From a candidate division WOR-3 bacterium (lineage in GTDB: Bacteria; Hydrothermota; Tepidihabitantia; Tepidihabitantales; Tepidihabitantaceae): a DNA stretch of 64,000 nt. A model generated the notes under the pieces. It ran no database searches. It was not told the origin of the DNA and saw only the letters and a program-made list of their open reading frames with translations. Numbering within the stretch: the first letter of the stretch is position 1; each line of letters begins with the position of its first letter. This document shows, piece after piece, positions 1 through 64,000 of this stretch. Where the stretch lies: NCBI GenBank assembly GCA_965649165.1, contig CBFGJT010000003.1, forward strand, positions 30,826-94,825, written 5' to 3'. The translations under genes were made by a program, and so were the position numbers.

Positions 1-1338
1 GACCCGTTCCAGCTGTGCGGGCCGCTGACCAAGAAACAGAGTATGCAGGAGTTTCAAAAAAGATGCCAGAGTCAGTACACTACCGAACATTGCTGCAATC
101 AGAAAAACCGGAAACAGCCGGTTGCCCTCGGCTCCGACAGTGAGCACGCCCTGATAAACCATCCACTTCGAGAAGAACCCGTTAAGCGGCGGCACACCGG
201 CAATCGCCAGAGCACACACCAGGAACGAAACAAAGCTCATTGGCATCTGTCTTGCCACACCCCCCAGTTTTTCCAGCTCATCGGTCTTTGCCCAATGTTC
301 GACCGACCCGCCCGCCAGAAACAGTCCGGTTTTGTAAATGGCATGATTGAGCATGTGGAAAAGCCCGCCAGCAATGCCAACCGGAATACCCGTGCCGATG
401 CCGAGCACCATATAACCCACCTGAGAAACGGCGTGGAAGGCAAGCAGTTTCATCACCCGCTTCTGAACCAGCGCCATCATTACCGCAAACAAAATCGTGC
501 CCGCACCGATTGCCATCAGGACATTGCGCAGTACCATATTACTGGCAATGTCAAACATGTAAACGGTAAGCCGGATCAGAAGGTAGATTCCCAGCAGTTT
601 ATCAAGTGCAGCGGGGATGAGCGCCAACACCGGAACCGGTGCGGTTTCGGCAGCAGTCGGAATCCAGGTATGAAGTGGCATTGACCCCGTTTTCGCCAGC
701 GCACCAATGGCAATCAGCACAAAGCCCGCAATCATTGCCGGATCATAAAGCGGCACCGGCACTCTGGGCGCCAGATCAATCCAGCCACCAGGGACAAATG
801 TCCGCACTATTAAAATTACTACTCCTAAAAGCATCGCAAAATCAGAAAGCCCGACGATCAGCAGCGCCTTGCGCGCAGTTTTATAAGTCTCTCCCCGTCC
901 GATCAGCAGGATTGTATAAAGCAGAAACAGCAGACCACCCCAGAAGAAAAACAGCGTCACCAGATCGGCCGCCAGTACGACACCGTTAGCAAAAGCCAGA
1001 ATCAACAGTGAATAGAGATAAAACCCGCGCGTGCCCTCCCGACCGCGCATATACCGGAATGAGTAGAAAAGAATCAGCGTGGTAAATATACTGACGAAGA
1101 GAAGAATGAACCCGCTCAGCTGGTCAAGCCGAAAACCGGCAGTAATGTCGCTGATTTCCATGATAGTAAATTCTATCGGTCCGCCATTCCGGGATAACAG
1201 AAACAGCCTTATCGCATAATAAAGGGAAGCAACCGTGCCGATAAAACTGAATTCATTGCGCAATCTGCCAATCAGATAACCCAGCAGTCCGGCAGCAGCG
1301 GGAACGAGAATCATCATAATAAATGGATGTGCCAGCAT
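1..1338 (-). CDS. Antiporter-like proton/ion-translocating membrane subunit (NuoL/HyfB/MrpA-D family); 3' partial, continues past window start
   Basis: Absent from the ORF track because there is no stop inside the window. Manual minus-strand translation from the ATG at 1338 (TAATG overlap with the upstream stop) gives MLAHPFIMMILVPAAAGLLGYLIG... Further on it reads ...AVSQVGYMVLGIGTG..FHMLNHAIYKTGLFLAGGSVEH..GVPPLNGFFSKW, the signature of complex I antiporter-like subunits. Plus-strand ORFs 43..684 and 639..989 are antisense shadows. Confidence 0.75.
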   Translation of the reverse strand, partial: MLAHPFIMMILVPAAAGLLGYLIGRLRNEFSFIGTVASLYYAIRLFLLSRNGGPIEFTIMEISDITAGFRLDQLSGFILLFVSIFTTLILFYSFRYMRGREGTRGFYLYSLLILAFANGVVLAADLVTLFFFWGGLLFLLYTILLIGRGETYKTARKALLIVGLSDFAMLLGVVILIVRTFVPGGWIDLAPRVPVPLYDPAMIAGFVLIAIGALAKTGSMPLHTWIPTAAETAPVPVLALIPAALDKLLGIYLLIRLTVYMFDIASNMVLRNVLMAIGAGTILFAVMMALVQKRVMKLLAFHAVSQVGYMVLGIGTGIPVGIAGGLFHMLNHAIYKTGLFLAGGSVEHWAKTDELEKLGGVARQMPMSFVSFLVCALAIAGVPPLNGFFSKWMVYQGVLTVGAEGNRLFPVFLIAAMFGSVLTLASFLKLLHTLFLGQRPAQLERV

Positions 1339-2552
1339 TATAATCCCCCCTCAAAAAATCTCACCGGCACAAACCAGAAAATACCCGCAGCGATACTTAT
1401 AACCGCCATCACAATCACCAGTCCAATTGCCATACCGGAAATTTTATCCGATCTTAGTGTATCACCAGCTCCTAGGAATATCCGAGCATAAAACCGGCTA
1501 AGATACAGCATCGTAAACAGGGCAGCCACCAGCGCCCCGACGCCATAAAGGAGGTTGATCCTGACTGCCGCCAGCACCACACCCAGTTTGGCGAAAAACC
1601 CCAAAGTAGGAGGCAAACCCATGACCGAAAGTGTCAGCACACCAGCAGCAGCAGCCAGTGCCGGGGAAACCCGTGCCCAGCCACCCAGCTGCCCCAGTTC
1701 ACCGGTCCCGGCCGCATCCTCAACCACACCCGTGGCAAAGAATAGTCCGGATTTTGCAACCGCATGCGCTAGAATGTAAAGCAGACCGCTGGTAATACCG
1801 TAATAGCCGCGAATTGAGAGCGCCAAGAGAATAAAACCTAATTGACTGACTGTAGAATAGGCAAGGGTATCGCGTACGGTTCGTGCCGTAAGTGCAACTC
1901 CTCCAGCGATTAATGCCGAACCGACTGCCAACACCGCACTGATCAGGTAAAACTGCTCGGAAACCCTGATCGTCTGGACAAACAGTTTGAGGAACAGCAC
2001 CAGTCCTAGATTTTCAGCTAGTCCGGAAAGAAGCGCACAAACTGGTGCCGGAGCAGAACGGTAGGCCCGGGGCAGCCAGATGTAAAGTGGCAGCGCTGCC
2101 GATTTGGCGACAATTCCGGTCAACAACAACAGTGCTGGAAACAGCGGCAGTTCCTGACCCCGCAGCTCTTCCAGACTCCAGCTGCCCAGTTCAAGCAGAA
2201 TCATCACCACACCCACCAGCATTACCGCCGCCGCGGCGAAATTGATATACAACGCCCAGAGCCCGGCGTCCACCGCTTCCTGATTCCGGAAATAGGAAAC
2301 CAACCTCCAGAGTGAAACGGTTGCCAGTTCCCACAGCACAAATATTACCAGCAGTTCGCGGGCAAAGACCAGCGCTATTCCGGCACCAACGAGAACTAGA
2401 AGGAACAGGTAGTATTCTACCTGTTGCCCAGCAGAACCCTTAATTCGGGTAATGGAATAGAGCAGTGCCATCAAACCGATGAAGCTGAAGACTGCGGCAA
2501 GAAATATTTCCAGGCTGCCGCCGCTAAAGCTCAACCAGTTGCTGAAATTCAT
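1338..2552 (-). CDS. Antiporter-like membrane subunit (NuoN/NuoM/HyfD-F family)
   Basis: Polytopic membrane protein from ORF 1338..2588. Start moved to the ATG at 2552 (MNFSNWL...), which forms an ATGA overlap with the hydrogenase large-subunit stop. Contains ...YSTVSQLGFILLAL...HAVAKSGLFFATG.... Confidence 0.75.
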   Translation of the reverse strand: MNFSNWLSFSGGSLEIFLAAVFSFIGLMALLYSITRIKGSAGQQVEYYLFLLVLVGAGIALVFARELLVIFVLWELATVSLWRLVSYFRNQEAVDAGLWALYINFAAAAVMLVGVVMILLELGSWSLEELRGQELPLFPALLLLTGIVAKSAALPLYIWLPRAYRSAPAPVCALLSGLAENLGLVLFLKLFVQTIRVSEQFYLISAVLAVGSALIAGGVALTARTVRDTLAYSTVSQLGFILLALSIRGYYGITSGLLYILAHAVAKSGLFFATGVVEDAAGTGELGQLGGWARVSPALAAAAGVLTLSVMGLPPTLGFFAKLGVVLAAVRINLLYGVGALVAALFTMLYLSRFYARIFLGAGDTLRSDKISGMAIGLVIVMAVISIAAGIFWFVPVRFFEGGL

Positions 2553-3739
2553 TTCAGCCGCTCCCGGATTCGCTCCGTCTTCTCCCACGACAGTCGCAGC
2601 AGGTCCTTGCCCGTATATTTCAGTCTGCCGTCCTCAAATGCCGCCATCCGCTCAGTACAGCAGTAGCACGGATCAACCGCCGCCAAAGTCAACGCCGCAT
2701 CGGCAATCGAACCACCCTTGACCGCCACCACATTGGAAGCAATATTCATATAACTAGGGGCACGGATCTTGTGCCGTATGGGCCGGTTGGTTCCATCAGA
2801 ACGAATATAATGAAAAACCTCCCCCCGCGGTGCCTCAGTTCTGCCAATCCCTTCGCCCGGAGGAATCTCGTCCATCCGCATATCAATCGGTCCCTCTGGC
2901 AGTTTATCCAAACAACCGCGAATGATTTTAATCGACTCAAAAATCTCCAGCAAACGCACCTTCGCCTTAGCAAAAACATCCCCCTCCGGCAAGACAATCA
3001 CATTCCAGGGAACCTGATCGTAGGCACAGTGCGGGTCATCCCGCCGGACATCAATATCAACACCAGATGCCCTTGCGGTTGGACCAACTACTGACCAGGC
3101 GATCGCCTGCTCCCGTGTGAGAACTCCTACACCTTCCAGCCGCGCCCGGATCACCGGATCATCCAGCACCGCCTTGGTCAGCATCATCGTCTTTTTCTCC
3201 ACTACATCCAGCGCTGCCCTGATTTCCGGCAGATGCTCCGGTTTGATATCCCAACGCACTCCTCCCGGCTTGTTAGCACCATAATGATTCCGGTTTCCGG
3301 TAACCATCTCAAACACCTGCAGGATATGTTCACGGTAACGCCACGCCCACATCCACACCGTATTGTAACCGATAAAATGGCCTGCCAACCCTACCCAAAG
3401 TAGATGGGAGTGTATCCGCTCCAATTCATGAATAATGCTACGAATGTAGTTTGCCCGCGGCGGCGGCTTGATACCCGCACAGTCCTCAATTGCCAGCACT
3501 ACCGCTAGCGGATGGGAATTGGAACAGATACCACAAATGCGTTCAACGAGAAACGGTACCTGCTCGTAGGTCAATTCCGGGGAAATAAATTCGTGCCCGC
3601 GATGGTTGTAACCCAGATTGATCTCCAGATCAACAACCGTCTCCCCTTCGACGATCAGTTTGAAGAATTCCGGCTCCTCCTGCAACGGGTGATATGGACC
3701 AATCGGAACTATCCGTCTAGCCTTTGTTTCATCGCTCAT
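2549..3739 (-). CDS. [NiFe]-hydrogenase large subunit, group 4 (HycE/NuoD-like)
   Basis: N-terminal Ni-binding motif RICGICSNSHP and C-terminal DPCYCCTER are both intact. A ~30-aa tail follows the C-terminal motif, as in HycE. Start placed at MSDETK (3739), 9 nt after GGAGGA. The longer start at 3760 would overlap the NuoC-like gene by 32 nt. Confidence 0.9.
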   Translation of the reverse strand: MSDETKARRIVPIGPYHPLQEEPEFFKLIVEGETVVDLEINLGYNHRGHEFISPELTYEQVPFLVERICGICSNSHPLAVVLAIEDCAGIKPPPRANYIRSIIHELERIHSHLLWVGLAGHFIGYNTVWMWAWRYREHILQVFEMVTGNRNHYGANKPGGVRWDIKPEHLPEIRAALDVVEKKTMMLTKAVLDDPVIRARLEGVGVLTREQAIAWSVVGPTARASGVDIDVRRDDPHCAYDQVPWNVIVLPEGDVFAKAKVRLLEIFESIKIIRGCLDKLPEGPIDMRMDEIPPGEGIGRTEAPRGEVFHYIRSDGTNRPIRHKIRAPSYMNIASNVVAVKGGSIADAALTLAAVDPCYCCTERMAAFEDGRLKYTGKDLLRLSWEKTERIRERLK

Positions 3740-4181
3740 GGGCTTCGTTCCTCCGTTCATAATCCCGTCGCAGGGGCCGACGATCAGATTCCCAGTCAGT
3801 ATCTGAGGTCAGCAGGGGAATCAGATTCGGATGACCAACGAAATCAATACCCAGCAGTTCGTGCATCTCCCGCTCAATCCACTGTGCTGCCGGAAACCAG
3901 CTACCCAGTGCATCCACCTTTGGGTCATCCTTGGGCACCAGCACCTTGAGTGTATGGATGATACCCGTGGTGTCCTCGGAAAAATGATAAAGAATCTCAA
4001 ACCCTTCCCGGGTATCGATACCAGTGCAGATAGACAGCCGCATTCCCCGTTCCTCGTGAAGAAACCGAGCTGCTTCCGTCAATTGCTCGCGCGGAATGCG
4101 AATGTAGAGCCGGCGTGGGTTCTTTTTAAACACTTCAATCTGCGGAAAGCGCTCGCGGAGAAGCTGAAGTGAACTACTCAT
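3729..4181 (-). CDS. NuoC-like (30 kDa) subunit, equivalent to the N-terminal domain of HycE
   Basis: FPAAQWIEREMHELLGIDFVGHPNL is a typical NuoC/HycE N-domain motif. ATGA overlap with the upstream gene. Confidence 0.8.
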   Translation of the reverse strand: MSSSLQLLRERFPQIEVFKKNPRRLYIRIPREQLTEAARFLHEERGMRLSICTGIDTREGFEILYHFSEDTTGIIHTLKVLVPKDDPKVDALGSWFPAAQWIEREMHELLGIDFVGHPNLIPLLTSDTDWESDRRPLRRDYERRNEAHER

Positions 4182-4594
4182 AATTTACTCAGTGCTTTGA
4201 CGATTCCTAATATCATCGCCTCGGGTTTAGGAGGACAGCCAGGAATATAGGCATGCACCGGAATATGCTTGTCGTAAGGACCAACAGCATTGTAAGAGTT
4301 CCTGAATATATGATTATTGCAGGCACAAGTCCCAATTGCAATGACCAGACAAGGCTTTGGAGTCTGCTCGTAAACCTCAAGTACCCGCGGCAGCGACTTG
4401 CGATTGATTACCCCGGTCACGAGCAGGGCATCCGCGTGCCGCGGAGAACCGACCAGCACCGCTCCAAATCGCTCAACATCATAACGGGGAGTTAGAAGCT
4501 CCAGAATCTCAATATCACAGTTATTACAGGATGCTGCCGCCACATGGTAAACCCAGGGCGATTTCTTAAGTCCCCAGAGCCTTAAATCATTCAT
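4178..4594 (-). CDS. Hydrogenase small subunit, NuoB/HycG-like ([4Fe-4S] N2-type)
   Basis: SCNNCDIEI, GTCACNN and IPGCPPKPE cysteine motifs as in HycG/NuoB. Start set at MNDLRLW (ATGA overlap with the NuoH-like stop). The 51-aa N-terminal extension of ORF 4178..4747 lies inside the upstream gene. Confidence 0.85.
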   Translation of the reverse strand: MNDLRLWGLKKSPWVYHVAAASCNNCDIEILELLTPRYDVERFGAVLVGSPRHADALLVTGVINRKSLPRVLEVYEQTPKPCLVIAIGTCACNNHIFRNSYNAVGPYDKHIPVHAYIPGCPPKPEAMILGIVKALSKL

Positions 4595-5547
4595 AATCCG
4601 ATAAATGCCAGTACCAGTCCGATTATCCCTATCGGTGTCAGAATAAACCAGAAGAACTTCAAAGCCTGATGAATGGTCAACCGCGGGTTGGTATTTTTCA
4701 TCAGGACAATCAGAACCACAATTAACAGAAATTTCAGCAAAGCCCACCAGTCGCGCACCCCGCCCCAGAGCAGTGTAATCAGAAACAGCGGTAGGAGGAC
4801 AAATGCCATCGCCCGGGTAATCCGGAACAACGCCAACGGTACGCCAGAATACTCGACAATCACACCCGACATAATCTCCTGCTCCGCCTCCGCAATGTCA
4901 AAGGGCACATAACCCAGCTTTGCCTGAATAGTGAAAAGCACTATCACCGCCGCAATTACCCCTGAAATCGAGTAAAGCAGAGGACCGAACTGTTGCTGAT
5001 AGGCGATCAAACCACCGATCCGGATTGCACTGGCAACACCCCACTGCTGTGCCACCTTTACTACCGGAATCAGAATCGCCAGCACAAACGGCAATTCATA
5101 ACCTAGATAAAGAGTCATCTCCCGGGAGGCACCAACCGCTGCCACCGGATTTCTCGATGCCGAGGCTCCAATAATAAAAGAGATCGGGACCAGCGCAAAA
5201 CAGTAAAGCAAAACGATTATATCACCAATGAATGAAGTCTGCTGATTGACAACCGTATTAAAGTTACTGTAAATAATCAGTATTGACACCAACGTCATTC
5301 CCGCAATACCGACGACCGGGGCAAACAGAAATGTTGTCCGCGCCGCCCCTTGCGGCACTATTGTCTGTTTCAAAAGGAGTTTCAGGATGTCGGCAAACGG
5401 CTGGTAGAACGGGGGACCCTTGCGCCACTGCACGCGGGCAGAAACGAACCGGTCCAACCAGGTAAGAACCAGCCCCACTACTGGTACCCCGAATACCATT
5501 ACCAGAAACCCAACAACCAGTCGCCAACCACTAAACCAGGTAGTCAT
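4591..5547 (-). CDS. NuoH/HycD-like integral membrane subunit
   Basis: Eight-helix-type hydrophobic protein with the WRKGPPFYQPFADILKLL motif typical of NuoH/HycD/HyfC. Confidence 0.85.
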   Translation of the reverse strand: MTTWFSGWRLVVGFLVMVFGVPVVGLVLTWLDRFVSARVQWRKGPPFYQPFADILKLLLKQTIVPQGAARTTFLFAPVVGIAGMTLVSILIIYSNFNTVVNQQTSFIGDIIVLLYCFALVPISFIIGASASRNPVAAVGASREMTLYLGYELPFVLAILIPVVKVAQQWGVASAIRIGGLIAYQQQFGPLLYSISGVIAAVIVLFTIQAKLGYVPFDIAEAEQEIMSGVIVEYSGVPLALFRITRAMAFVLLPLFLITLLWGGVRDWWALLKFLLIVVLIVLMKNTNPRLTIHQALKFFWFILTPIGIIGLVLAFIGL

Positions 5548-6038
5548 ACCCGCCTCCAGAACGGCATTCGGGCACTGGAACGCTTACCCACCTGCTGTTC
5601 CTTGATTTCCGCTTCAGTGACGAACTGCAGTGCACCAGTCGGACAGGATGCAGCGCAGCGTGGACCACCATCCCGATCCTGACATAGACTGCACTTCTGT
5701 GCTATCCGGCGCAGAAGCTCTTTATCCAGAACCCCGAAAGGACAGGCGAGAATACAGGAACGGCAGCCGACACAGTGAACGCTTGACTGATACACAATTC
5801 CCCGCTCCTCATCCTTTTTGATTACCTCAAATGGACAGGCGGCAGCGCAAAGCGGTTCTGCACAGTGACGGCAGGGCAGAGGAATCAAAACGGTCTCGCT
5901 GATTTCTGCATAACGGATCCGGGCTTCACCCTTGAAACGGCTCCGACAGGCTGCCTCACAAGACCGGCAACCGATGCACCAGTCAAGCCGGACAAAAAGC
6001 CGCTTGACGTTTTTGGTTTCTACTCCTGCACCCGCCAT
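5544..6038 (-). CDS. 4x[4Fe-4S] ferredoxin-type electron transfer subunit (HycB/HydN-like)
   Basis: Four Cys clusters: CIGCRSCEAAC, CRHCAEPLCAAACP, CVGCRSCILACP and CSLCQDR..CAASCP. Confidence 0.8.
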   Translation of the reverse strand: MAGAGVETKNVKRLFVRLDWCIGCRSCEAACRSRFKGEARIRYAEISETVLIPLPCRHCAEPLCAAACPFEVIKKDEERGIVYQSSVHCVGCRSCILACPFGVLDKELLRRIAQKCSLCQDRDGGPRCAASCPTGALQFVTEAEIKEQQVGKRSSARMPFWRRV

Positions 6039-7615
6039 ATTTCAACCTTTGCTGGGGGAATTGTAGCGATACCGGTTGCGCCGTCAAATTTAACAGAAAA
6101 CAGCCGCCGGTTTTTATGTGCGTCTACCCCAACCGCAGCTGCTCCTGCGGGCACTGAACCGGAAACTTTGACCTCAAACCGCTGCTCCGCAGTTTGACTC
6201 TTCACCAAAACGATGTCGCTGTCCTTTACCTCCAGCTTCCGAGCATCTGTGGGATTGAGTAAAATTTCATTCTCAGAGTCGTAAAATTCACCCAGCCCAA
6301 TTGCCAGACGTTCGCCGATGAGCTGATAACCATCAGATTCCGTTTGCTCCCGGTCGACTGCAAGCAGTTCAAGCGTCCGTTCCAAGCTGAAACGGGGAGT
6401 TTCGCCTGTTGACCCGGCACCAATTCTACCCGCGACCGCCGCACAGATTTCCGCAATCGTTCTGGAACCGCTCACCGGATTGGCAACCGGCTCCCGGGCC
6501 ACCCGGCGCCATAGAGTACCTCCCTCACTTGCCTTTTCAAACTCACTTGGCACTGGGAGTAAAAGTCCGGGCAGGGCGTAATTAAACCGGAATATGCTGG
6601 TCGCCACTCGGAATTGAACTTTGCTCAACTCGGGGAGTACCTCAGGATAACTGTAAGGATAAAGCCCGCCAAACCAGAAAATCAGGCGGATTTTCCCCTG
6701 TGCAACCTGCTGGCAGAACTGTCCGAAACGGACTTTTCCCTCAGGAACAAATGCCTCGGCAAAACCGGCAAACGGCTTATTAGTCTTAAGTGCCACCAGC
6801 TGGGCGCAGAGGCTGTGCAGCAGCGGGTTACTGACTCGGCCGAAGCCGGCAGCTGCACCTACCAGACCATTAGGTGCCGATTTCATAATCGTTGCTGCCT
6901 CCTCCAGCTGCCGCCGCTCAACACCGCACTCTCCGGCAAGCCGGTCCACATCCAGCCTCAATTTCGGATCAAGAACACCCGCAATTGCTGCCAAAGCCCG
7001 ATACTCAGTCCCCGGCTGCACCTGAACGAACAGATGGGCAAAACCTGCCTGCTTAGTCCGGATTGAATCCACTACAACAAGCCGACTGGTCTTATCAGCA
7101 TATCGTGCATTCAGGATGAAGCCAGCAGCTACTGGAGAAACCCCGAATACATCCCCGACAAGCAGAATCGCCCGGGCACCTGCTACATCATCCAGATTTG
7201 CCCTTCTGGCTCCTTCCAGTCCATAGCCCAGATACCGGTCTGGCTCAAGGTAACCGCAGATCAGATTCCCGGTGCCCAGCTGTTGGGCAAATTCGCCAAC
7301 AATACCCAGTTCTTCCTCGGTCAGACCACGGCTGTAAACCACAGCAATTTCATCGCTCCGGCAGGATTGTCGCCATTCACCAATCAGTTCAATCGCCTGC
7401 CGCCAGCTAATTTCCTTCCCATCGAGCAAAGGATAGCAAAGCCGTTTGGGATGATCAATTAGAATGCTGGCGCTGTTGCCACGCGGGCACAGCCGGCCAT
7501 AATTTGGCGCCTCACCAGTTAAATACTCAACCCGGTACTGGTAACCGTTAAAACTGACACCAAGATTACAGCCGTTTAAGCAAAAATCGCAGACCGTCTT
7601 GCGGATCGAACTCAC
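6020..7615 (-). CDS. Molybdopterin-oxidoreductase-fold protein, FdhH/NuoG-like, apparently lacking the catalytic Sec/Cys-His
   Basis: N-terminal CDFCLNGC...LCPRG is a Mo/W bis-MGD type 4Fe-4S domain. The C-terminal ILLNPTDARKLEVKDSDIVLVKS... is a molybdopterin dinucleotide-binding barrel. At 531 aa it is much shorter than the 715-aa FdhH. Confidence 0.7.
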   Translation of the reverse strand: MSSIRKTVCDFCLNGCNLGVSFNGYQYRVEYLTGEAPNYGRLCPRGNSASILIDHPKRLCYPLLDGKEISWRQAIELIGEWRQSCRSDEIAVVYSRGLTEEELGIVGEFAQQLGTGNLICGYLEPDRYLGYGLEGARRANLDDVAGARAILLVGDVFGVSPVAAGFILNARYADKTSRLVVVDSIRTKQAGFAHLFVQVQPGTEYRALAAIAGVLDPKLRLDVDRLAGECGVERRQLEEAATIMKSAPNGLVGAAAGFGRVSNPLLHSLCAQLVALKTNKPFAGFAEAFVPEGKVRFGQFCQQVAQGKIRLIFWFGGLYPYSYPEVLPELSKVQFRVATSIFRFNYALPGLLLPVPSEFEKASEGGTLWRRVAREPVANPVSGSRTIAEICAAVAGRIGAGSTGETPRFSLERTLELLAVDREQTESDGYQLIGERLAIGLGEFYDSENEILLNPTDARKLEVKDSDIVLVKSQTAEQRFEVKVSGSVPAGAAAVGVDAHKNRRLFSVKFDGATGIATIPPAKVEIWRVQE

Positions 7616-8439
7616 AGGAACGGCTCCTCAATATCTTTGATCTGCTCCCAGGTCAATACCGGGCCGTCCTTACAGGTGAAATAAGGTCCGAGCCGGCAGT
7701 GACCGCACTGTCCGAGACCGCAGGACATATTCATCTCCATCGAAAGATAAATATTTCCCCCGGGAAAACCGGCTTCCACCAGTTTCTTAGTTACAAATTT
7801 CATCATGATTGGGGGACCACATACCACTGCCACACTCTTTTTTACATCGCAAGGAATCTCGTCCATTAAGCACGTAACCACACCAACCTTGCGCTCCCAG
7901 GGTTCGGTCGCACTGTCCACCGAGAGATCAATATCTACACCCTTAATCTTCTCCCACTCCTTGAGCTGCTGTTTATACACGATGTCATTGGGCGTACGGG
8001 CACCATACCTGAGATAAATTTTGCCGTACTTATTAATTTCGTGCACCAGCGCCAGAAACAGCGCACGAAGCGGTGCCAGGCCGACACCACCGCCGACAAT
8101 ATAGATGTCCCGGCCCTCAAACTCCCTGAGCGGATAAGGCCTGCCGTATGGACCCCGAATTCCAAGCCAGTCTCCAGGCTTTTTGGTGAAGAGTGCTGAA
8201 GTTGCTCTGCCCACGCGCATAATCGTCATCTCCAATGTTTCACGCTGGAACTGCGATGACGAGGGAGTAAATGGTGCTTCGCCAAATCCGGGAATGGTCA
8301 ACTCCACAAACTGCCCGGCAAGAAAAGGAATCTCTGTTTCCGGTTTCAGGACAAAAGTCCGGATATTCGGAGTCTCCTCAATTACATTAAGTATCTGTGC
8401 CCTTACTGGCTGATACGGATTCTTGACCGCACCGCTCAT
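7612..8439 (-). CDS. FAD/NAD(P)-binding [2Fe-2S] oxidoreductase (HydG gamma / AsrB / PyrK-like)
   Basis: FNR-like fold with FVELTIPGFGEAPFTPSS, the dinucleotide loop GGGVGLAPL, and a C-terminal CGLGQCGHCRLGPYFTC cluster motif. Confidence 0.85.
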   Translation of the reverse strand: MSGAVKNPYQPVRAQILNVIEETPNIRTFVLKPETEIPFLAGQFVELTIPGFGEAPFTPSSSQFQRETLEMTIMRVGRATSALFTKKPGDWLGIRGPYGRPYPLREFEGRDIYIVGGGVGLAPLRALFLALVHEINKYGKIYLRYGARTPNDIVYKQQLKEWEKIKGVDIDLSVDSATEPWERKVGVVTCLMDEIPCDVKKSVAVVCGPPIMMKFVTKKLVEAGFPGGNIYLSMEMNMSCGLGQCGHCRLGPYFTCKDGPVLTWEQIKDIEEPFL

Positions 8440-9449
8440 AGCTGCCCCAAAATCTTACGGATATCAATCCGGCCCATGCAGGTGGTGAAACACCGGCCGC
8501 AGCCGGAACAGGCATAAAACCCGTTCTGATTCTTGAAGTGCATAAACTTGCAGTGAAACCGGTTGATGAACCGCTGGACAAACGTGGGCCGGGGATTAGC
8601 ACCTCCTCCCACCCGGGCATACATCGGGATATAACAGAAGTCCCACACTTTTATTCGCTCAAACCGCTCCGCATTCCCTTGGTCGTAGAGAAGAAAGCAG
8701 AAACAGGTCGGACAGGTAACAAGACAGCCGAAGCACTCAACGCAGTCCGTGCCGGCATCAACCCAGAATTTCCTGTCCCCGGTCCGTTCCGCAATGGCCT
8801 GTGCTAGATTCGGATTCCACTCTTTTGGGTTCTGCTGCTTTAATACCGTTAGCGCCTGCTCCCGCTGCGCCTGACGCTGGCTGAGCTGAGAACCGTTTGC
8901 CGGCACAAAATTAGCGTCGATCAGCTCCCGACCCCGCTCCGAAATTACCTCCACCAGCCAGCCGTCATCAAGTACACTCAGACTCAAATCCACTTCCTGA
9001 GTCAGAAAAGGTTGCAGACCCAGTAGGTTACAGAAACAGGAAGACTCCGGAGCTGGGCAGTCCGCACCGATAAAATAGGTATTCTCCAGCCGCCGGGCGT
9101 AGAATGGATCCGAAAACTCACCCTCAAGAAACATCTTCTTATGCACCGCAATCCCCCGCAGATCACAACCCTTGAGTCCGAAAAGCAGCACGGGGATATC
9201 CTTACCATCCGGACTCAGAGGCTCTGGCAAAGACGCCACCCATTCCCGTGGGGAAAACAGAAATGGTTTGATCGGCTCGGCTGCCCGGATCTGCCGTAAT
9301 GCCAACCGTTCCATTTGAAAATTGGTGGGAACATATTTCTGCCAGTGAACCCGCTCCTCCAGCAGCGCAGGGTAGAAAAGACTAAACCGGCTTGCCAGCC
9401 GACTCAACCATGCAACGCATCGATCGTTAGCGAGAAAATAAGTGTCCAA
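8436..9449 (-). CDS. 4Fe-4S dicluster protein (HydB beta / AsrA-like)
   Basis: CVECFGCLVTCPTCFCF and CSGCGRCFTTC motifs. The ORF track starts at 9509 (GTG), but a TTGACA-16-TATTTT promoter lies inside that extension. I therefore place the start at the TTG at 9449; the start remains uncertain. Confidence 0.7.
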   Translation of the reverse strand: MDTYFLANDRCVAWLSRLASRFSLFYPALLEERVHWQKYVPTNFQMERLALRQIRAAEPIKPFLFSPREWVASLPEPLSPDGKDIPVLLFGLKGCDLRGIAVHKKMFLEGEFSDPFYARRLENTYFIGADCPAPESSCFCNLLGLQPFLTQEVDLSLSVLDDGWLVEVISERGRELIDANFVPANGSQLSQRQAQREQALTVLKQQNPKEWNPNLAQAIAERTGDRKFWVDAGTDCVECFGCLVTCPTCFCFLLYDQGNAERFERIKVWDFCYIPMYARVGGGANPRPTFVQRFINRFHCKFMHFKNQNGFYACSGCGRCFTTCMGRIDIRKILGQL

Positions 9450-9457
9450 GAGATTAA

Positions 9458-9485
9458 AAAATACAAATTTCAAATCCGCTGTCAA
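9458..9485 (-). promoter_or_regulatory. Candidate promoter of the hydrogenase operon
   Basis: Minus strand TTGACA (9485..9480), 16-nt spacer, TATTTT (9463..9458), then 8 nt to the in-frame TTG at 9449. Confidence 0.45.
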
Positions 9486-9547
9486 GAAAATTAAGTAAGA
9501 ATTCACCACGCTTGACCCAGGAAATTATTCCAGCAGAATTTCGCACA

Positions 9548-10030
9548 ATGGTGATAAAACCGCATCCGTTCAATCACACCCGAGCTGAAAAACTGCTCCG
9601 GTGTCTGGACAGCTTTGGCTGGTCACTGTTTATCATCCGGAGGAGTAGTATCATTTTTTCCACAGACCAGCCCGGTGTCCATCCGCTTCTGACAATTGCC
9701 CGTAAATTCCGCTCCGGTTTAGCGGGCGCCACGGTGGTTGATCGGGTTGTCGGCATCTGTGCTGCCCGAATCTTCTGCCATCTCAGGGCAGGCAGTGTGA
9801 TTGCCCGTACCATGTCGCGCACCGGCTGGGGCCTACTGACTCAATCTCGAATTCCCTGCTTTTATCAGGAACTGGTCGCGCACATCCGTAACCGTACCGG
9901 CACCGATATCTGTCCCTTTGAGAAAATGGCATCAGAAATCCCTGAGTCCGTAAAGCTACTGCGGGAAATCGAAAAGAAAATAAAAAAAGGCGGAGCAAGC
10001 TCCGCCCCAGAATCCACCTGTGGTAACTAA
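9548..10030 (+). CDS. DUF1893 (TM1506-like) domain protein
   Basis: Resembles the TM1506 family: ...STDQPGVHPLL..., VVDRVVGICAA..., RNRTGTDICPFEK. Start set at the ATG at 9548 rather than the TTG at 9512, which is itself a candidate -35 element. Confidence 0.55.
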   Translation: MVIKPHPFNHTRAEKLLRCLDSFGWSLFIIRRSSIIFSTDQPGVHPLLTIARKFRSGLAGATVVDRVVGICAARIFCHLRAGSVIARTMSRTGWGLLTQSRIPCFYQELVAHIRNRTGTDICPFEKMASEIPESVKLLREIEKKIKKGGASSAPESTCGN

Positions 10031-10875
10031 TCTGCGGTCCGTACCTGGTAGGGGAAAAACCAGCCATTGAAGTCGTAAGGAGCATCCGGAGTACGAATTG
10101 TTGACCGAGGCATCAGGTCAAAAATAGCAAACCGGAAGGAAGGCACCAGTTGGGCATGCCAGGTCCCCTGAAAAACACCGTCTCCTATATAATCAAACGG
10201 CACTCGCACATAGAAAGGCCAGATTAGAACAAAGGTATGCAGAAAGGCCACCCCTTCGGTCGCATTGGTGTAAAGCGTCACCGTCACCTCCTCACCCGGG
10301 GTGAACCAGAACAGACTGTCAACTGGGAAGAAGGTGGCAAGCGGTGACCTGATTACCAGCTCCCGCAGCGAGCTCCGGATCCGGACTGAATCAATCCGGA
10401 CAGTATTCACCGAGTCTGAGGTACCGGTAGCAAGCGAAATCATCTTCAGCCGCCAGCCCCGGTCGGTATCCGACTCCTTGCCCTCGCGCCGGAAAATTGC
10501 CTGCAGCCGGATCGTCTCAACCAACCGCTTGTTCCACAGCTGAAGAGTGGTATCCGGCACCTGAGCCAGAATATGCAGATAACCGTAGTTATGTCTCGAC
10601 CAGGAGACGAACGCCGAATCACCATTGACTTGAACTTCAATCAGCGCGGTATCGTGGGTCTGGGGACCGCGCCACCAGAAAAATAGCGTCTCGACGGCGG
10701 TAAAGTAACCACCCCCAGCAGTAGAATCATGGCTCGTGCTGGTTGCAAAATGGATCGTATCCCTTTCCACCAGCGCCATAATCGCTGCCCGGTCCGCCGT
10801 CACATCCTGCCTTTTGCAGGATACGAAACAGAAACTCAGCACGGCAATTAGCCCGACGATTGTCAGATTTTTCAT
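10027..10875 (-). CDS. Hypothetical lipoprotein
   Basis: Signal peptide with lipobox MKNLTIVGLIAVLSFCFVSC. No recognisable domain. Confidence 0.6.
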   Translation of the reverse strand: MKNLTIVGLIAVLSFCFVSCKRQDVTADRAAIMALVERDTIHFATSTSHDSTAGGGYFTAVETLFFWWRGPQTHDTALIEVQVNGDSAFVSWSRHNYGYLHILAQVPDTTLQLWNKRLVETIRLQAIFRREGKESDTDRGWRLKMISLATGTSDSVNTVRIDSVRIRSSLRELVIRSPLATFFPVDSLFWFTPGEEVTVTLYTNATEGVAFLHTFVLIWPFYVRVPFDYIGDGVFQGTWHAQLVPSFRFAIFDLMPRSTIRTPDAPYDFNGWFFPYQVRTAD

Positions 10876-10885
10876 CGGTTCCTCC

Positions 10886-12661
10886 TTACTTATAAATTAT
10901 CAGCCGACCGCCCTTGCCATTCCCCAAGAGCACAAAATAGGTCCCGGCGGAAAATCGGCCAAGGGCAATGTTCACAGTCTTGGTCCCAACACCAGCTTCA
11001 AACCTCCCTGCTAGCCTGCCTTGGGCATCAAACAGCCTTATCTCCTGTACGGTAGCAACTGGTGCCCAGAAATCCAAGCTTACCTGGCTTTTTGCGGGAT
11101 TCGGTGTCAGCCTGACCGCCCGCGGATAAGCATCGTCTGACCTCTCACTTCGACCGGTCGGGTTGCCAATAAAAAACGGCGTGGGGGTAATTGCACTGCT
11201 TACCTGAGACCCCTTGTAAACAGTATAACGGATATGACAGTAACGGGAACTAACCGTCTCCGGCACCAGCCACTGATACCGCCCCCTGTTTTCCAGACTG
11301 TCGGCGACCAAGATCCATGGCCCGTTCGGCCCGTCAGTTGACAGCTCAAGCCGGACCCGAGAAGAGTCCGCAGCTCCCGGCACCGCACACCCCCAGTCAA
11401 TAAACTGCACCGCACCGTTCCAGAAGCGCTCCCCGCCTCGCGGAAATACCGGATAAATTTGCAGACTGTCCGGTATTGATGCCTCTTTATAGGCGTGTGC
11501 CCAGTTCCGGTAGTTAGGCCAGGAACCTTCATTAATAATTATTGCGATGTCCGGCCTGCCGTTGTGATCAAAGTCGGCACCGGTGCGCAGCGCCTGGTAG
11601 GTTCCAGGTGTGTTGGTAGCAATCTCTGCCGCCTGCACCCAGTTACCGCTGCCATCACCGGTCCACACCGTCAGTCTTCCACCCCCGACCGCCACCAGAT
11701 CACAAAACCCGTCCGCGTTCATATCATAAAGCTGCGTACCACCATAGCTGCCGGATGGAGGTAGGCCGGTGCTTCGGTTACGCCAGATACCTTCGCCCTC
11801 GTCATAAATCCAGACTTCAACTCCGCCTGCACTGTTACAGAAAGCAACGTCAAAACCGCCATCATTGTCCACATCACCGGGCGAAATGCCTGAGAGTCCA
11901 TAAGTTGACCGGGGAAGACCGCTGTCCCCCGGATAGAACCCTCCGGTGCCGTCACCAAAATAGACCGCCGGACCGGCGGTGGCGGCGATGATATCCGGAT
12001 TGCCGTCCCGGTTCACATCCCGGAAATAAAACTCCATGTTGCAGTTGACACTTTCTGGAGTCCCCCAGGTGCGCTGCCAGGTGCCGTCACCTTGATTCAG
12101 ATAAACACGCAACCCGACACCATAACCGAACGAGCAGGATCCAATATCCAAATCCCCGTCATGGTCAACATCGGCAAAATCGGTAGAAAACATTCCCCAG
12201 CAGGCACCACCGGGCATCAGCCCATCATCCCAGGCGATCCAGTATCTACCGGTGCCGTCACCCAGTGCCACTTCAAGCATATCATCCCCCAGATCCTCGC
12301 CCGAGTAGTTGTGATGCATCCCGTAACCCACATCCAGCAGACAGTCAGCATTGACATCGCCGACCGCAATCCCGCCATAGCCGAAATTACCGTACTGATA
12401 GATATTCCAGTTTCCCCGGCCATCACCAAACCAGACCATCACCCCGTGCTCCTGGGTGTTGATATAGGGGCTACCATGGTCACCGATGGAAAGGATGTCA
12501 ATGTTGCCGTCGTTATTGACATCGGCAAACTCCAGCTCGGTCCTGCCACCTTCCAGCGCCGGATTCTGCAACCCGTTTGAACATTCGATATAATTCAGCT
12601 GACCCGGAGCCGGAAAGGCGATCAAAAGTAAGGACAGCGGTACAATGATGCGCATCTGCAC
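10886..12661 (-). CDS. FG-GAP/VCBS repeat protein with T9SS C-terminal sorting domain
   Basis: Signal peptide. Repeated DVNNDGNIDI / DVDHDGDLDI / DVNRDGNPDI / DVDNDGGFDV / DFDHNGRPDI calcium-loop motifs. The C-terminus ...IRLFDAQGRLAGRF...SAGTYFVLLGNGKGGRLIIYK is typical of Por/T9SS sorting domains. Confidence 0.8.
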   Translation of the reverse strand: MQMRIIVPLSLLLIAFPAPGQLNYIECSNGLQNPALEGGRTELEFADVNNDGNIDILSIGDHGSPYINTQEHGVMVWFGDGRGNWNIYQYGNFGYGGIAVGDVNADCLLDVGYGMHHNYSGEDLGDDMLEVALGDGTGRYWIAWDDGLMPGGACWGMFSTDFADVDHDGDLDIGSCSFGYGVGLRVYLNQGDGTWQRTWGTPESVNCNMEFYFRDVNRDGNPDIIAATAGPAVYFGDGTGGFYPGDSGLPRSTYGLSGISPGDVDNDGGFDVAFCNSAGGVEVWIYDEGEGIWRNRSTGLPPSGSYGGTQLYDMNADGFCDLVAVGGGRLTVWTGDGSGNWVQAAEIATNTPGTYQALRTGADFDHNGRPDIAIIINEGSWPNYRNWAHAYKEASIPDSLQIYPVFPRGGERFWNGAVQFIDWGCAVPGAADSSRVRLELSTDGPNGPWILVADSLENRGRYQWLVPETVSSRYCHIRYTVYKGSQVSSAITPTPFFIGNPTGRSERSDDAYPRAVRLTPNPAKSQVSLDFWAPVATVQEIRLFDAQGRLAGRFEAGVGTKTVNIALGRFSAGTYFVLLGNGKGGRLIIYK

Positions 12662-12668
12662 CTCCTGC

Positions 12669-13019
12669 TTATTTCCGTGGCTGTCTTAATGCCAGCTTCA
12701 GCCGATCTTCGGCACGGGCAGTGATTTTGTAAAGCCTTGCTACCGGCATTAGATAATCGGCAAAGAGCAGCAGAACACCGACCAGAAGCAGAATCTGCCG
12801 CACCGTTCTGCCAGAACCGGTGTCAAAAAACTGCACCCGCATCGGATTTGCCCACAGCAGTATTGCCACTCCGAGAACTACAAAAAAAAGAATATTAAGC
12901 ACCTGACGCAGGAGCATCTCCCGGCGTAGCATGCCCATCAGTCCAGGATCGGTAATTTCCAGCTCCGGCTCACGGTTCCGGACTGCCTGCTTCAGCTGCT
13001 CACGACTACTGATGTTCAT
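12669..13019 (-). CDS. Small two-TM membrane protein, unknown function
   Basis: Start at MNISSREQ (13019), preceded by GAAGGAGGAACAATA. Overlaps the thyX stop by 14 nt. The longer ORF start at 13148 would run deep into thyX. Confidence 0.5.
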   Translation of the reverse strand: MNISSREQLKQAVRNREPELEITDPGLMGMLRREMLLRQVLNILFFVVLGVAILLWANPMRVQFFDTGSGRTVRQILLLVGVLLLFADYLMPVARLYKITARAEDRLKLALRQPRK

Positions 13020-14571
13020 TATTGTTCCTCCTTCGGGTGCTGTTCTGGTTACTGTTACCCCGCGGCAACTGTCGCGGCTTGGGCAGTTCCAGTCTAGTAA
13101 CCTTCGGCTCATGACCAAAAAGCTCCTGGTAAACGCGGGCATAACCATCCTTACCGCCCGCGAGAAGCAGAGTCAGGGGCATCACATTCCGCGCCTGCTC
13201 CACTATACGGCTGACAATGTCCCGAATATCCCACTGCGCCGAGCTGTCCTGGCGCAGGCGAGACAGATGGTAAAGCTCACGCGCATTCAGAGTTAAAAGC
13301 ACCCGGCGTTGATGGGAGTTGGTGAGCACATACTGGGCGGCTGCTGGATTGACCGCGGCAATTTTGTCATAAACCTCCTCAGTCAGACTCAGCACCTCCT
13401 TGAAGCTCTTGTGCTCCTTGAGTTCGGCGATCGATACCGGAATTGTCCAGCCTAGATCTGGATCATAGGGCTGGGCGGTAATTGTTGTCAGCCGGTGCCG
13501 CTTGAGCTGAGCAAAGCAGGCAGCCGAAATCACTAGCTCAAAAGTTACATACAGATGCTCAAACTCCCGGAGCACCGCATCATACGCCTGCAGATCCTGG
13601 CAGACAAGCTTGAAAATTTCTTTCTTACGTGCCAGCGTCTGCTTTTCGGATCGAGAGAGACACTCAGCAAAGGTTGCGCGGGAGGCGGAGTGCAGAAGTG
13701 CCGCCAGGAGTTTATTGTCAGCATTCTGGGTATAATCCACCAGCACTACATCAGAGGCGGACATCGCAATCAGATTTCTGGGCCGGCGCGGAAAGGGCCG
13801 CACCATGAAACTCTGGGCGAACTCCTCCAGCCGGGGATAGGTGTTTTTCTCATATTCGGTCGGACCGGTAAAGACGAGCAAGGACGGTGCCACCGCCTCC
13901 GCCTGCTCATAAAGTGCCCGTGCCAATCCCCGCACCTCAGCCAGTTCATTGGCGGCCAGACGCCGGACCATATACTCAAGCGTGCGGGCATTCACCGTCA
14001 TTCCCACCTGGGTCTGCGTCGCCAGCGGTGTGATATACCGAGCGTCCTCCTTCGCCATGTTCTCCAGCCGGTCAGGCTGCTCTTTGAGCTCAGGTCGGGC
14101 TTGGGCAAAATAATCCTTCAACCGCTCCAGCAACCTGCCGTAGGCTTCAAACTGAACCCGCATCAGATTCAGGTAATCATCGAGCAGCTCGGAATTTCTG
14201 ATCTCCTCCGGCACTAGATACTGATTTTCAAGCTTCACATACCTCTGGGAACGCTCGGTAAACGATGCCAGCCGGTGATGCTCCACCGCCTCCACTGCCA
14301 GCCGGGACAGATCTTCAAGATCAAAGTTGAAAACCGCATGCTCAGCAATGGAGTGATGACCCATCTCAAACACAATGGTCTGATTGGACTGGCGTGATTT
14401 TTTCAACTCCCGCCGTGCCTCACTGCGCAGGGTATCAACCGGTTTGGAACTCCGGCTGATCCGGGCATAGGCAGCTGCAATCGTCTCCGGTGTCGGCACT
14501 ATCCGCCGGTTCTTGCTCAAACTCTGAATTAGCTCCTGCTCAATATTAAATCCTGCAAGTCTGACTTTCAT
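13006..14571 (-). CDS. thyX: FAD-dependent thymidylate synthase, tandem-domain (long) form
   Basis: Domain 1 carries HHRLASFTERSQRY, matching the ThyX motif RHRxxSxxxxSxRY. Domain 2 carries only KRHRLTTITAQPY. At 521 aa it is about twice the length of a canonical ThyX. Confidence 0.85.
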   Translation of the reverse strand: MKVRLAGFNIEQELIQSLSKNRRIVPTPETIAAAYARISRSSKPVDTLRSEARRELKKSRQSNQTIVFEMGHHSIAEHAVFNFDLEDLSRLAVEAVEHHRLASFTERSQRYVKLENQYLVPEEIRNSELLDDYLNLMRVQFEAYGRLLERLKDYFAQARPELKEQPDRLENMAKEDARYITPLATQTQVGMTVNARTLEYMVRRLAANELAEVRGLARALYEQAEAVAPSLLVFTGPTEYEKNTYPRLEEFAQSFMVRPFPRRPRNLIAMSASDVVLVDYTQNADNKLLAALLHSASRATFAECLSRSEKQTLARKKEIFKLVCQDLQAYDAVLREFEHLYVTFELVISAACFAQLKRHRLTTITAQPYDPDLGWTIPVSIAELKEHKSFKEVLSLTEEVYDKIAAVNPAAAQYVLTNSHQRRVLLTLNARELYHLSRLRQDSSAQWDIRDIVSRIVEQARNVMPLTLLLAGGKDGYARVYQELFGHEPKVTRLELPKPRQLPRGNSNQNSTRRRNNNEHQ

Positions 14572-14852
14572 ACTGTTCAGAGAATATGTACAAATTTAGA
14601 ATTGTCAACAATTATTATTTTCCGTATATTATAATTGATGCTTCGGAGATGAAAAAATTAACATTTTTAGCCTCCTCCCGGCATGCCCGTTTGAACCAAC
14701 ACACGAAAATACACGAAGTTACCAGCCTGACGCCGCCTTAACGTCGGATTTGAGGGATTCGCCCCGGGATTACTCCCAGAATTAAAGAAAGATGAAAAGT
14801 TGCCATCGCCTCCCAATCCTCAATCAACTTCCTTGCTTTACGCCTGCTGACC

Positions 14853-14880
14853 TTGATTTATATCTCCTGATGATTAAATT
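14853..14880 (+). promoter_or_regulatory. Candidate promoter, leaderless-type, for the Mut7-C/hutH-like operon
   Basis: TTGATT, 16-nt spacer, TAAATT, then 8 nt to the ATG at 14889. No Shine-Dalgarno. Confidence 0.5.
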
Positions 14881-14888
14881 TATCCGGC

Positions 14889-15356
14889 ATGAAGTCTGAT
14901 AACCATCCCCGTCTTTTCTGTGACGTCATGCTGGGCAGGCTTGCCCGGCGTCTCCGACTCCTAGGTCTGGATGTTCGCTATGAACCTGGTGTCCGAGGGT
15001 TGCAGGCTTATCGCCGGGCAAGGGCAGACCGGCGCCTTTTTCTTACCCGACATCAGAAACTCAAAGGTCTGCCCGATGTTCTGCTTCTGGAAAGCGAAAA
15101 TACCGGCCGGCAGCTGGAGACAGTCTGCCAGGCGCTGGGCATCCCAAAGGAAAAACCCCGTAGCGAATCTCAAGCCCTGTCCCGATGCCCGGTCTGTAAT
15201 GAAGTTTTAAAGAAAATCAGCCGGGATCAGGCACGACCGGCGGTGCCATTCTACATCTACCAGATTCATAATGACTTCCGGCGCTGCCCGCAGTGTCAGC
15301 GTGTATTCTGGCCCGGCAGTCATGTACAGAAAATGCTCAAACAGGGAGGAAAATAA
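14889..15356 (+). CDS. Mut7-C RNase domain (DUF82) protein with C-terminal zinc ribbon
   Basis: LFCDVMLGRLARRLRLLGLDVRY is the hallmark N-terminus. CPVCN...CPQC zinc ribbon at the C-terminus. Confidence 0.75.
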   Translation: MKSDNHPRLFCDVMLGRLARRLRLLGLDVRYEPGVRGLQAYRRARADRRLFLTRHQKLKGLPDVLLLESENTGRQLETVCQALGIPKEKPRSESQALSRCPVCNEVLKKISRDQARPAVPFYIYQIHNDFRRCPQCQRVFWPGSHVQKMLKQGGK

Positions 15357-16880
15357 ATGGCAGTAATGCTGGATGGCAAAACACTGAAAATTGAAGACCT
15401 GGTCCGGGTGGCACGGAACCGTGAACCGGTTGAACTCACACCCGCTGCCCGGGAACGGATCACCCGCTGCCGGCAGTTTGTGGAGGACAAAATCGCCGCC
15501 CGCGCTGTAATGTACGGCATCACCACCGGCATCGGGGAACTGTCTGAGGTAATTCTTACACCGGAACAGACCCGGCAGTTTCAGCGCTTTCTGGTTTATT
15601 CCCATTCTGCCGGTTGTGGCGACCCGCTGCCTGAAGAGGTTGTGCGGGCTGCAATCTGCTCCCGGATCAATGTCCTTGCCAACGGCAACTCCGGCATCCG
15701 GCTCAAGGTTGTTGAGACTTTGGTCGCAATGCTCAATAAGGGCGTAACACCGGTGGTGTTTGACCGGGGCTCGGTAGGTGCCTGCGGCGATCTTTCACCA
15801 ATGAGCCAGATGGCACTCGTGCTGCTGGGTGAGGGCGAAGCGTTCTATCAGGGAAAACGGCTAAGCGGTGCTGAAGCGCTCCGGGCTGCCGGTATCGAGC
15901 CAATTCAGTTTGAAGCCCGGGACGGCTTGGCTACGATCAACGGTTCCAATATGACCGCTGGCTGGGGTGCACTCCAGCTGTTTGACACTGACCAGTTCCT
16001 TAAAACCTCGGAGGTTGCTGCAGCACTGACCCTTGAAGTGCTCAACGCCAATATGGCTGCCTATGATGAACGGATTCATAAGGCACGCGGTTATCCCGGT
16101 GCTATCACTTCCGCAAAAAACATCCGGCGCCTGACCGAAAACTCGGAAATGCTCCGTCAACCGGGTAAGAAGGTTCAGGATGCCTATTCCCTGCGCTCAA
16201 CCCCGCAGGTAGTCGGCGGTGCCCGTGACGCACTGAACTGGGCAAAAAAGATGTTTGAGATCGAGCTGAACGGGGTTGGTGACAACCCGCTGTTCTTCCC
16301 CGATGACCAGGCTTATCTCACCGGCGCCAATTTTCAAGGCACACCCCTAGCGCTGGCACTGGATCTGGTCGGTTCGAGCATAACGATGATTGCGGTCCTG
16401 TCAGAACGACGCACAAACCGGCTCCTGAACCGTAACCTATCAGTCGGATTACCTGCCTTTCTTACCAAGGGTGCCGGGATGTTCTCCGGACTGATGCTGA
16501 CCCAGTATACTCAGGGCATGCTCATCTGCGAAAACCGGATTCTTTCCGCACCCGCCGCCACCGGTTCAATCCCGGCAGCTGCGGATCAGGAGGACTTTGT
16601 CTCCATGTCCTTTACCTCGGCACGCAAAACAAGCCAGATTCTGGAAAATGCCTGGTTCGTGATTGCGATTGAACTGCTCAGCGGTGCCCAGGCAGTTGAG
16701 TTTCGCAAACCGCTCAAACTGGGCACCGGCACTCAGGTCGCCTATGAACTCATCCGCCGCACTGTGCCCAAACTGGAAGAGGACCGCCCCCTGCAGTATG
16801 ATATTAACCGGCTCACCGAACTGGTCCGTTCTGGCGAACTGCTAAGCGCAGTAGAGTCAGCAATCGGACCGCTGGATTAG
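15357..16880 (+). CDS. hutH: Histidine/aromatic amino acid ammonia-lyase family protein (MIO enzyme) with an Ala-Cys-Gly triad
   Basis: YGITTGIG, SHSAG, LATINGSN, QDAYSLRSTPQV and QEDFVSMS all align with HAL. The MIO position reads GSVGACGDL (A142-C143-G144, nt 15780..15788). The stop of the upstream gene abuts the ATG (TAAATG). Confidence 0.8.
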   Translation: MAVMLDGKTLKIEDLVRVARNREPVELTPAARERITRCRQFVEDKIAARAVMYGITTGIGELSEVILTPEQTRQFQRFLVYSHSAGCGDPLPEEVVRAAICSRINVLANGNSGIRLKVVETLVAMLNKGVTPVVFDRGSVGACGDLSPMSQMALVLLGEGEAFYQGKRLSGAEALRAAGIEPIQFEARDGLATINGSNMTAGWGALQLFDTDQFLKTSEVAAALTLEVLNANMAAYDERIHKARGYPGAITSAKNIRRLTENSEMLRQPGKKVQDAYSLRSTPQVVGGARDALNWAKKMFEIELNGVGDNPLFFPDDQAYLTGANFQGTPLALALDLVGSSITMIAVLSERRTNRLLNRNLSVGLPAFLTKGAGMFSGLMLTQYTQGMLICENRILSAPAATGSIPAAADQEDFVSMSFTSARKTSQILENAWFVIAIELLSGAQAVEFRKPLKLGTGTQVAYELIRRTVPKLEEDRPLQYDINRLTELVRSGELLSAVESAIGPLD

Positions 16881-16941
16881 GAAAACCAGCGCAAAAAATT
16901 CGGGGCACCAAAAAGGTGCCCCGTTTTCCTTTTCTCCCGGA

Positions 16942-19900
16942 TCAGTGCTGGATGATCAGCTTACCGGTGCTGACCCTCTGATCCTCAACAAACCGGGTAA
17001 GGTAGATCCCGGCGGTCAATCCGGCTGCATCCACCCGGTAGCGCCCGCCCGCAGGTATTTTCACCGTCAGCACCAGCTGCCCCGCTGTTGAAAACAGCTC
17101 CACCGTTGCCGCCAGCCGGCTGGTATTGACAAACCACAGCTCCCGGTCCGCCGGATTGGGCGTAACCCGAACCCCGGCAGTCGCAGGCCGAACCGGACCG
17201 GCACCGGCAGCAGCCGAACGGACCGGCGGTGTGCGGAACAGACTCATTGTGTCCGGAATATAGACATAGAACTCATTCGTCGAGTTACCCCGCAGCGCCC
17301 AGACCTGCTTGTGCAGGAAGGTAACTGCACCTCCTGCTTTCACACGTTTGCCCGCCGGACCGGGCGGCATCGGTGCCAGCTCAAACCAGCTATTATTGGC
17401 AACATTATAGCAGTAGAAGAAATCCCGATTGCCACCGGTGAGTGCATAAAGCGTATTTACCCCATCACTCGTCAGACCGCAACCGTCCTTGCAGCGCGAC
17501 CGCTTGCCTGAAGATGAGTAGTCGGGCACGCTGGATCTCTGAACCCAGCGGTCTTCCTCGATCGAATACTCATAGAACTCATTAACCGTTGACTTGATTG
17601 CAAACAGCCTTTCATTCCCATGCGCACACAGCGCGGAACCGGACTTGAATTTCTTGGCCGCCCCCCCGATCGGTGCCTGTGCCCGTGGATACCACTGATT
17701 GACAGTAACTGAATAGACGTAAAACTCAAGCGTATTGGAACCCTTCAACAGATACACCTCAGCGGTATCACCTCTGGAGACAAACGCCAGCCCGGTTCCA
17801 CCCTTGAGCTCCTTGGCGCCGGCCGGGACATCGGGCAGCTGCTCCCAGGTGTTATTCAGCGCATCAAATCGCCAAAACTCCAGTGTATTGTTGCCTTTGG
17901 TGGCATAGACATACCGCTCACCATCAGAACAGAGCGCGCCACCCTTATTCACCGGCTTACCAGACGGACCGGCAGGTATCTGAGGCAATGTCCGCCAGAC
18001 TCCAATTGAAGCATCATATTTATAGAACTCCCTGGTCTTATTGCCCTTAAGCGCAAATACGAACATCGAATCGGCCTCTATCGCTGCCAACGCGCCACCC
18101 GCCTTTACCGGTCCGCCGCCCGCTGGGACATCAGGCCGGCGCAGCCAGCCGATCGCACCGGGGGAGACTTTGAGTTTAGCGGCAAATGTATCGTTAGCCG
18201 GGTTAATATCACCGGTCACTACTACCAGTCCGACAAGACGGTAATACCCCACCGTTGCCGTCCAGGATGGCAGCCTCACTTCCCGCATCTCACCCGGCAC
18301 CAGCGCCTCGGCCCAGGCGGTGTCAAAGTATGCGATATTACCGCTGACCGTATCGGTGATTGTGAGCTGTACAAAACAGTTCTCACTTGCATCCCCCAGA
18401 TTGCGGATACGGACAATCGGCGCCACTGCCATCGGTCGCATCTCACCCTGAGGTATAAGCGCAACCACCGCCACATCATGAGTCACCACCTGACAGGTCG
18501 CACTCAGAGTGTCGTTCCCTTGATTTCGGTCTCCGAGCCCGACCGAACAGCGCACCAGATACCGGCCACCGGTTGCGTTCCAGGATTCAAAAGTCACATC
18601 GGAAATCGAATCCGGAAGAAGACCGCTTACCAGCGTCGACTCATAGTATACCGGGATTGTGTCGCCCAGCCGTTTGATTTTAAGATAACTCATGAAACTC
18701 TTGGACGTAGGAGAGAAATTACGCACCCGCACCATCGGCTTCAACATACCGGGATCCACCTGGCCAATCGGAGCCAAAATCGCCTCCACTCCGACATCGG
18801 TCCCCGCAACCTGGACCGAACCAATTGCCACATTGTTTCCCGGATTTTGATCCGAAACCAGCATCGTTGAGCAGCGCGCCACAAAACTTCCCGGTGTATT
18901 CGCCTGCCACGCCGGGAAGGAAATTACTGAGTCAACGCCTGCAGGCAGACTGACCAGAATCTGGGCAATATACCCATCGGTGACGGTGAAGCGGCAGCTG
19001 AAATTCTCCTGAACCGAACTGTAGTTCCTTATCCGTGCACGGGGCTGAATCACGCTGCCCGAATCAACAATCCCGCTCGGTGCGACAATCGTCACCACTC
19101 CAACATCATGCACCACCACCGTCACCCGGGAACTCATGGTATCATTGGAACGGTTGATGTCATTGTATACATAAGTGGAGCAGAAAATCGTGACCGGACC
19201 CCGTGGAGCATTCACGCGCCAAGCAGGCAGCTCCACTTGCTCCACCGCCCCGCTGTTAATCACCACCTGTGCTGAGTCACGATAGTAACTGCCAATACGT
19301 ACATAGACCCGAGCATTTTCCTGGACCGAACCGAGATTTGCGACCACCACCCGCACCGGTACTAAAGCCCCGGAATCAACTTGAGCTCCAGGACTGGTAA
19401 CCCCCTGAACCGCGAGGTCGTGGATGTTGATTGTGAAACTGCCGGAGATGCGATCATTGCCTGATCGCATATCCCCGGCAAGCTCGGTTGAACAGACGCT
19501 TACATAGGCGCCACGCGGTCCACATGTCCAGTCGGTAAAGTTAATAACCACCGAATCTCCCGGTGCCAAATTGCTCACAGACGCTTGAGCGCTCCAGTTC
19601 ACCGGACCGTTGATCCGGAATTTGAGCGTAAAACCCTCGCTCGTATTACCGAAGTTTCTGACCTTCGCCCGTACGGGGATTGTTGGCATGGAATCGATAT
19701 TGCCAACCGGAGAAATAATCTGAGTGCAGCCAACATCCCGCACCCGGACAAACGTATTGGCAGTTATCAGGTCGTTTCCGGGATTATTATCACCACTGAG
19801 CTGAGTTGAACACCGGACCGTATGAGCGCCCCGTTCCAGCGCAGTCCAGGCCGGGAAATTTACGGTATCAATCACGCCCGAAGCCAGTGTTTTCGTCCGG

Positions 19901-22413
19901 ATCTGATTATAGCTCGTACCCCCGATCACCAGCCGAACATTAAAGGTCTCATTCGTGTTTCCGTAATTGCGCACTGTTGCAACTGGATACACGACTGTAC
20001 CGGAATCCACTGCCGCCGGAATCGTTATTGATACTGCACCCGCATCCCGGTAGCGGACAAACACCGAACCTGTCAGATAATCATTGTTCGGGAAGGTATC
20101 GCCGGCAAGCATAGTCGAACATTTGACCGCCAGATTACCGGCAGGAGCCGCAGTCCACTGGGTAAACTGAACTATGGCTGAGTCGTTGCCCCAAATCTGA
20201 CTGACGATCTCATTGGCGGTATACCCGCCTCCAATCGTAAACCGAACCGGTACATTGGCAACCGGTACCGGGAGATAGTTTCTGATTACCGCGGTCGGAT
20301 TGAGCACCGTTCCATAATCAACGGTACCCGAAGGGGTGATAATCCTTGCGACCCCAACATCAAGCCGGGTTGCAACCACCTGACAGGAATCCAGGTCGGG
20401 CAGATAGTTGGGCTTGGAGGCGGTGACATACATATAACCAGGCGTAGTCGGATTGATAGTAAATGTAACCTGACCGGAAGCATTCGTATAATTACGTTCG
20501 TAAACTTCACTGCCTTTCCAGACACAGACCAGCGCCTGCGATACCGGATTGGATCCTGATGTTACAGTAACAGTGAAATTCTGAATGCCGATATTAATCG
20601 GATTGGAGAAATTTGCGTTCAGCTGCACCGGGACATTTTCATACATCAGCTGCAGCGGATCACCGAAGTAATTGAGTTCAAAGTAGCACCACCGCCACGC
20701 ACCCTCTCCACCGTTGGCCCAGCCACGATAAACCTCCTTAGACTCAGCATGGGTTAAAGCAATCGGCATGGTATCATGGTTAAAGAAATAATCATAAAAC
20801 CGGATATCCAGTTTTTCTGAAGGACCGAGCACCGGCGGTGTGCCCCAGCCATAGCGCGAGTTCATAATCACCGAAAGGGCGCCACCAGTTGCGCAGTTGT
20901 GAGTGGCTTCAGCAAGACAATCATTGTACTCAAAGTTTCCGGGATAGCAGGCGATAGAGTTGATCAGTCCGACCCGAGAACCATTGTTATGACCGGAGAT
21001 CACCGAGGTGCTGTAATAAGCGATTGAGTTGTGATAAATGCCGTAATCGTTGCCATGTCCGACCATATGACAAAACTGAAACCCGTGGTTCAGCGAATCC
21101 CGCACCATAGTGGTATTACCCGGATTTTCAATATAAACATCGGACCAGCCGGAAGGTGTAATGTTGGCAATTGAGTCATTTGACTGGGTCTCATCATAAT
21201 TGCTCCAGAGATAACCGCTCACCAGAAGAATCCGGCGTAGATAATCGGTTGGCGGATTTGATTCATGCGTAATCACCTTGTTGACAAAGGTCTTGACCTG
21301 ATTCGTATCGTCAACGCTCGCCCGGCCAACATAGAGGTCATAATATAAATCGGTAGTGTCAACCCCATACTGACCAAAGATGTTGTCATTATTGGAATCC
21401 CAGGAATACTGCAGATCGACATAGTACAGGTCACAGGGGATATTTCCGATTTCTCCAGCACAGGTAGCACGTGCCCGCCGGGCGGGTACGACTGCGGTAT
21501 CACCGCCTAAAAGCACCCACATCGTGCCGTAATTGTTAAAATAATCACGGATGAAGTTTCGGATCTTCTCGGGCAGATCCCGACCTGAGTAATTGGAATT
21601 AATCCAGCTGGTTGTCCGGATAATCCCGGAATAACCGAGTCTTTTACGCCAGTTCAGCAGCCGCTGGAAATAGGGCTCAAGCGTTGAGTTGGTAATGATC
21701 ACATAATCATAAGTGCCAAAATCAGCGGGCCTTGTCTGCGGGGCAAATCGACTGACATCCTCGGGGTTTATTACAATTGATCTCACCGCCGCGCTGAACA
21801 GCTGCAACTGTTTTGCGGTCAGGCTCGAGAATCCTGCTGCCGGATCCGGTTCATAGACAACTTCAATCTTCATATTCTGACTGAGAAGATAACTGCCACT
21901 CACCGGATCATACCGCACCGGGTAAATCACAATATTTACCAGCCGGAACCCGGATTTGATACCCACCGGGCTTATCCAGTAGCGCTCCTCGGGCCAGGGC
22001 TGAGTTCCCTCGTAAATTTCGCGCTCAGGTGAAACAAAGGGGGGAAGTTCGGATGCAGATAACGGTACTGGAGGCTGGGCTGGATAGGGTAGATATTCTG
22101 CTTTAATCGAGGTAATACCATCCTCAGTCACCCGTACTTGTCCCACCTTCATTCCCTGGGGAATTACAAGGGTGAAACTCCAACAGGGTAATATCGGCTT
22201 CCCGGTTTCCCGCACGTAATCCATTTGCAGATTGTGATGCTCCGACACCGCATTTCTGCCAGGGTTAACTAGGGTGAAAATCTGCCCATCCCGTTCCAAT
22301 GTCTGCACACCAAATGAATTTGCACGGAACTGAAAACTGGCGGACCAGCCGGCACCAAACAAATAACCGGCTGAAAGTCCCAAGAATATTATGACAAATA
22401 AAATACGCCTCAC
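16942..22413 (-). CDS. Giant secreted gingipain-like C25 peptidase, CARDB repeat, Kelch repeat protein with T9SS sorting domain
   Basis: Signal peptide. C25-type catalytic region (YDYVIITNS, LLGGDTAVVPARR, HMVGHGNDYG, INSIACYPGNF). Seven CARDB-like repeats, then Kelch-like repeats (..EFY.Y......W..). C-terminus VELFSTAGQLVLTVKIPAGGRYRVDAAGLTAGIYLTRF...GKLIIQH. GTG start 4-5 nt after AAAGGAGG. Confidence 0.85.
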   Translation of the reverse strand: MRRILFVIIFLGLSAGYLFGAGWSASFQFRANSFGVQTLERDGQIFTLVNPGRNAVSEHHNLQMDYVRETGKPILPCWSFTLVIPQGMKVGQVRVTEDGITSIKAEYLPYPAQPPVPLSASELPPFVSPEREIYEGTQPWPEERYWISPVGIKSGFRLVNIVIYPVRYDPVSGSYLLSQNMKIEVVYEPDPAAGFSSLTAKQLQLFSAAVRSIVINPEDVSRFAPQTRPADFGTYDYVIITNSTLEPYFQRLLNWRKRLGYSGIIRTTSWINSNYSGRDLPEKIRNFIRDYFNNYGTMWVLLGGDTAVVPARRARATCAGEIGNIPCDLYYVDLQYSWDSNNDNIFGQYGVDTTDLYYDLYVGRASVDDTNQVKTFVNKVITHESNPPTDYLRRILLVSGYLWSNYDETQSNDSIANITPSGWSDVYIENPGNTTMVRDSLNHGFQFCHMVGHGNDYGIYHNSIAYYSTSVISGHNNGSRVGLINSIACYPGNFEYNDCLAEATHNCATGGALSVIMNSRYGWGTPPVLGPSEKLDIRFYDYFFNHDTMPIALTHAESKEVYRGWANGGEGAWRWCYFELNYFGDPLQLMYENVPVQLNANFSNPINIGIQNFTVTVTSGSNPVSQALVCVWKGSEVYERNYTNASGQVTFTINPTTPGYMYVTASKPNYLPDLDSCQVVATRLDVGVARIITPSGTVDYGTVLNPTAVIRNYLPVPVANVPVRFTIGGGYTANEIVSQIWGNDSAIVQFTQWTAAPAGNLAVKCSTMLAGDTFPNNDYLTGSVFVRYRDAGAVSITIPAAVDSGTVVYPVATVRNYGNTNETFNVRLVIGGTSYNQIRTKTLASGVIDTVNFPAWTALERGAHTVRCSTQLSGDNNPGNDLITANTFVRVRDVGCTQIISPVGNIDSMPTIPVRAKVRNFGNTSEGFTLKFRINGPVNWSAQASVSNLAPGDSVVINFTDWTCGPRGAYVSVCSTELAGDMRSGNDRISGSFTINIHDLAVQGVTSPGAQVDSGALVPVRVVVANLGSVQENARVYVRIGSYYRDSAQVVINSGAVEQVELPAWRVNAPRGPVTIFCSTYVYNDINRSNDTMSSRVTVVVHDVGVVTIVAPSGIVDSGSVIQPRARIRNYSSVQENFSCRFTVTDGYIAQILVSLPAGVDSVISFPAWQANTPGSFVARCSTMLVSDQNPGNNVAIGSVQVAGTDVGVEAILAPIGQVDPGMLKPMVRVRNFSPTSKSFMSYLKIKRLGDTIPVYYESTLVSGLLPDSISDVTFESWNATGGRYLVRCSVGLGDRNQGNDTLSATCQVVTHDVAVVALIPQGEMRPMAVAPIVRIRNLGDASENCFVQLTITDTVSGNIAYFDTAWAEALVPGEMREVRLPSWTATVGYYRLVGLVVVTGDINPANDTFAAKLKVSPGAIGWLRRPDVPAGGGPVKAGGALAAIEADSMFVFALKGNKTREFYKYDASIGVWRTLPQIPAGPSGKPVNKGGALCSDGERYVYATKGNNTLEFWRFDALNNTWEQLPDVPAGAKELKGGTGLAFVSRGDTAEVYLLKGSNTLEFYVYSVTVNQWYPRAQAPIGGAAKKFKSGSALCAHGNERLFAIKSTVNEFYEYSIEEDRWVQRSSVPDYSSSGKRSRCKDGCGLTSDGVNTLYALTGGNRDFFYCYNVANNSWFELAPMPPGPAGKRVKAGGAVTFLHKQVWALRGNSTNEFYVYIPDTMSLFRTPPVRSAAAGAGPVRPATAGVRVTPNPADRELWFVNTSRLAATVELFSTAGQLVLTVKIPAGGRYRVDAAGLTAGIYLTRFVEDQRVSTGKLIIQH
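18165..20372 (-). repeat. Seven tandem ~105-110-aa CARDB-like Ig repeats (protein level) inside the C25 gene
   Basis: Recurrent unit xDVGVxxIxxPxGxVDxGxxxxPxxxVRNxGxxxExFxVxxxI.., seen 7 times (LDVGVARIITPSG.., RDAGAVSITIP.., RDVGCTQIISP.., HDLAVQGVTSP.., HDVGVVTIVAP.., TDVGVEAILAP.., HDVAVVALIPQ..). The repeats are diverged at the DNA level. Confidence 0.7.
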
Positions 22414-22600
22414 CTTACCTCCTTTCCGGCGGTGGCGGAATTACTTAACCGCCGATTTTGAACTGAATTGATCTTGGAAGGGAATAACTGGGTTTTGAGA
22501 GCGCCCTGAATAGGAGCGTTCAGAAATGGTAATGCGCCGAGCCTGCACATGATTTTTAATAGTAGCCGCGCTTTTTTAATATGCCATTGCTGGCTGGTAA

Positions 22601-22629
22601 ATTATAGCAAAAACTGGCAATTCTGTCAA
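22601..22629 (-). promoter_or_regulatory. Perfect consensus sigma70-type promoter upstream of the C25 gene
   Basis: Minus strand TTGACA (22629..22624), 17-nt spacer, TATAAT (22606..22601). Implies a ~180-nt 5' UTR before the GTG at 22413. Confidence 0.7.
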
Positions 22630-22771
22630 TCAGAATTTCATGAAAATATGAAAATGTGCGAGTCAAAAACAAGGGCCAGTAACCGTCGCTCGATATTGAC
22701 TAAACCAAACCCTTAGTTATCATATGTATAACTCACGGTTGATTGAATATCCAAAACAGAAGGAGTAGACA

Positions 22772-23677
22772 ATGAAGATCATTATCACTGACCCGATTGA
22801 CCCTGAAGGTGTAAAAATCCTTACCGATGCCGGTTTTACCGTAGATGAAAAACCGAGCATCACCCCGGAAGAACTGCTGAAGGTCATTCCAGAGTATGAT
22901 GCGATCATTGTCCGCAGCGCAACGAAAGTCACGGCGGAGGTGATCAATGCCGGTAAAAATCTCAAGGTAATCGGCCGGGCCGGGGTTGGGCTCGACAACG
23001 TTGACCGCAAGGCGGCCGAGGCAAAAGGCATCAAGGTGGTCAATACACCGGAGGCAACCTCAATTTCTGTTGCCGAACTGGCACTGGGCATGATGTTTGC
23101 CTGTGCCCGTTCCATCCCCCAGGCAACCGCTTCCCTGCGCAGCGGCAAGTGGGAAAAAAAGGCATTCAAAGGGGTCGAACTCTTCGGCAAGACACTGGGA
23201 ATCATCGGTTCCGGTAGAATCGGAACCGAACTGGCGAAGCGGGCACTGGCGCTGGGGATGCGAGTGCTCGTTAATGATCTCCCCGGTATCAAGCCGCAAT
23301 ATGGCGAAACCTGCTCTCTTGAGCGGCTGCTGGCGGAGTCGGATTTTATTTCACTGCACATCCCCAAAACCCCCGAGACCTATCACCTTCTGAATAAGGA
23401 ACGATTTGCCCAGATGAAAAGAGGAGTAATCATTATTAACTGCGCTCGCGGGGGCGTGATTGACGAAACCGCTCTGTTTGATGCACTCCAGAGCGGCCAG
23501 GTCGCAGCGGCGGCGCTTGATGTCTTTGAGGAAGAGCCGCTTAAGGATTTCAGACTCTTCTCCCTGCCCCAAGTGATCGGCACACCACACATTGGTGCCC
23601 AGACACGGGAAGGTCAGCGTCGGGCAGGAATTCAGATTGCTGAAAAGGTCCGAGATGCACTGAAAGGAGCGATGTAG
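22772..23677 (+). CDS. serA: D-3-phosphoglycerate dehydrogenase-like 2-hydroxyacid dehydrogenase (short form, no ACT domain)
   Basis: GIIGSGRIGTELA NAD loop. ARGGVIDE and TPHIGAQT catalytic motifs. AGGAG RBS upstream. Confidence 0.8.
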   Translation: MKIIITDPIDPEGVKILTDAGFTVDEKPSITPEELLKVIPEYDAIIVRSATKVTAEVINAGKNLKVIGRAGVGLDNVDRKAAEAKGIKVVNTPEATSISVAELALGMMFACARSIPQATASLRSGKWEKKAFKGVELFGKTLGIIGSGRIGTELAKRALALGMRVLVNDLPGIKPQYGETCSLERLLAESDFISLHIPKTPETYHLLNKERFAQMKRGVIIINCARGGVIDETALFDALQSGQVAAAALDVFEEEPLKDFRLFSLPQVIGTPHIGAQTREGQRRAGIQIAEKVRDALKGAM

Positions 23678-24949
23678 ATGGCTGACGTACGACCATTCCC
23701 GGCGATCCATTATAACCCGAAAAAGATTGCCGATTTAAGTGCTGTAATTACCCAGCCTTATGACAAAATCAGCCCTGCGATGCAGGAGGAGTACCTTGCC
23801 CGGCACCCCTACAATTTTGTCCGACTGATCCTTCCGAAAGACGCCGATCCTTACAACAGCTCCGCCCGCACCTGCAGCGACTGGCTGAAACAGAAAATAC
23901 TGATTGAAGACACTCAAGCGGCATTTTATGTCCTGGAAGAGGAGTTTCAACTGGAAACTCAGACTCTGCGCCGCCGTGGTTTCATCGGTGCAATCAGGGT
24001 AGAGGAATTTGAAAAAGGCACAGTCCTGCCCCATGAATTCACTCATTCCGGTCCCAAGGCTGACCGGCTTAACCTGCTGCGCGCCACTAAAAAGGACTAC
24101 GAGCAGATCTTCCTGCTCTATCCGGACGAATCGGGAGAGATCGAACGCCTACTGCAAACCGAAGGTCCGCCCTTGATGGAGGCAATTGACGAATACCGCG
24201 TAGTCCACCGGATATGGAGGATTCACGCATCGTCTCGGGTCAATGCCCTGCATCAAGCACTACAGAACAGAGTATTATTGATTGCTGATGGCCATCACCG
24301 CTACGAAACCGCACTCAATTACCGGCAGGAAATGGAGAAAAAAAATCTCCTGCCGGACAACGCTGCCCCCAGATTTAAAACTGCTGCCTTCTTCAAAATC
24401 ACCGACCCGGGCCTCGTAATTCTGCCTACACACCGGCTGATCAAAGGTGTACAAATCCGGCAGGAAGAGCTGCTCCAGCGCCTCGGAGAAATGTTTATCG
24501 TAAAACCGGTCAATGACACGCAGGCAAAAACCGAGCTGGAACACAATCGGAACCAGCATGCCTTTATCCTTTATCTTGGACTGGGCAGAAGTTTTCTGCT
24601 GCTGCTCAAATCTGCAGATATTGCTCTGGATGCCCTCAAGGGGAAAAGTCCGGAGTACCGCCAGCTTGATGTTGCCCTACTGCATGTGCTAATAATTGAC
24701 CGGGTACTGGGAATCACCTCGGAAAAAGTTGAAAGACAGGTAGGCTATGAGCGTTACTGGAATGATGCCATCGCCCGCGTCAATTCCGGCGAATATCAGG
24801 TTGCTCTGTTTCTTAACCCCACACGGCCCGAACAGGTTCAGGCACTGGCTAAGAAAATGGAGCGTATGCCCCAGAAGTCAACCGATTTTTATCCGAAACT
24901 AATCTCCGGACTTGTATTTATGGATGTTGATGAAACAAAGACCCTCTAA
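23678..24949 (+). CDS. DUF1015 domain protein
   Basis: N-terminus MADVRPFPAIHYNP and the internal IADGHHRYETAL motif are typical of DUF1015. Its ATG immediately follows the serA stop (TAGATG), the usual serA-DUF1015 pairing. Confidence 0.8.
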   Translation: MADVRPFPAIHYNPKKIADLSAVITQPYDKISPAMQEEYLARHPYNFVRLILPKDADPYNSSARTCSDWLKQKILIEDTQAAFYVLEEEFQLETQTLRRRGFIGAIRVEEFEKGTVLPHEFTHSGPKADRLNLLRATKKDYEQIFLLYPDESGEIERLLQTEGPPLMEAIDEYRVVHRIWRIHASSRVNALHQALQNRVLLIADGHHRYETALNYRQEMEKKNLLPDNAAPRFKTAAFFKITDPGLVILPTHRLIKGVQIRQEELLQRLGEMFIVKPVNDTQAKTELEHNRNQHAFILYLGLGRSFLLLLKSADIALDALKGKSPEYRQLDVALLHVLIIDRVLGITSEKVERQVGYERYWNDAIARVNSGEYQVALFLNPTRPEQVQALAKKMERMPQKSTDFYPKLISGLVFMDVDETKTL

Positions 24950-25012
24950 ATTCTGAGCGTGCCGTTTAACTGAGTCATTCCTCAGGGGTGCTGAACCGAA
25001 TTTAGCGATATT

Positions 25013-25981
25013 ATGCCGGCAAACTTGACTCCAGAGTATAAACAGGCGGAGGAAAAATTCCGGCAGGCAAAAACTCCAGAGGAAAAACTCATCTGCCTGG
25101 AAGAGATGCTCGCCACTATCCCCAAGCACAAGGGCACAGAAAAAATGCAGGCGGACATAAAATCCAGAATTGCCCGCATCCGGCGTGAACTATCCGAAGA
25201 TCGGGGCAGAGGCAAACGCTTTGACTGGTACTCAGTCGAAAAACATGGTGCGGGACAGATCGCAGTTTTCGGGCCCCCTAACTGTGGCAAATCGGCGCTG
25301 GTTCACACACTGACCGGACTGAACACTGAAGTCGCCTCTTACCCATTCACCACCACCCGCCCACTAGCCGGAATGATGCCCTACGAGGACATACAGATCC
25401 AACTGATTGATACTCCTCCTCTTACCCCAGATTCGCCCGCATGGCTGTTTCACATCCTGCGGACTGCAGATGCGCTTTGCTGGCTGCTTGATCTGGGAGA
25501 CGATTCGGTTCTGGAAACAACGGAGCAGATCCGAGAATTGCTCGGCCGTCACCGGATTGGACTTACGTCAGAACCCAGCACAACAATCAAACCGCTGCTC
25601 CATCTCGGCACTAAGGCTGACGACCCGGAAGCCCAGGATCGCCTAACCATTCTTCGGGAACTGATGGGTGATGTTGACATTCTTTTAGTATCGGTAAAAA
25701 CCGGACAGGGACTTGAAGAATTCCGGCGCCGGGCATTCGCCGCACTTAATATCATTCGTGTCTATACGAAAAAACCAGGCAAACCGCCAGATATGAACGA
25801 GCCGGTAATTCTAAAAACCGGTGCTACGGTTATTGACGCCGCCTATCATCTGCACAAGGATTTTGCCCGCAAACTTGCCTATGCCCGACTCTGGCGGAAT
25901 CATGCCTTCACCGGTCAACGGGTAGAGCGGAGCCAGTGTTTGCAGGACCGGGATATCATTGAATTTCACATTCAAGAGTAA
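25013..25981 (+). CDS. DRG/Rbg-like (COG1163-type) GTPase with C-terminal TGS domain
   Basis: N-terminal helical region ...KHKGTEKMQADIKSRIARIRRELSE. G1 GPPNCGKS, G2 YPFTT, G4 TKAD. TGS domain IRVYTKKPGKPPDMNEPVILKTGATVIDAAYHLHKDF. Confidence 0.7.
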   Translation: MPANLTPEYKQAEEKFRQAKTPEEKLICLEEMLATIPKHKGTEKMQADIKSRIARIRRELSEDRGRGKRFDWYSVEKHGAGQIAVFGPPNCGKSALVHTLTGLNTEVASYPFTTTRPLAGMMPYEDIQIQLIDTPPLTPDSPAWLFHILRTADALCWLLDLGDDSVLETTEQIRELLGRHRIGLTSEPSTTIKPLLHLGTKADDPEAQDRLTILRELMGDVDILLVSVKTGQGLEEFRRRAFAALNIIRVYTKKPGKPPDMNEPVILKTGATVIDAAYHLHKDFARKLAYARLWRNHAFTGQRVERSQCLQDRDIIEFHIQE

Positions 25982-25999
25982 AACCGCGGAAGTTTTTAG

Positions 26000-26028
26000 T
26001 TGACAATCATATATAAAATTTATACTAT
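26000..26028 (+). promoter_or_regulatory. Candidate promoter of the OmpA-family gene
   Basis: TTGACA at 26000, then TATACT with a 15-nt spacer or TACTAT with a 17-nt spacer. A ~70-nt leader ends in GAGGAGG before the ATG at 26104. Confidence 0.5.
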
Positions 26029-26103
26029 AAAGGGTATGGTTAGTAAAAGGGGGGGGTACCCCGTTTCAATTCTGGGAAGTAATACAAACCGAGGAGGTTT
26101 GCT

Positions 26104-28041
26104 ATGACAGCTAAAAACGTAATCATCGCGCTGGGTATCGTCTGTATCTTAAACGGGCTTAGCCTTGCAGATCCCGCACTGGGTGGCGGCAGAGGGTTGT
26201 TCCGGATACAGGATGCTAGGGTAGAAGAAGACGGTGCACTGGTATTTGCCAACCGCTGGATGTTCAATCGCAGCAATCTCGGTGACAATGTAGCGATGTA
26301 TAGAGGCCCTCTTTTCGGACTGGAAATGAACTACGCTCCATTCCCGTTCTGCGAATTCTTCGGCTCACTCGTGGGCATCGTTGATTTCCGCACCAACCCC
26401 AACTCCCTGTTCTACGACTGGCAGGGACAGGTTCTTGGTGCAAAGCTTGCGATTCCATTTATCCCTGTATTTAAACTTGCTGGCATCGGACAGTGGGTTA
26501 TGCCTAGGAGCAACTACACCTACCAGGAGTCAAATGGTTTCCTTGATCAGTTGTTTATGGATAAAAGCAACTGGCGGGCGATCGCAGCATTTCGTTTCTG
26601 GGAACTTTACAAAACCCTGCCTACACTGATGCTGAATTACGGCCGGACATTAGCTACACCCGCCCAGCAGTTTGCCGGCGTCGGCATTGAATTTTCATCC
26701 AGCGCTGTTGATCTGTTCGTAGAAGCCAGTTCCGAAACTGATGCGGATGCTGGATTCAATGCTTTAATCGGCAAGGACTACACTCCGAAGGCACGCATCA
26801 CCCCGGGTGTCCGCATCAAAATGGGGGTATTTCACCTGAATGGCGGAGTAGAATTTGGGTTGACAGATGCGGTCCCTGATTACGAAGCGCTGTTCGGAAT
26901 TACCTTCGTGTCGCCTTTTCCTAAACCACCGGAGCGCCCCTGGGGCAGACTCGTCGGCAAGGTTGAAGATGCCCGCACTGGCATGCCCCTGGCAGCCAAA
27001 ATCCGGTTCATCCGCAAACATCTACCCAGCCTTAAAACCGATCCAGAAAACGGCACCTTCTATCTGGAAAAACTGCCTGCCGGGGTAGTAATCGTCGAGG
27101 CTTCTAAAGAGGGCTATATACCAGAGGCAGTGCCGCTGGTAATTCCGGACAAAGGATATGCCTCATATACCTTCAGATTGAAACCGCTCGTTCCCTACGG
27201 CACGGTTTCCGGAAGGGTCTACGACACCTACAACGGTAAACCCCTGGAAGCGAAAATTTCGTTTGTCGCGACTAACATTCCTTCAGTCAAGTCCAATCCG
27301 CTTACCGGGTTTTTCCGCGCGGATAATGTCCCGGCCGGTCTCGTTGTCGTGCGCATAGAAAAGGAAGGTTATTTCCCGGAAGAAAGAGCGGTAGAGGTTG
27401 AAGATGGCAGTATTACCAAGCTAAATATCGGCCTCACTTCGCTGGAAATGAAGGGAACATTCAAAGCGAAGGTTGTTGACAAACAGACTGGAAAACCGCT
27501 CCTGGCAACCATCAGTTTTACCCTGGGCGAAAAACCATCCCTGACCACTGACAGCATAACAGGTCAATGCCAGACTGAACTTCCGGTCGGCAGCTATGAA
27601 GTAAAAATCGACGCCCCGGGATATGTGGTCCAGACTGTCAGCTTCAACATCACCAAGGGAGAAACAACGGAACGGACCTTTGAGCTGGTGTCTAAAGGGA
27701 TGATCTTACGACTCAAAGGTGTCTATTTTGAACTCGGGAAGGCAGCGCTTCGTCCGGAATCCTATCCCGCGTTGATGGAGGCGGCTCAGATTATGAAAGA
27801 CAACCCGGATATTGTTGTCGAAATTCACGGTCACACCTGCAGTATCGGATCTGAAGAATCCAACCGCATCCTGTCAGAAAAACGCGCATATGCCGTTATG
27901 AATTTCCTTGTCCAGTATGGTGGTATTGACCCAAAACGGCTCAGTGCTAAAGGATTTGGAGAATCACAGCCGATTGCATCTAACGATACCGAAGAGGGTC
28001 GCCAGCTCAACCGTCGGGTGGAATTTGTCATTGTGAAGTAA
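26104..28041 (+). CDS. OmpA-family outer membrane protein with carboxypeptidase-regulatory-like (CarboxypepD_reg) repeats
   Basis: Signal peptide. Three to four repeats of the type G.V.D..TG.PL.A.I.F. C-terminal OmpA domain ...GHTCSIGSEESNRILSEKRAYAVMNFL...NRRVEFVIVK. Confidence 0.85.
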   Translation: MTAKNVIIALGIVCILNGLSLADPALGGGRGLFRIQDARVEEDGALVFANRWMFNRSNLGDNVAMYRGPLFGLEMNYAPFPFCEFFGSLVGIVDFRTNPNSLFYDWQGQVLGAKLAIPFIPVFKLAGIGQWVMPRSNYTYQESNGFLDQLFMDKSNWRAIAAFRFWELYKTLPTLMLNYGRTLATPAQQFAGVGIEFSSSAVDLFVEASSETDADAGFNALIGKDYTPKARITPGVRIKMGVFHLNGGVEFGLTDAVPDYEALFGITFVSPFPKPPERPWGRLVGKVEDARTGMPLAAKIRFIRKHLPSLKTDPENGTFYLEKLPAGVVIVEASKEGYIPEAVPLVIPDKGYASYTFRLKPLVPYGTVSGRVYDTYNGKPLEAKISFVATNIPSVKSNPLTGFFRADNVPAGLVVVRIEKEGYFPEERAVEVEDGSITKLNIGLTSLEMKGTFKAKVVDKQTGKPLLATISFTLGEKPSLTTDSITGQCQTELPVGSYEVKIDAPGYVVQTVSFNITKGETTERTFELVSKGMILRLKGVYFELGKAALRPESYPALMEAAQIMKDNPDIVVEIHGHTCSIGSEESNRILSEKRAYAVMNFLVQYGGIDPKRLSAKGFGESQPIASNDTEEGRQLNRRVEFVIVK

Positions 28042-28050
28042 TACTGACGA

Positions 28051-28090
28051 AAAAAAGAGGGCGGGGACGAGCACTCGTCCCCGCCTTTAA
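28051..28090. terminator. Bidirectional rho-independent terminator between convergent ompA-family and pilD genes
   Basis: 11-bp GC-rich stem GGCGGGGACGA/TCGTCCCCGCC (28060..28070 / 28075..28085) with a 4-nt loop. An A6 run precedes it, giving a T-run on the minus strand, and TTT follows it. Confidence 0.8.
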
Positions 28091-28092
28091 TT

Positions 28093-28890
28093 TCACGGCA
28101 TCATCAGCTTCAGATACCAGTCAAAAATCTCCCTCCCTGCGAACAGCCCAACCACACCACCCAGCGCCAGAAACGGTCCGAACGGCACCTCCTGACCTTT
28201 CTTCAGCCGGCCAATAATTCTCCCGGCAAGACCGAAGATCGCGCCAGTAACTACCGCCACTGCCAGTGCCACAATCATACCCTTTCCACCTGCAAAAGTC
28301 CCGATCATTGCGGCAAACGGCAGATCACCCCAGCCCATCGCCTCCCTTTGCCTCACCCCCATGCGGGAAAATGGCCGGGCCAGCACAAACCGCCACAACG
28401 CCCAAGCAAAAAAGACAAAGCCGGCTCCGATTACCGCGCCCCAAAATGCTTCTTTAATCGTGACCCGAAACATCGGAATCAGAGCAGTCACCAGCCCTAC
28501 GATTAACCCGGCAAATGACAGCTCGACCGGCAGGATCTTGTGGTCAAAATCGATACCGGCAAGTACAATGAGCAAGCTGATAAAAATTAGAACACGTGCA
28601 AGTTGCCAAGAAAAACCGAACCTGGCATAACTGACGAGAAAGAGCAGGGCGGTAATACCTTCAATCAGCGGGTACCGGAGCGAGATCGGCTGATGGCAAT
28701 CCCGGCATCTGCCCCGTAATATCAGATAGCTGATAATCGGAATATTATCGTAAGCCCGGATTCGTTTCTTACAGCGGGGGCAGTGTGACGGCGGGTAGCT
28801 GATTGATTGCCCCCTGGGGATACGCCAGATACAAACATTGAAAAAACTGCCCAGAATCAGCCCTAGCAACCCGATAATGACCCAGTTCAC
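28093..28890 (-). CDS. pilD: Prepilin peptidase / N-methyltransferase (A24 family)
   Basis: FFNVCIWRIP..CPRCKKRI..YLILRGRCRDCHQPISLRYPLIE zinc-finger region followed by a polytopic peptidase domain. Confidence 0.9.
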   Translation of the reverse strand: MNWVIIGLLGLILGSFFNVCIWRIPRGQSISYPPSHCPRCKKRIRAYDNIPIISYLILRGRCRDCHQPISLRYPLIEGITALLFLVSYARFGFSWQLARVLIFISLLIVLAGIDFDHKILPVELSFAGLIVGLVTALIPMFRVTIKEAFWGAVIGAGFVFFAWALWRFVLARPFSRMGVRQREAMGWGDLPFAAMIGTFAGGKGMIVALAVAVVTGAIFGLAGRIIGRLKKGQEVPFGPFLALGGVVGLFAGREIFDWYLKLMMP

Positions 28891-30023
28891 TGCCCCTTGG
28901 GTCCCGGTGCAGAAACCGGCGCCTCCGTTGGCGAGAACATCTTTTTGTCGTTTGCTGCCGCATAAGCCACTTCTGGAGAAATCAACCCTTTCTTAAGTAG
29001 CAACTCAAGACTCTGATCCATGGTCTGCATCCCGTATTGCGAACCGGTCTGCACCAGAGAAGGAATCTGATGAACCTTCGCCTCCCGGATCAAATTCTTG
29101 ATTGCCGGTGTCGCGATCAACACCTCCATTGCTGCTACCCGCCCCCGGCCATCCTTGCGCGGCAAAAGCGTCTGGGAAATAATACCGCGGATGACACTAG
29201 CAAATATCTGGCGGATATACTCCTGCTGATCTGCTGGGAAGACATCAATCACCCGATCCACCGTTTCTGCTACGCTTTTAGTATGAAGTGTCGAAAGCAC
29301 GAGATGGCCGGTTTCCGCGGCGGTCAACGCCAGACTGATCGTTTCCAGATCTCGCATCTCCCCGACCAGTATTACATCCGGGTCTTCACGGAGGCAGGCA
29401 CGGAGTGCCGAAGCAAACGAACGGGAATGGGTATCGATCTCCCGTTGACTGATCAGACAGTTCCGGGGACGAAAGATATACTCAATCGGATCCTCAATCG
29501 TAATAATTCGAACCGCCTGTTCCTGATCTATCAAGTCAATCATACTCGCCAGCGTCGTAGATTTGCCACATCCTGTCGGACCGGTCACCAGCACAAGCCC
29601 GGAGTGTGATCGCGCCAGTTCCGCGACTGATGGCGGTGCTGGCAATTCCTCTAAAGTCCTGATTTTCGCCGGAATTATCCGGAAAGCGGCACCGATTCCG
29701 TTCAGGTCCAGAAACACATTCACGCGGGCACGAACCCGTTCCGGAGTTGTATATTCAAGTGTCAGCGCTTCCGCTACCAGCCGTTGAGTAGCAGCACCCC
29801 AAGTGTAAGAAAGGTCAATCTCCTTCTTGCTCTTTACCGCCTGCTTCTGTTCCTCAGTGAGAATAGAAGAGACCAGCGCTTCCGCATCATCTGCAGTCAG
29901 CGCCGGCCCTGGAATTTTTTTTAAACGGCCGTTAACCCGGATGATCGGTGGGTTACCGGCTGTTATATGAAGATCTGAGGCACCATATTTAGCTGCATAC
30001 CTCAGCAGTTCATCAATGTTCAT
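28887..30023 (-). CDS. pilT: Type IV pilus retraction ATPase PilT-like
   Basis: ASDLHITAGNPPIIRVNG, Walker A GPTGCGKST, REDPDVILVGEMRD, TGHLVLSTLHT and AIKNLIRE all match PilT. There is a ~20-aa insertion in the N-terminal domain. Confidence 0.9.
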   Translation of the reverse strand: MNIDELLRYAAKYGASDLHITAGNPPIIRVNGRLKKIPGPALTADDAEALVSSILTEEQKQAVKSKKEIDLSYTWGAATQRLVAEALTLEYTTPERVRARVNVFLDLNGIGAAFRIIPAKIRTLEELPAPPSVAELARSHSGLVLVTGPTGCGKSTTLASMIDLIDQEQAVRIITIEDPIEYIFRPRNCLISQREIDTHSRSFASALRACLREDPDVILVGEMRDLETISLALTAAETGHLVLSTLHTKSVAETVDRVIDVFPADQQEYIRQIFASVIRGIISQTLLPRKDGRGRVAAMEVLIATPAIKNLIREAKVHQIPSLVQTGSQYGMQTMDQSLELLLKKGLISPEVAYAAANDKKMFSPTEAPVSAPGPKGQ

Positions 30024-30074
30024 CGTTCGGTGGTCACTGCTCCTGCCTTTTACTTTTTAGACCACCTACCTTTT

Positions 30075-31670
30075 TTATCCCTCCGAATTAATGATATGTG
30101 GAATTATGAAAATCATCAAATCGCTTTTTGTCCGCTCCACTGAAGTCTTCTTGAACAGATGACCTAAAATGGGAATATCACCCAGCAACGGAATTTTGCC
30201 GACGCTACGCGTCTCATCCTCTCGCACAAGTCCGCCAATAACTATAACTTCATCCTCAGCAACCTTAACCTGAGTCTCTGCCTCACGCCGGGCAACAATC
30301 GGCTGCCGGTCATCGGCCGAACCTACCCAGCCGGTAATTGCTTCAACCGAGGGACGGACATGCATGGTGATCATACCGTCAGAGGTCACATGGGGTGTCA
30401 CCTCCAGTTTGATCGGAATGGAGCGCGTCTTCCAGGTGTAGGTAATTTCTCCCGTATTGGGGTCTTTATGTACCTCCCGGATCGGAACATCGATTCCCAT
30501 ACTTACGCTTGCCGGCTGATTGTCGAGAGTCAGAGTTCTCGGATTAGCCAGCACCCGCGAACGCCCACGCGAACTCAGCACTTCCAGCGCCGCACTGAAC
30601 CGGGCAAAAGAAATCTTTCCGAAAAGCATCTCTTTAACAATAACCGGAATCGCTACCTCTTCGCCGATTTTCGGCAGTTCAGTTCCAAACGAAGCTACCG
30701 GTGTCCAGTCAATACCCCACCGATCCTCAGCCGAATGGGTTGTTTCAATAAACTTTGCTTCAATTGCAATCTGCGGTACCGGCCGGTCAAGCTCGGCGAT
30801 GATCTTTGCCACCTCATCCAGTGCCTCGGGTACATCAGAAACCACCAGCAGGGCACTGCGTGTTGCCGCACCCGCCTGGGTCCCGACGCGCCGATATCCC
30901 GGTACGGCCTCTCCGACCGGCGAAAGCACCTTTTTGATCGCTTTTAATGCATCTTCAGCCTCCACATAATCCAGATTGAACACCCTCGTCTGGAGCTCCC
31001 CGTACATCTCCTTCTTGACCGGCTTGACAATCAACACTCCACTCCGGTCTTCAACGATATTGCAGCCCGCTGCCTTGACCAGCGCCTCCAAACCCGCCCG
31101 CAGCGGCACCTCATTCAACCGAACGCTCACAATCGACTTTACATCCTGGGTGATCATCAGGTTGAGGTCAAACTGCCGTGCCAGCATCCGTAATACACTC
31201 GTCACCTCAGCATCCTGAACCAGCAGTGTCAGCGGTGGTTTGCCGCTGAACTGGTCTTCGGGTTCCGCCGCTGGCGGAGGTGGCAATGGCTGGGTTCCGA
31301 GGCTGATAGTAATAACGCCATTTTCATTAGTAATCCGGTGCCGGACCAGCTGCCGGAGCGAAACTGTCACTCGAACACCGCTCGTTGCCTCACTCGGTTT
31401 CACAGTAACCGCAGTTACGGGATAATAGCTTGAGCTGATCCGCTCCTGCGCAAGCTGCGAAACTCCGTCCATGACATCAACGATGACTGCCGGCGGCTGC
31501 TGAGATACAAACGAACTGATATTCGGAGTTCCGCTACAGGCAATTGTTACCCGCACTTCATCCAGGAGCTTGTCGATTGCCACATCCTTGACCGCTACCT
31601 GTGCCTGTGCCGTAGACAGGACACTCAGAAACAAAAATACTGGCAAAAATATGGTTACTTTTTTATTCAT
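30075..31670 (-). CDS. pilQ: Type IV pilus secretin with N-terminal AMIN domain
   Basis: Signal peptide and AMIN-like N-domain. Secretin C-domain ...VIVIGGLVRED..GKIPLLGDIPILGHLFK....DLMIFIIPHI. Confidence 0.85.
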   Translation of the reverse strand: MNKKVTIFLPVFLFLSVLSTAQAQVAVKDVAIDKLLDEVRVTIACSGTPNISSFVSQQPPAVIVDVMDGVSQLAQERISSSYYPVTAVTVKPSEATSGVRVTVSLRQLVRHRITNENGVITISLGTQPLPPPPAAEPEDQFSGKPPLTLLVQDAEVTSVLRMLARQFDLNLMITQDVKSIVSVRLNEVPLRAGLEALVKAAGCNIVEDRSGVLIVKPVKKEMYGELQTRVFNLDYVEAEDALKAIKKVLSPVGEAVPGYRRVGTQAGAATRSALLVVSDVPEALDEVAKIIAELDRPVPQIAIEAKFIETTHSAEDRWGIDWTPVASFGTELPKIGEEVAIPVIVKEMLFGKISFARFSAALEVLSSRGRSRVLANPRTLTLDNQPASVSMGIDVPIREVHKDPNTGEITYTWKTRSIPIKLEVTPHVTSDGMITMHVRPSVEAITGWVGSADDRQPIVARREAETQVKVAEDEVIVIGGLVREDETRSVGKIPLLGDIPILGHLFKKTSVERTKSDLMIFIIPHIINSEG

Positions 31671-31673
31671 GAT

Positions 31674-32129
31674 TTACTCCCCCAGTATCAAAGTAAATGT
31701 CCTTCCACCCTGTTCCAGAGTTACTCTGTCCTGCGCAATGCTTACGACTCGTTTACCGCTGATCTGATCGCCAACCTGAACGATTTGATCATTTATCAAC
31801 GCACTTGCCCCATCACTGGTAACTGTGATCGCCCGCAGATTCAGATTGGCAACCTCGCTCATCAGCATCCAGTCACGGACAAAGGGATCACTCCCCCAGA
31901 CAATCGGCTCCGCAACAGCCGATTGAGTCCTTTCTTGGACAAGCGATGCCGCGGCCTCCTGCACCGCCGACTTTAACTGCGCAGCCTTACCCCGAACCGT
32001 TTGTGTCACCTCGGTGGTTGCTGCACTGGTAATAACCCGAGGTTCCACTTCCGGTCTTGAACGGGTAAGGGTAAATACCGCCAGCACCGCTACTGCCAAA
32101 CCTAAAATTACCAGTAATCTCTGTCTCAA
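31674..32129 (-). CDS. PilP/GspC-like small periplasmic pilus-assembly protein (tentative)
   Basis: N-terminal TM helix. C-terminal ALINDQIVQVGDQISGKRVVSIAQDRVTLEQGGRTFTLILGE beta-domain motif. Position between pilO and pilQ. Confidence 0.45.
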   Translation of the reverse strand: MRQRLLVILGLAVAVLAVFTLTRSRPEVEPRVITSAATTEVTQTVRGKAAQLKSAVQEAAASLVQERTQSAVAEPIVWGSDPFVRDWMLMSEVANLNLRAITVTSDGASALINDQIVQVGDQISGKRVVSIAQDRVTLEQGGRTFTLILGE

Positions 32130-32165
32130 GGTGCTCCTTTCTTTTTTAAAATAGCCAACATTAAT

Positions 32166-32723
32166 TTAGCTTCTCCTTCGCTGGGTAAAATAACTTGGTG
32201 GCAGCAGGCTTTCTCCCACGCGAATTGTAGTTCGCCGACCAAACGCCTCGACCTCAATCCGGTCGGTGCCGATGGCAACAATCTTACGCCCCATTACTAC
32301 ATCCCCGACCCGGACTCGACGGTTATCAATTAGAGCGTAACTGTCATCCCCGAGGGCAACAATCGCCTTGACCACATAGTAAGTTCCCTTCCGGCTTGCC
32401 ACTTTCCGTCTCCCCCGACGGCTGCGTGCATATTTCAGCATCCGGCGCCGCTCCCGCTCCTGCCTTTTCAACTCCCGTTTCCGCTTGCGCTCCTCAGCCC
32501 GCAGCCGCTTGCGCTCGGCAGCGCGCTCCTCCTTTGTTTTTGCCTTCAACCGCCCCGCTGTCCTGCCCTGAGCTGCGGTACTCCGCTGGCCAGAGGGGGA
32601 AATTGAATCGGACCGAGCGGCTTTGCGGCTGGGACGAGCAGCAGGACTGGACTTCCTGAAGAGCAAAACACCCCCTACCACTACCACCGCCGCAACAATC
32701 AGAACCAGAATAATCCGTCTCAC
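32166..32723 (-). CDS. Second PilP/GspC-like protein with a highly charged K/R/E linker (tentative)
   Basis: TM helix. RAAERKRLRAEERKRKRELKRQERERRR segment. C-terminal ALIDNRRVRVGDVVMGRKIVAIGTDRIEVEAFGRRTTIRVGE is paralogous to the downstream gene. Confidence 0.4.
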   Translation of the reverse strand: MRRIILVLIVAAVVVVGGVLLFRKSSPAARPSRKAARSDSISPSGQRSTAAQGRTAGRLKAKTKEERAAERKRLRAEERKRKRELKRQERERRRMLKYARSRRGRRKVASRKGTYYVVKAIVALGDDSYALIDNRRVRVGDVVMGRKIVAIGTDRIEVEAFGRRTTIRVGESLLPPSYFTQRRRS

Positions 32724-33295
32724 AAATCACCCCTGCCCGCAAGACTTGAGGCGTAAATATTCACCAGCAGTTTTGCCTCTACCTCGGGTCGAATATCCTC
32801 ACGGGCATTGAAATCGAAATCCGGCACCCGGACAAAATAAGGATAATCGCCCAGACTCTCAACAAACCTGCCGATATCCAGATACCGACCCTGAACCGTT
32901 ACCATAAACGGCACCGGCCTGACTTGGGCACTTGGACCTTCCTCCTGCAACAAGGTATCCAACCCAGGTGGTCTGATTTCAAGAAAATGGACGCGCTTTG
33001 CTTCGGCCTCCCGAGCGAGACCACGGAAGAGACTGAGCATCTGAGAACGGGGCACTACCCTTGCCCAGATTCCGCTGATCTCTGTCTCCAGCTGCTCCTT
33101 GCGTTGGCGCAGCTTGGGCATCTGGGCAATTCGCGCTCTGGTCTCATCCAGCTGCTTCTGCAGCTCCCGGATTTCCGTCACAGTCTTCTGTCTTGCCCGA
33201 ATCCTGGGTTGATAGAGCAGAAACCATGCTCCCACGCCGAGCACCACATAGATTATCAGACCGATCAGAACTACCCTTCTTTCAAATAGATTCAT
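32720..33295 (-). CDS. pilO: Type IV pilus assembly protein PilO-like
   Basis: TM helix, coiled coil, then ferredoxin-like C-domain (...VTVQGRYLDIGRFVESL...). Operon position after pilMN. Confidence 0.65.
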   Translation of the reverse strand: MNLFERRVVLIGLIIYVVLGVGAWFLLYQPRIRARQKTVTEIRELQKQLDETRARIAQMPKLRQRKEQLETEISGIWARVVPRSQMLSLFRGLAREAEAKRVHFLEIRPPGLDTLLQEEGPSAQVRPVPFMVTVQGRYLDIGRFVESLGDYPYFVRVPDFDFNAREDIRPEVEAKLLVNIYASSLAGRGDL

Positions 33296-33298
33296 ATG

Positions 33299-34903
33299 CT
33301 ACTCCGTCACACATTGAATTTCAAACTCCAGCACCGTCTCACCTTGGAGACTGCTGCGGTTCTTGGAAACGAGCTGTACCTGTTTGAATGATGGACTGCG
33401 CTCCAGGTCGATTAGAAACTGTGCCAGGTCAACATCAAGCAGATGGGGCTCGCCGCTTACTACTCCGGTCAGTTTCACATTTGTCCGGTTTGTCAGTGTG
33501 AAAGTGTTCAGCTGGATGTTCTGAGGTACAATGGTGGAGACCTTCGCCATCACTGGCACCGCTGGCATCACTTCCCCCACAACACTGGTCAGCGCCTTTT
33601 GCCTTGCCTCCAGCTCTGAAATTTCCTTCTCCAGCTCAAAGTAGTTCCGATTCTGCTCTTCAGTTGCCTTGATTTCATTTCTGAGCCGTGACACCTGCCC
33701 CTTGGAAATACCCGACCAACCGGCAACGACTATGTAACCGACGATCAGAACCCCCACCCAGAGAATGCCGCCGAGCGTCATCATCCTGATATCCCGGGCA
33801 ACAAACTTGCCCGTCTTCATCTCCACCGGCAGCAGGTCGACCGCGGTATGATCATAATACAGACCGAGTGCCGCAACCAGCCGATAACCGATTTCCTCCT
33901 GAGGAGGTGTTCCAGGGCGATAAAGACCGAAGTCCTTGAACGGATCAAAAATCTCCGTCGGAATCCCCAAGCTCGTCTGCAGATATTCCCGCAACCCCTT
34001 CAGTGCAGCTGTACCACCACAGATGAGCAACCGATCCACCTTCTGTTCGCCAAATTCACGACGGTAGAAATCGATTGAACGGTTAATTTCCGCCACAAAC
34101 CGTTCCAGCGCCGGACGCTGGAGCGTTGCCAGACGCTTGACCATAATTCCGGAAGGCAGCCGCTCCGTGGAATCCTCAGGGGGAATTCCGTACTTGCGCT
34201 TGAGCTCCTCAGCATCATAGGCGTCCAGCGCCAGCTGTCCTTCCTCGGTGGTAATTGCAACCGTCATTGCCTCGGTAATCGCATTGCCAGCAGTTGTCAC
34301 CGTGCGCGCCAGGTCCAGCCGTTCACCTTTCATAAAAATAATATCGGTAAACTCGGCACCGATATCCAGCAGACAGATAACCTCATCCGGGCGAACCCGG
34401 CCGTACTTCTTTACCGCTGCCTGCAGTGCAAACGGAATGACACTGATTGATGAAGGTTCCAGTCCCGCTTTGCGCAGTGTCGAGATATGGTCGGAAACAA
34501 TGTCCTTGCGCGCGGCGATGACCATCACATTGTCCTTGATCGCTCCCGCCTCACGCACCGGACCAAGGGTCTTGAAGTCAAAAATGGCTTCATCGAGCGT
34601 AAATGGTGAGTACTTGTCCAGCCGCAGCAGAATCGCATCCTTTAACTCACGCCGGTTCATCTTGGGGAATGGCGCCTGACGAACACTCACCGATGGACCG
34701 GATACAAAAGTGTAAACCTCGCGCGGCTTGTAGTCCTTGATCAACTCCCGGAGAATTGAGGGCACGTCAAACGCTTCGCCGATTTCCTTCAGTCCGTAAT
34801 CGACGATCCTGCCACCCTCAACCTTGACAAATTTAACTGAATTCGAACCGATATCAATACAGAGGGTGCCCTTACCACCCCCGCCAAAGACTTTAGACGC
34901 CAA
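33299..34903 (-). CDS. pilM: PilM-PilN fusion protein
   Basis: Actin-like ATPase PilM region (LCIDIGSNSVKFV, LLDIGAEFTDI, LLICGGTAALKGL). Followed by a TM helix (MMTLGGILWVGVLIVGYIVVAGW), a coiled coil and a PilN-like C-domain. Confidence 0.8.
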   Translation of the reverse strand: MASKVFGGGGKGTLCIDIGSNSVKFVKVEGGRIVDYGLKEIGEAFDVPSILRELIKDYKPREVYTFVSGPSVSVRQAPFPKMNRRELKDAILLRLDKYSPFTLDEAIFDFKTLGPVREAGAIKDNVMVIAARKDIVSDHISTLRKAGLEPSSISVIPFALQAAVKKYGRVRPDEVICLLDIGAEFTDIIFMKGERLDLARTVTTAGNAITEAMTVAITTEEGQLALDAYDAEELKRKYGIPPEDSTERLPSGIMVKRLATLQRPALERFVAEINRSIDFYRREFGEQKVDRLLICGGTAALKGLREYLQTSLGIPTEIFDPFKDFGLYRPGTPPQEEIGYRLVAALGLYYDHTAVDLLPVEMKTGKFVARDIRMMTLGGILWVGVLIVGYIVVAGWSGISKGQVSRLRNEIKATEEQNRNYFELEKEISELEARQKALTSVVGEVMPAVPVMAKVSTIVPQNIQLNTFTLTNRTNVKLTGVVSGEPHLLDVDLAQFLIDLERSPSFKQVQLVSKNRSSLQGETVLEFEIQCVTE

Positions 34904-34926
34904 TTTGCCTCCTTATGTCCAGAAAT

Positions 34927-36069
34927 TTACCGCGGTCGGACACTGAATTCCGAACCATCGTTAAACCTCAGCCGGAAAAGTTGATTGTATATGTTACTCG
35001 TATCCCCGCCGGTCGGGGTTTTGGAAAAATTGTAAAAACTGAATTCAACCACTTCCTCGCCATTAGGTGAAATCACAAATGGTCCGGGCATGATAATCAG
35101 AGAATCACCTTTGCCGACGCCTGGATTATACTCCCATTGCCGCTGTTCGTGATTGCGAATATAAAGCCATCGCATATAGGCGCTGTCCGGTGCCTCAATG
35201 AAACTGATCGTCCGGACCGTATCCGGAACTTCCCCCGGGTTTACGATCCAAATGGTAAATCCCGAACTGTCACCGGAAATTCTCGGCGTCCCGACCATCT
35301 GCAGATAATTTCGAAACAGGTGGCTGAAACGAAAATCAATCACCGTCCGGCTCCGCGGTACCACCGTCACCCACTTAACAATCGAATCACCGCCGGGCCG
35401 ACGGGCAATGATTTTGTGATTGCCAATCGGAATGCCACCCTGTACCGTTGCCGGCGTGAATTCGTAATAACCACCGGCATCGGGTCGGGTAAAAAATGTA
35501 GTCCCGTTCGGCAGATAAAGGTAGATACCGACTGTTGCCGCCTTATCGCCCGGCGGATTGTTATTGGCATCGGTAACAGTGCCGATAATACTGTTGTTTG
35601 TAAGGTGAACAACTGAATCCACGACCCTGATGGTCATCGGATACTTCCCGTTGCCGATTGTGGCAATTGTACCGGTGGTGGGATTATAAGTATACGGGTT
35701 ACCCCAGGCATCGTAGCGGTAACCAACACTGTCCTGCAAAAACTCCCGCCGCAGGTAAGGACCGCGCCAGTTGGGAGAATTACTCGTGTTTTCCACCAAC
35801 TCGCGCAGGTCATTCGGCAATCGCATCATATCGCCATAAAATCCGAAATCAACCCGATGACCATTAGCAGTGATCTCCGGATTGCCCACCATCGCATGGG
35901 ACAGCTCCCGCATCTCCTTCAGCGTCTGATCAAACAGCGACCGATCCCGGGTGGCATCGATCGTCCGGATTGCGACCGTGCTCAGAATTCCGATGATCAA
36001 CAACACCACCAGCAACTCCATCAGGGTAAACCCATGTGCCTTGACTTGACTTCTCATTTTCCACCTCAC
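34927..36069 (-). CDS. GspG-like pseudopilin/minor pilin with large C-terminal extension
   Basis: Prepilin signal ...KAHG|FTLMELLVVLLIIGIL. GNPEI..G..VDFGFYGDMMRLP..WRGPYL...YDAWGNPYTY. Alternative start at 36057. Confidence 0.75.
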   Translation of the reverse strand: MRWKMRSQVKAHGFTLMELLVVLLIIGILSTVAIRTIDATRDRSLFDQTLKEMRELSHAMVGNPEITANGHRVDFGFYGDMMRLPNDLRELVENTSNSPNWRGPYLRREFLQDSVGYRYDAWGNPYTYNPTTGTIATIGNGKYPMTIRVVDSVVHLTNNSIIGTVTDANNNPPGDKAATVGIYLYLPNGTTFFTRPDAGGYYEFTPATVQGGIPIGNHKIIARRPGGDSIVKWVTVVPRSRTVIDFRFSHLFRNYLQMVGTPRISGDSSGFTIWIVNPGEVPDTVRTISFIEAPDSAYMRWLYIRNHEQRQWEYNPGVGKGDSLIIMPGPFVISPNGEEVVEFSFYNFSKTPTGGDTSNIYNQLFRLRFNDGSEFSVRPR

Positions 36070-36866
36070 ATGTTATTCCAGTCCACGCTCAACCGGACTT
36101 CGATTCCCCGCGCACCAACGCGCGGAAATACTGTCACCGCTCTGGTAACTGTATCACATCGCGGCGGCGGCGGATAATAGTGCCAGACCATCACCCTTAA
36201 AGTCTGGACCCCCTGTGGGACATCCCGGAACTCAAACAGACCATTGGTTGCCGGTGTATAACTGTCCCGGTACAGCACCCCCTGACGCGGGTACTCCAGC
36301 TGAACGGTAATCCTCGGTAGAATTGAATCCGGTGGTGGCACACCACGCTGGTCCACAATTGAACCGTCAACTATATTGTGCAGCAGATCATTAAGACTGT
36401 AACCCAGTGATTTGGTAATCCAGCGCTTCCAATCAACCAGCCCTCCGCCGCCAAAGCTGCGCAGAAACAGACTGTCACGCTCAAATACAATCGTATCACC
36501 CCAACCATCAATCCGGTAGCCTTCCGGCGATTCATTGAAAGTTGCCTTGATATAAGGCCCCCGCCAGCGGCTGCTCTCGGGCGGTGAAACCCAGCTGGGT
36601 GGACTCACCAGATCGCTGAGCGTGCGGGGAAGTGCACCCATGTCGCCAACAAAACCGAAATCCGCCCGGACCCCTCCCACCACATAATCCGGATCGCCGG
36701 TAATCACCTTTGCCAGCCGGTCCAGCTTCTGCCGGGTCTGTTCAAAACGGCCCCGCTCCAACGTCACATCCCAGGTCTTGATTGCGGCGGTCAGAATCAC
36801 ACTCAGAATCATAATTACTACCAGCAGTTCAATCAGGGTCACACCACGATTATAATGCCGGTTCAT
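36066..36866 (-). CDS. GspG-like pseudopilin/minor pilin
   Basis: MNRHYNRG|VTLIELLVVIMIL prepilin signal. GDPDY..G..ADFGFVGDMGALP..WRGPYI..DGWGDTI. Confidence 0.75.
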   Translation of the reverse strand: MNRHYNRGVTLIELLVVIMILSVILTAAIKTWDVTLERGRFEQTRQKLDRLAKVITGDPDYVVGGVRADFGFVGDMGALPRTLSDLVSPPSWVSPPESSRWRGPYIKATFNESPEGYRIDGWGDTIVFERDSLFLRSFGGGGLVDWKRWITKSLGYSLNDLLHNIVDGSIVDQRGVPPPDSILPRITVQLEYPRQGVLYRDSYTPATNGLFEFRDVPQGVQTLRVMVWHYYPPPPRCDTVTRAVTVFPRVGARGIEVRLSVDWNNM

Positions 36867-36867
36867 A

Positions 36868-37479
36868 TCAGAACCTCACTTTGATATCATCATTTTTGAC
36901 CGCACCAGGCTGACCCCAAAAAAGACCGTCCGGGCCGGCACTCACCAAACCGAGCGTCTCATTGTTCTCCACCCAGTAACGGTATTCGGTTCCCCAAGCG
37001 TCATAGAGATAACCCATCTCCCCGTCTTCGCGGATGTAGGGTCCGTTCCAGCCCTTCTGAATATAGGGGTCCCAGGCAGGCAGGGTCTCTTTCCCCACAT
37101 ACAACCGCTGGGCATAAATGCCCTCAAACGGGTTACGGGTTGCCAGTTCAATCAGATTCCGAGGCAACCTTCCCACATCCTGCTTGAAACCGTAACCGAC
37201 CGCCTCACCGCCAATCCGAAGGTCGGGATTGCCCATGATTGCCTCACGTAGGACATTCATCTCCTGCAGGGTGGCGGTGCGCCGAGCGTTGTTTGCTACC
37301 CGGGAAATCATCGTTGGAACAAAAAAAGCCAGGAGAATTCCCAAAACGGAAATAACGACCAGCAGCTCCACCAAGGTGAACCCGCGCCTTGATCTGTCTC
37401 TGGCGGTCACAAATTTCATTATAGAAATCTCTCCCGCTCCTGTCAAGGACAAACACCGGTCCATGCTAACCCCCTTCAT
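36868..37479 (-). CDS. GspG-like pseudopilin/minor pilin
   Basis: ..SRRG|FTLVELLVVISVLGIL. GNPDLRIGGEAVGYGFKQDVGRLP..WNGPYI..YDAWGTEYRY. TGATG overlap at 37479. The alternative start at 37419 (MKFVTARD..) gives a more typical leader length. Confidence 0.75.
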   Translation of the reverse strand: MKGVSMDRCLSLTGAGEISIMKFVTARDRSRRGFTLVELLVVISVLGILLAFFVPTMISRVANNARRTATLQEMNVLREAIMGNPDLRIGGEAVGYGFKQDVGRLPRNLIELATRNPFEGIYAQRLYVGKETLPAWDPYIQKGWNGPYIREDGEMGYLYDAWGTEYRYWVENNETLGLVSAGPDGLFWGQPGAVKNDDIKVRF

Positions 37480-38015
37480 CAGTTGTGCAGCACAAAAATC
37501 ACTGCATCGCCATCCGCATCAAAATCCCGGATTGAGGAACCGCTGTGATCAATGCCCAATAAACCGTAATGAGTCGGATAGGCGGAACCGGGCGGGTCAT
37601 AAACCTTGTAAACGATATTGCCGGGATCATAGCCGTAGACATCATTCGGACCGTATTCATCGGTATTACTGATTTCCGTGAGATCATCATAATCCTCGGG
37701 ATTGAACTCATCTGGATCCATCTCCTTGCCGCTGTAGGGATTGGTCGGCAGTTTACCAATCCGGACATCATACTCCCCGCCGGGGAACACGCATCCGTAT
37801 CCATCCTCGTAAAAGTCCTCAGCATAATAACCGAACTCCTGATGAAATACCTCAATGGCAGTCTGGACATTGTGCAGGTTCATCTTCATCGCGGCAATCC
37901 TTGCCTGATTGCGCAGCCCGGAAAATCTGGGCACTGACATTCCCATCAACACACCCAGAATCATAATTACCACCAAAAGTTCAACGAGCGTAAAGCCGCG
38001 ATTTTTGTGACACAT
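37479..38015 (-). CDS. Acidic type IV pilin-like protein (paralogue of 40769..41404)
   Basis: Start at MCHKNRG|FTLVELLVVIMILGVL, preceded by AAGGAG and 5 nt. C-terminus ...AVIFVLHN and the PTNPYSG motif are shared with the upstream pilin. Confidence 0.8.
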   Translation of the reverse strand: MCHKNRGFTLVELLVVIMILGVLMGMSVPRFSGLRNQARIAAMKMNLHNVQTAIEVFHQEFGYYAEDFYEDGYGCVFPGGEYDVRIGKLPTNPYSGKEMDPDEFNPEDYDDLTEISNTDEYGPNDVYGYDPGNIVYKVYDPPGSAYPTHYGLLGIDHSGSSIRDFDADGDAVIFVLHN

Positions 38016-38063
38016 AAAATCTCCTTTGCTAAATAATAGTAATTGATTCATATCTGTCAAGTT

Positions 38064-38960
38064 TTATCCTGAGCCCTGCCGACTAGGGGGTGTGGTTGTC
38101 CGGACCTTGTCACCGTCAAGATAAAACCTGCCGCCATAGGGCTCTTCGGGCAGGACCGGCAGATAACCCCGCTGTCTTAACTCCTCGATACTGCCCGGCA
38201 CCCTCTTTTCCTTCTGGATAAACTGGTTGACCGCACGCTGAATTTCCGCCAGCCCCTCCTCCAGCTTCAACCACTTCAGCTGCCGGACAATCAGCTCCTT
38301 CAGTTTCTTATTGTCAGTGCTGTAATACAGGTCCTTCCACATCTCGCGGGCGCTGGCATAATCACCGCTCCGGGCAGTAGCATACGGCACCCAGCGCTCG
38401 ATGATCGGCCAGGCATCAGGCAGTCGGGCTGCAATCTGAAACAGCCGGGCTGCTGCCTGATAGTCACCAATCAGGATATAATTGATAAATCCAGCATCAA
38501 ACGGCAGCTGCCAGTTGAGCGGATTTGCCTTCATGCCATTCATGAGAAAGCGCAGTGCCGCTGCCGGATTGTGGGCATCCCAGGCAAGCGTGATCGCCCC
38601 GAAGTGATAGGCGCCGATAAACCGTGGGTCAAGCGTAGTCAGAATTTCAAAGATATGACCCAGCCATTCGTAGCGCCGGTCAGTCTGCTGATGCCGACCA
38701 TAATAATCAATTGCGGCCAGCCAGATGAAATCGGCGGCAAGCTCCTCATACTCAATCACCATCTCCCGCAGGGCAACTCCAGAGGGAAAATAGGCAAGCT
38801 CCTGCATCAGCCTTTCCCCGGCCCGGCGGCTAGTGGCATCAAGTGACAGCTGCAGCAGATAGATGCCGACAAATCCCCAGATCACCAGCACTACGGGCAG
38901 CAGGGAAACAAGCACGCCGGGTTCCCGCGGCATCGGTCGGGTGATCTCAACCAGCCTCAT
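38064..38960 (-). CDS. Membrane-anchored TPR-like helical repeat protein, unknown function
   Basis: One N-terminal TM helix (VLVSLLPVVLVIWGFVGIYLL), then alpha-helical repeat-like sequence (..GDYQAAARLFQIAARL.., ..GDYASAREMWKDLY..). Overlaps the permease stop by 1 nt. Confidence 0.5.
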   Translation of the reverse strand: MRLVEITRPMPREPGVLVSLLPVVLVIWGFVGIYLLQLSLDATSRRAGERLMQELAYFPSGVALREMVIEYEELAADFIWLAAIDYYGRHQQTDRRYEWLGHIFEILTTLDPRFIGAYHFGAITLAWDAHNPAAALRFLMNGMKANPLNWQLPFDAGFINYILIGDYQAAARLFQIAARLPDAWPIIERWVPYATARSGDYASAREMWKDLYYSTDNKKLKELIVRQLKWLKLEEGLAEIQRAVNQFIQKEKRVPGSIEELRQRGYLPVLPEEPYGGRFYLDGDKVRTTTPPSRQGSG

Positions 38961-39727
38961 CAGAAGTCCCGCCGGTTGAAGACGAAAATGGCGATTAAAA
39001 GCAGGGTGAAGGTGTAAACCAGCGCATAGGCAATCGACAGCAACATTGCCAGCGGATTGAGCGGTGCATTGTGGACAACATCGCCCCGGATGTTGAAATT
39101 ATTCAGATTGGGCAGGAGATAATAAAGAAACATACCGATGAACTTGACAACTGGTGCCGGACTGATTGCCGCCAGCTGACGCAGGAGCTGAGTGCTGTGA
39201 CCGATAAAATAGACAACAAAGGTGAACACCGCGCTGGCGATCGGTGTGACAAATGTGGAAAACAGGACCGCAACAGCGGTCAGAATCGCCAGCTCAAAGC
39301 CGGTCATCAATACCGCCCAGAGCAGACGCGGCGCCGGTTTAACCCCGGTCAGAAGCAGCACCAGATAAAATCCGGCGGTCATCAGCACCAGACTCACCCC
39401 AAGCACCAGCATCATCCCGCAGTACTTGCCGATGATGAACTCATAGCGCCGCACCGGCCGGGCAAGCAGCAGATAAATCGTCCGCTTCTCCACCTCCCGG
39501 TAGACAATCCGACCGCCGACCAGTATCGCAATCAGTACACAGAACAGGGTAATCGCGGAAAGCCCCAGGTCCTTGATAATCTTTTCTGCCTCGCCCAAAG
39601 CCACCGGCTGGATCACCTTGGCGCTTGCCATAACGATTATTGCGATCACAATCAGCGCCACCAGCACCCGATCCCGGACCGATTCCCGGAAGGTGTTGAA
39701 GGCAATGCCCCAGATCCGGTTAAGCAT
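38960..39727 (-). CDS. ABC-2 type transporter permease
   Basis: Six-TM protein with the N-terminal FRESVRDRVL motif typical of ABC-2/NosY/GldF-like permeases. 1-nt overlap with the ATPase gene. Confidence 0.75.
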   Translation of the reverse strand: MLNRIWGIAFNTFRESVRDRVLVALIVIAIIVMASAKVIQPVALGEAEKIIKDLGLSAITLFCVLIAILVGGRIVYREVEKRTIYLLLARPVRRYEFIIGKYCGMMLVLGVSLVLMTAGFYLVLLLTGVKPAPRLLWAVLMTGFELAILTAVAVLFSTFVTPIASAVFTFVVYFIGHSTQLLRQLAAISPAPVVKFIGMFLYYLLPNLNNFNIRGDVVHNAPLNPLAMLLSIAYALVYTFTLLLIAIFVFNRRDF

Positions 39728-40683
39728 TACACCCCTCCGTTTCTATTTGCACCCCGCACCCGGGCCATGAAGAACTCCTCAAGTGTCAGGGAACGGGGAA
39801 TGATTGAGCGCACCTTCGCCTGTGCCTCGCGGACAATTGCCAGCACCCGCTCCACCTCCTCATCACTCTTCACAGTCAAAAGGAGTAGGTCGCCGGATTC
39901 AATCGAACGCTGGGCGATCCGTTCCAGACCTTTTCGAAACTTACCGCTCACGCCCTGCAGGGTAATCTCGATTGACTCCACCTCCCCGGTCAGAATCTCG
40001 CTCAGTCTGCCGATCTCCACCATCTTGCCGCCGACAATAATCCCCACCCGGTCGCAGATCATCTCCACATCGGCCAGAATATGGGTGGAGAAGAATACCG
40101 TCTTCCCCTGCTCACGCAGGCTGACAATAATATCCCGGAACTCCTTTCTGCCGATCGGGTCCAGTCCGCCCATCGGTTCATCCAGAATTACAACCTCCGG
40201 GTCGTGGATCAGCGCCTGAGCAATCCCGATCCGCTGGAGCATTCCCCGCGAAAAACCGCGCATCTGCTGATTTGCCGCATGCTCCATCCGCACCAGCTTC
40301 AGCATCTGCCGGAGCCGACCCGGGATGTCGCTGTGGGGCACACCGGAAAGCTGGGCGGTCAGAGTTAAAAATTCGGCCGCGGTCAGATACTCATAAAAAT
40401 ACGGAGACTCAGGCAGAAAACCGATCCGCCGCTTCACCCGCGGGTCGCGCGGTGCCCGGCCCAGCACTGTGGCAAAACCGCTGCTGGGCTGGGCCAAACC
40501 GATAACGATTTTGATCGTTGTGGTCTTGCCCGCACCATTAGGTCCTAAGAACCCGAAAATTTCCCCCCGCTCCACCTGCAAGTTAAGCTCCGAGAGCGCC
40601 TGCACCCGTTTCATCCGGAAACCGGTCCGGTAGGACTTACTCAGCCTGACGGTCTCAATTACCGGCTGATTAACCACCGCCAC
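39727..40683 (-). CDS. ABC transporter ATP-binding protein
   Basis: Walker A GPNGAGKTT, signature FSRGMLQRIGIAQAL, Walker B VVILDEP. Start moved to the GTG at 40683 (or 40677). The longer track ORF (to 40989) crosses a terminator, a promoter and the pilin gene. Confidence 0.85.
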   Translation of the reverse strand: MAVVNQPVIETVRLSKSYRTGFRMKRVQALSELNLQVERGEIFGFLGPNGAGKTTTIKIVIGLAQPSSGFATVLGRAPRDPRVKRRIGFLPESPYFYEYLTAAEFLTLTAQLSGVPHSDIPGRLRQMLKLVRMEHAANQQMRGFSRGMLQRIGIAQALIHDPEVVILDEPMGGLDPIGRKEFRDIIVSLREQGKTVFFSTHILADVEMICDRVGIIVGGKMVEIGRLSEILTGEVESIEITLQGVSGKFRKGLERIAQRSIESGDLLLLTVKSDEEVERVLAIVREAQAKVRSIIPRSLTLEEFFMARVRGANRNGGV

Positions 40684-40689
40684 AAACTG

Positions 40690-40718
40690 AGTATAAAAAT
40701 TAATTATGCTCAGGTCAA
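40690..40718 (-). promoter_or_regulatory. Leaderless-type promoter of the ABC + type IV pilus operon
   Basis: Minus strand TTGACC (40718..40713), 17-nt spacer, TATACT (40695..40690), then 6 nt to the GTG at 40683. No SD. Confidence 0.65.
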
Positions 40719-40752
40719 GAAAAAGAAAAGCGGGGTGGATTTCCACCCCGCG
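40719..40752 (-). terminator. Rho-independent terminator of the major pilin gene
   Basis: Minus strand GCGGGGTGGAAATCCACCCCGC followed by TTTTCTTTTTC, 16 nt after the pilin stop. Confidence 0.85.
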
Positions 40753-40768
40753 CACTGCTCTCGGAGGA

Positions 40769-41404
40769 TTAGTTGTGGAGCACGAAGAAGATGAAGTACT
40801 CCTCGTCAGTCGGGTCGTCGCACAGCGGGTCGAGGTCATACATCGGATAGGCGACATCACGCCCAAATCCGTAGATACCGTACTCCTGCGGAGCACCGAA
40901 ACCGACATCCGGCACATAGGTGGCGATGCCGATCCCGCCCGGATACTCCGGTGTGCCGCCGAAATCAAGGTACGGACACTCCTCGTCACTGCCCCGGATC
41001 TGAGCGTTCTGGCCCGGCTCGAGCTCGCCGAACAGGTCCAGATAAATTAGGTCCTCCTCATCCTTGTCCTCGTCGTTGTAGCGCCGGCCGTCATACGGGT
41101 TCACCGGGAAGTTGCCCGGCTTGGGTTCACCGTCAGTTCCAATCGGATCACCGCCCGGGAACCAAAGGCACATACCCGCCTCGTTGCCCGGATCCCATTC
41201 CACATCCTCGCCCGGGTAGTTGCCGTAGTGGTCCACGGCATAGGCCTCGAGCGCCGTCTGGATCACGTGCATATTGTTCTTCACCGACGCACGACGGGCA
41301 CGCTCCTGGAACAGGACGAAGTTCGGGATGATCAGTGCGAGCAGGATACCGATAATCAGGATGACGACGAGCAGCTCAATCAGTGTGAAGCCGCGATTCT
41401 TCAT
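40769..41404 (-). CDS. Type IV pilin, probable major pilin; acidic and aromatic-rich
   Basis: MKNRG|FTLIELLVVILIIGILLALIIP class III signal. AAAGGAGG RBS. Own consensus promoter and terminator. The track ORF start at 41515 lies inside the promoter. Confidence 0.85.
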   Translation of the reverse strand: MKNRGFTLIELLVVILIIGILLALIIPNFVLFQERARRASVKNNMHVIQTALEAYAVDHYGNYPGEDVEWDPGNEAGMCLWFPGGDPIGTDGEPKPGNFPVNPYDGRRYNDEDKDEEDLIYLDLFGELEPGQNAQIRGSDEECPYLDFGGTPEYPGGIGIATYVPDVGFGAPQEYGIYGFGRDVAYPMYDLDPLCDDPTDEEYFIFFVLHN

Positions 41405-41509
41405 GGTATTTGGCACCTCCTTTCTTTTTAAGAATAAACGGGACCGCAAGCCGCTACTGTTTAGCTTTCTTCGCCGATAAAAAGAAAGTAAACACATAGC
41501 AGCTCGCCG

Positions 41510-41538
41510 TCTCATTCATATTATAACAAACTTATGGC
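41510..41538 (-). promoter_or_regulatory. Perfect consensus sigma70-type promoter of the major pilin gene
   Basis: Minus strand TTGACA (41538..41533), 17-nt spacer, TATAAT (41515..41510). ~100-nt leader ending in AAAGGAGG. Confidence 0.75.
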
Positions 41539-41572
41539 TCTCTGTCAAGCAGAAATTTGCCATCCCGGCAAA

Positions 41573-42868
41573 TCAGGAGTAAATCAGACTGCCCGACTGT
41601 CCGAACCCCGGGTGCTGGAGTGCTGCACTCAAAAGATCGGTATTGGTCCGGATACTGCCGAAGTTCAGTTCAGCAAACCCCCGGAGCAGACGACGGACCG
41701 CAGCCTCCAGATCCGCCCCCCAGGAAAACAGATTCACAAGCAGCAGGTCATATTCACCCAGAATTTCGTAGCCGGAATATATGCAGGACTCCACCCGCAG
41801 GTGCGGTCCGCCCGGTAGTAACAGCTCATCAACCACTCCGGTTGAGGGTTCGAAATCAGCAGTCGGATCCTCTGCCCGGATACCCGCTGCCAGTGCCCTG
41901 ATCCCTTTACCCGCCTGATGATTTATCTCCTTTTCTCCTGCTGTTGCTCTCAGCTGCCCGGCAACAATATCCATTCCGGTGATAATTTCTGCCAGTGGAT
42001 GCCAGGGACTCAACTCACTGCTCAGCTGAAAAAAGTAAGGGGTATTATTCTCACCAATCAGGAACCGGAGCACCAGCGCACCCGGAAACTGCAACTGTTC
42101 TGCCAGCAGTTTTGACCAGCGGTACAGCCGGTTGCGCAAATTCCCCGGCAGATTTGCCGGTGAAAAAACCAGCAGGTCCTGCTCCCGGTGATAAAAACCG
42201 ACCTCCCAGTCCGCCACCGCCTGAGAAAAAATTACCAAAACCTCGACCGGCCTGGTCCGGGACAGATGTCTCTCCAGATAAACCTGCTCCGTGCCGGTAT
42301 GTGCCCGGGCCTCTGCCTGACACATCCGGACCTGATACTCAATCTCCTTTTCCTTGACAATCAGGCGGCAGCAGCGGAGGCTGCTGGCGACGGGCCTGAC
42401 GACAACCGGCAACCCCAGCTTTAACACCGCTGTCACCGCCTGAGCCAGACTGCTGACCGGTTCCTCAGTTCCGGGCACAACTGGAATTTTCAGCTCTTGA
42501 GCCAGCCGGCGCTGTGCCAGCCGGTCCGCAAGGAGCCGGAGTGTATCCGGACCCGGTCCGATAAACGCAATTCCTGAACTGAGCGTGGCATCAGCGAACT
42601 CCGGATCCGCTCCGAGAAAACCCCAGCCCGGATGGAGCGCATCACAGCCGGTAATCTCCGCCGCTGCCAAGAGCCGTGATACATTAAGATAGGAGTCGCG
42701 GAGGGGCGCCGGTCCGATGCATACCGTCTCATCGGCTAAAAGCACCGGCAGTGCGGTCCGGTCCGCTTCAGAATAAGGGACAACACTCCTGATGCCGAGC
42801 TCTCGGCAGGTGCGAATGATCCGCAGTGCCGGAATTCCCCGGCAGGCTACGAGAACCTTTCTGAACAC
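41573..42868 (-). CDS. Biotin carboxylase (AccC) homologue with degenerate ATP-grasp and catalytic motifs
   Basis: The N-domain aligns well with AccC (LLADETVCIGPAP..SYLN....AAEITGCDALHPGWGFL). The glycine-rich loop KASGGGGGRG reads RPVASSLRCC, and EMNTRIQVEHPVTE reads QLSSELSPWHPLAE. Confidence 0.7.
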   Translation of the reverse strand: MFRKVLVACRGIPALRIIRTCRELGIRSVVPYSEADRTALPVLLADETVCIGPAPLRDSYLNVSRLLAAAEITGCDALHPGWGFLGADPEFADATLSSGIAFIGPGPDTLRLLADRLAQRRLAQELKIPVVPGTEEPVSSLAQAVTAVLKLGLPVVVRPVASSLRCCRLIVKEKEIEYQVRMCQAEARAHTGTEQVYLERHLSRTRPVEVLVIFSQAVADWEVGFYHREQDLLVFSPANLPGNLRNRLYRWSKLLAEQLQFPGALVLRFLIGENNTPYFFQLSSELSPWHPLAEIITGMDIVAGQLRATAGEKEINHQAGKGIRALAAGIRAEDPTADFEPSTGVVDELLLPGGPHLRVESCIYSGYEILGEYDLLLVNLFSWGADLEAAVRRLLRGFAELNFGSIRTNTDLLSAALQHPGFGQSGSLIYS

Positions 42869-42874
42869 ACCTCT

Positions 42875-43438
42875 TTATGCCCGCTCAACATAGGTCTTGG
42901 TGCGGGTATCAATCCGTACCCGGTCGCCGACCTTGATGAAAAACGGCACATCCACTACCAGTCCGGTTGACAATTTTGCCGGCTTGCCCCCACCGGTTGC
43001 GGTGTCGCCCCGGTAATTGGGCTCGGTCTCCACCACCTCAAGCACAATGAAAATCGGCGGTTCAACCAGCATCGGCACCCCTTCAATATAGCCGATCTCC
43101 ACCTCCACCCCTTCGGTTAGATAAAACACCTTGTCGCCGAGCACCTCCCGCTTCAGGGCAAACTGGTCATAGGTCTCCATGTCCATGAAGTGGTAACCGG
43201 TATCATCAGCATACAGAAACTGCCCCTTGCGCCGCTCCATCTCCACCGTCTCCAGCTTGATTTCAGATTCAAAACTCTCCTCGATCAGCGCTCCGGTGCG
43301 GATGTTGCGCATCTTGGTCAGCACCCTTGCCCGACGCTGCGCGGTCCGGGTCCGGGCATAGGAAAGAACTTCATAGATCTCATTGTTATATTTGATTAAA
43401 AGACCGGTTCGAAAATCGTTTGGTGTTACCATTGCCAC
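42875..43438 (-). CDS. efp: Elongation factor P
   Basis: NDFRTGLLIKYNNEIYEV...RNIRTGALIEESF and the three-domain length match EF-P, as does synteny with pepP. The loop normally reading KPGKG reads RTRTAQRR. Confidence 0.85.
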   Translation of the reverse strand: MAMVTPNDFRTGLLIKYNNEIYEVLSYARTRTAQRRARVLTKMRNIRTGALIEESFESEIKLETVEMERRKGQFLYADDTGYHFMDMETYDQFALKREVLGDKVFYLTEGVEVEIGYIEGVPMLVEPPIFIVLEVVETEPNYRGDTATGGGKPAKLSTGLVVDVPFFIKVGDRVRIDTRTKTYVERA

Positions 43439-43441
43439 TCC

Positions 43442-44518
43442 TTAAATTATCAGTAACTCCTTGTCTGCCCTGGTGAAATTGCGAAGCCCGGTACTGGTAA
43501 CCAGCACCATATCCTCAATTCTTACCCCGCCTTTTCCCGAAAGATAAACTCCGGGCTCAACTGTAACCACATCACCCGGCTCCAGTATCTGCCGGCTGGT
43601 CCGGGCAAGAGCCGGTTGCTCATGCACCTCCAGACCAACACCATGGCCCAGGCTGTGACCGAAAAACTGTCCCAGTTGCTGCTGATTAAGATATTCCCTT
43701 GCCACCAGATCCACAAACTTGCACGGCACCCCAGGCTTCATCACTCCAAGCGCCTCCTGCTGTGCCTGCAGCACCGCCTCGTATATCCGTTTCAGTTCGG
43801 GTTCCGGTCTGCCCAGAAATACTGTGCGGGTCATATCGGCACAGTAGCCCTGATACCGGCAGCCGATGTCAAATGTGATCGCATCCCCCTTTTTCAATCG
43901 GCGTAACCCGGCCCGAGCATGAGGCTTAGCGCCATTCTCACCCGATGCCACAATTGAGGGAAACGCGGGCTCGCCAAACCGCCGAAAGTAAAACTCAATC
44001 TCCAGTGCCAGGTCCTGTTCAGTAACCCCCGGTTTCACCAGCTTGAGCGCCCGGTTAAACGCCTGTTCGGTAATCTCCTGGGCCCGCTGCATCCGTGCCA
44101 GTTCGGGACGGCTCTTTTTACGCCTCAGCTCCAGCACCAGATCTCGGACCGGAATCAGCCTTAACCCCTTGAGCTGCCGGCGTAGCAGCCGGAACCTTGC
44201 CAGACTCAGATTTCCTTCTTCCACTCCGATGCGCGGTGTCCGTTTCCCCCCCAGCATCCGGTTTAAATCGGCAACCGGAAACGAGCTGTAAAGATCACGC
44301 TCAAGGATTTTCTTATCACAGCCCCGGACCTCGGTTTTAATCTGCTCCTGATACCGAAAATCGGTATAAAAAACGGCAGCACGCCGGGTCACAACCATCA
44401 TACCGTTACTGCCAGTATAGCCACAGAGATAGCGAATGTTGTTCAAGCCGGAAATTATGATCCCATCCAGCCTTTCCCGGAGGAGCTTTTCTTGGAGCTG
44501 TGCGATCCTTTTCTCCAT
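43442..44518 (-). CDS. pepP: Xaa-Pro aminopeptidase/dipeptidase (M24B)
   Basis: DIGCRYQGYCADMTRT, HSLGHGVGLEVHE and VTVEPGVY metal-ligand motifs. Start set at MEKRIAQL (44518), downstream of the promoter. Confidence 0.85.
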   Translation of the reverse strand: MEKRIAQLQEKLLRERLDGIIISGLNNIRYLCGYTGSNGMMVVTRRAAVFYTDFRYQEQIKTEVRGCDKKILERDLYSSFPVADLNRMLGGKRTPRIGVEEGNLSLARFRLLRRQLKGLRLIPVRDLVLELRRKKSRPELARMQRAQEITEQAFNRALKLVKPGVTEQDLALEIEFYFRRFGEPAFPSIVASGENGAKPHARAGLRRLKKGDAITFDIGCRYQGYCADMTRTVFLGRPEPELKRIYEAVLQAQQEALGVMKPGVPCKFVDLVAREYLNQQQLGQFFGHSLGHGVGLEVHEQPALARTSRQILEPGDVVTVEPGVYLSGKGGVRIEDMVLVTSTGLRNFTRADKELLII

Positions 44519-44526
44519 CGGCTCAA

Positions 44527-44554
44527 ATTTTATAACCCAGCACCAAAATGTCAA
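44527..44554 (-). promoter_or_regulatory. Leaderless-type promoter of pepP-efp-accC-like operon
   Basis: Minus strand TTGACA (44554..44549), 16-nt spacer, TAAAAT (44532..44527), then 8 nt to the ATG at 44518. Confidence 0.6.
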
Positions 44555-44931
44555 ATCCTTACTTCCGACCGGGCGATTAATTCCTTATTAATATTATAGA
44601 GCCGGTTTTCCCTGCTTCAACCCATGAAGCCCATGTTGCCAACACATATTTTATCAACTACTTACATAATTATACCCCCTGGAATCCTACCCACCCCCCA
44701 GTTCCCCCCACCGTTGAATCCAGTCTGAGTAGCAGTCCTAACTCCGATCTGGTTGAATTTCATAGACTTACAACCGTACTCCTGCTCATTATTGGCCTAT
44801 CATCAAGCCCCTGTTTTATTTTATCTTTTGGTCCCTATCGCTCCTTTACCCTGGTCCCGCTGTTAACAGTTGACTTTAAGTCCACCACTGCTAAATTTCA
44901 CTTAGCAGGCACAAATCTGAAAGGAGGCGGT

Positions 44932-45450
44932 ATGGATTTTTATGAGGTAATTCGGAAACGACTCAGTGTTCGTGCCTACAGACCCGACCCGGTCCCGGAG
45001 GAAATTCTCAACCGGATTCTTGATGCGGGCCGGCTTGCACCCTCAGCGAAAAACCTTCAGCCCTGGAAGTTCATCATCATCAGGGATGAGAAAATCCGCC
45101 AGGCGCTCGTACCCGCCTGCCGTAATCAGCAGTTCATTGCGCAGGCACCGGTGATCATCTGCGCCTGCGCCCTACTGGAGCAGGCATGGAAGGGCATGGG
45201 CGGGTACTGGTCCGCAGCTGAGATTGATGTCACGATCGCGCTGGAGCATATCATTCTTGCTGCTGCCAACGAAGGGCTGGGCACCTGCTGGATCGGCGCA
45301 TTCATTGAGGATGAGGTGCGGAAGGTGCTGGAAATACCCGCGGGGGTGAAACCGGTCGCGCTCACTCCGCTCGGCTGGCCAGCTCAAGAATCCAGGCCCC
45401 GCGCCCGAAAGGAGCTGAAGGAGATTGTCTGCTATGAGCGCTTCTCGTGA
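44932..45450 (+). CDS. Nitroreductase family protein
   Basis: RLSVRAYRPDPVPEE..ILDAGRLAPSAKNLQPWKFI and GLGTCWIG motifs. AAAGGAGG RBS. Confidence 0.8.
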   Translation: MDFYEVIRKRLSVRAYRPDPVPEEILNRILDAGRLAPSAKNLQPWKFIIIRDEKIRQALVPACRNQQFIAQAPVIICACALLEQAWKGMGGYWSAAEIDVTIALEHIILAAANEGLGTCWIGAFIEDEVRKVLEIPAGVKPVALTPLGWPAQESRPRARKELKEIVCYERFS

Positions 45451-45890
45451 AGCAGTGCCAACTCCATGATCAGCGCATCCTCGCCGTTCTCGTAATAACC
45501 CTGGCGGATATAAGTAGGCACAAACCCGAACCGGCGGTAGAAACGCTGGGCACCGGTATTGGAAATCCGCACCTCAAGGAACACGCTTTCCGCCTGCTGA
45601 CTGTGAGCAAACTGCAGCGCCCGCCTCATCAAATCAGTCCCAACCCCTTGATTGCGCCATTCCGCAGCAACCGCAATGTTGGCAATATGGACCTCAACCC
45701 GGCCCCAGGCAATCAGATAGCCCACAACCCGGTTCTCATTCTCCGCCACCATGCACAGCCCATCCGGACGGTGAATATCAGAAAGGAAAAATGACCGGCG
45801 CCAGGGATTGGGGAAAGTGGTATGTTCGATCTCCAGGACCTGATCCAAATCCTGCTCCTCCATTCTCCGAATGGAAATCATATAAGTCAT
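45432..45890 (-). CDS. rimI: Ribosomal-protein-alanine N-acetyltransferase (GNAT)
   Basis: IRRMEEQDLDQVLEIEHTTFPNPW... and VAAEWRNQGVGTDLM (Q/RxxGxG) are typical of RimI. An alternative start lies 3 codons downstream. Confidence 0.75.
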   Translation of the reverse strand: MTYMISIRRMEEQDLDQVLEIEHTTFPNPWRRSFFLSDIHRPDGLCMVAENENRVVGYLIAWGRVEVHIANIAVAAEWRNQGVGTDLMRRALQFAHSQQAESVFLEVRISNTGAQRFYRRFGFVPTYIRQGYYENGEDALIMELALLHEKRS

Positions 45891-45891
45891 C

Positions 45892-45923
45892 GGCGGGCAG
45901 GAACTGATGCGCTCCTGCCCGCC
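45892..45923 (-). promoter_or_regulatory. Perfect 11-bp GC hairpin between the S8 protease stop and the rimI start
   Basis: GGCGGGCAGGA / TCCTGCCCGCC arms with a 10-nt loop. On the minus strand it ends 1 nt before the rimI ATG and has no U-tract. Confidence 0.5.
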
Positions 45924-45935
45924 TCCTTGTCAACC

Positions 45936-48900
45936 CTACTTGAGATAAACCGCCTTGGTCGTCATTATCTGCTCTTCACTCTCCAGTCGAACCAGATAGA
46001 CACCCTGTGCCACCCGGCTACCGGCATCATCCCTACCATCCCAGATCAGCTCGTATCCGCCCGGAGCAAGCCTGCGGTCAATCAACGTGCGGACCCGGCG
46101 TCCGGCTTTGTCATAAACCGCAACCCGGACCGCTGAACCCTGACTCAGCAGGAAGTGAATCTGCAGCCGGCTCCGGAATGCGGTCGGCAGCATGCTGACA
46201 CCGGTGAGAACCAGACCGGACATACTCCTGGTTTCTGCCAGCCCGACTGAGGGTGCATCGGTGGTCAACTTGATCGCCCGGCCCGGCACGATCGGTCCGG
46301 CAGCCCGGTGGAAGGTATCGTTGTAGACCACCTGAATCGCAATCGTCAAACTCGGATCCTGTTCGCCGATGGTGGCACTTGAGTTCCAATTCGCAGTCAG
46401 GTACTGATAGATTACCTCGGTATTACCGTCAGCAGCTGCCAGCGTTGTGTCATAGAAGACAATCTGCATTTTGTCCCAAGAGTCGCGCGGGTTGTAGTAA
46501 TGGACCGAATCCCACTCAACGATAAACCGGTGGTTTGCCGCATCATGATAATACCACACACCATTTCCGATCGGCGGATACAGATCGTCCCATTTGAGAC
46601 AGAACATCGGTGGCATCTGGCTGTTGGGCAACTGGGTATTAGACCAGGTGGTGGTTGTTGTGTAACCCGGTGCCACCCAGCCGTTGGAACAGATTGAGAT
46701 CTGGGTGTAGCGCTGACCATAGAACTTGATCGGACCAAACGCCGGCGGCAGGGTGATCTGTACCGTTTGGTCGTCATTCAGAGTAAGCCGGGTTCCGAGA
46801 TTGCGGATTTCAACCCAGGAGAAGGTCGGACGCTCCGCATACTCCACATCAATGTCATCATAGGCATAGTAGAGCGCGGGTTGACGCGGTCCGTCCGGGA
46901 TCGGGTCAATGGCGGTCAACCGACCCACCTCAATCCCGAAATAAACGGTCCGATCCGGATAACCGGTCTGGCTGATCCGCAGACTGCACGGAATAACAAA
47001 CTCGCGGGGAATTGATGCACTTGCCCGCACCCGGAAATGATCCGCCTCATTCATAGCCCAGGAGTCGGCAGGAATGAATCCGTAGAGGGCGCTGGAATCC
47101 AGAACCTCAAGCCGGGAATCAAGCGACCAAAGCACCACCTGCACATCGTAGGCGTTCCCCAGCCCGGAATTTACGAGCTGAATCGCAATGTCACACTCCT
47201 CACCGGGATCAAGCTTGCCATTACCGCCGTCATAGGCATAGACCGAATCACCGGCCAGCACCGGTGTGCCCACCTTCAGTTTCAGTGGTGAAACCCAGAC
47301 CGAATCCTGATCGTCCTGGACCACCAGCTCAAAATTGAGCGTGTAGCCATTGACACAGGAGTCGTCAACCGTAAACTGGAATCCGGGCAGGCCGGAAAAT
47401 GCGGTGTCACCTGCTTGGATCGTGCCGAAGCTCTTCACCGAATCGGTAATGGTGATGTGGCTCGAGTCTGAGGTCCGCAGGATGCCGGTTACCCCGCTGG
47501 TTGTATAGCTGCACTGATTCTTCACCCAGACCGGCAGATTGATCGCCTCGCCCGGATTGATAATCCGGTCATTATTGCCGCCTGCCGAATCATCAATAAT
47601 CGCCCGATACAGCCTAACCCCGAATGGCAACGGTGTGTTCTCAATGCACAGTTTGGCGTCAATTCTGCCTGTGCCGTAGGTATTGTTCTTCGGCGGTGTT
47701 CCGCGGGGCACAACCGAATACTGCATGATTGAATCAATCTCCTCGGGCAGAAGCAACGGATTCTTCTCCAACATCAGCGCCGCCACCCCGGCAGCACACG
47801 GTGTTGCCATTGAGGTCCCGGACATTCCGACATAACCGCCACCCAGCCGGCAGGAAACCACATCCACACCCGGTGCGGAAAAATCCGGTTTCAGCAAACC
47901 GGGGGGATAGGCATAGTCATTGTACGGCGGAATACTTGACCAGGAGACCGGACCCCAGGAAGTGAAATAGGCATAGTTGTCCGCCGAGTCGGTGGCACCG
48001 ATCGAAATCGCTCCACCCAGACCGCCTGCCATCTCTGCTGGATGCTTCCAAGGACCGGGGACATCACCCGGCGTCCGGACATTGTCCGGTGGACTGCTCG
48101 ACCCCTCATTACCCGCCGCGATGAAGTAGGGGAGCCCGGCAGCCGCCACATTGGTTACCGCCTGACGCCAGAGTGCCCGTCGGGGATTCCAGGAGTGCCA
48201 CCAGCCCAGGCTCATCGAAAGCAGGTGGGCATGATTCTCTGGCGACAGTGGCGGTGCGACGCAGAACTCCATTGAGCGGAAGACCGTATTTTCCGCAATT
48301 GTATCCGGCAGTGGTGAACTGAGGCTGGTTTTGGTCCGGCAGCTCATAACCTTGGCACCGGGAGCAATGCCGGTCGTATCACCACCTGTGCCGTCACCGA
48401 CATTAATTCCGCAGGTATGGGTGCCATGACCATTCGAATCCATCGGGTCGTTGTCGTTGTTCTCAAAGTCCCAGCCGTGATAGGGGTAGTTCGGGTCGGT
48501 CCACATCCGATTTGCCAGATCCGAGTGGTTGTAATCACAGCCGGTGTCGATATTGCCGATCACCACCCCCTGTCCGGTATAGCCGTAGACATACCAGACG
48601 CTGTCCGCCTTGACCTTGCGCACATGCCACTCCCGGCTGTCCGTTCCGCCGGTAACATCGGCTGCGGGCTGCTGCGGTGCAAGCCCGAGCGCATTCTCGG
48701 TCGGAATCAAATCCCACTGGACAAACCAGACATCAGCCCGCTCTGCCACCTTCAGAATCGCTTCGGAAACCAGTTCGCAGTAAACCGCATTCACAATCCA
48801 GAGCGGCGTGATGTTGCGTGCCTTACCTTCCTGTTCCAACCGGCTCAGCTCCTGAAGCAGACCCTGCTGGGTCCGGGCAGCAAGCTCCTTTAAACCGCTG

Positions 48901-49103
48901 ACCGTAACCCGCCAGCGCTCATCCTTGACCTTGATCGTCCGGACGATCTCCTCGCCATTAAACTGCTCTCTGAGGGCAATCACCACCGGCAGGTATTCAC
49001 TCTTGCTGGTGGTGCTCATCCGCTCCCAAAGTAGCGGTTCAATCGGTGCGCCGGCCACGAATGTGACCGCCACTACCAGCACAATCACAAATCTACCGTA
49101 CAC
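45936..49103 (-). CDS. Secreted subtilisin-like S8 peptidase with T9SS/FlgD-Ig-like C-terminal sorting domain
   Basis: Catalytic triad contexts VIGNIDTGCDYNH (Asp), HGTHTCG (His) and GTSMATPCAAG (Ser). Inhibitor_I9-like propeptide. C-terminus VAVYDKAGRRVRTLID..GGYELIWDGRDDAGSRVAQGVYLVRLES. Confidence 0.85.
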   Translation of the reverse strand: MYGRFVIVLVVAVTFVAGAPIEPLLWERMSTTSKSEYLPVVIALREQFNGEEIVRTIKVKDERWRVTVSGLKELAARTQQGLLQELSRLEQEGKARNITPLWIVNAVYCELVSEAILKVAERADVWFVQWDLIPTENALGLAPQQPAADVTGGTDSREWHVRKVKADSVWYVYGYTGQGVVIGNIDTGCDYNHSDLANRMWTDPNYPYHGWDFENNDNDPMDSNGHGTHTCGINVGDGTGGDTTGIAPGAKVMSCRTKTSLSSPLPDTIAENTVFRSMEFCVAPPLSPENHAHLLSMSLGWWHSWNPRRALWRQAVTNVAAAGLPYFIAAGNEGSSSPPDNVRTPGDVPGPWKHPAEMAGGLGGAISIGATDSADNYAYFTSWGPVSWSSIPPYNDYAYPPGLLKPDFSAPGVDVVSCRLGGGYVGMSGTSMATPCAAGVAALMLEKNPLLLPEEIDSIMQYSVVPRGTPPKNNTYGTGRIDAKLCIENTPLPFGVRLYRAIIDDSAGGNNDRIINPGEAINLPVWVKNQCSYTTSGVTGILRTSDSSHITITDSVKSFGTIQAGDTAFSGLPGFQFTVDDSCVNGYTLNFELVVQDDQDSVWVSPLKLKVGTPVLAGDSVYAYDGGNGKLDPGEECDIAIQLVNSGLGNAYDVQVVLWSLDSRLEVLDSSALYGFIPADSWAMNEADHFRVRASASIPREFVIPCSLRISQTGYPDRTVYFGIEVGRLTAIDPIPDGPRQPALYYAYDDIDVEYAERPTFSWVEIRNLGTRLTLNDDQTVQITLPPAFGPIKFYGQRYTQISICSNGWVAPGYTTTTTWSNTQLPNSQMPPMFCLKWDDLYPPIGNGVWYYHDAANHRFIVEWDSVHYYNPRDSWDKMQIVFYDTTLAAADGNTEVIYQYLTANWNSSATIGEQDPSLTIAIQVVYNDTFHRAAGPIVPGRAIKLTTDAPSVGLAETRSMSGLVLTGVSMLPTAFRSRLQIHFLLSQGSAVRVAVYDKAGRRVRTLIDRRLAPGGYELIWDGRDDAGSRVAQGVYLVRLESEEQIMTTKAVYLK

Positions 49104-49173
49104 TGTTCCTCCTTTAGCGTTTACATCTACATCTTATCTGAGAAATTACCAGAATCAAGCATGCAACTGAATA

Positions 49174-49201
49174 TTGACACTCCTATTAACCCGGTTATAA
49201 T
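49174..49201 (+). promoter_or_regulatory. Promoter of the riboswitch-btuB transcript
   Basis: TTGACA, 16-nt spacer, TATAAT, directly upstream of the riboswitch P1 stem. Confidence 0.6.
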
Positions 49202-49205
49202 AACC

Positions 49206-49391
49206 GCCGATCGTGGTCGACCCGGAAAACGGGTTGCCCGGAATCGGGCACAGGGAACGCCGTGAAAATCGGCGGCGGTCTCGCCCACTGTGAGCGGCAT
49301 TTTTACGCCCCATCAATGCCACTGGCTTCGGCTGGGAAGGCGATGGAGTGCGGCCGCAAGCCAGGAGACCTGGCCACGGTCAGAAGATCGG
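49206..49391 (+). promoter_or_regulatory. Cobalamin (B12) riboswitch
   Basis: CAGGGAACGCCGTGAAAATCGGCG core, CGCCCACTGTGAGCGG, GCCACTGG....GGGAAGGC, and the B12 box AGCCAGGAGACCTGGCC. P1 pairing of CCGATCGTGG with CCACGG..GATCGG. Located upstream of a TonB-dependent receptor. Confidence 0.85.
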
Positions 49392-49419
49392 TTTAACTTG
49401 CGCAGAAAGGAGAACCGCA

Positions 49420-51504
49420 ATGAACTTTCTGTCCCTGATTTTAATTATCACCAGCATCAACTTAAACCGCCAGATTATTGATGCGGTCACCGGTGAACCG
49501 GTACCCTATGTCCAGATCACCGTGCTACCCCAGGGCAGAACCTTTCTTGCTGACAGCACCGGCTACTTCTCTTTGGAAATTGACCAGCCCGCAGAACTGC
49601 TGACCCTGCAACTGGAACGGATCGGCTACCGCACCCGAACCTGGACCGCTCCGGCTGAGGTTCTGCCCGAACTGCTATCACTTTTCCCGCTGGCAATCCC
49701 CGTCAGCGGTGTCACCAGCACCGCGACCAGACTCAAGACCTCCTTGCCTCTTGCCGTCCCGTTACAGAACCGGAAACCTGACCTGATGCTGGTACCGGTA
49801 ATGAGTAGTCCGGCATTACTGCTCAGCCGGGCAACCAGCATTCTCGTTAATGATTACGGCAACCTTGCAACTCTGAATTTGCGCGGTGCCGGCCCGGAAC
49901 AGACCCTCGTCCTCTGGGACCGCATCCGGCTCAACTCCGGTCTCAACGGTCTTGCCGACATCACCCTACTGCCTGCAGGCCCGCTTGAACGAATTGAGAT
50001 TGCCCGTGGTGGCGCCTCGGCACTCTACGGCCCATCGGCGCTGGGCGGTGTCGTCAATCTGATAACCGAGGAACCCCGCAAGCGTCGGCTCGACCTTAAT
50101 GCCGGGCTTGCCTCATTCGGCACTCGCACTGCCGCACTTACCGCTTCATTTCCCGGTCCGATCAGCTGGCTTGCCGCCGGCGAATACTTTCACAGTGATA
50201 ACCGCTTTCCCTACCCTGACTCCACCAACTCAATCTGCCTGCGCACCAATGCCCGGCTCAGCCGCACCGCTCTGCTCGTCAAATCTCAAACCGCACTGGA
50301 TGCCCGCCAGTCGCTGATGCTGGAAACCCATTTCGGTATCAGCCGCCGCGGTTCCCCCGGACCTGTCACCTTCCCGAGCGACAGCGCCCGGCTTGATGAC
50401 GAACATCTGCTGGTCATTGCCGGCTATGACCTGCTTGAAAGTCCGGCAGGAAGAATGAGTACCCGACTGCATCACAGCCGGCGTAATGAACGCTATCACA
50501 ACCCGGACCAGTATTTCACTGCCAACGACACCCATAAACTCCAAAATACCGGTATTAACCTTAACCACGAATTTAATCTGTCATTCGGACCAATTACTTG
50601 CGATCTGCTGACCGGGATTGAAGCCGGTCATGAACAGGCGCAGAGTACGACCGTGGGCGGCCCAGCCCGGCTCAGCGCTGCCGGTTATATTGAAAGCGGT
50701 TTCAAAACCACACCAGTTCAGATTATACCCGCACTGCGCTACGAAATTCTGCAGAACCGGCATCCGGATGCGGTTGCAACCCTCGGCGCCCTGAGTCCGC
50801 GTCTGACCGTGACACTGACCCCGCACCCGCTTTTGAGTTTTTATTCCGGTGTCAACCGCTCCTTCCGCGCCCCCAGCCTCAACGAACTGTTCTGGCCCGA
50901 AGACCCCTGGACCCGCGGTAATCCCCATCTCAAACCGGAGTGGGGAACTGGCTATGATGCCGGCATCGGTATCAAACTGCCCGGCGGTGGTCTCCGGCTT
51001 AACGCCTTTTACTCTCGAATTCAAGACCTGATTCAATGGGTTGCCGATACGGGTTTTGTCTGGCAACCGGTCAACATTGCCCGGGTGCGGAGCCGGGGAC
51101 TGGAACTGGAACCGGAACTTGAGTTTCCTCGCTTCGGCCTGAACGGCAATCTGACACTTCAGGAATGCCGGGCAGAGAGCACCCTGATACCTTACCGCCC
51201 ACGGCTGACCGGCAGCGCCAGCATCTGGCTTGAGCCGCTGCGTTTACCCAGGACTGCGCTCCGGCTTCAGCTGAGCACAACCGGTGCCACCTCCAGATTC
51301 ACCAATTCGATCAACACCGATACCCTGCCTGGTTACCTGATCCTTGACCTCGGCATCAGCCTGAATCATAAAATCAACCCGGTCTCCCTTGGAATCAGTG
51401 CCGGGGTCCAGAATTTACTCGACCGACACTACGAACTGATCCGTAATTATCCTCTGCCCGGCAGAAGTTTTTATCTAAAAACCCGGCTCGCCCTGGGTCA
51501 ATGA
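49420..51504 (+). CDS. btuB: TonB-dependent receptor, probable cobalamin/corrinoid receptor
   Basis: AAGGAG RBS before the ATG at 49420. N-terminal CarboxypepD_reg-like domain, plug (..NLRGAGPEQTLVLWDRIRLN..IEIARGGASALYG) and beta-barrel. The track ORF start at 49348 lies inside the riboswitch. Confidence 0.8.
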   Translation: MNFLSLILIITSINLNRQIIDAVTGEPVPYVQITVLPQGRTFLADSTGYFSLEIDQPAELLTLQLERIGYRTRTWTAPAEVLPELLSLFPLAIPVSGVTSTATRLKTSLPLAVPLQNRKPDLMLVPVMSSPALLLSRATSILVNDYGNLATLNLRGAGPEQTLVLWDRIRLNSGLNGLADITLLPAGPLERIEIARGGASALYGPSALGGVVNLITEEPRKRRLDLNAGLASFGTRTAALTASFPGPISWLAAGEYFHSDNRFPYPDSTNSICLRTNARLSRTALLVKSQTALDARQSLMLETHFGISRRGSPGPVTFPSDSARLDDEHLLVIAGYDLLESPAGRMSTRLHHSRRNERYHNPDQYFTANDTHKLQNTGINLNHEFNLSFGPITCDLLTGIEAGHEQAQSTTVGGPARLSAAGYIESGFKTTPVQIIPALRYEILQNRHPDAVATLGALSPRLTVTLTPHPLLSFYSGVNRSFRAPSLNELFWPEDPWTRGNPHLKPEWGTGYDAGIGIKLPGGGLRLNAFYSRIQDLIQWVADTGFVWQPVNIARVRSRGLELEPELEFPRFGLNGNLTLQECRAESTLIPYRPRLTGSASIWLEPLRLPRTALRLQLSTTGATSRFTNSINTDTLPGYLILDLGISLNHKINPVSLGISAGVQNLLDRHYELIRNYPLPGRSFYLKTRLALGQ

Positions 51505-52779
51505 GGCTGAAGTATCGGCAGGAGACCGGCCGGCAGTGCGCATAATCGCAAGATAGCGATCGCGCACCGTTTGAAAATCGGCAAGGTAGCGGGCGGGCAC
51601 CGGCTCAGCACGCGGTGGAATCACCTTGAGCGGATTCACCGGCTTACCGTTCTGCCGGATTTCAAAGTGGAGATGAGGTCCGGTTGCCAGCCCGGTTGCA
51701 CCCACATATCCCACTGTTGCCCCTTGATGAACCCTTCTACCAACCTTGATACCCGGCCCGTAACTGGAAAGGTGACCGTAACGGGAAACAAGCCCACCAG
51801 AATGCCTTATCTCCACCATCTTCCCATACCCACCGTTCCAGCGCGCCATTGTGACCACACCATCAGCAATTGCGCTCACCGGCGTTCCGCGCGGTGCCAC
51901 ATAATCTACACCGTGATGGGGTCTGACTACACGCAGAATCGGATGAAACCGCATCCCGAAATACGATGACACCCGGGCAAAAGACAGGGGGGACCTCAGT
52001 ACCGTCTTGCGCAGCGACTGTCCCTTTTCATTATAGTAATCCCACCGTCCTGTTGGATCCCGATAGTAGAAACCGTAGACATTGTCGGTCCGGCTCCGGT
52101 AACGGACCGCATAAACCCGGCCGAACCGGTAAAACCTGCCATCCACCTCCAGCCGGTCGCAGAGCAGTTCGAAGGTGTCCCCGTTATTGCATTCGGTAAA
52201 GAAGTCAATATCATAACGCAGGATCTCGGCAAACTCCACCGCCAGCTCGGGCGTTCCACCCAGCTTCAGCAGTGAATTCCAGAGCGAATTTTCTACTGCC
52301 CCGCGGAGCACACACTTGACCGTATCCACCGGCCACATAATCTTCTCGGCAAGTGCAGTGCCATTACTGTCAAACCGCACCGCATAACTCACCACTGGAC
52401 TGGAGTGGTAATCAATACCGCGGAAATTCAGCCCCTGATAGATCAGCGTCACCGAATCACCCGGTGTCATCCTCCGAAAATTAAAATCCGCCTTTTCCAG
52501 CGCACGGTAAATCGCATTAATCTGCTCGGCTTTAATGCACCACCGGCTCAACAGTCCCGCGAGCACTTCCCCGCTCTGCAACCGGTCACCGCCATGGTAA
52601 GTGGATTCCGGTGAAGGAATCAATGGGGCACATACAGTTTGCGGTCCATAATGCTGTTTCCAATTTTGTAATTTCAGTCCCGCAATGATGGCTAAAAACA
52701 AAACCGCACTGCCAATGAAAACAAAAATTGCCACCCGTCTGGATGGATTTGACTTGGGAATCCGCTCGAAGCCTCCCAT
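51475..52779 (-). CDS. M23 family metallopeptidase
   Basis: HHGVDYVAPRGTPV..ADGVV and GATGLATGPHLHFEI motifs. N-terminal TM anchor. 30-nt convergent overlap with btuB. Confidence 0.85.
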   Translation of the reverse strand: MGGFERIPKSNPSRRVAIFVFIGSAVLFLAIIAGLKLQNWKQHYGPQTVCAPLIPSPESTYHGGDRLQSGEVLAGLLSRWCIKAEQINAIYRALEKADFNFRRMTPGDSVTLIYQGLNFRGIDYHSSPVVSYAVRFDSNGTALAEKIMWPVDTVKCVLRGAVENSLWNSLLKLGGTPELAVEFAEILRYDIDFFTECNNGDTFELLCDRLEVDGRFYRFGRVYAVRYRSRTDNVYGFYYRDPTGRWDYYNEKGQSLRKTVLRSPLSFARVSSYFGMRFHPILRVVRPHHGVDYVAPRGTPVSAIADGVVTMARWNGGYGKMVEIRHSGGLVSRYGHLSSYGPGIKVGRRVHQGATVGYVGATGLATGPHLHFEIRQNGKPVNPLKVIPPRAEPVPARYLADFQTVRDRYLAIMRTAGRSPADTSASLTQGEPGF

Positions 52780-52781
52780 AG

Positions 52782-53612
52782 CTACTTAAATACAACCAGA
52801 CTTGCCGCCATCAGGACCATCCCTGAAACAACGCCGGCGACACTGAGATGCTCGTGACCGTAGGAGTAAGAACCGGGAATCAACTCATCAAAAGCAATAA
52901 ACACCATCAGCCCCCCCACGCCGGCAAGCAGCAGGTTCAGCAGCGCTTCGTTAAGAAATGGCATAAGCATTCCCGCCGCTACTAAGGTACCCGCCAGCTC
53001 CGCCGCTCCGGAAAGTGCCGACCAGAGCAGACTCCGACGCCGGGAACCAGTGGCGCAGAATACCGGGATTGCCACTGAGATACCTTCGGGAATATTGTGC
53101 AGTGCAATTGCCACTGCGATCGCAACCCCCAGTTGCCGGCTCTTTATCGCTCCTGCAAAAGTCGCCATCCCTTCAGGGAAGTTGTGGAGCCCGATCCCCA
53201 GCGCGAGCAGCAAACCCAACCTCAGTAGCCGGCTGCGCTCAAGCTCCTGCTGACCATGACGATGGCGCCAGCGCTGGCCACCCTGTACCGGCTCCTCGGG
53301 TGAACACATTTTGGAATCAATCCTGTGCTCACTGATAAATTCATGGGGGACAATCAGATCGATCAGAAACATCAGAACGATGCCGGTAAAAAATGCAGCA
53401 TTTGCCGGCACAAATCCCACACTTCTGATTCCTGTGCTCAGCAGCTCGGCGAACGAGACAAACATCATTACACCGGCAGAAAACCCCAGGCTGAATCCCA
53501 TGAATCCACTTCCTGGTCTACGCACCACCAGACCGATCAGACTCCCCAGAAATGTGCTTACCGCTGCCAGTGCACTAAGCACTAAAGCAAAAACAAAATT
53601 TTCACTCATCAT
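52782..53612 (-). CDS. zupT: ZIP-family zinc transporter
   Basis: GIGLHNFPEGMATF and IALHNIPEGISVA motifs align with ZupT. Contains a His/Arg-rich loop (QRWRHRHGQQ). Start at MMSENF. Overlaps the regulator gene by ~11 nt. Confidence 0.85.
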   Translation of the reverse strand: MMSENFVFALVLSALAAVSTFLGSLIGLVVRRPGSGFMGFSLGFSAGVMMFVSFAELLSTGIRSVGFVPANAAFFTGIVLMFLIDLIVPHEFISEHRIDSKMCSPEEPVQGGQRWRHRHGQQELERSRLLRLGLLLALGIGLHNFPEGMATFAGAIKSRQLGVAIAVAIALHNIPEGISVAIPVFCATGSRRRSLLWSALSGAAELAGTLVAAGMLMPFLNEALLNLLLAGVGGLMVFIAFDELIPGSYSYGHEHLSVAGVVSGMVLMAASLVVFK

Positions 53613-54030
53613 TCGTCCCAGTTCGATTAACATTCAGCCTCGATATCAGCATCTTCAGCCGGTTAAGCGTCACCGGCGACAGGGTGTGTTCCAGACGGCA
53701 GGCATCAGCCTCGGCAACAGCCGCACTCACCCCTACGATCCGGCGCAGAAATGTCACCAACAGCTGATGGCGCTGATAGACCGTTTCCGCAACCTTTCTC
53801 CCAAGGGGTGTCAATTCCACTCCGCCGTAATGCTCGTGTCGGACCAACCCCTTGCCGGCAAGCGCAGCAAGCGCCACTACCACTGAGGGGCGGCTTACCT
53901 TCAGAAATCCGGCGATATCCTTGACCCGAACAGTCTTACAGTCTTTCTCAAGGATCAGAATCGCCTCCAGATAATCCTCCTGACTTTCCCCGAGAGACCG
54001 GAATCGGTTGATGTTAGTTGCATTAAACAT
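53602..54030 (-). CDS. DtxR/MntR-family metal-dependent transcriptional regulator
   Basis: SQEDYLEAILIL....VRVKDIAGFLKVSRPSVVVAL..L..KGLV is a wHTH followed by a dimerisation helix (TVYQRHQLLVTFL). Confidence 0.8.
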   Translation of the reverse strand: MFNATNINRFRSLGESQEDYLEAILILEKDCKTVRVKDIAGFLKVSRPSVVVALAALAGKGLVRHEHYGGVELTPLGRKVAETVYQRHQLLVTFLRRIVGVSAAVAEADACRLEHTLSPVTLNRLKMLISRLNVNRTGTNDE

Positions 54031-54077
54031 TGTTTAAATAAACTAATTTTAACTGAATATCGTTTTAAAATCAACAG

Positions 54078-54106
54078 TTGCCTATTATTAAAAATTAACT
54101 TATAAT
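54078..54106 (+). promoter_or_regulatory. Leaderless-type promoter of the FmdE-like gene
   Basis: TTGCCT, 17-nt spacer, TATAAT, then 6 nt to the ATG at 54113. Confidence 0.6.
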
Positions 54107-54112
54107 CCATAA

Positions 54113-54535
54113 ATGGGTAATAATTTGCTGCTGAAAAATGCCGCCCGGTTCCACGGCCATCTCGGACCCTGGCTCGTTATCGGTCTCCGTGCCGGCATTT
54201 ATGCCCGGCGCCGGTTCAAGTGTTCCCAGTTCCAGATTTGCGCTACTGTATTCTGCCCCTCGAAACCTCCGGTCCGGTGTGTGATTGACGGCGTCCAGCT
54301 CGGTGCCGGTTGCACCCTGGGCAAAGGCAACATCCGGCACCGGACCGCCCGGGGGTTCTGCCGGATTCATTTTTCTGCACACCGCCAGCAGGTAACGCTT
54401 TCAGTGCGACCAGAGATTTTCAATTCAATAGCCAAACCCCCTTCTGGTCAGGTAAAACAACTGGCATACCAGATTGCCCGTATGCCTCTTGAGCAGATTT
54501 TTACCGTGAAACCATATTCAAAACCGGCGGTCTAA
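54113..54535 (+). CDS. FmdE/FwdE-family domain protein
   Basis: AARFHGHLGPWLVIGLRAG and VIDGVQLGAGCTLGKGNI resemble the FmdE (PF02663) core. Confidence 0.55.
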   Translation: MGNNLLLKNAARFHGHLGPWLVIGLRAGIYARRRFKCSQFQICATVFCPSKPPVRCVIDGVQLGAGCTLGKGNIRHRTARGFCRIHFSAHRQQVTLSVRPEIFNSIAKPPSGQVKQLAYQIARMPLEQIFTVKPYSKPAV

Positions 54536-54573
54536 ATAGGTGAAAGCAAAAAATGAGTAAGGAGGTGATGAAA

Positions 54574-55023
54574 ATGGCAAAGCATCTGACGACATGGGAT
54601 CCATTCCGGGAGATGGTTTCACTCCGGGATGAACTGGACCGGCTCTTTGACTCGGTATTCGGACGCCTGCCGCGGGAGCGGGGAGAAACCTACTGGGCTC
54701 CGCCCTTGGACATTGAGGAGACTGAGGATGCTATTGTCGTCCGCGCTGAACTGCCGGGCATGAATAAGGAGGATATTAAGATCAGTCTGTCCGGTGACAC
54801 CCTGACGATCAGCGGTGAGCGGAAATTTGAAAGTGAGAAAAAGAGCCGAACCTACTACCGTCAGGAGCGGGTCTACGGCAAGTTCCAGCGCACGGTGACG
54901 CTCCCGGCAGAGGTCGAGGGCGACAAGGCAAAGGCATCCTACAAGGCAGGGGTCCTGGAGCTGGTCCTCCCGAAATCCGAAAAGTCCAAGGCAAAGGAGA
55001 TTACTATCGTTGCCGAGGAGTGA
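54574..55023 (+). CDS. Hsp20/alpha-crystallin small heat-shock protein
   Basis: WDPFREM.., ..PPLDIEETEDAIVVRAELPGMNKEDIKISL.., ..GVLELVLPK. AAGGAGG lies 8 nt before the ATG at 54574. Confidence 0.85.
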   Translation: MAKHLTTWDPFREMVSLRDELDRLFDSVFGRLPRERGETYWAPPLDIEETEDAIVVRAELPGMNKEDIKISLSGDTLTISGERKFESEKKSRTYYRQERVYGKFQRTVTLPAEVEGDKAKASYKAGVLELVLPKSEKSKAKEITIVAEE

Positions 55024-55043
55024 TTCCCGGAACCACCCTCTTG

Positions 55044-55073
55044 GAGGCGCCCGGTTGGGCGTCTCTTTTTGTT
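55044..55073 (+). terminator. Rho-independent terminator after hsp20
   Basis: GAGGCGCCC-GGTT-GGGCGTCTC stem-loop followed by TTTTTGTT. Confidence 0.75.
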
Positions 55074-55102
55074 CTTGAACCATTACCCGCAGGGGATAAA
55101 AT

Positions 55103-56044
55103 ATGTATGTGCCGGCCGCAGTTTATCTGCTAAACTTCATTTTCCTTGTATATACTATTGGGGAAGCCGCAATCGCCAGCCGGTCAAAACTGAGAATGTT
55201 ACACAGTGAGCAGCTTGATTCAATTGTCCATCAGGGAATTACCCGCCACTTCCTGATTCATGTTCCGCAAAACCTATCTCGGAACAGACAGATACCGCTG
55301 GTGTTTGTATTGCATGGCGGTGGTGGCACGCCCGCTTCTGTTGCCCGGCTGACCGGCTTCAGCCGGCTGGCCGATTCTGCCGGATTCATCGTTGTCTATC
55401 CGCAGGCGGTTAATCGTCACTGGAATGATGGCCGGGATGTACCTAAATACCGCTCCCAGCGCGAAAACATTGACGACGCCGGCTTCATCGCTGCATTGCT
55501 TGATACCATCGGCTGCAGGCTGCCAATCGATCGCTCCAGAATTTATGCCTGCGGCATCTCCAATGGTGGTATGATGTGCCACCGGCTCGGCTGTGAAATT
55601 GCGGACCGGCTTGCCGCCATCGCCACCGTTGCCGCTGCCCTGCCGGAAAACCTTGCCCGCCGGTTTCCATTATCCACCTCTCTGCCGGTCCTGATGTTCA
55701 ACGGAACCGCGGATCCGTTCGTGCCTTATGAAGGTGGTGTGGTGGGAATGAACACACCCCGTGGTCGGGTGCTGAGTGCGGAAGCAACCGCCCGGTTATG
55801 GGCAGAATCAAACCGCGCTACCCGGGTTCGAATCGAAAGCCTGCCCGCGCCTAATGGCGAAAAACTGGAGCTAATTTGCGTAACCTATACCGGCGGTCCC
55901 GAGGTCATTCTTTATAAAATAATCGGTGGCGGTCATGTCTGGCCCGGCGGCAAGAAGCGGTCCCGCCATTATGGTCCACACATTAACAGTATCAATGCCA
56001 CCGCGCTAATATGGGAATTCTTCTCCCGCCACCGCCGGGACTAA
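55103..56044 (+). CDS. PHB-depolymerase-family esterase (LpqC/COG3509-like)
   Basis: LVFVLHGGGGT..., GFIVVYPQA..RHWND and the nucleophile elbow GISNGGMM. The true start may be the GTG at 55109, because TAAAAT abuts the ATG. Confidence 0.7.
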   Translation: MYVPAAVYLLNFIFLVYTIGEAAIASRSKLRMLHSEQLDSIVHQGITRHFLIHVPQNLSRNRQIPLVFVLHGGGGTPASVARLTGFSRLADSAGFIVVYPQAVNRHWNDGRDVPKYRSQRENIDDAGFIAALLDTIGCRLPIDRSRIYACGISNGGMMCHRLGCEIADRLAAIATVAAALPENLARRFPLSTSLPVLMFNGTADPFVPYEGGVVGMNTPRGRVLSAEATARLWAESNRATRVRIESLPAPNGEKLELICVTYTGGPEVILYKIIGGGHVWPGGKKRSRHYGPHINSINATALIWEFFSRHRRD

Positions 56045-57111
56045 TTCAGCCGGCTGCCGGAATCGGCATCAAACAGATGGATTTTCCCGAAATCAAAATT
56101 CAGGTGCACCCGGACTCCGGAACCGGGTGCTTCGTGCGGACTGGTGCGCACAATAAAACTCTCATTTTTCAGCTTCAGATAAACCAGCGCCTCATTCCCC
56201 AACTGTTCATTCACCTCAACTGTCGCCGACACCGAACCGGACTGATCAATCCGGACATCCTCCGGCCTGATACCCAGAACTACCGCCTGTCCCGGCTTAA
56301 CCGCGCCCGTCACCGCTGCTGGCAGTTCGATCGTAAAACTGGGACTGGCAAACCGCAGGGGAGAGGACTGAATTACACCGGTAACCAGATTCATTGGTGG
56401 TGAACCGATAAATCCGGCAACAAACCGGTTCACCGGCCGATTATAAAGAGTCAGTGGTTCTGCTACCTGCACCACTCTGCCATCTTTCATTACCCCGATT
56501 CGCTGACCGAGTGTCATTGCCTCCACCTGATCATGGGTGACATAGATAATGGTAGTCTGCAACCGCTGATGCAACCGGGCAAGTTCTGCTCGCATTCCGA
56601 CCCGCAACTTGGCGTCCAGGTTGGAAAGCGGTTCATCAAACAAAAATACCTGCGGCTGCCGGACAATCGCCCGCCCTACCGCCACCCGCTGCCGCTGACC
56701 GCCAGAAAGCTCTGCCGGTTTGCGGCCCAACAGCTCCTCTATCCCGAGAATTGCTGCCGCCTCTTCAACCCGGCGCCGGATTTCTTCTTTCGGTAATTTT
56801 CTAAGCTGCAGGGCAAATGCCATATTCTCAAATACGGTCATATGCGGATACAGGGCATAGTTCTGAAACACCATGGCGATATCCCGTTCCTTGGGCTCCA
56901 GGTCATTCACCCGCCGCTCCCCGATATAAATATCACCTGAATCCGGGTCTTCCAACCCGGCGATAATCCTCAAGAGCGTCGTCTTGCCGCAGCCTGAAGG
57001 TCCGAGGATGACAAAAAACTCCCGGTCGTTGATTTCCAAATCAACCCGGTCAACCGCCACGAGACCGCGACGGAATGTCTTTGTAACCCCCTTTAACAAA
57101 ACCCGGCTCAT
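56041..57111 (-). CDS. ABC transporter ATP-binding protein, MalK/UgpC/MsmK type (orphan)
   Basis: GPSGCGKTT, LSGGQRQRVAVGRAI and FLFDEPLSNLD motifs plus a C-terminal TOBE-like regulatory domain. No permease or binding protein nearby. ATGA overlap with accD. Confidence 0.85.
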   Translation of the reverse strand: MSRVLLKGVTKTFRRGLVAVDRVDLEINDREFFVILGPSGCGKTTLLRIIAGLEDPDSGDIYIGERRVNDLEPKERDIAMVFQNYALYPHMTVFENMAFALQLRKLPKEEIRRRVEEAAAILGIEELLGRKPAELSGGQRQRVAVGRAIVRQPQVFLFDEPLSNLDAKLRVGMRAELARLHQRLQTTIIYVTHDQVEAMTLGQRIGVMKDGRVVQVAEPLTLYNRPVNRFVAGFIGSPPMNLVTGVIQSSPLRFASPSFTIELPAAVTGAVKPGQAVVLGIRPEDVRIDQSGSVSATVEVNEQLGNEALVYLKLKNESFIVRTSPHEAPGSGVRVHLNFDFGKIHLFDADSGSRLN

Positions 57112-57926
57112 AGGCCCTTAAACCGGTGCCACAGGACCGAAAGAATCCGCACCACCGTCTCCTTCAGATTCCGGCGGGTGACCACAATATCCACCAGTCC
57201 GTGCCGGAGCATGAACTCCGCCCGCTGGAAACCCGGCGGCAGCTTCTCGCCGATCGTATCTTCAATCACCCGCTGTCCCGCAAATCCAAGCAAGGCATTC
57301 GGCTCAGTAATGATCACATCTCCGAGTGAAGCGAAGGAAGCCATCACACCGGCAGTGCACGGGTCGACCGGAATCGCAATATAGGGCACCCGCGCCAGAC
57401 GCAGAAGCCCCAGTTCGGCTGAAGTCTTTGCCATCTGCATCAGCGAAATGATCCCTTCCTGCATCCGGGCGCCACCAGAAGTGGCAATGATGATCAGCGG
57501 CCGGGCCTCATTTCTTGCGAGCCGGACCGCCCGTGCTACCTTCTCGCCAACCACCGAACCCATACTGCCACCGATAAAACCGAAGTCCATCACCCCGAAC
57601 ACCACCGGAATCCGACCGCACATTCCCCGGCCATAACCGAACGCATCATTTCTCCCGGTCTTCTGCCTTGCCTCCCGGAGCTTCTCCTGATATTTGGGAA
57701 ACCGGATCGGATCCCCGGCGGTCAGCTCCGCATCCAGCTCCTCCCAGGAGTTCTCATCAAGAATAATCCGGATATACTCCTCCGGGCCAATCCGGAAATG
57801 ATAACCGCAGCGGTTACAGACATGAAAATTGGACTCCAGGGTCTTCCGGTAGATAATTTCCCCGCACCCATTACACCGCTGCCACAGGGTTTTGGCCGAC
57901 TTTATCTTGGATTCACTTTCCGGCAT
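57108..57926 (-). CDS. accD: Acetyl-CoA carboxylase carboxyltransferase beta subunit
   Basis: N-terminal zinc ribbon CNGCGEIIY...CNRCGYHFR, then the GGSMGSVVGEK and SGGARMQEG motifs. Confidence 0.9.
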   Translation of the reverse strand: MPESESKIKSAKTLWQRCNGCGEIIYRKTLESNFHVCNRCGYHFRIGPEEYIRIILDENSWEELDAELTAGDPIRFPKYQEKLREARQKTGRNDAFGYGRGMCGRIPVVFGVMDFGFIGGSMGSVVGEKVARAVRLARNEARPLIIIATSGGARMQEGIISLMQMAKTSAELGLLRLARVPYIAIPVDPCTAGVMASFASLGDVIITEPNALLGFAGQRVIEDTIGEKLPPGFQRAEFMLRHGLVDIVVTRRNLKETVVRILSVLWHRFKGL

Positions 57927-57931
57927 GGATT

Positions 57932-57960
57932 AGTATAAAAACGGGGTTCTCCGCAGTCAA
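57932..57960 (-). promoter_or_regulatory. Leaderless-type promoter of accD
   Basis: Minus strand TTGACT (57960..57955), 17-nt spacer, TATACT (57937..57932), then 5 nt to the ATG at 57926. Confidence 0.6.
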
Positions 57961-57973
57961 GGGAGACCCCCGT
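57937..57973 (-). terminator. Terminator of the RRM gene, overlapping the accD promoter
   Basis: Minus strand ACGGGGGTCTCC-loop-GGAGAACCCCGT (one mismatch or bulge) followed by TTTT. Confidence 0.55.
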
Positions 57974-58004
57974 CAACTCTGCGACCTGCGCAGCAGTCCG
58001 CTGA

Positions 58005-58280
58005 CTACCTTGAGCCGCGCGGCGGACGCTCAGTCCGGGCGCGTGCCTCATTGACCGTCAGCTGCCGGCCGTCCATTTCCGTCTGATTCAGAGCGGCAAT
58101 GGCGGCAGCAGCCTGTTCATCGGTAGCCATTTCTACAAAGGCAAATCCCCGAGAACGCTCGGTAAATTTGTCTTTGATGATCTCGACCGAAGTCACCTCG
58201 CCATGCTGACCAAAAAGGTCGCGCAGCCGGTCTTCGGTAGCGCTGAATGGGAGATTTCCCACAAACACGCGCTTACCCAT
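58005..58280 (-). CDS. RRM-type RNA-binding protein
   Basis: RNP2 VFVGNL and RNP1 RGFAFVEM motifs. 91 aa with an R/G-rich tail. GGAGG RBS. Confidence 0.85.
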   Translation of the reverse strand: MGKRVFVGNLPFSATEDRLRDLFGQHGEVTSVEIIKDKFTERSRGFAFVEMATDEQAAAAIAALNQTEMDGRQLTVNEARARTERPPRGSR

Positions 58281-58440
58281 TTACCTACCTCCAGTAAGGT
58301 TTGCGCTTGGGAAGCGTTACAGGCTACGCACAAACTCGCCTTCTACGGCGGGAACCGACGCAGACCTTAACGGACCACAAGCATAATCTCGGGCACTAAC
58401 TTCTGACCGGTTTTAGCCCGTATCAAACCGGTCAATTAAT

Positions 58441-58468
58441 ATACTAACAGAAAAAAGCGAGCTGTCAA
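58441..58468 (-). promoter_or_regulatory. Candidate promoter of the RRM gene (long leader)
   Basis: Minus strand TTGACA (58468..58463), 16-nt spacer, TAGTAT (58446..58441). Implies a ~150-nt 5' UTR containing a 9-bp hairpin (58405..58433). Confidence 0.45.
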
Positions 58469-58487
58469 TAAAAATTATGTGCCGGTT

Positions 58488-58844
58488 TCATCCGGTCCGG
58501 GATTTGAGCAGGTCCCGGATTTCAGCCAGCAGTCGTTCCGCGTTTGATAGTGCCGGCGCAGTAGCCGGTTGTCTTTTTTTCAGCATATTCACCGGTTTGA
58601 CGACGATCAGAAAGACTGCCAGCGCAATAATCAGAAAGTCCACCACTGTCTGAATGAACCGGCCATATCCGACCACCACTGCCGGTTTGTCACCGCTTGC
58701 TGCCTTGAGGGTAACTGCCAAACTAGGAAAATCCACCCCACCGACCAGAAGCCCGATTGGCGGCAGAATCACATCCCCGACCAGTGAAGACACTATTTTC
58801 CCGAAAGCCACACCGACGATAATGCCGACCGCCATGTCAATCAC
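58488..58844 (-). CDS. mscL: Large-conductance mechanosensitive channel; N-terminus apparently disrupted by a 1-nt frameshift
   Basis: The track ORF (GTG at 58844) begins [18 protein letters not shown]... The same frame upstream reads ..[15 protein letters not shown], which is the conserved MscL N-terminus, but it has no start codon. A well-placed RBS plus ATG at 58888 is in another frame. Confidence 0.75.
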
Positions 58845-58884
58845 ATTACCCCGGAGGACGAACTCCCTAAACTCGCAAAAAAGT

Positions 58885-59586
58885 TCATACTACCTCCCTT
58901 TGTTTACCGTCGGGCCGCAAAATTACAATTGGGGTGAGCTCATTGCCCTGACCGGCCGGATTGTCCCGCATCGCCTCCTCAACCAAACCGGTATCAAGAC
59001 CGGCGGATGCGCCCACCACCGTGCAGCCGAAGATATCATTGGCATCCACAATTGCGACCGGAAAGCCGAGTGCCGTCGCAAGTTCCTGTGCTACCCGGTT
59101 CGGCTCCTTGGGACCGAGTATGACGCACTCATAAAATTCCGGCACGCCCGAGGTATGGGCGGCATCAATCATCGCTACCTGCCTGCCCGCCACCCGGTAG
59201 AAATCACCGCTTCTGCCCTGCAGTTTGCCCCAGAAACCGGCAGCCGCCGCCCGCAGAATCCTTGCCAGCCCCACCTCATCAATTGCACACTGCATTGACC
59301 AGGGCGAGCGCAGACCGATGCCATAGGGTACCTTCTTGACAAACCGCCAGAGCAGATTTGCCCAGAATCCGGGCCTGATTTCGGTGATTGGAATCGCCCG
59401 GCCCTGAACTGCGGCTACCGGGCTCTCGGCAATGGTCAGAATATCGCCCGGCTGAAGCAGAGGACCGGCATAGTGGTGAATCTCCGCCACCAGATCATCA
59501 CCCCGGTTCAGCACTTTGGTCTTCACCGGAATCCGCACCACCCGGCCCCGGCTCGTTTCAATTACTCGCGGCTTTGCACGGGGCAT
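58885..59586 (-). CDS. F420-0:gamma-glutamyl ligase (CofE)-like family protein (tentative)
   Basis: Pattern ..GDDLVAEI...[20 protein letters not shown].., ..VAIVDAND.. and ..[16 protein letters not shown] resembles the CofE/FbiB N-domain family. Its TGA stop overlaps the out-of-frame ATG at 58888. Confidence 0.45.
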
Positions 59587-59635
59587 GGTTCAATATAACA
59601 TATTTCTTCTCTGATGCAACCATCGCATCCCCGAT

Positions 59636-59664
59636 TTGCATTACCGGTGCGGGCAAATTATACT
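59636..59664 (+). promoter_or_regulatory. Leaderless-type promoter of murJ
   Basis: TTGCAT, 17-nt spacer, TATACT, then 8 nt to the ATG at 59673. Confidence 0.6.
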
Positions 59665-59672
59665 CCACTATT

Positions 59673-61250
59673 ATGCCGGACCAGGCTCGTTTTGGTGCCC
59701 AGAGGTTCACTCGCCGCGTTGGCCTATTCACACTCGGCACACTCATCTCCCGACTCGGCGGTCTTATCCGAGAATCGGTATTTGCCTGGCTCTTCGGTGC
59801 CGGGCTGGCAACCGACGCCTTCAATGTCGCCTTCCGGATTCCCAACTTCTTCCGCGACCTGTTTGCAGAAAGCGCCCTTTCCGCCGCCTTTGTACCAACA
59901 CTGGTTCAGATCAGGCGCGATCAGGGCCAAGACCACGCCCGCCGGCTTGCCGCCAACCTTTTCAATGCCATCACCATTCTACTTACCCTGATTGTAATTG
60001 CCGGCATCATCCTGGCACCTCAGATTGTCAAACTCATCGCTTGGGGCTTCAGACCGGAACCCCAGAAACTGCACCTGACCATCAGCCTGACCAGAATCAT
60101 GTTCCCCTTCCTGCTGTTTGTCACCCTCGCTGCCTGGGCAATGGGTATCCTTAACGCCTCCGGTTCCTTTTTCATTCCGGCGGTTGCACCCGCTGCCTTC
60201 AACCTGATTTCAATCGCCATTCCACTGGCTACCTGGCATTTATTCACGCGGCTCGGCGTCCATCCGATCACCGGCATGGCATACGGCGTCATGCTCGGCG
60301 CCCTGTTTCAGTTTCTGATTCAGATGCCGAAACTTTATGCCCTCGGCTACCGCTGGCAGCCGGTACTTGATTTCCGCGATCCGGCGCTGCATCAGGTTTT
60401 CCGGCGCTGGGTGCCGATGGTCCTTGGTCTGGCAACCTGGCAGATCAACTTTCTCGTCAACACCTTTCTCTTGACATTCCTTCCTCAGGGCTCGGTCACC
60501 TGGGTCAGCTACGCCTACCGGATCCAGCACCTGCCCGCAGGCCTATTCGGAGTTGCCATCGGCACCGTTGCCCTTGCCCAGCTCTCCCAGACCGCCACCA
60601 GCCGCCTGGATGAAAAACAGTTCAGCCACGGTCTCAACCTCGTCTCGGTTCTGACCCTGCCCGCCTCAATTCTGCTTCTGGTCCTGGCGGTTCCGGTCGT
60701 CCGGCTCATTTACCAGCATGGCCGGTTCACCCCTACAGACACCGCCTGCACCGCTCAGGCGCTCGCCCTTTACGCCCTCGGCGTCTGGCCGGCCGCTGCG
60801 GTCCGCAACTGTGCTGCCGGCTTCTATGCGCTGGGCAACACCCGCACCCCGGCGCTCATTGCCCTGCTCGTCGTCACGGTCAACATCCTTTTCAACCTCA
60901 TCTTCATGCGTCTCATCGGCTTCCGCTCCTTTCCGCTCGCCGCCTCCTGCACTCAGCTTCTGAACTTCAGCCTGCTCCTCTATCTACTCCACCGGCGCCA
61001 GCCCGGCTTGATTCAGCCCCGGGTTTATACCGTATTTCTCCGCAGCTTGGGCGCTGCCGTTTTTGCCGGCATCACCTCCCTGCTCGTCGTCCGTCTGTTT
61101 GCCAGCTCCATCCGCGCTGGCATAACCGAACTGCTGCTGGAAGTTCTGGTTGCCGGCACCGTAGGCATCATCATCTTCTTCCTGCTCGCCCGGCTTTTCC
61201 GGCTCAAGGAGGTTATGGATGCCATTAATGCCTTCATTCACCGCCACTGA
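59673..61250 (+). CDS. murJ: Lipid II flippase MurJ/MviN
   Basis: LISRLGGLIRESVFAWLFGAGLATDAFNVAFRIPNFFRDLFAESALSAAFVP is the canonical MurJ N-terminus, followed by 14-TM-type hydrophobicity. The 95-aa upstream extension in the track overlaps the CofE-like gene and the promoter. Confidence 0.85.
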   Translation: MPDQARFGAQRFTRRVGLFTLGTLISRLGGLIRESVFAWLFGAGLATDAFNVAFRIPNFFRDLFAESALSAAFVPTLVQIRRDQGQDHARRLAANLFNAITILLTLIVIAGIILAPQIVKLIAWGFRPEPQKLHLTISLTRIMFPFLLFVTLAAWAMGILNASGSFFIPAVAPAAFNLISIAIPLATWHLFTRLGVHPITGMAYGVMLGALFQFLIQMPKLYALGYRWQPVLDFRDPALHQVFRRWVPMVLGLATWQINFLVNTFLLTFLPQGSVTWVSYAYRIQHLPAGLFGVAIGTVALAQLSQTATSRLDEKQFSHGLNLVSVLTLPASILLLVLAVPVVRLIYQHGRFTPTDTACTAQALALYALGVWPAAAVRNCAAGFYALGNTRTPALIALLVVTVNILFNLIFMRLIGFRSFPLAASCTQLLNFSLLLYLLHRRQPGLIQPRVYTVFLRSLGAAVFAGITSLLVVRLFASSIRAGITELLLEVLVAGTVGIIIFFLLARLFRLKEVMDAINAFIHRH

Positions 61251-61363
61251 GCGGACCTGCCGCAACCTGGCGATTGATGCCTTCCGCGGCGGCCTCGGCG
61301 GCATCCGGTTCTCACCTTCACCCCTGACGCTAACCGCCCTTTACCTCTACCGAAAAAAACTGG

Positions 61364-61392
61364 TTGATAAAGCTGTGATTTCCTGTTAAAAT
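61364..61392 (+). promoter_or_regulatory. Leaderless-type promoter of the PAC2/GNAT pair
   Basis: TTGATA, 17-nt spacer, TAAAAT, then 9 nt to the ATG at 61402. Confidence 0.55.
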
Positions 61393-61401
61393 ATAAAGGC
61401 T

Positions 61402-62358
61402 ATGCCGATAAAGTTTTATTCGGGAAAAAGGGCGCGGTCACCCCTGCTCATCGCCTGCTGGCCTGGCATGGGCCATGTCGGCATCCTCGCTGCCAGCTAC
61501 CTGCGGGTCAAGCTCGGCGGTGAACCCTATGCTGAGATTGACGCCACCCCCTACTTCCTGCCCGACTCAATTGAAGTCCGGGACGGCATCGGTACCATTC
61601 TTCCGCCCCCGCGCCAAACTATCTTCTATGTTACCGAACCGCCGCTTCTGATCTTTGAAGGTGAAGCCCAGATCGCCGGCGAACCCGGAATCAAAATTGC
61701 CAGCGAACTGCTTGATGTTGCCCAGCAGGCGGGCATCGGCACCGTCTTCACCGGTGCTGCCTTTGCCACCCCCATGAGCTACCGCCAGCCCTCAAAGGTG
61801 TTCGGCGTTGCCACCGACGAAACGATGCGCCAGCGCTTCATCAGCCTCGGCATTGAACCGCTCAAGGAGGGCAGAATCTCCGGCCTCAACGGACTCCTGC
61901 TCGGCCTGGCAAAATCGCGGGACATTCCGGCTGCCAGTTTCCTTGCCACCATGCCCCAGTATGCGATTGAGGCGCCCAACCCCAAAGCCTCCAAGGCAAT
62001 CATTGAGGTCTTTCTCAAAATCCTCAATACCACCATTGACATGACCGAACTGGACGAACGCATCCGCGAAACCGACCGGATGCTCGGCGAATTTGAACGC
62101 CGGGTCGCAACCGCGCTTGAAGCCCTGCGCCGGACCGGAGATGCAGAAGAGGAGGATGAGGAGACGGCGGAAAAACCCGAACCGGCAGAAAAACCCGAAC
62201 CACACGAATTGATGGCACACATCGAACGGCTCTTTGAGGAAGCACAGCGTGACCGCTCCAAAGCCAAGGAACTCAAGGAGGAGCTGGACCGATGGGGTCT
62301 CTTTCACCTCTATGAAGACCGCTTTCTTGACCTCTTCCGTAAAAAATCCGATGACTGA
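61402..62358 (+). CDS. PAC2 (proteasome assembly chaperone 2-like) family protein with acidic coiled-coil tail
   Basis: LLIACWPGMGHVGILAASYL and ..ISGLNGLLLGLA.. are typical PAC2/COG1938 motifs. The C-terminal third is E/D/K-rich (EEEDEETAEKPEPAEKPEP). Confidence 0.6.
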   Translation: MPIKFYSGKRARSPLLIACWPGMGHVGILAASYLRVKLGGEPYAEIDATPYFLPDSIEVRDGIGTILPPPRQTIFYVTEPPLLIFEGEAQIAGEPGIKIASELLDVAQQAGIGTVFTGAAFATPMSYRQPSKVFGVATDETMRQRFISLGIEPLKEGRISGLNGLLLGLAKSRDIPAASFLATMPQYAIEAPNPKASKAIIEVFLKILNTTIDMTELDERIRETDRMLGEFERRVATALEALRRTGDAEEEDEETAEKPEPAEKPEPHELMAHIERLFEEAQRDRSKAKELKEELDRWGLFHLYEDRFLDLFRKKSDD

Positions 62359-62367
62359 GAACGGCTG

Positions 62368-63177
62368 ATGTCGGGCACTGTCCAGCAGATCCTGGACCGC
62401 TTCTTCTCTGTCTATCTGGAATGCGACCTGAGCAATGTTACCCCCGGTAGAGCCTGGATCATACCTTCAAACCGACGCGAAATTCCGGAACTCCACTACG
62501 AAAATCCATTTCCCCTCTGGCTGATTGCAACTGGCAGCCGCTGCGTCATCTCAGTCCAGCCGGCACTGGAAGCACCACTGAAAAAACTCATCGCCCGCAT
62601 GCCCCTGGCCATCTTCCACCTTCCTCAAGGCCGAAGGATGATGCTGGAGACGGTTGCCCGCGCCCTCAATGCCTCTGGTCGGGTCAGCGCCGTTTCCGGA
62701 CCAATCCTCTTTGCCACCCGCGGAACTTTCCGCTCGGTTGAGCTTCACCCCTGCCGGCCGATCACCACCGCTGACATCCCGGCGCTGCAGAAAGCCGGCC
62801 TCTACGACACCTGCCTTAACAAAAGCATCGCCGAGGGCACCTGCTATGCCGCATTTGACGGTGCCAGCCCGGTCTCACTTGCCGGCACCTGGGAGGTTCC
62901 GCACCTGCAGGATCAGATTGCGGAAATGTGCGTACCGGGCACAATTCCTTCAAAACGGCGCGAAGGCTATGGCAAATCCTGCCTCTCGTTTGCCACCAGG
63001 GCGGTGATAAATTCCGGAAGAATACCACTCTATCTGACATCAGACCTCAACCCGGCATCAATTGCCACTGCCCGGGCGGTCGGATATCAGCCTTATGGCA
63101 GACAGTTCCGGATCGAGATTGCAACCACCGAAACGCCACCTCCTACATTCAGCCTCCCGCAGGCACCAATATTCTGA
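62368..63177 (+). CDS. GNAT-fold acetyltransferase-like protein (tentative)
   Basis: The C-terminal region ..KRREGYGKSCLSFATRAVINSGRIPLYLTSDLNPASIATARAVGYQPYG.. fits the GNAT A/B motifs. The N-terminal half is not recognisable. Confidence 0.45.
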   Translation: MSGTVQQILDRFFSVYLECDLSNVTPGRAWIIPSNRREIPELHYENPFPLWLIATGSRCVISVQPALEAPLKKLIARMPLAIFHLPQGRRMMLETVARALNASGRVSAVSGPILFATRGTFRSVELHPCRPITTADIPALQKAGLYDTCLNKSIAEGTCYAAFDGASPVSLAGTWEVPHLQDQIAEMCVPGTIPSKRREGYGKSCLSFATRAVINSGRIPLYLTSDLNPASIATARAVGYQPYGRQFRIEIATTETPPPTFSLPQAPIF

Positions 63178-64000
63178 ATCACCATCACCACTAAAGCTAT
63201 TATAAACGGTTATAAAGCTCATATCATCATCACAAATACCGCAAACATTAGAAAATTAACAATACACACAACCACCAGCACCAGAAACAGATGCCATTCC
63301 CCGGCATAATATAATCTAAAGCATAACCAATAATAAAAACAGCAACTTACATTCCAAACCCCTCTGCTATCTCCACCCGACCTACACCCCTGACCTCCAC
63401 CGTGTAGGGAACTGCCCAGGGGATAGGGGTTAATGGGGTACAATCAGATAACATATTGATTAAAATTAACTTAACAAACACAAATCTAAAAATTATTCTT
63501 GACAAAATCAAAACATTTTCAAAAATGAAAAACACCGGTTTGTGTTTAGCCAGTATTTTCCGATTTAATAAATAAGGCGGACACGGTGGCCAACTGACAA
63601 GAACCCAGGCCGGCTGATTTGCAAGCGCCTGCCGGATTCGCCTGTCCAGTTCCAATTCCAAAACATTTCTCAGCTCTGCCAGCCAGCAGACCACTTTGGC
63701 TTTCTCAGCCTGTTCGGGATAGCAGCTGAACGGCTCATCCAGGAATATTTTCCCCCTAAAGTAACGGTAGTCATCACCCGGTAATTCCGATTGCTAACCC
63801 CCAAAACAAACTGCGCCGCAGAAGAGTTCTCCAAGCGCTAACATCCTTTTCTATGGAAAGCGCAATTCTGAATACACGACGGTTTTCAACTCTGAATTGC
63901 AGAAAACCGCTCACTCTGGTCCACCCGGATTTAAAACCTGATTTCGGTTCCTGCTGCCGTTCCGGTCCCTGGCTCTTGATTTGATTCTGACCGGCTGACC

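Follow-up and report, generated by a model that had tools for sequence, protein, structure and literature searches.

Known ABC modules of type IV pilus loci and related systems

In Myxococcus xanthus, pilA, pilG, pilH, and pilI (MXAN_5783-5780) form one operon (PMC3546991), an arrangement attributed to Wu, Wu, Cheng & Kaiser 1998 as cited in PMC3546991 and PMC3724824. The annotation describes the pilGHI products as an ABC exporter complex that S-motility requires (PMC3546991), and pilGHI mutants are without pilin and pili (PMC3724824), the module being both co-transcribed with pilA and needed for pili (PMC3546991, PMC3724824). In the myxobacteria and Bacteriovorax, PilH and PilI belong to the Pfam families ABC_tran and ABC2_membrane_2, respectively, and PilG carries no Pfam domain (PMC6060248 supplement). 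PilI has at least 250 codons (PMC5544727).

A further case, compared here by description, is xapD (GSU1501) of Geobacter sulfurreducens, which encodes an ABC ATP-binding protein and, by locus tag, is a few genes away from pilC and pilS (GSU1493-1494). We take xapD to lie downstream of pilA (GSU1496). PilA is undetectable in a xapD mutant (bioRxiv 10.1101/114900), and one account assigns the gene to an ABC transporter for sugar/exopolysaccharide (PMC5585712); unlike the genes discussed below, it was read as part of a polysaccharide operon, with export of exopolysaccharide as its role. GldA/GldF/GldG of gliding Bacteroidota likewise tie an ABC ATPase and an ABC-2-type permease to surface motility. 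In NosDFY, a system for nitrous oxide reductase maturation, the ABC-2 pair is encoded beside a third protein, as it is here; the partner in NosDFY resides in the periplasm, and the energy of ATP hydrolysis is spent on work outside the cytoplasm.

The minus-strand cluster that we analyzed in a WOR-3 bacterium, within a window of 64 kb (the whole stretch of DNA under study), shares with M. xanthus a pilin gene adjoining genes for a protein without Pfam domains, an ATPase of the ABC_tran family, and a permease (ABC2_membrane_2) about 255 aa long. These genes form a module with its own transcription unit inside a type IVa pilus (T4aP) cluster, with pilD and pilMNOPQ among the other genes. The two differ in several respects. 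The order of the trio is H-I-G here versus G-H-I in M. xanthus, and where the M. xanthus genes are transcribed from the pilA promoter, those of the WOR-3 cluster come after a terminator and have a predicted leaderless promoter to themselves. The trio is followed by a second pilin, and pilB/pilT/pilC/pilSR are not upstream, with pilT and pilD instead at the far end. The initial annotation had considered the pairing of a pilus machine with ABC and TPR genes to be undescribed. Since the order pilA-X-ABC-ABC2 (X being the third gene of the trio), found in relatives of the trio, matches the M. xanthus operon, which has the same composition, and since xapD is needed for PilA, the combination had already been described.

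Gene content and transcription signals

A Pfam and NCBIfam scan of window ORFs verified the identities and order of the genes (Table 1). The interval 28093-40718, previously annotated as a 15-gene operon, contains 14 genes, which are real and in the order given; the count of 15 is reached with pilin 1, which was overlooked in the first reading and lies directly upstream of the ABC genes. The single-operon reading did not hold. At least four promoter-like sites (P1 to P4) were found where one promoter had been proposed, and the largest gap between genes is about 68 nt, not 51 nt, once the starts ATG 38015 and GTG 37410 are adopted.

Table 1. Genes and predicted transcription signals of the cluster, in the direction of transcription
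Feature	Coordinates	Strand	Evidence
Promoter P1 of pilin 1	41520..41548	-	TTGACA-17-TGtTATAAT, sigma-70, 12/12 consensus plus TG extension
Pilin 1, PilA-like, 211 aa	40769..41404	-	N_methyl 2e-8; leader MKNRG/FTLIELL (cleavage at slash)
Intrinsic terminator 3' of pilin 1	40730..40751	-	9-bp stem, 8 GC pairs, then T-run
Promoter P2	40690..40718	-	TTGACC-17-TATACT; GTG start 6 nt 3'
PilH-like ABC ATPase, 318 aa	39727..40683	-	ABC_tran 1.6e-26
PilI-like ABC-2 permease, 255 aa	38960..39727	-	ABC2_membrane_2 PF12679 1e-14
PilG-like protein X, 298 aa	38064..38960	-	Predicted N-terminal membrane helix, TPR-like solenoid, putative C-terminal pilin/GspG-like head module
Promoter-like site P3, ahead of pilin 2	38033..38060	-	TTGACA-16-TATTAT, 11/12
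Pilin 2, 178 aa from ATG 38015	37479..38015	-	N_methyl 1e-9; leader MCHKNRG/FTLVELL (cleavage at slash)
Promoter P4, heads machine genes	37418..37446	-	TTGACA-17-TATAAT, 12/12; GTG 37410 7 nt 3'
Pseudopilin/minor pilin	36868..37410	-	N_methyl 7e-9; weak T2SSG match
Pseudopilin/minor pilin, 266 aa	36066..36866	-	N_methyl 5.6e-8
Large pseudopilin, 380 aa	34927..36069	-	N_methyl; T2SSG 2e-4; CarboxypepD_reg 1.3e-4
PilM-PilN fusion, 534 aa	33299..34903	-	PilM_2 1.8e-34 (residues 26-330); PilN 1.3e-6 (residues 451-531)
PilO	32720..33295	-	PF04350 4.7e-12
PilP/GspC-like, 185 aa, Lys/Arg-rich linker	32166..32723	-	Weak GspC_delta 9e-5
PilP/GspC-like, 151 aa	31674..32129	-	Weak T2SSC/T2SSB/GspC_delta matches
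PilQ secretin	30075..31670	-	Secretin 1e-45, Secretin_N, AMIN
PilT retraction ATPase	28887..30023	-	TIGR01420 451 bits vs cutoff 319
PilD prepilin peptidase	28093..28890	-	A24_N_bact 2e-37, Peptidase_A24 9e-16
Cluster-closing terminator, between convergent genes	28060..28085	-	11-bp stem, 9 GC pairs, then T-run

The promoters and leaderless starts are predictions from sequence. P1 would give pilin 1 a leader of about 110 nt, and in one relative (L001) pilin 1 is also preceded by a P1-like site and followed by an equivalent hairpin and T-run. The leaderless-type promoter P2, noted earlier, is present, and its transcript is predicted to be leaderless because the GTG start (40683) lies so close downstream. 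Sites of the P2 type (TTGAC-N16-18-TAnnnT) precede a start codon by a few to about 12 nt in 23/23 distinct relatives. P4-type sites (TTGAC(A/T)-N16-18-TAnnnT) occur in all 40 distinct relatives, 38 of which have TATAAT, with a GTG or ATG 7 nt later in most. P3 is followed by an AAGGAG ribosome-binding site and the ATG of pilin 2, and recurs in close relatives (a strict pattern matches in 12/48). P2 and P4 are thus conserved in all relatives compared and P3 in part. The strong terminator described at the end of the unit was also recovered.

Pilin 1 has an AGGAGG ribosome-binding site and an ATG start, and its best NCBIfam matches are to the N-terminal parts of Myxococcus-type PilA and of GspG. 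It is a paralogue of pilin 2 (34% identity, with a common ...FVLHN C-terminus), and because it lies upstream with its own promoter and a strong terminator, the ABC and TPR genes are sandwiched between two paralogous pilin genes. The longest ORF of the first pseudopilin extends to 37479, GTG 37410 being the likely start, and the CarboxypepD_reg-like match of the 380-aa pseudopilin is weak and below cutoff. The two PilP-like proteins, weakly GspC/T2SSC-like at their C-termini, are paralogues, the C-terminal 54 aa of the 185-aa protein being 39% identical to the 151-aa protein. The motor is a true PilT/PilU-family ATPase, as had been proposed; its match to PilT in the PDB (5zfq, 5e-101) has a gap opposite query residues ~75-92, so that the reported N-domain insert of about 20 aa measures about 18 aa relative to Geobacter PilT.

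The ABC ATPase and permease

Both ABC assignments were confirmed by their Pfam domains. Among NCBIfam models the ATPase scores best with the DrrA subfamily (226 bits) and second best with GldA, at 190.9 bits against a GldA cutoff of 402.6. The permease matched no NCBIfam model, the third protein matches no Gld model either, and there is no GldG-like gene, so the analogy to GldA/GldF drawn earlier is not supported. By sequence, the best structural relatives of the ATPase are ABCA lipid exporters and its best bacterial structure is NosF (2e-48), while the sole solved relative of the permease is NosY, a weak similarity at E 3e-3. The likeness to NosD-NosF-NosY (PDB 7o0y) is limited in other ways as well, since the partner there is the beta-helix protein NosD rather than a TPR and pilin-like protein, and no nos genes are found here.

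The anchored TPR protein

The PilG-like protein X had no Pfam or NCBIfam match but belongs to a family of 4199 representatives at E<=1e-3. Its AF2 model (mean pLDDT 79.5) has a helix at residues 16-42 followed by helical repeats, for which Foldseek returned generic TPR proteins. The last ~60 aa carry the motif D-I..LE.A...Y....G.YP / ...lP.DP(W/F)G..Y and in the model form a helix that leads through a loop into a beta-hairpin, resembling the way a pilin head begins. A profile of this C-terminal module matches GspG structures alone (E 1.6e-4 to 7.8e-4), a significance of E ~1e-4 that covers just a motif of ~20 residues. The model of the module (pLDDT 89.9) has pilins and pseudopilins as its best matches at nonsignificant Foldseek E values of 0.8-7, and Pfam T2SSG single-sequence matches occur in 1/75 family members. 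With these modest statistics, motif and fold suggest a head module like those of GspG and type IV pilins (PDB 3g20, 3gn9, 6t8s). It differs from pilins in that the prepilin leader, Gly-1/Glu+5, and the hydrophobic alpha1N are all missing, and in being truncated and placed C-terminally after a TPR domain. The protein is probably periplasmic, and the predicted head points to direct contact with pilins.

Linkage of the trio to pil genes

The ATPase, the permease, and the anchored TPR protein form a conserved trio, which adjoins pil genes in 62 WOR-3-type loci, one Eisenbacteria locus, and 15 Bdellovibrionota-type loci. Among the WOR-3 loci, the ABC ATPase and permease are retained in all 32 with enough upstream flank, pilin 2 in 47/48, and PilMN in 29/30; synteny is complete through PilD in 20 loci. 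The order is pilB-pilC-pilR-pilA-X-ABC-ABC2 in L007, as well as in L005 once pilA is located at 9443-9859, and pilB-pilT-pilC-pilS-pilR-pilA-ABC-ABC2-X in L006. Each of the three proteins is homologous over most or all of its length to its counterparts in these loci, with 36-43% identity for the ATPase over its length and 28-39% for the permease. The order pilA-X-ABC-ABC2 recurs in 13 further Bdellovibrionota loci, and X is also found beside pilD (L022), 3' of two pilins (L023), and 5' of pilB-pilC (L098/L100).

This distribution bears on whether the ABC genes have nothing to do with pili and encode a housekeeping or resistance ABC-2 exporter that sits beside pil genes by chance. Pairs of the ABC-2/DrrA type are widespread and generic, and the trio is preceded by a promoter of its own, P2. 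In one lineage (L091/L096/L101, X 42-47% identical) the trio is flanked by trmD and thiE-murJ and no pil gene occurs within 10 kb, which shows that linkage is not universal and leaves room for a more general function. Adjacency to pil genes nevertheless occurs in at least six separate arrangements in three named lineages, despite just 26-37% identity among family members in distant pil clusters, the third gene carries the putative pilin-like module, and the M. xanthus deletions abolish pili (PMC3546991, PMC3724824). We regard a chance neighbor as quite improbable and already disfavored; the linkage across WOR-3, Eisenbacteria, and Bdellovibrionota supports the earlier proposal that the ABC and TPR proteins are functionally part of the pilus apparatus.

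A less remote, though still unlikely, alternative is that the trio exports envelope glycans or lipids (lipid-linked sugars or polysaccharide for pilin glycosylation or matrix) and affects pili indirectly. The published description of Geobacter xapD would fit such a role, as would the ABCA and DrrA affinities of the ATPase, the murJ-adjacent lineage, and the L023 trio, flanked by a Wzy_C/TPR (O-antigen-ligase-like) gene on one side and UDP-glucose dehydrogenase on the other. Against this, the scanned genes of the window cluster and of its WOR-3 relatives include no glycosyltransferase or polysaccharide genes, the partner ends in a putative pilin-like head, not in a domain of the polysaccharide co-polymerase or OPX type, and pilA is the strongest recurring neighbor across phyla.

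A probable PilGHI-type module

Judged by the arrangement of its genes, their sizes and Pfam signature, and homology to the PilG-position proteins of Bdellovibrionota loci, the trio matches PilGHI, an accessory module of pili that has been known from Myxococcus since 1998 but is little studied; X itself may be equivalent to M. xanthus PilG. We consider it probable that the locus is a T4aP supra-operon with at least four promoters and a PilGHI-type module that acts as outlined below, with PilB (assembly ATPase) and PilC (platform protein) encoded elsewhere as a pilB-pilC pair. The supra-operon would run from pilin 1 through the ABC ATPase, ABC-2 permease, anchored TPR protein, pilin 2, and three minor pilins/pseudopilins to PilMN, PilO, the two PilP-like proteins, PilQ, PilT, and PilD. 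P1 and its own terminator would serve pilin 1, leaderless P2 the ABC trio, and leaderless P4 the machine genes, with P3 preceding pilin 2 and one terminal terminator closing the cluster. The trio would be the WOR-3 version of PilH (ATPase), PilI (ABC-2 permease), and PilG (accessory).

From the similarity of the permease and ATPase to NosY and NosF we infer an ATP-driven periplasmic adaptor mechanism. A PilH2-PilI2 complex of the NosFY/ABC-2 type would not power pilus extension; ATP hydrolysis would instead drive PilG, anchored in the inner membrane, whose periplasmic TPR solenoid and C-terminal pilin-like head may bind pilins or the pilus base. This action could keep the membrane pilin pool assembly-competent by stabilization, extraction, priming, or quality control, which would explain why pilGHI and xapD mutants are without pilin and pili.

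PilB and PilC

A scan of 38 window ORFs, comprising the cluster, the ORFs directly flanking it, and 20 ORFs >=272 aa elsewhere in the window, found neither PilB nor PilC, and in none of the 62 WOR-3-type loci did either occur up to 10 kb from the cluster. The description of a pilus machine lacking these proteins thus holds for the locus, and their absence there is what an ABC system replacing PilB/PilC as the assembly engine, with ABC-driven extension and PilT retraction, would predict. That possibility appears extremely slight, since the trio co-occurs with pilB/pilC in other lineages and since WOR-3 bacterium JGI_Cruoil_03_51_56, which has the same 15-gene cluster (P0045 = CH330_06075), has, on a separate contig of its assembly, genes for PilB (P0382 = CH330_07555) and then PilC. 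Many WOR-3 MAGs likewise encode PilB proteins of the MshEN+T2SSE type.

Organization of the pilus gene cluster

ORF listing and Pfam/NCBIfam scans agree with the series of minus-strand genes first described for this cluster (see table), although that series comprises 14 genes and not the 15 claimed. Its products include the parts of a type IVa pilus: PilM, PilN, PilO, PilP-like proteins, a PilQ secretin, PilD, PilT, and prepilin-type pilins. PilP is assigned only weakly, from GspC/T2SSC-like matches at 1e-4 to 1e-3. The best solved relative of PilT is Geobacter PilT (5e-101), against which the insert noticed at the outset was recovered as ~18 aa at residues ~75-92.

The initial annotation overlooked one pilin gene (pilin 1). 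Its product is 34% identical to that of the pilin gene already recognized (pilin 2), and the C-terminus ...FVLHN is common to both. Since pilin 1 lies directly upstream and pilin 2 downstream of the genes for the ABC ATPase, the ABC-2 permease, and the 298-aa TPR-like membrane protein (hereafter the trio), the trio is sandwiched between two pilin genes. It is separated from them by 85 nt and 48 nt, respectively, and relatives too have it directly beside pilin genes. Rfam searches detected no RNA element inside the cluster.

Features of the window
Feature	Position	Strand	Remarks
PilD	28093-28890	-	
PilT/PilU-family ATPase	28887-30023	-	TIGR01420 451 bits (cutoff 319)
AMIN-secretin	30075-31670	-	
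Two small paralogous proteins	31674-32129 and 32166-32723	-	weak GspC/T2SSC-like C-termini
PilO, PilM-PilN fusion, three N_methyl pseudopilins, one pilin		-	Pfam/NCBIfam
298-aa protein		-	no Pfam or NCBIfam match
Permease, 255 aa		-	ABC2_membrane_2 (PF12679) 1.1e-14
ABC ATPase	39727-40683	-	ABC_tran 1.6e-26
Pilin 1	40769-41404	-	leader MKNRG/FTLIELL
Predicted promoter, pilin 1	41548..41520	-	perfect TTGACA-17-TGnTATAAT; AGGAGG ribosome-binding site precedes gene
Strong terminator 3' of pilin 1	40751..40730	-	
Predicted promoter, ABC ATPase	40718..40690	-	TATACT, GTG (40683) 6 nt later; start region 40681-40718
Promoter-like site, pilin 2	38060..38033	-	TTGACA-16-TATTAT, then AAGGAG, ATG 38015
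Predicted promoter, first pseudopilin	37446..37418	-	perfect TTGACA-17-TATAAT; GTG 37410 exactly 7 nt downstream; start region 37408-37446
Strong terminator, end of cluster	28085..28060		
521-aa ORF	13006-14571	-	two Thy1 (ThyX) matches
FG-GAP repeat ORF	10886-12661	-	Por_Secre_tail (type IX secretion sorting)
1823-aa ORF	16942-22413	-	largest in the window
Subtilase ORF, 1055 aa	45936-49103	-	FlgD_ig-like C-terminus
Cobalamin riboswitch	49197-49392	+	RF00174, 89 bits
TonB-dependent receptor ORF	49348-51504		
murJ	59388-61250		

Predicted promoters and transcription units

The cluster had been read as a single operon running from a promoter before the ABC ATPase to a strong terminator after PilD. 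Both of these signals are present, but the single-operon model is wrong, as further promoters and a second terminator were found. On these signals, supra-operon is the most fitting term for the cluster, which has four or more predicted promoters and two real terminators. There is no convincing terminator between the ABC unit and pilin 2, so read-through from the former into the latter is possible.

The starts of the ABC ATPase and of the first pseudopilin are both predicted to be leaderless, with the start codon 6 or 7 nt from the -10 element. Upstream of the ABC ATPase, all 23 distinct relatives have a promoter-like site, with the start codon lying between a few and roughly a dozen nucleotides further on. 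The pattern TTGAC(A/T)-N16-18-TAnnnT precedes the first pseudopilin in 40/40 distinct relatives (as TATAAT in 38), and in most of them GTG or ATG follows 7 nt later. The site upstream of pilin 2 fits the strict pattern in 12 of 48 distinct related intergenic sequences. The window thus offers a clear example of conserved predicted leaderless promoters inside a pilus supra-operon from an uncultured phylum.

Conservation among WOR-3 relatives

Close homologues of the 298-aa protein are annotated as candidate division WOR-3. Two JGI contigs, Ga0209381_1000004 (827 kb) and Ga0101945_1000045 (344 kb), encode a PilG-like protein that matches it at 96% identity. Look-ups together with a metagenome scan gathered 62 WOR-3-type loci (at least 53% identity), and across these the linkage of the trio with pil genes is conserved. 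The ABC ATPase and permease are kept in all 32 loci with enough upstream flank, pilin 1 in 22 of 23, pilin 2 in 47 of 48, and the PilM-PilN fusion in 29 of 30, while 20 loci are complete through PilD. At one locus with 72% identity (L029, 7024-10359), pilin 1 and the trio stand alone with the remaining pilus cluster not adjacent, and the pilin and trio therefore form a separable module. In two other loci (L001, 4183-7365; L107, 2983-6195), the place immediately upstream of pilin 1 is taken by a 23S-5S rRNA pair that shares its strand; in the window, accC and efp are found there instead. A search of the WOR-3 literature found no reports on pili of this phylum.

The machine had been described as lacking PilB and PilC. 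Scans of 38 ORFs of the window, which covered the cluster, its immediate neighbours, and 20 ORFs of 272 aa or more elsewhere but not the 1823-aa ORF, gave no PilB or PilC domain, nor does either gene occur within 10 kb in any of the 62 WOR-3-type loci. The description holds for the locus as scanned but probably not for these organisms, as a relative with the same cluster has pilB-pilC on another contig: an ENA assembly has all 15 genes of the cluster on contig k141_904667, and ptsH-ptsI, pilB-pilC, and gyrB on contig k141_172059. A PilB query from a related lineage also retrieved many WOR-3 PilB proteins with MshEN and T2SSE domains, and one of these (P0382, CH330_07555) comes from the same MAG, WOR-3 bacterium JGI_Cruoil_03_51_56, as a PilG-like protein (P0045, CH330_06075). 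Since relatives combine the cluster with a separate pilB-pilC, its gene content would most simply reflect a split-locus arrangement.

Comparison with Myxococcus PilGHI and Geobacter XapD

ABC-2 transporter genes within a pilus operon were initially taken to be a combination not previously described. The combination has been described, since both a Myxococcus xanthus operon and Geobacter xapD are already on record. MXAN_5783-5780 of M. xanthus form one operon, pilA-pilG-pilH-pilI, which is essential for S-motility and encodes a pilin, an ABC transporter accessory factor, an ATP-binding protein, and a permease (PMC3546991); deletion mutants of this operon are without pilin and pili (PMC3724824). 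PilG has no Pfam domain, PilH has ABC_tran, and PilI has ABC2_membrane_2, and the genes occur in myxobacteria and in Bacteriovorax marinus, in the latter in the order pilC-pilA-pilG-pilH-pilI-pilD (supplement of PMC6060248). In Geobacter, the ABC ATPase XapD is GSU1501, a locus tag a few genes away from pilC/pilS (GSU1493-1494), and PilA is undetectable in the xapD mutant.

The window trio has the same composition. Its ATPase shares ABC_tran with M. xanthus PilH, its permease shares ABC2_membrane_2 with PilI (255 aa in the window, at least 250 codons in PilI), and its 298-aa protein, like PilG, is without a Pfam domain and adjoins the ABC pair. Both modules stand directly beside a pilin gene within a T4aP cluster. 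They differ in that the window trio runs H-I-G behind a conserved, predicted leaderless promoter of its own, while the M. xanthus genes run G-H-I within the pilA operon. A profile scan of genome contigs with a Bdellovibrionota-type alignment recovered only Bdellovibrionota loci and no Myxococcus. Because gene order and domain signature agree, and because proteins occupying the place of PilG elsewhere are homologues, we infer that the window trio is homologous to M. xanthus PilG/H/I, and it would thus be the WOR-3 member of a PilGHI-type pilus accessory module with a variant gene order. The early suggestion that the ABC and TPR genes are a functional part of the pilus apparatus appears right. 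PilG/H/I in this sense are unrelated to PilG/H/I of the Pseudomonas Chp system and to the platform protein PilG of Neisseria. This is no new kind of system: genetic work on Myxococcus revealed a pilA-linked ABC transporter as early as 1998, reportedly in the study of Wu et al., and there is a counterpart in Geobacter.

An analogy with the GldA/GldF gliding transporter had also been proposed and is not borne out. The ATPase scores 190.9 bits against GldA_ABC_ATP (cutoff 402.6), and neither the permease nor the 298-aa protein has an NCBIfam match, hence none to GldF or GldG. The sole solved relative of the permease by sequence is NosY (3e-3), and the best bacterial structural match of the ATPase is NosF (2e-48). 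The partner in NosDFY is the beta-helix protein NosD, whereas that in the window is TPR-like, and no nos genes occur among the 38 scanned ORFs; the resemblance to NosDFY is weak and one of analogy only.

The trio outside WOR-3

When 1.84 billion representatives were searched with a profile of the 298-aa family, 4199 clusters matched at E <= 1e-3, giving a family of ~4200 clusters at 50% identity. Members in pilus clusters of other phyla share no more than 26-37% identity with the protein of the window. In a Bdellovibrionales MAG (L005) and in L007, the order is pilB-pilC-sigma54 regulator-pilA-X-ABC ATPase-ABC2 permease, where X is the PilG-like protein, and pilA-X-ABC-ABC2 is repeated in 13 further Bdellovibrionota loci. 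An Eisenbacteria MAG (L006) has pilB-pilT-pilC-pilS-pilR-pilA-ABC-ABC2-X-pilS2-pilR2-minor pilins-pilM. The homology of the ATPase, permease, and X of these three loci to the corresponding proteins of the window spans the full length of each or most of it; X of L005 and L007, encoded between pilA and the ATPase gene, shows 26-27% identity to the window protein (E ~1e-32 to 1e-33).

Other arrangements were also found. pilB-pilC directly follow the trio in L098 and L100, and in L022 the trio precedes pilD; a 59-aa ORF before the L022 trio was checked as a short Geobacter-type pilin and is not one. In L023 (3400-10942), two pilins and a Wzy_C/TPR (O-antigen-ligase-like) gene come before the trio and UDP-glucose dehydrogenase comes after it, a context that may point to a connection with pilin glycosylation in certain lineages. 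One lineage (L091, L096, L101; trio at ~8300-10850) has the order trmD-ABC-ABC2-PilG-like-thiE/ThiD2-murJ, its PilG-like protein being 42-47% identical to that of the window, and has no pil genes within 10 kb of the trio, so that linkage of the trio to pil genes is frequent and not obligatory. The window's own murJ is unlinked, ~20 kb from the trio. Across loci of 42-51% identity, a prepilin-motif scan found no pilin adjoining the trio, L082 being the sole exception.

In published work, a pilGHI module of like composition is recorded from Myxococcales and Desulfuromonadales. Its occurrence next to pil genes of WOR-3, Eisenbacteria, and Bdellovibrionota shows the module to be far more widespread than this deltaproteobacterial literature suggests.

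A possible pilin-like module in the PilG-like protein

The AlphaFold2 model of the 298-aa protein (mean pLDDT 79.5) has an N-terminal membrane helix at 16-42, helical repeats at 94-251, and a small C-terminal hairpin. Its top Foldseek matches are generic TPR proteins, and while 22 of 75 family members match TPR_14, the window protein itself does not; its predicted fold would nevertheless class it as a TPR protein.

The last ~60 residues have the consensus ...D...L..AV..Y....G..P..L..LV..G.L...P.EPFGG.Y. When the C-terminal module was searched as a profile against the PDB, the T2SS major pseudopilin GspG made up all of the top 8 matches (E 1.6e-4 to 7.8e-4), the next match being at 0.22. The module was modelled with pLDDT 89.9, and 11 of its 15 Foldseek matches are pilins or pseudopilins, at non-significant E of 0.8-10; the best matches are type IV pilins and GspG, at TM 0.40-0.60 over ~70 columns. 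Among 75 family members, a single one matches Pfam T2SSG, and that match falls below threshold. The protein does not have the prepilin leader, Gly-1, Glu+5, and hydrophobic alpha1N of a pilin: there is no N_methyl match, and the module is C-terminal. In the alignment of diverse PilG-like proteins (A3), two tandem pilin/GspG-like C-terminal modules are present in P0121, P0123, P0124, P0127, P0130, and P0137. The L100 member (9986-10666, 226 aa) is without the C-terminal module, with pilB-pilC directly after.

Proposed role of the module

In NosDFY, an ABC-2 pair powers a periplasmic partner. Given this and the similarity to NosY and NosF, we propose that PilH2-PilI2 would drive PilG by ATP hydrolysis. 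The presumably periplasmic TPR and pilin-like head of PilG would make contact with pilins or with the base of the pilus, and this contact would keep the pilin pool assembly-competent. Such a mechanism would fit the absence of pilin from pilGHI and xapD mutants. It is conceivable, though we regard it as rather doubtful, that PilG-type proteins are membrane-anchored pilin mimics (a TPR solenoid with one or two pilin/GspG-like heads) coupling a NosFY-like ATPase to the pilin pool or pilus base, and that T4aP machines have, besides PilB and PilT, a third ATP-driven component in PilHIG, one that is widespread but has been overlooked.

ABC transporters are nowhere mentioned in a comprehensive recent review on how type 4 filaments are assembled, and these observations therefore give a concrete, testable handle on a pilus component that has been neglected and whose mechanism is unexplained: the proposed contact of PilG with pilins, powered by ATP hydrolysis in PilHI. 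What is modestly new is how widely the module is distributed and that PilG has a pilin-like head; with these, a long-neglected question becomes open to testing.

Other features of the window

The FG-GAP repeat ORF and the subtilase ORF are likely to encode surface or secreted proteins, and the Por_Secre_tail domain of the former fits an FCB-group organism. The 521-aa ORF looks like a tandem-duplicated flavin-dependent thymidylate synthase. The cobalamin riboswitch directly precedes the TonB-dependent receptor ORF and overlaps its start.
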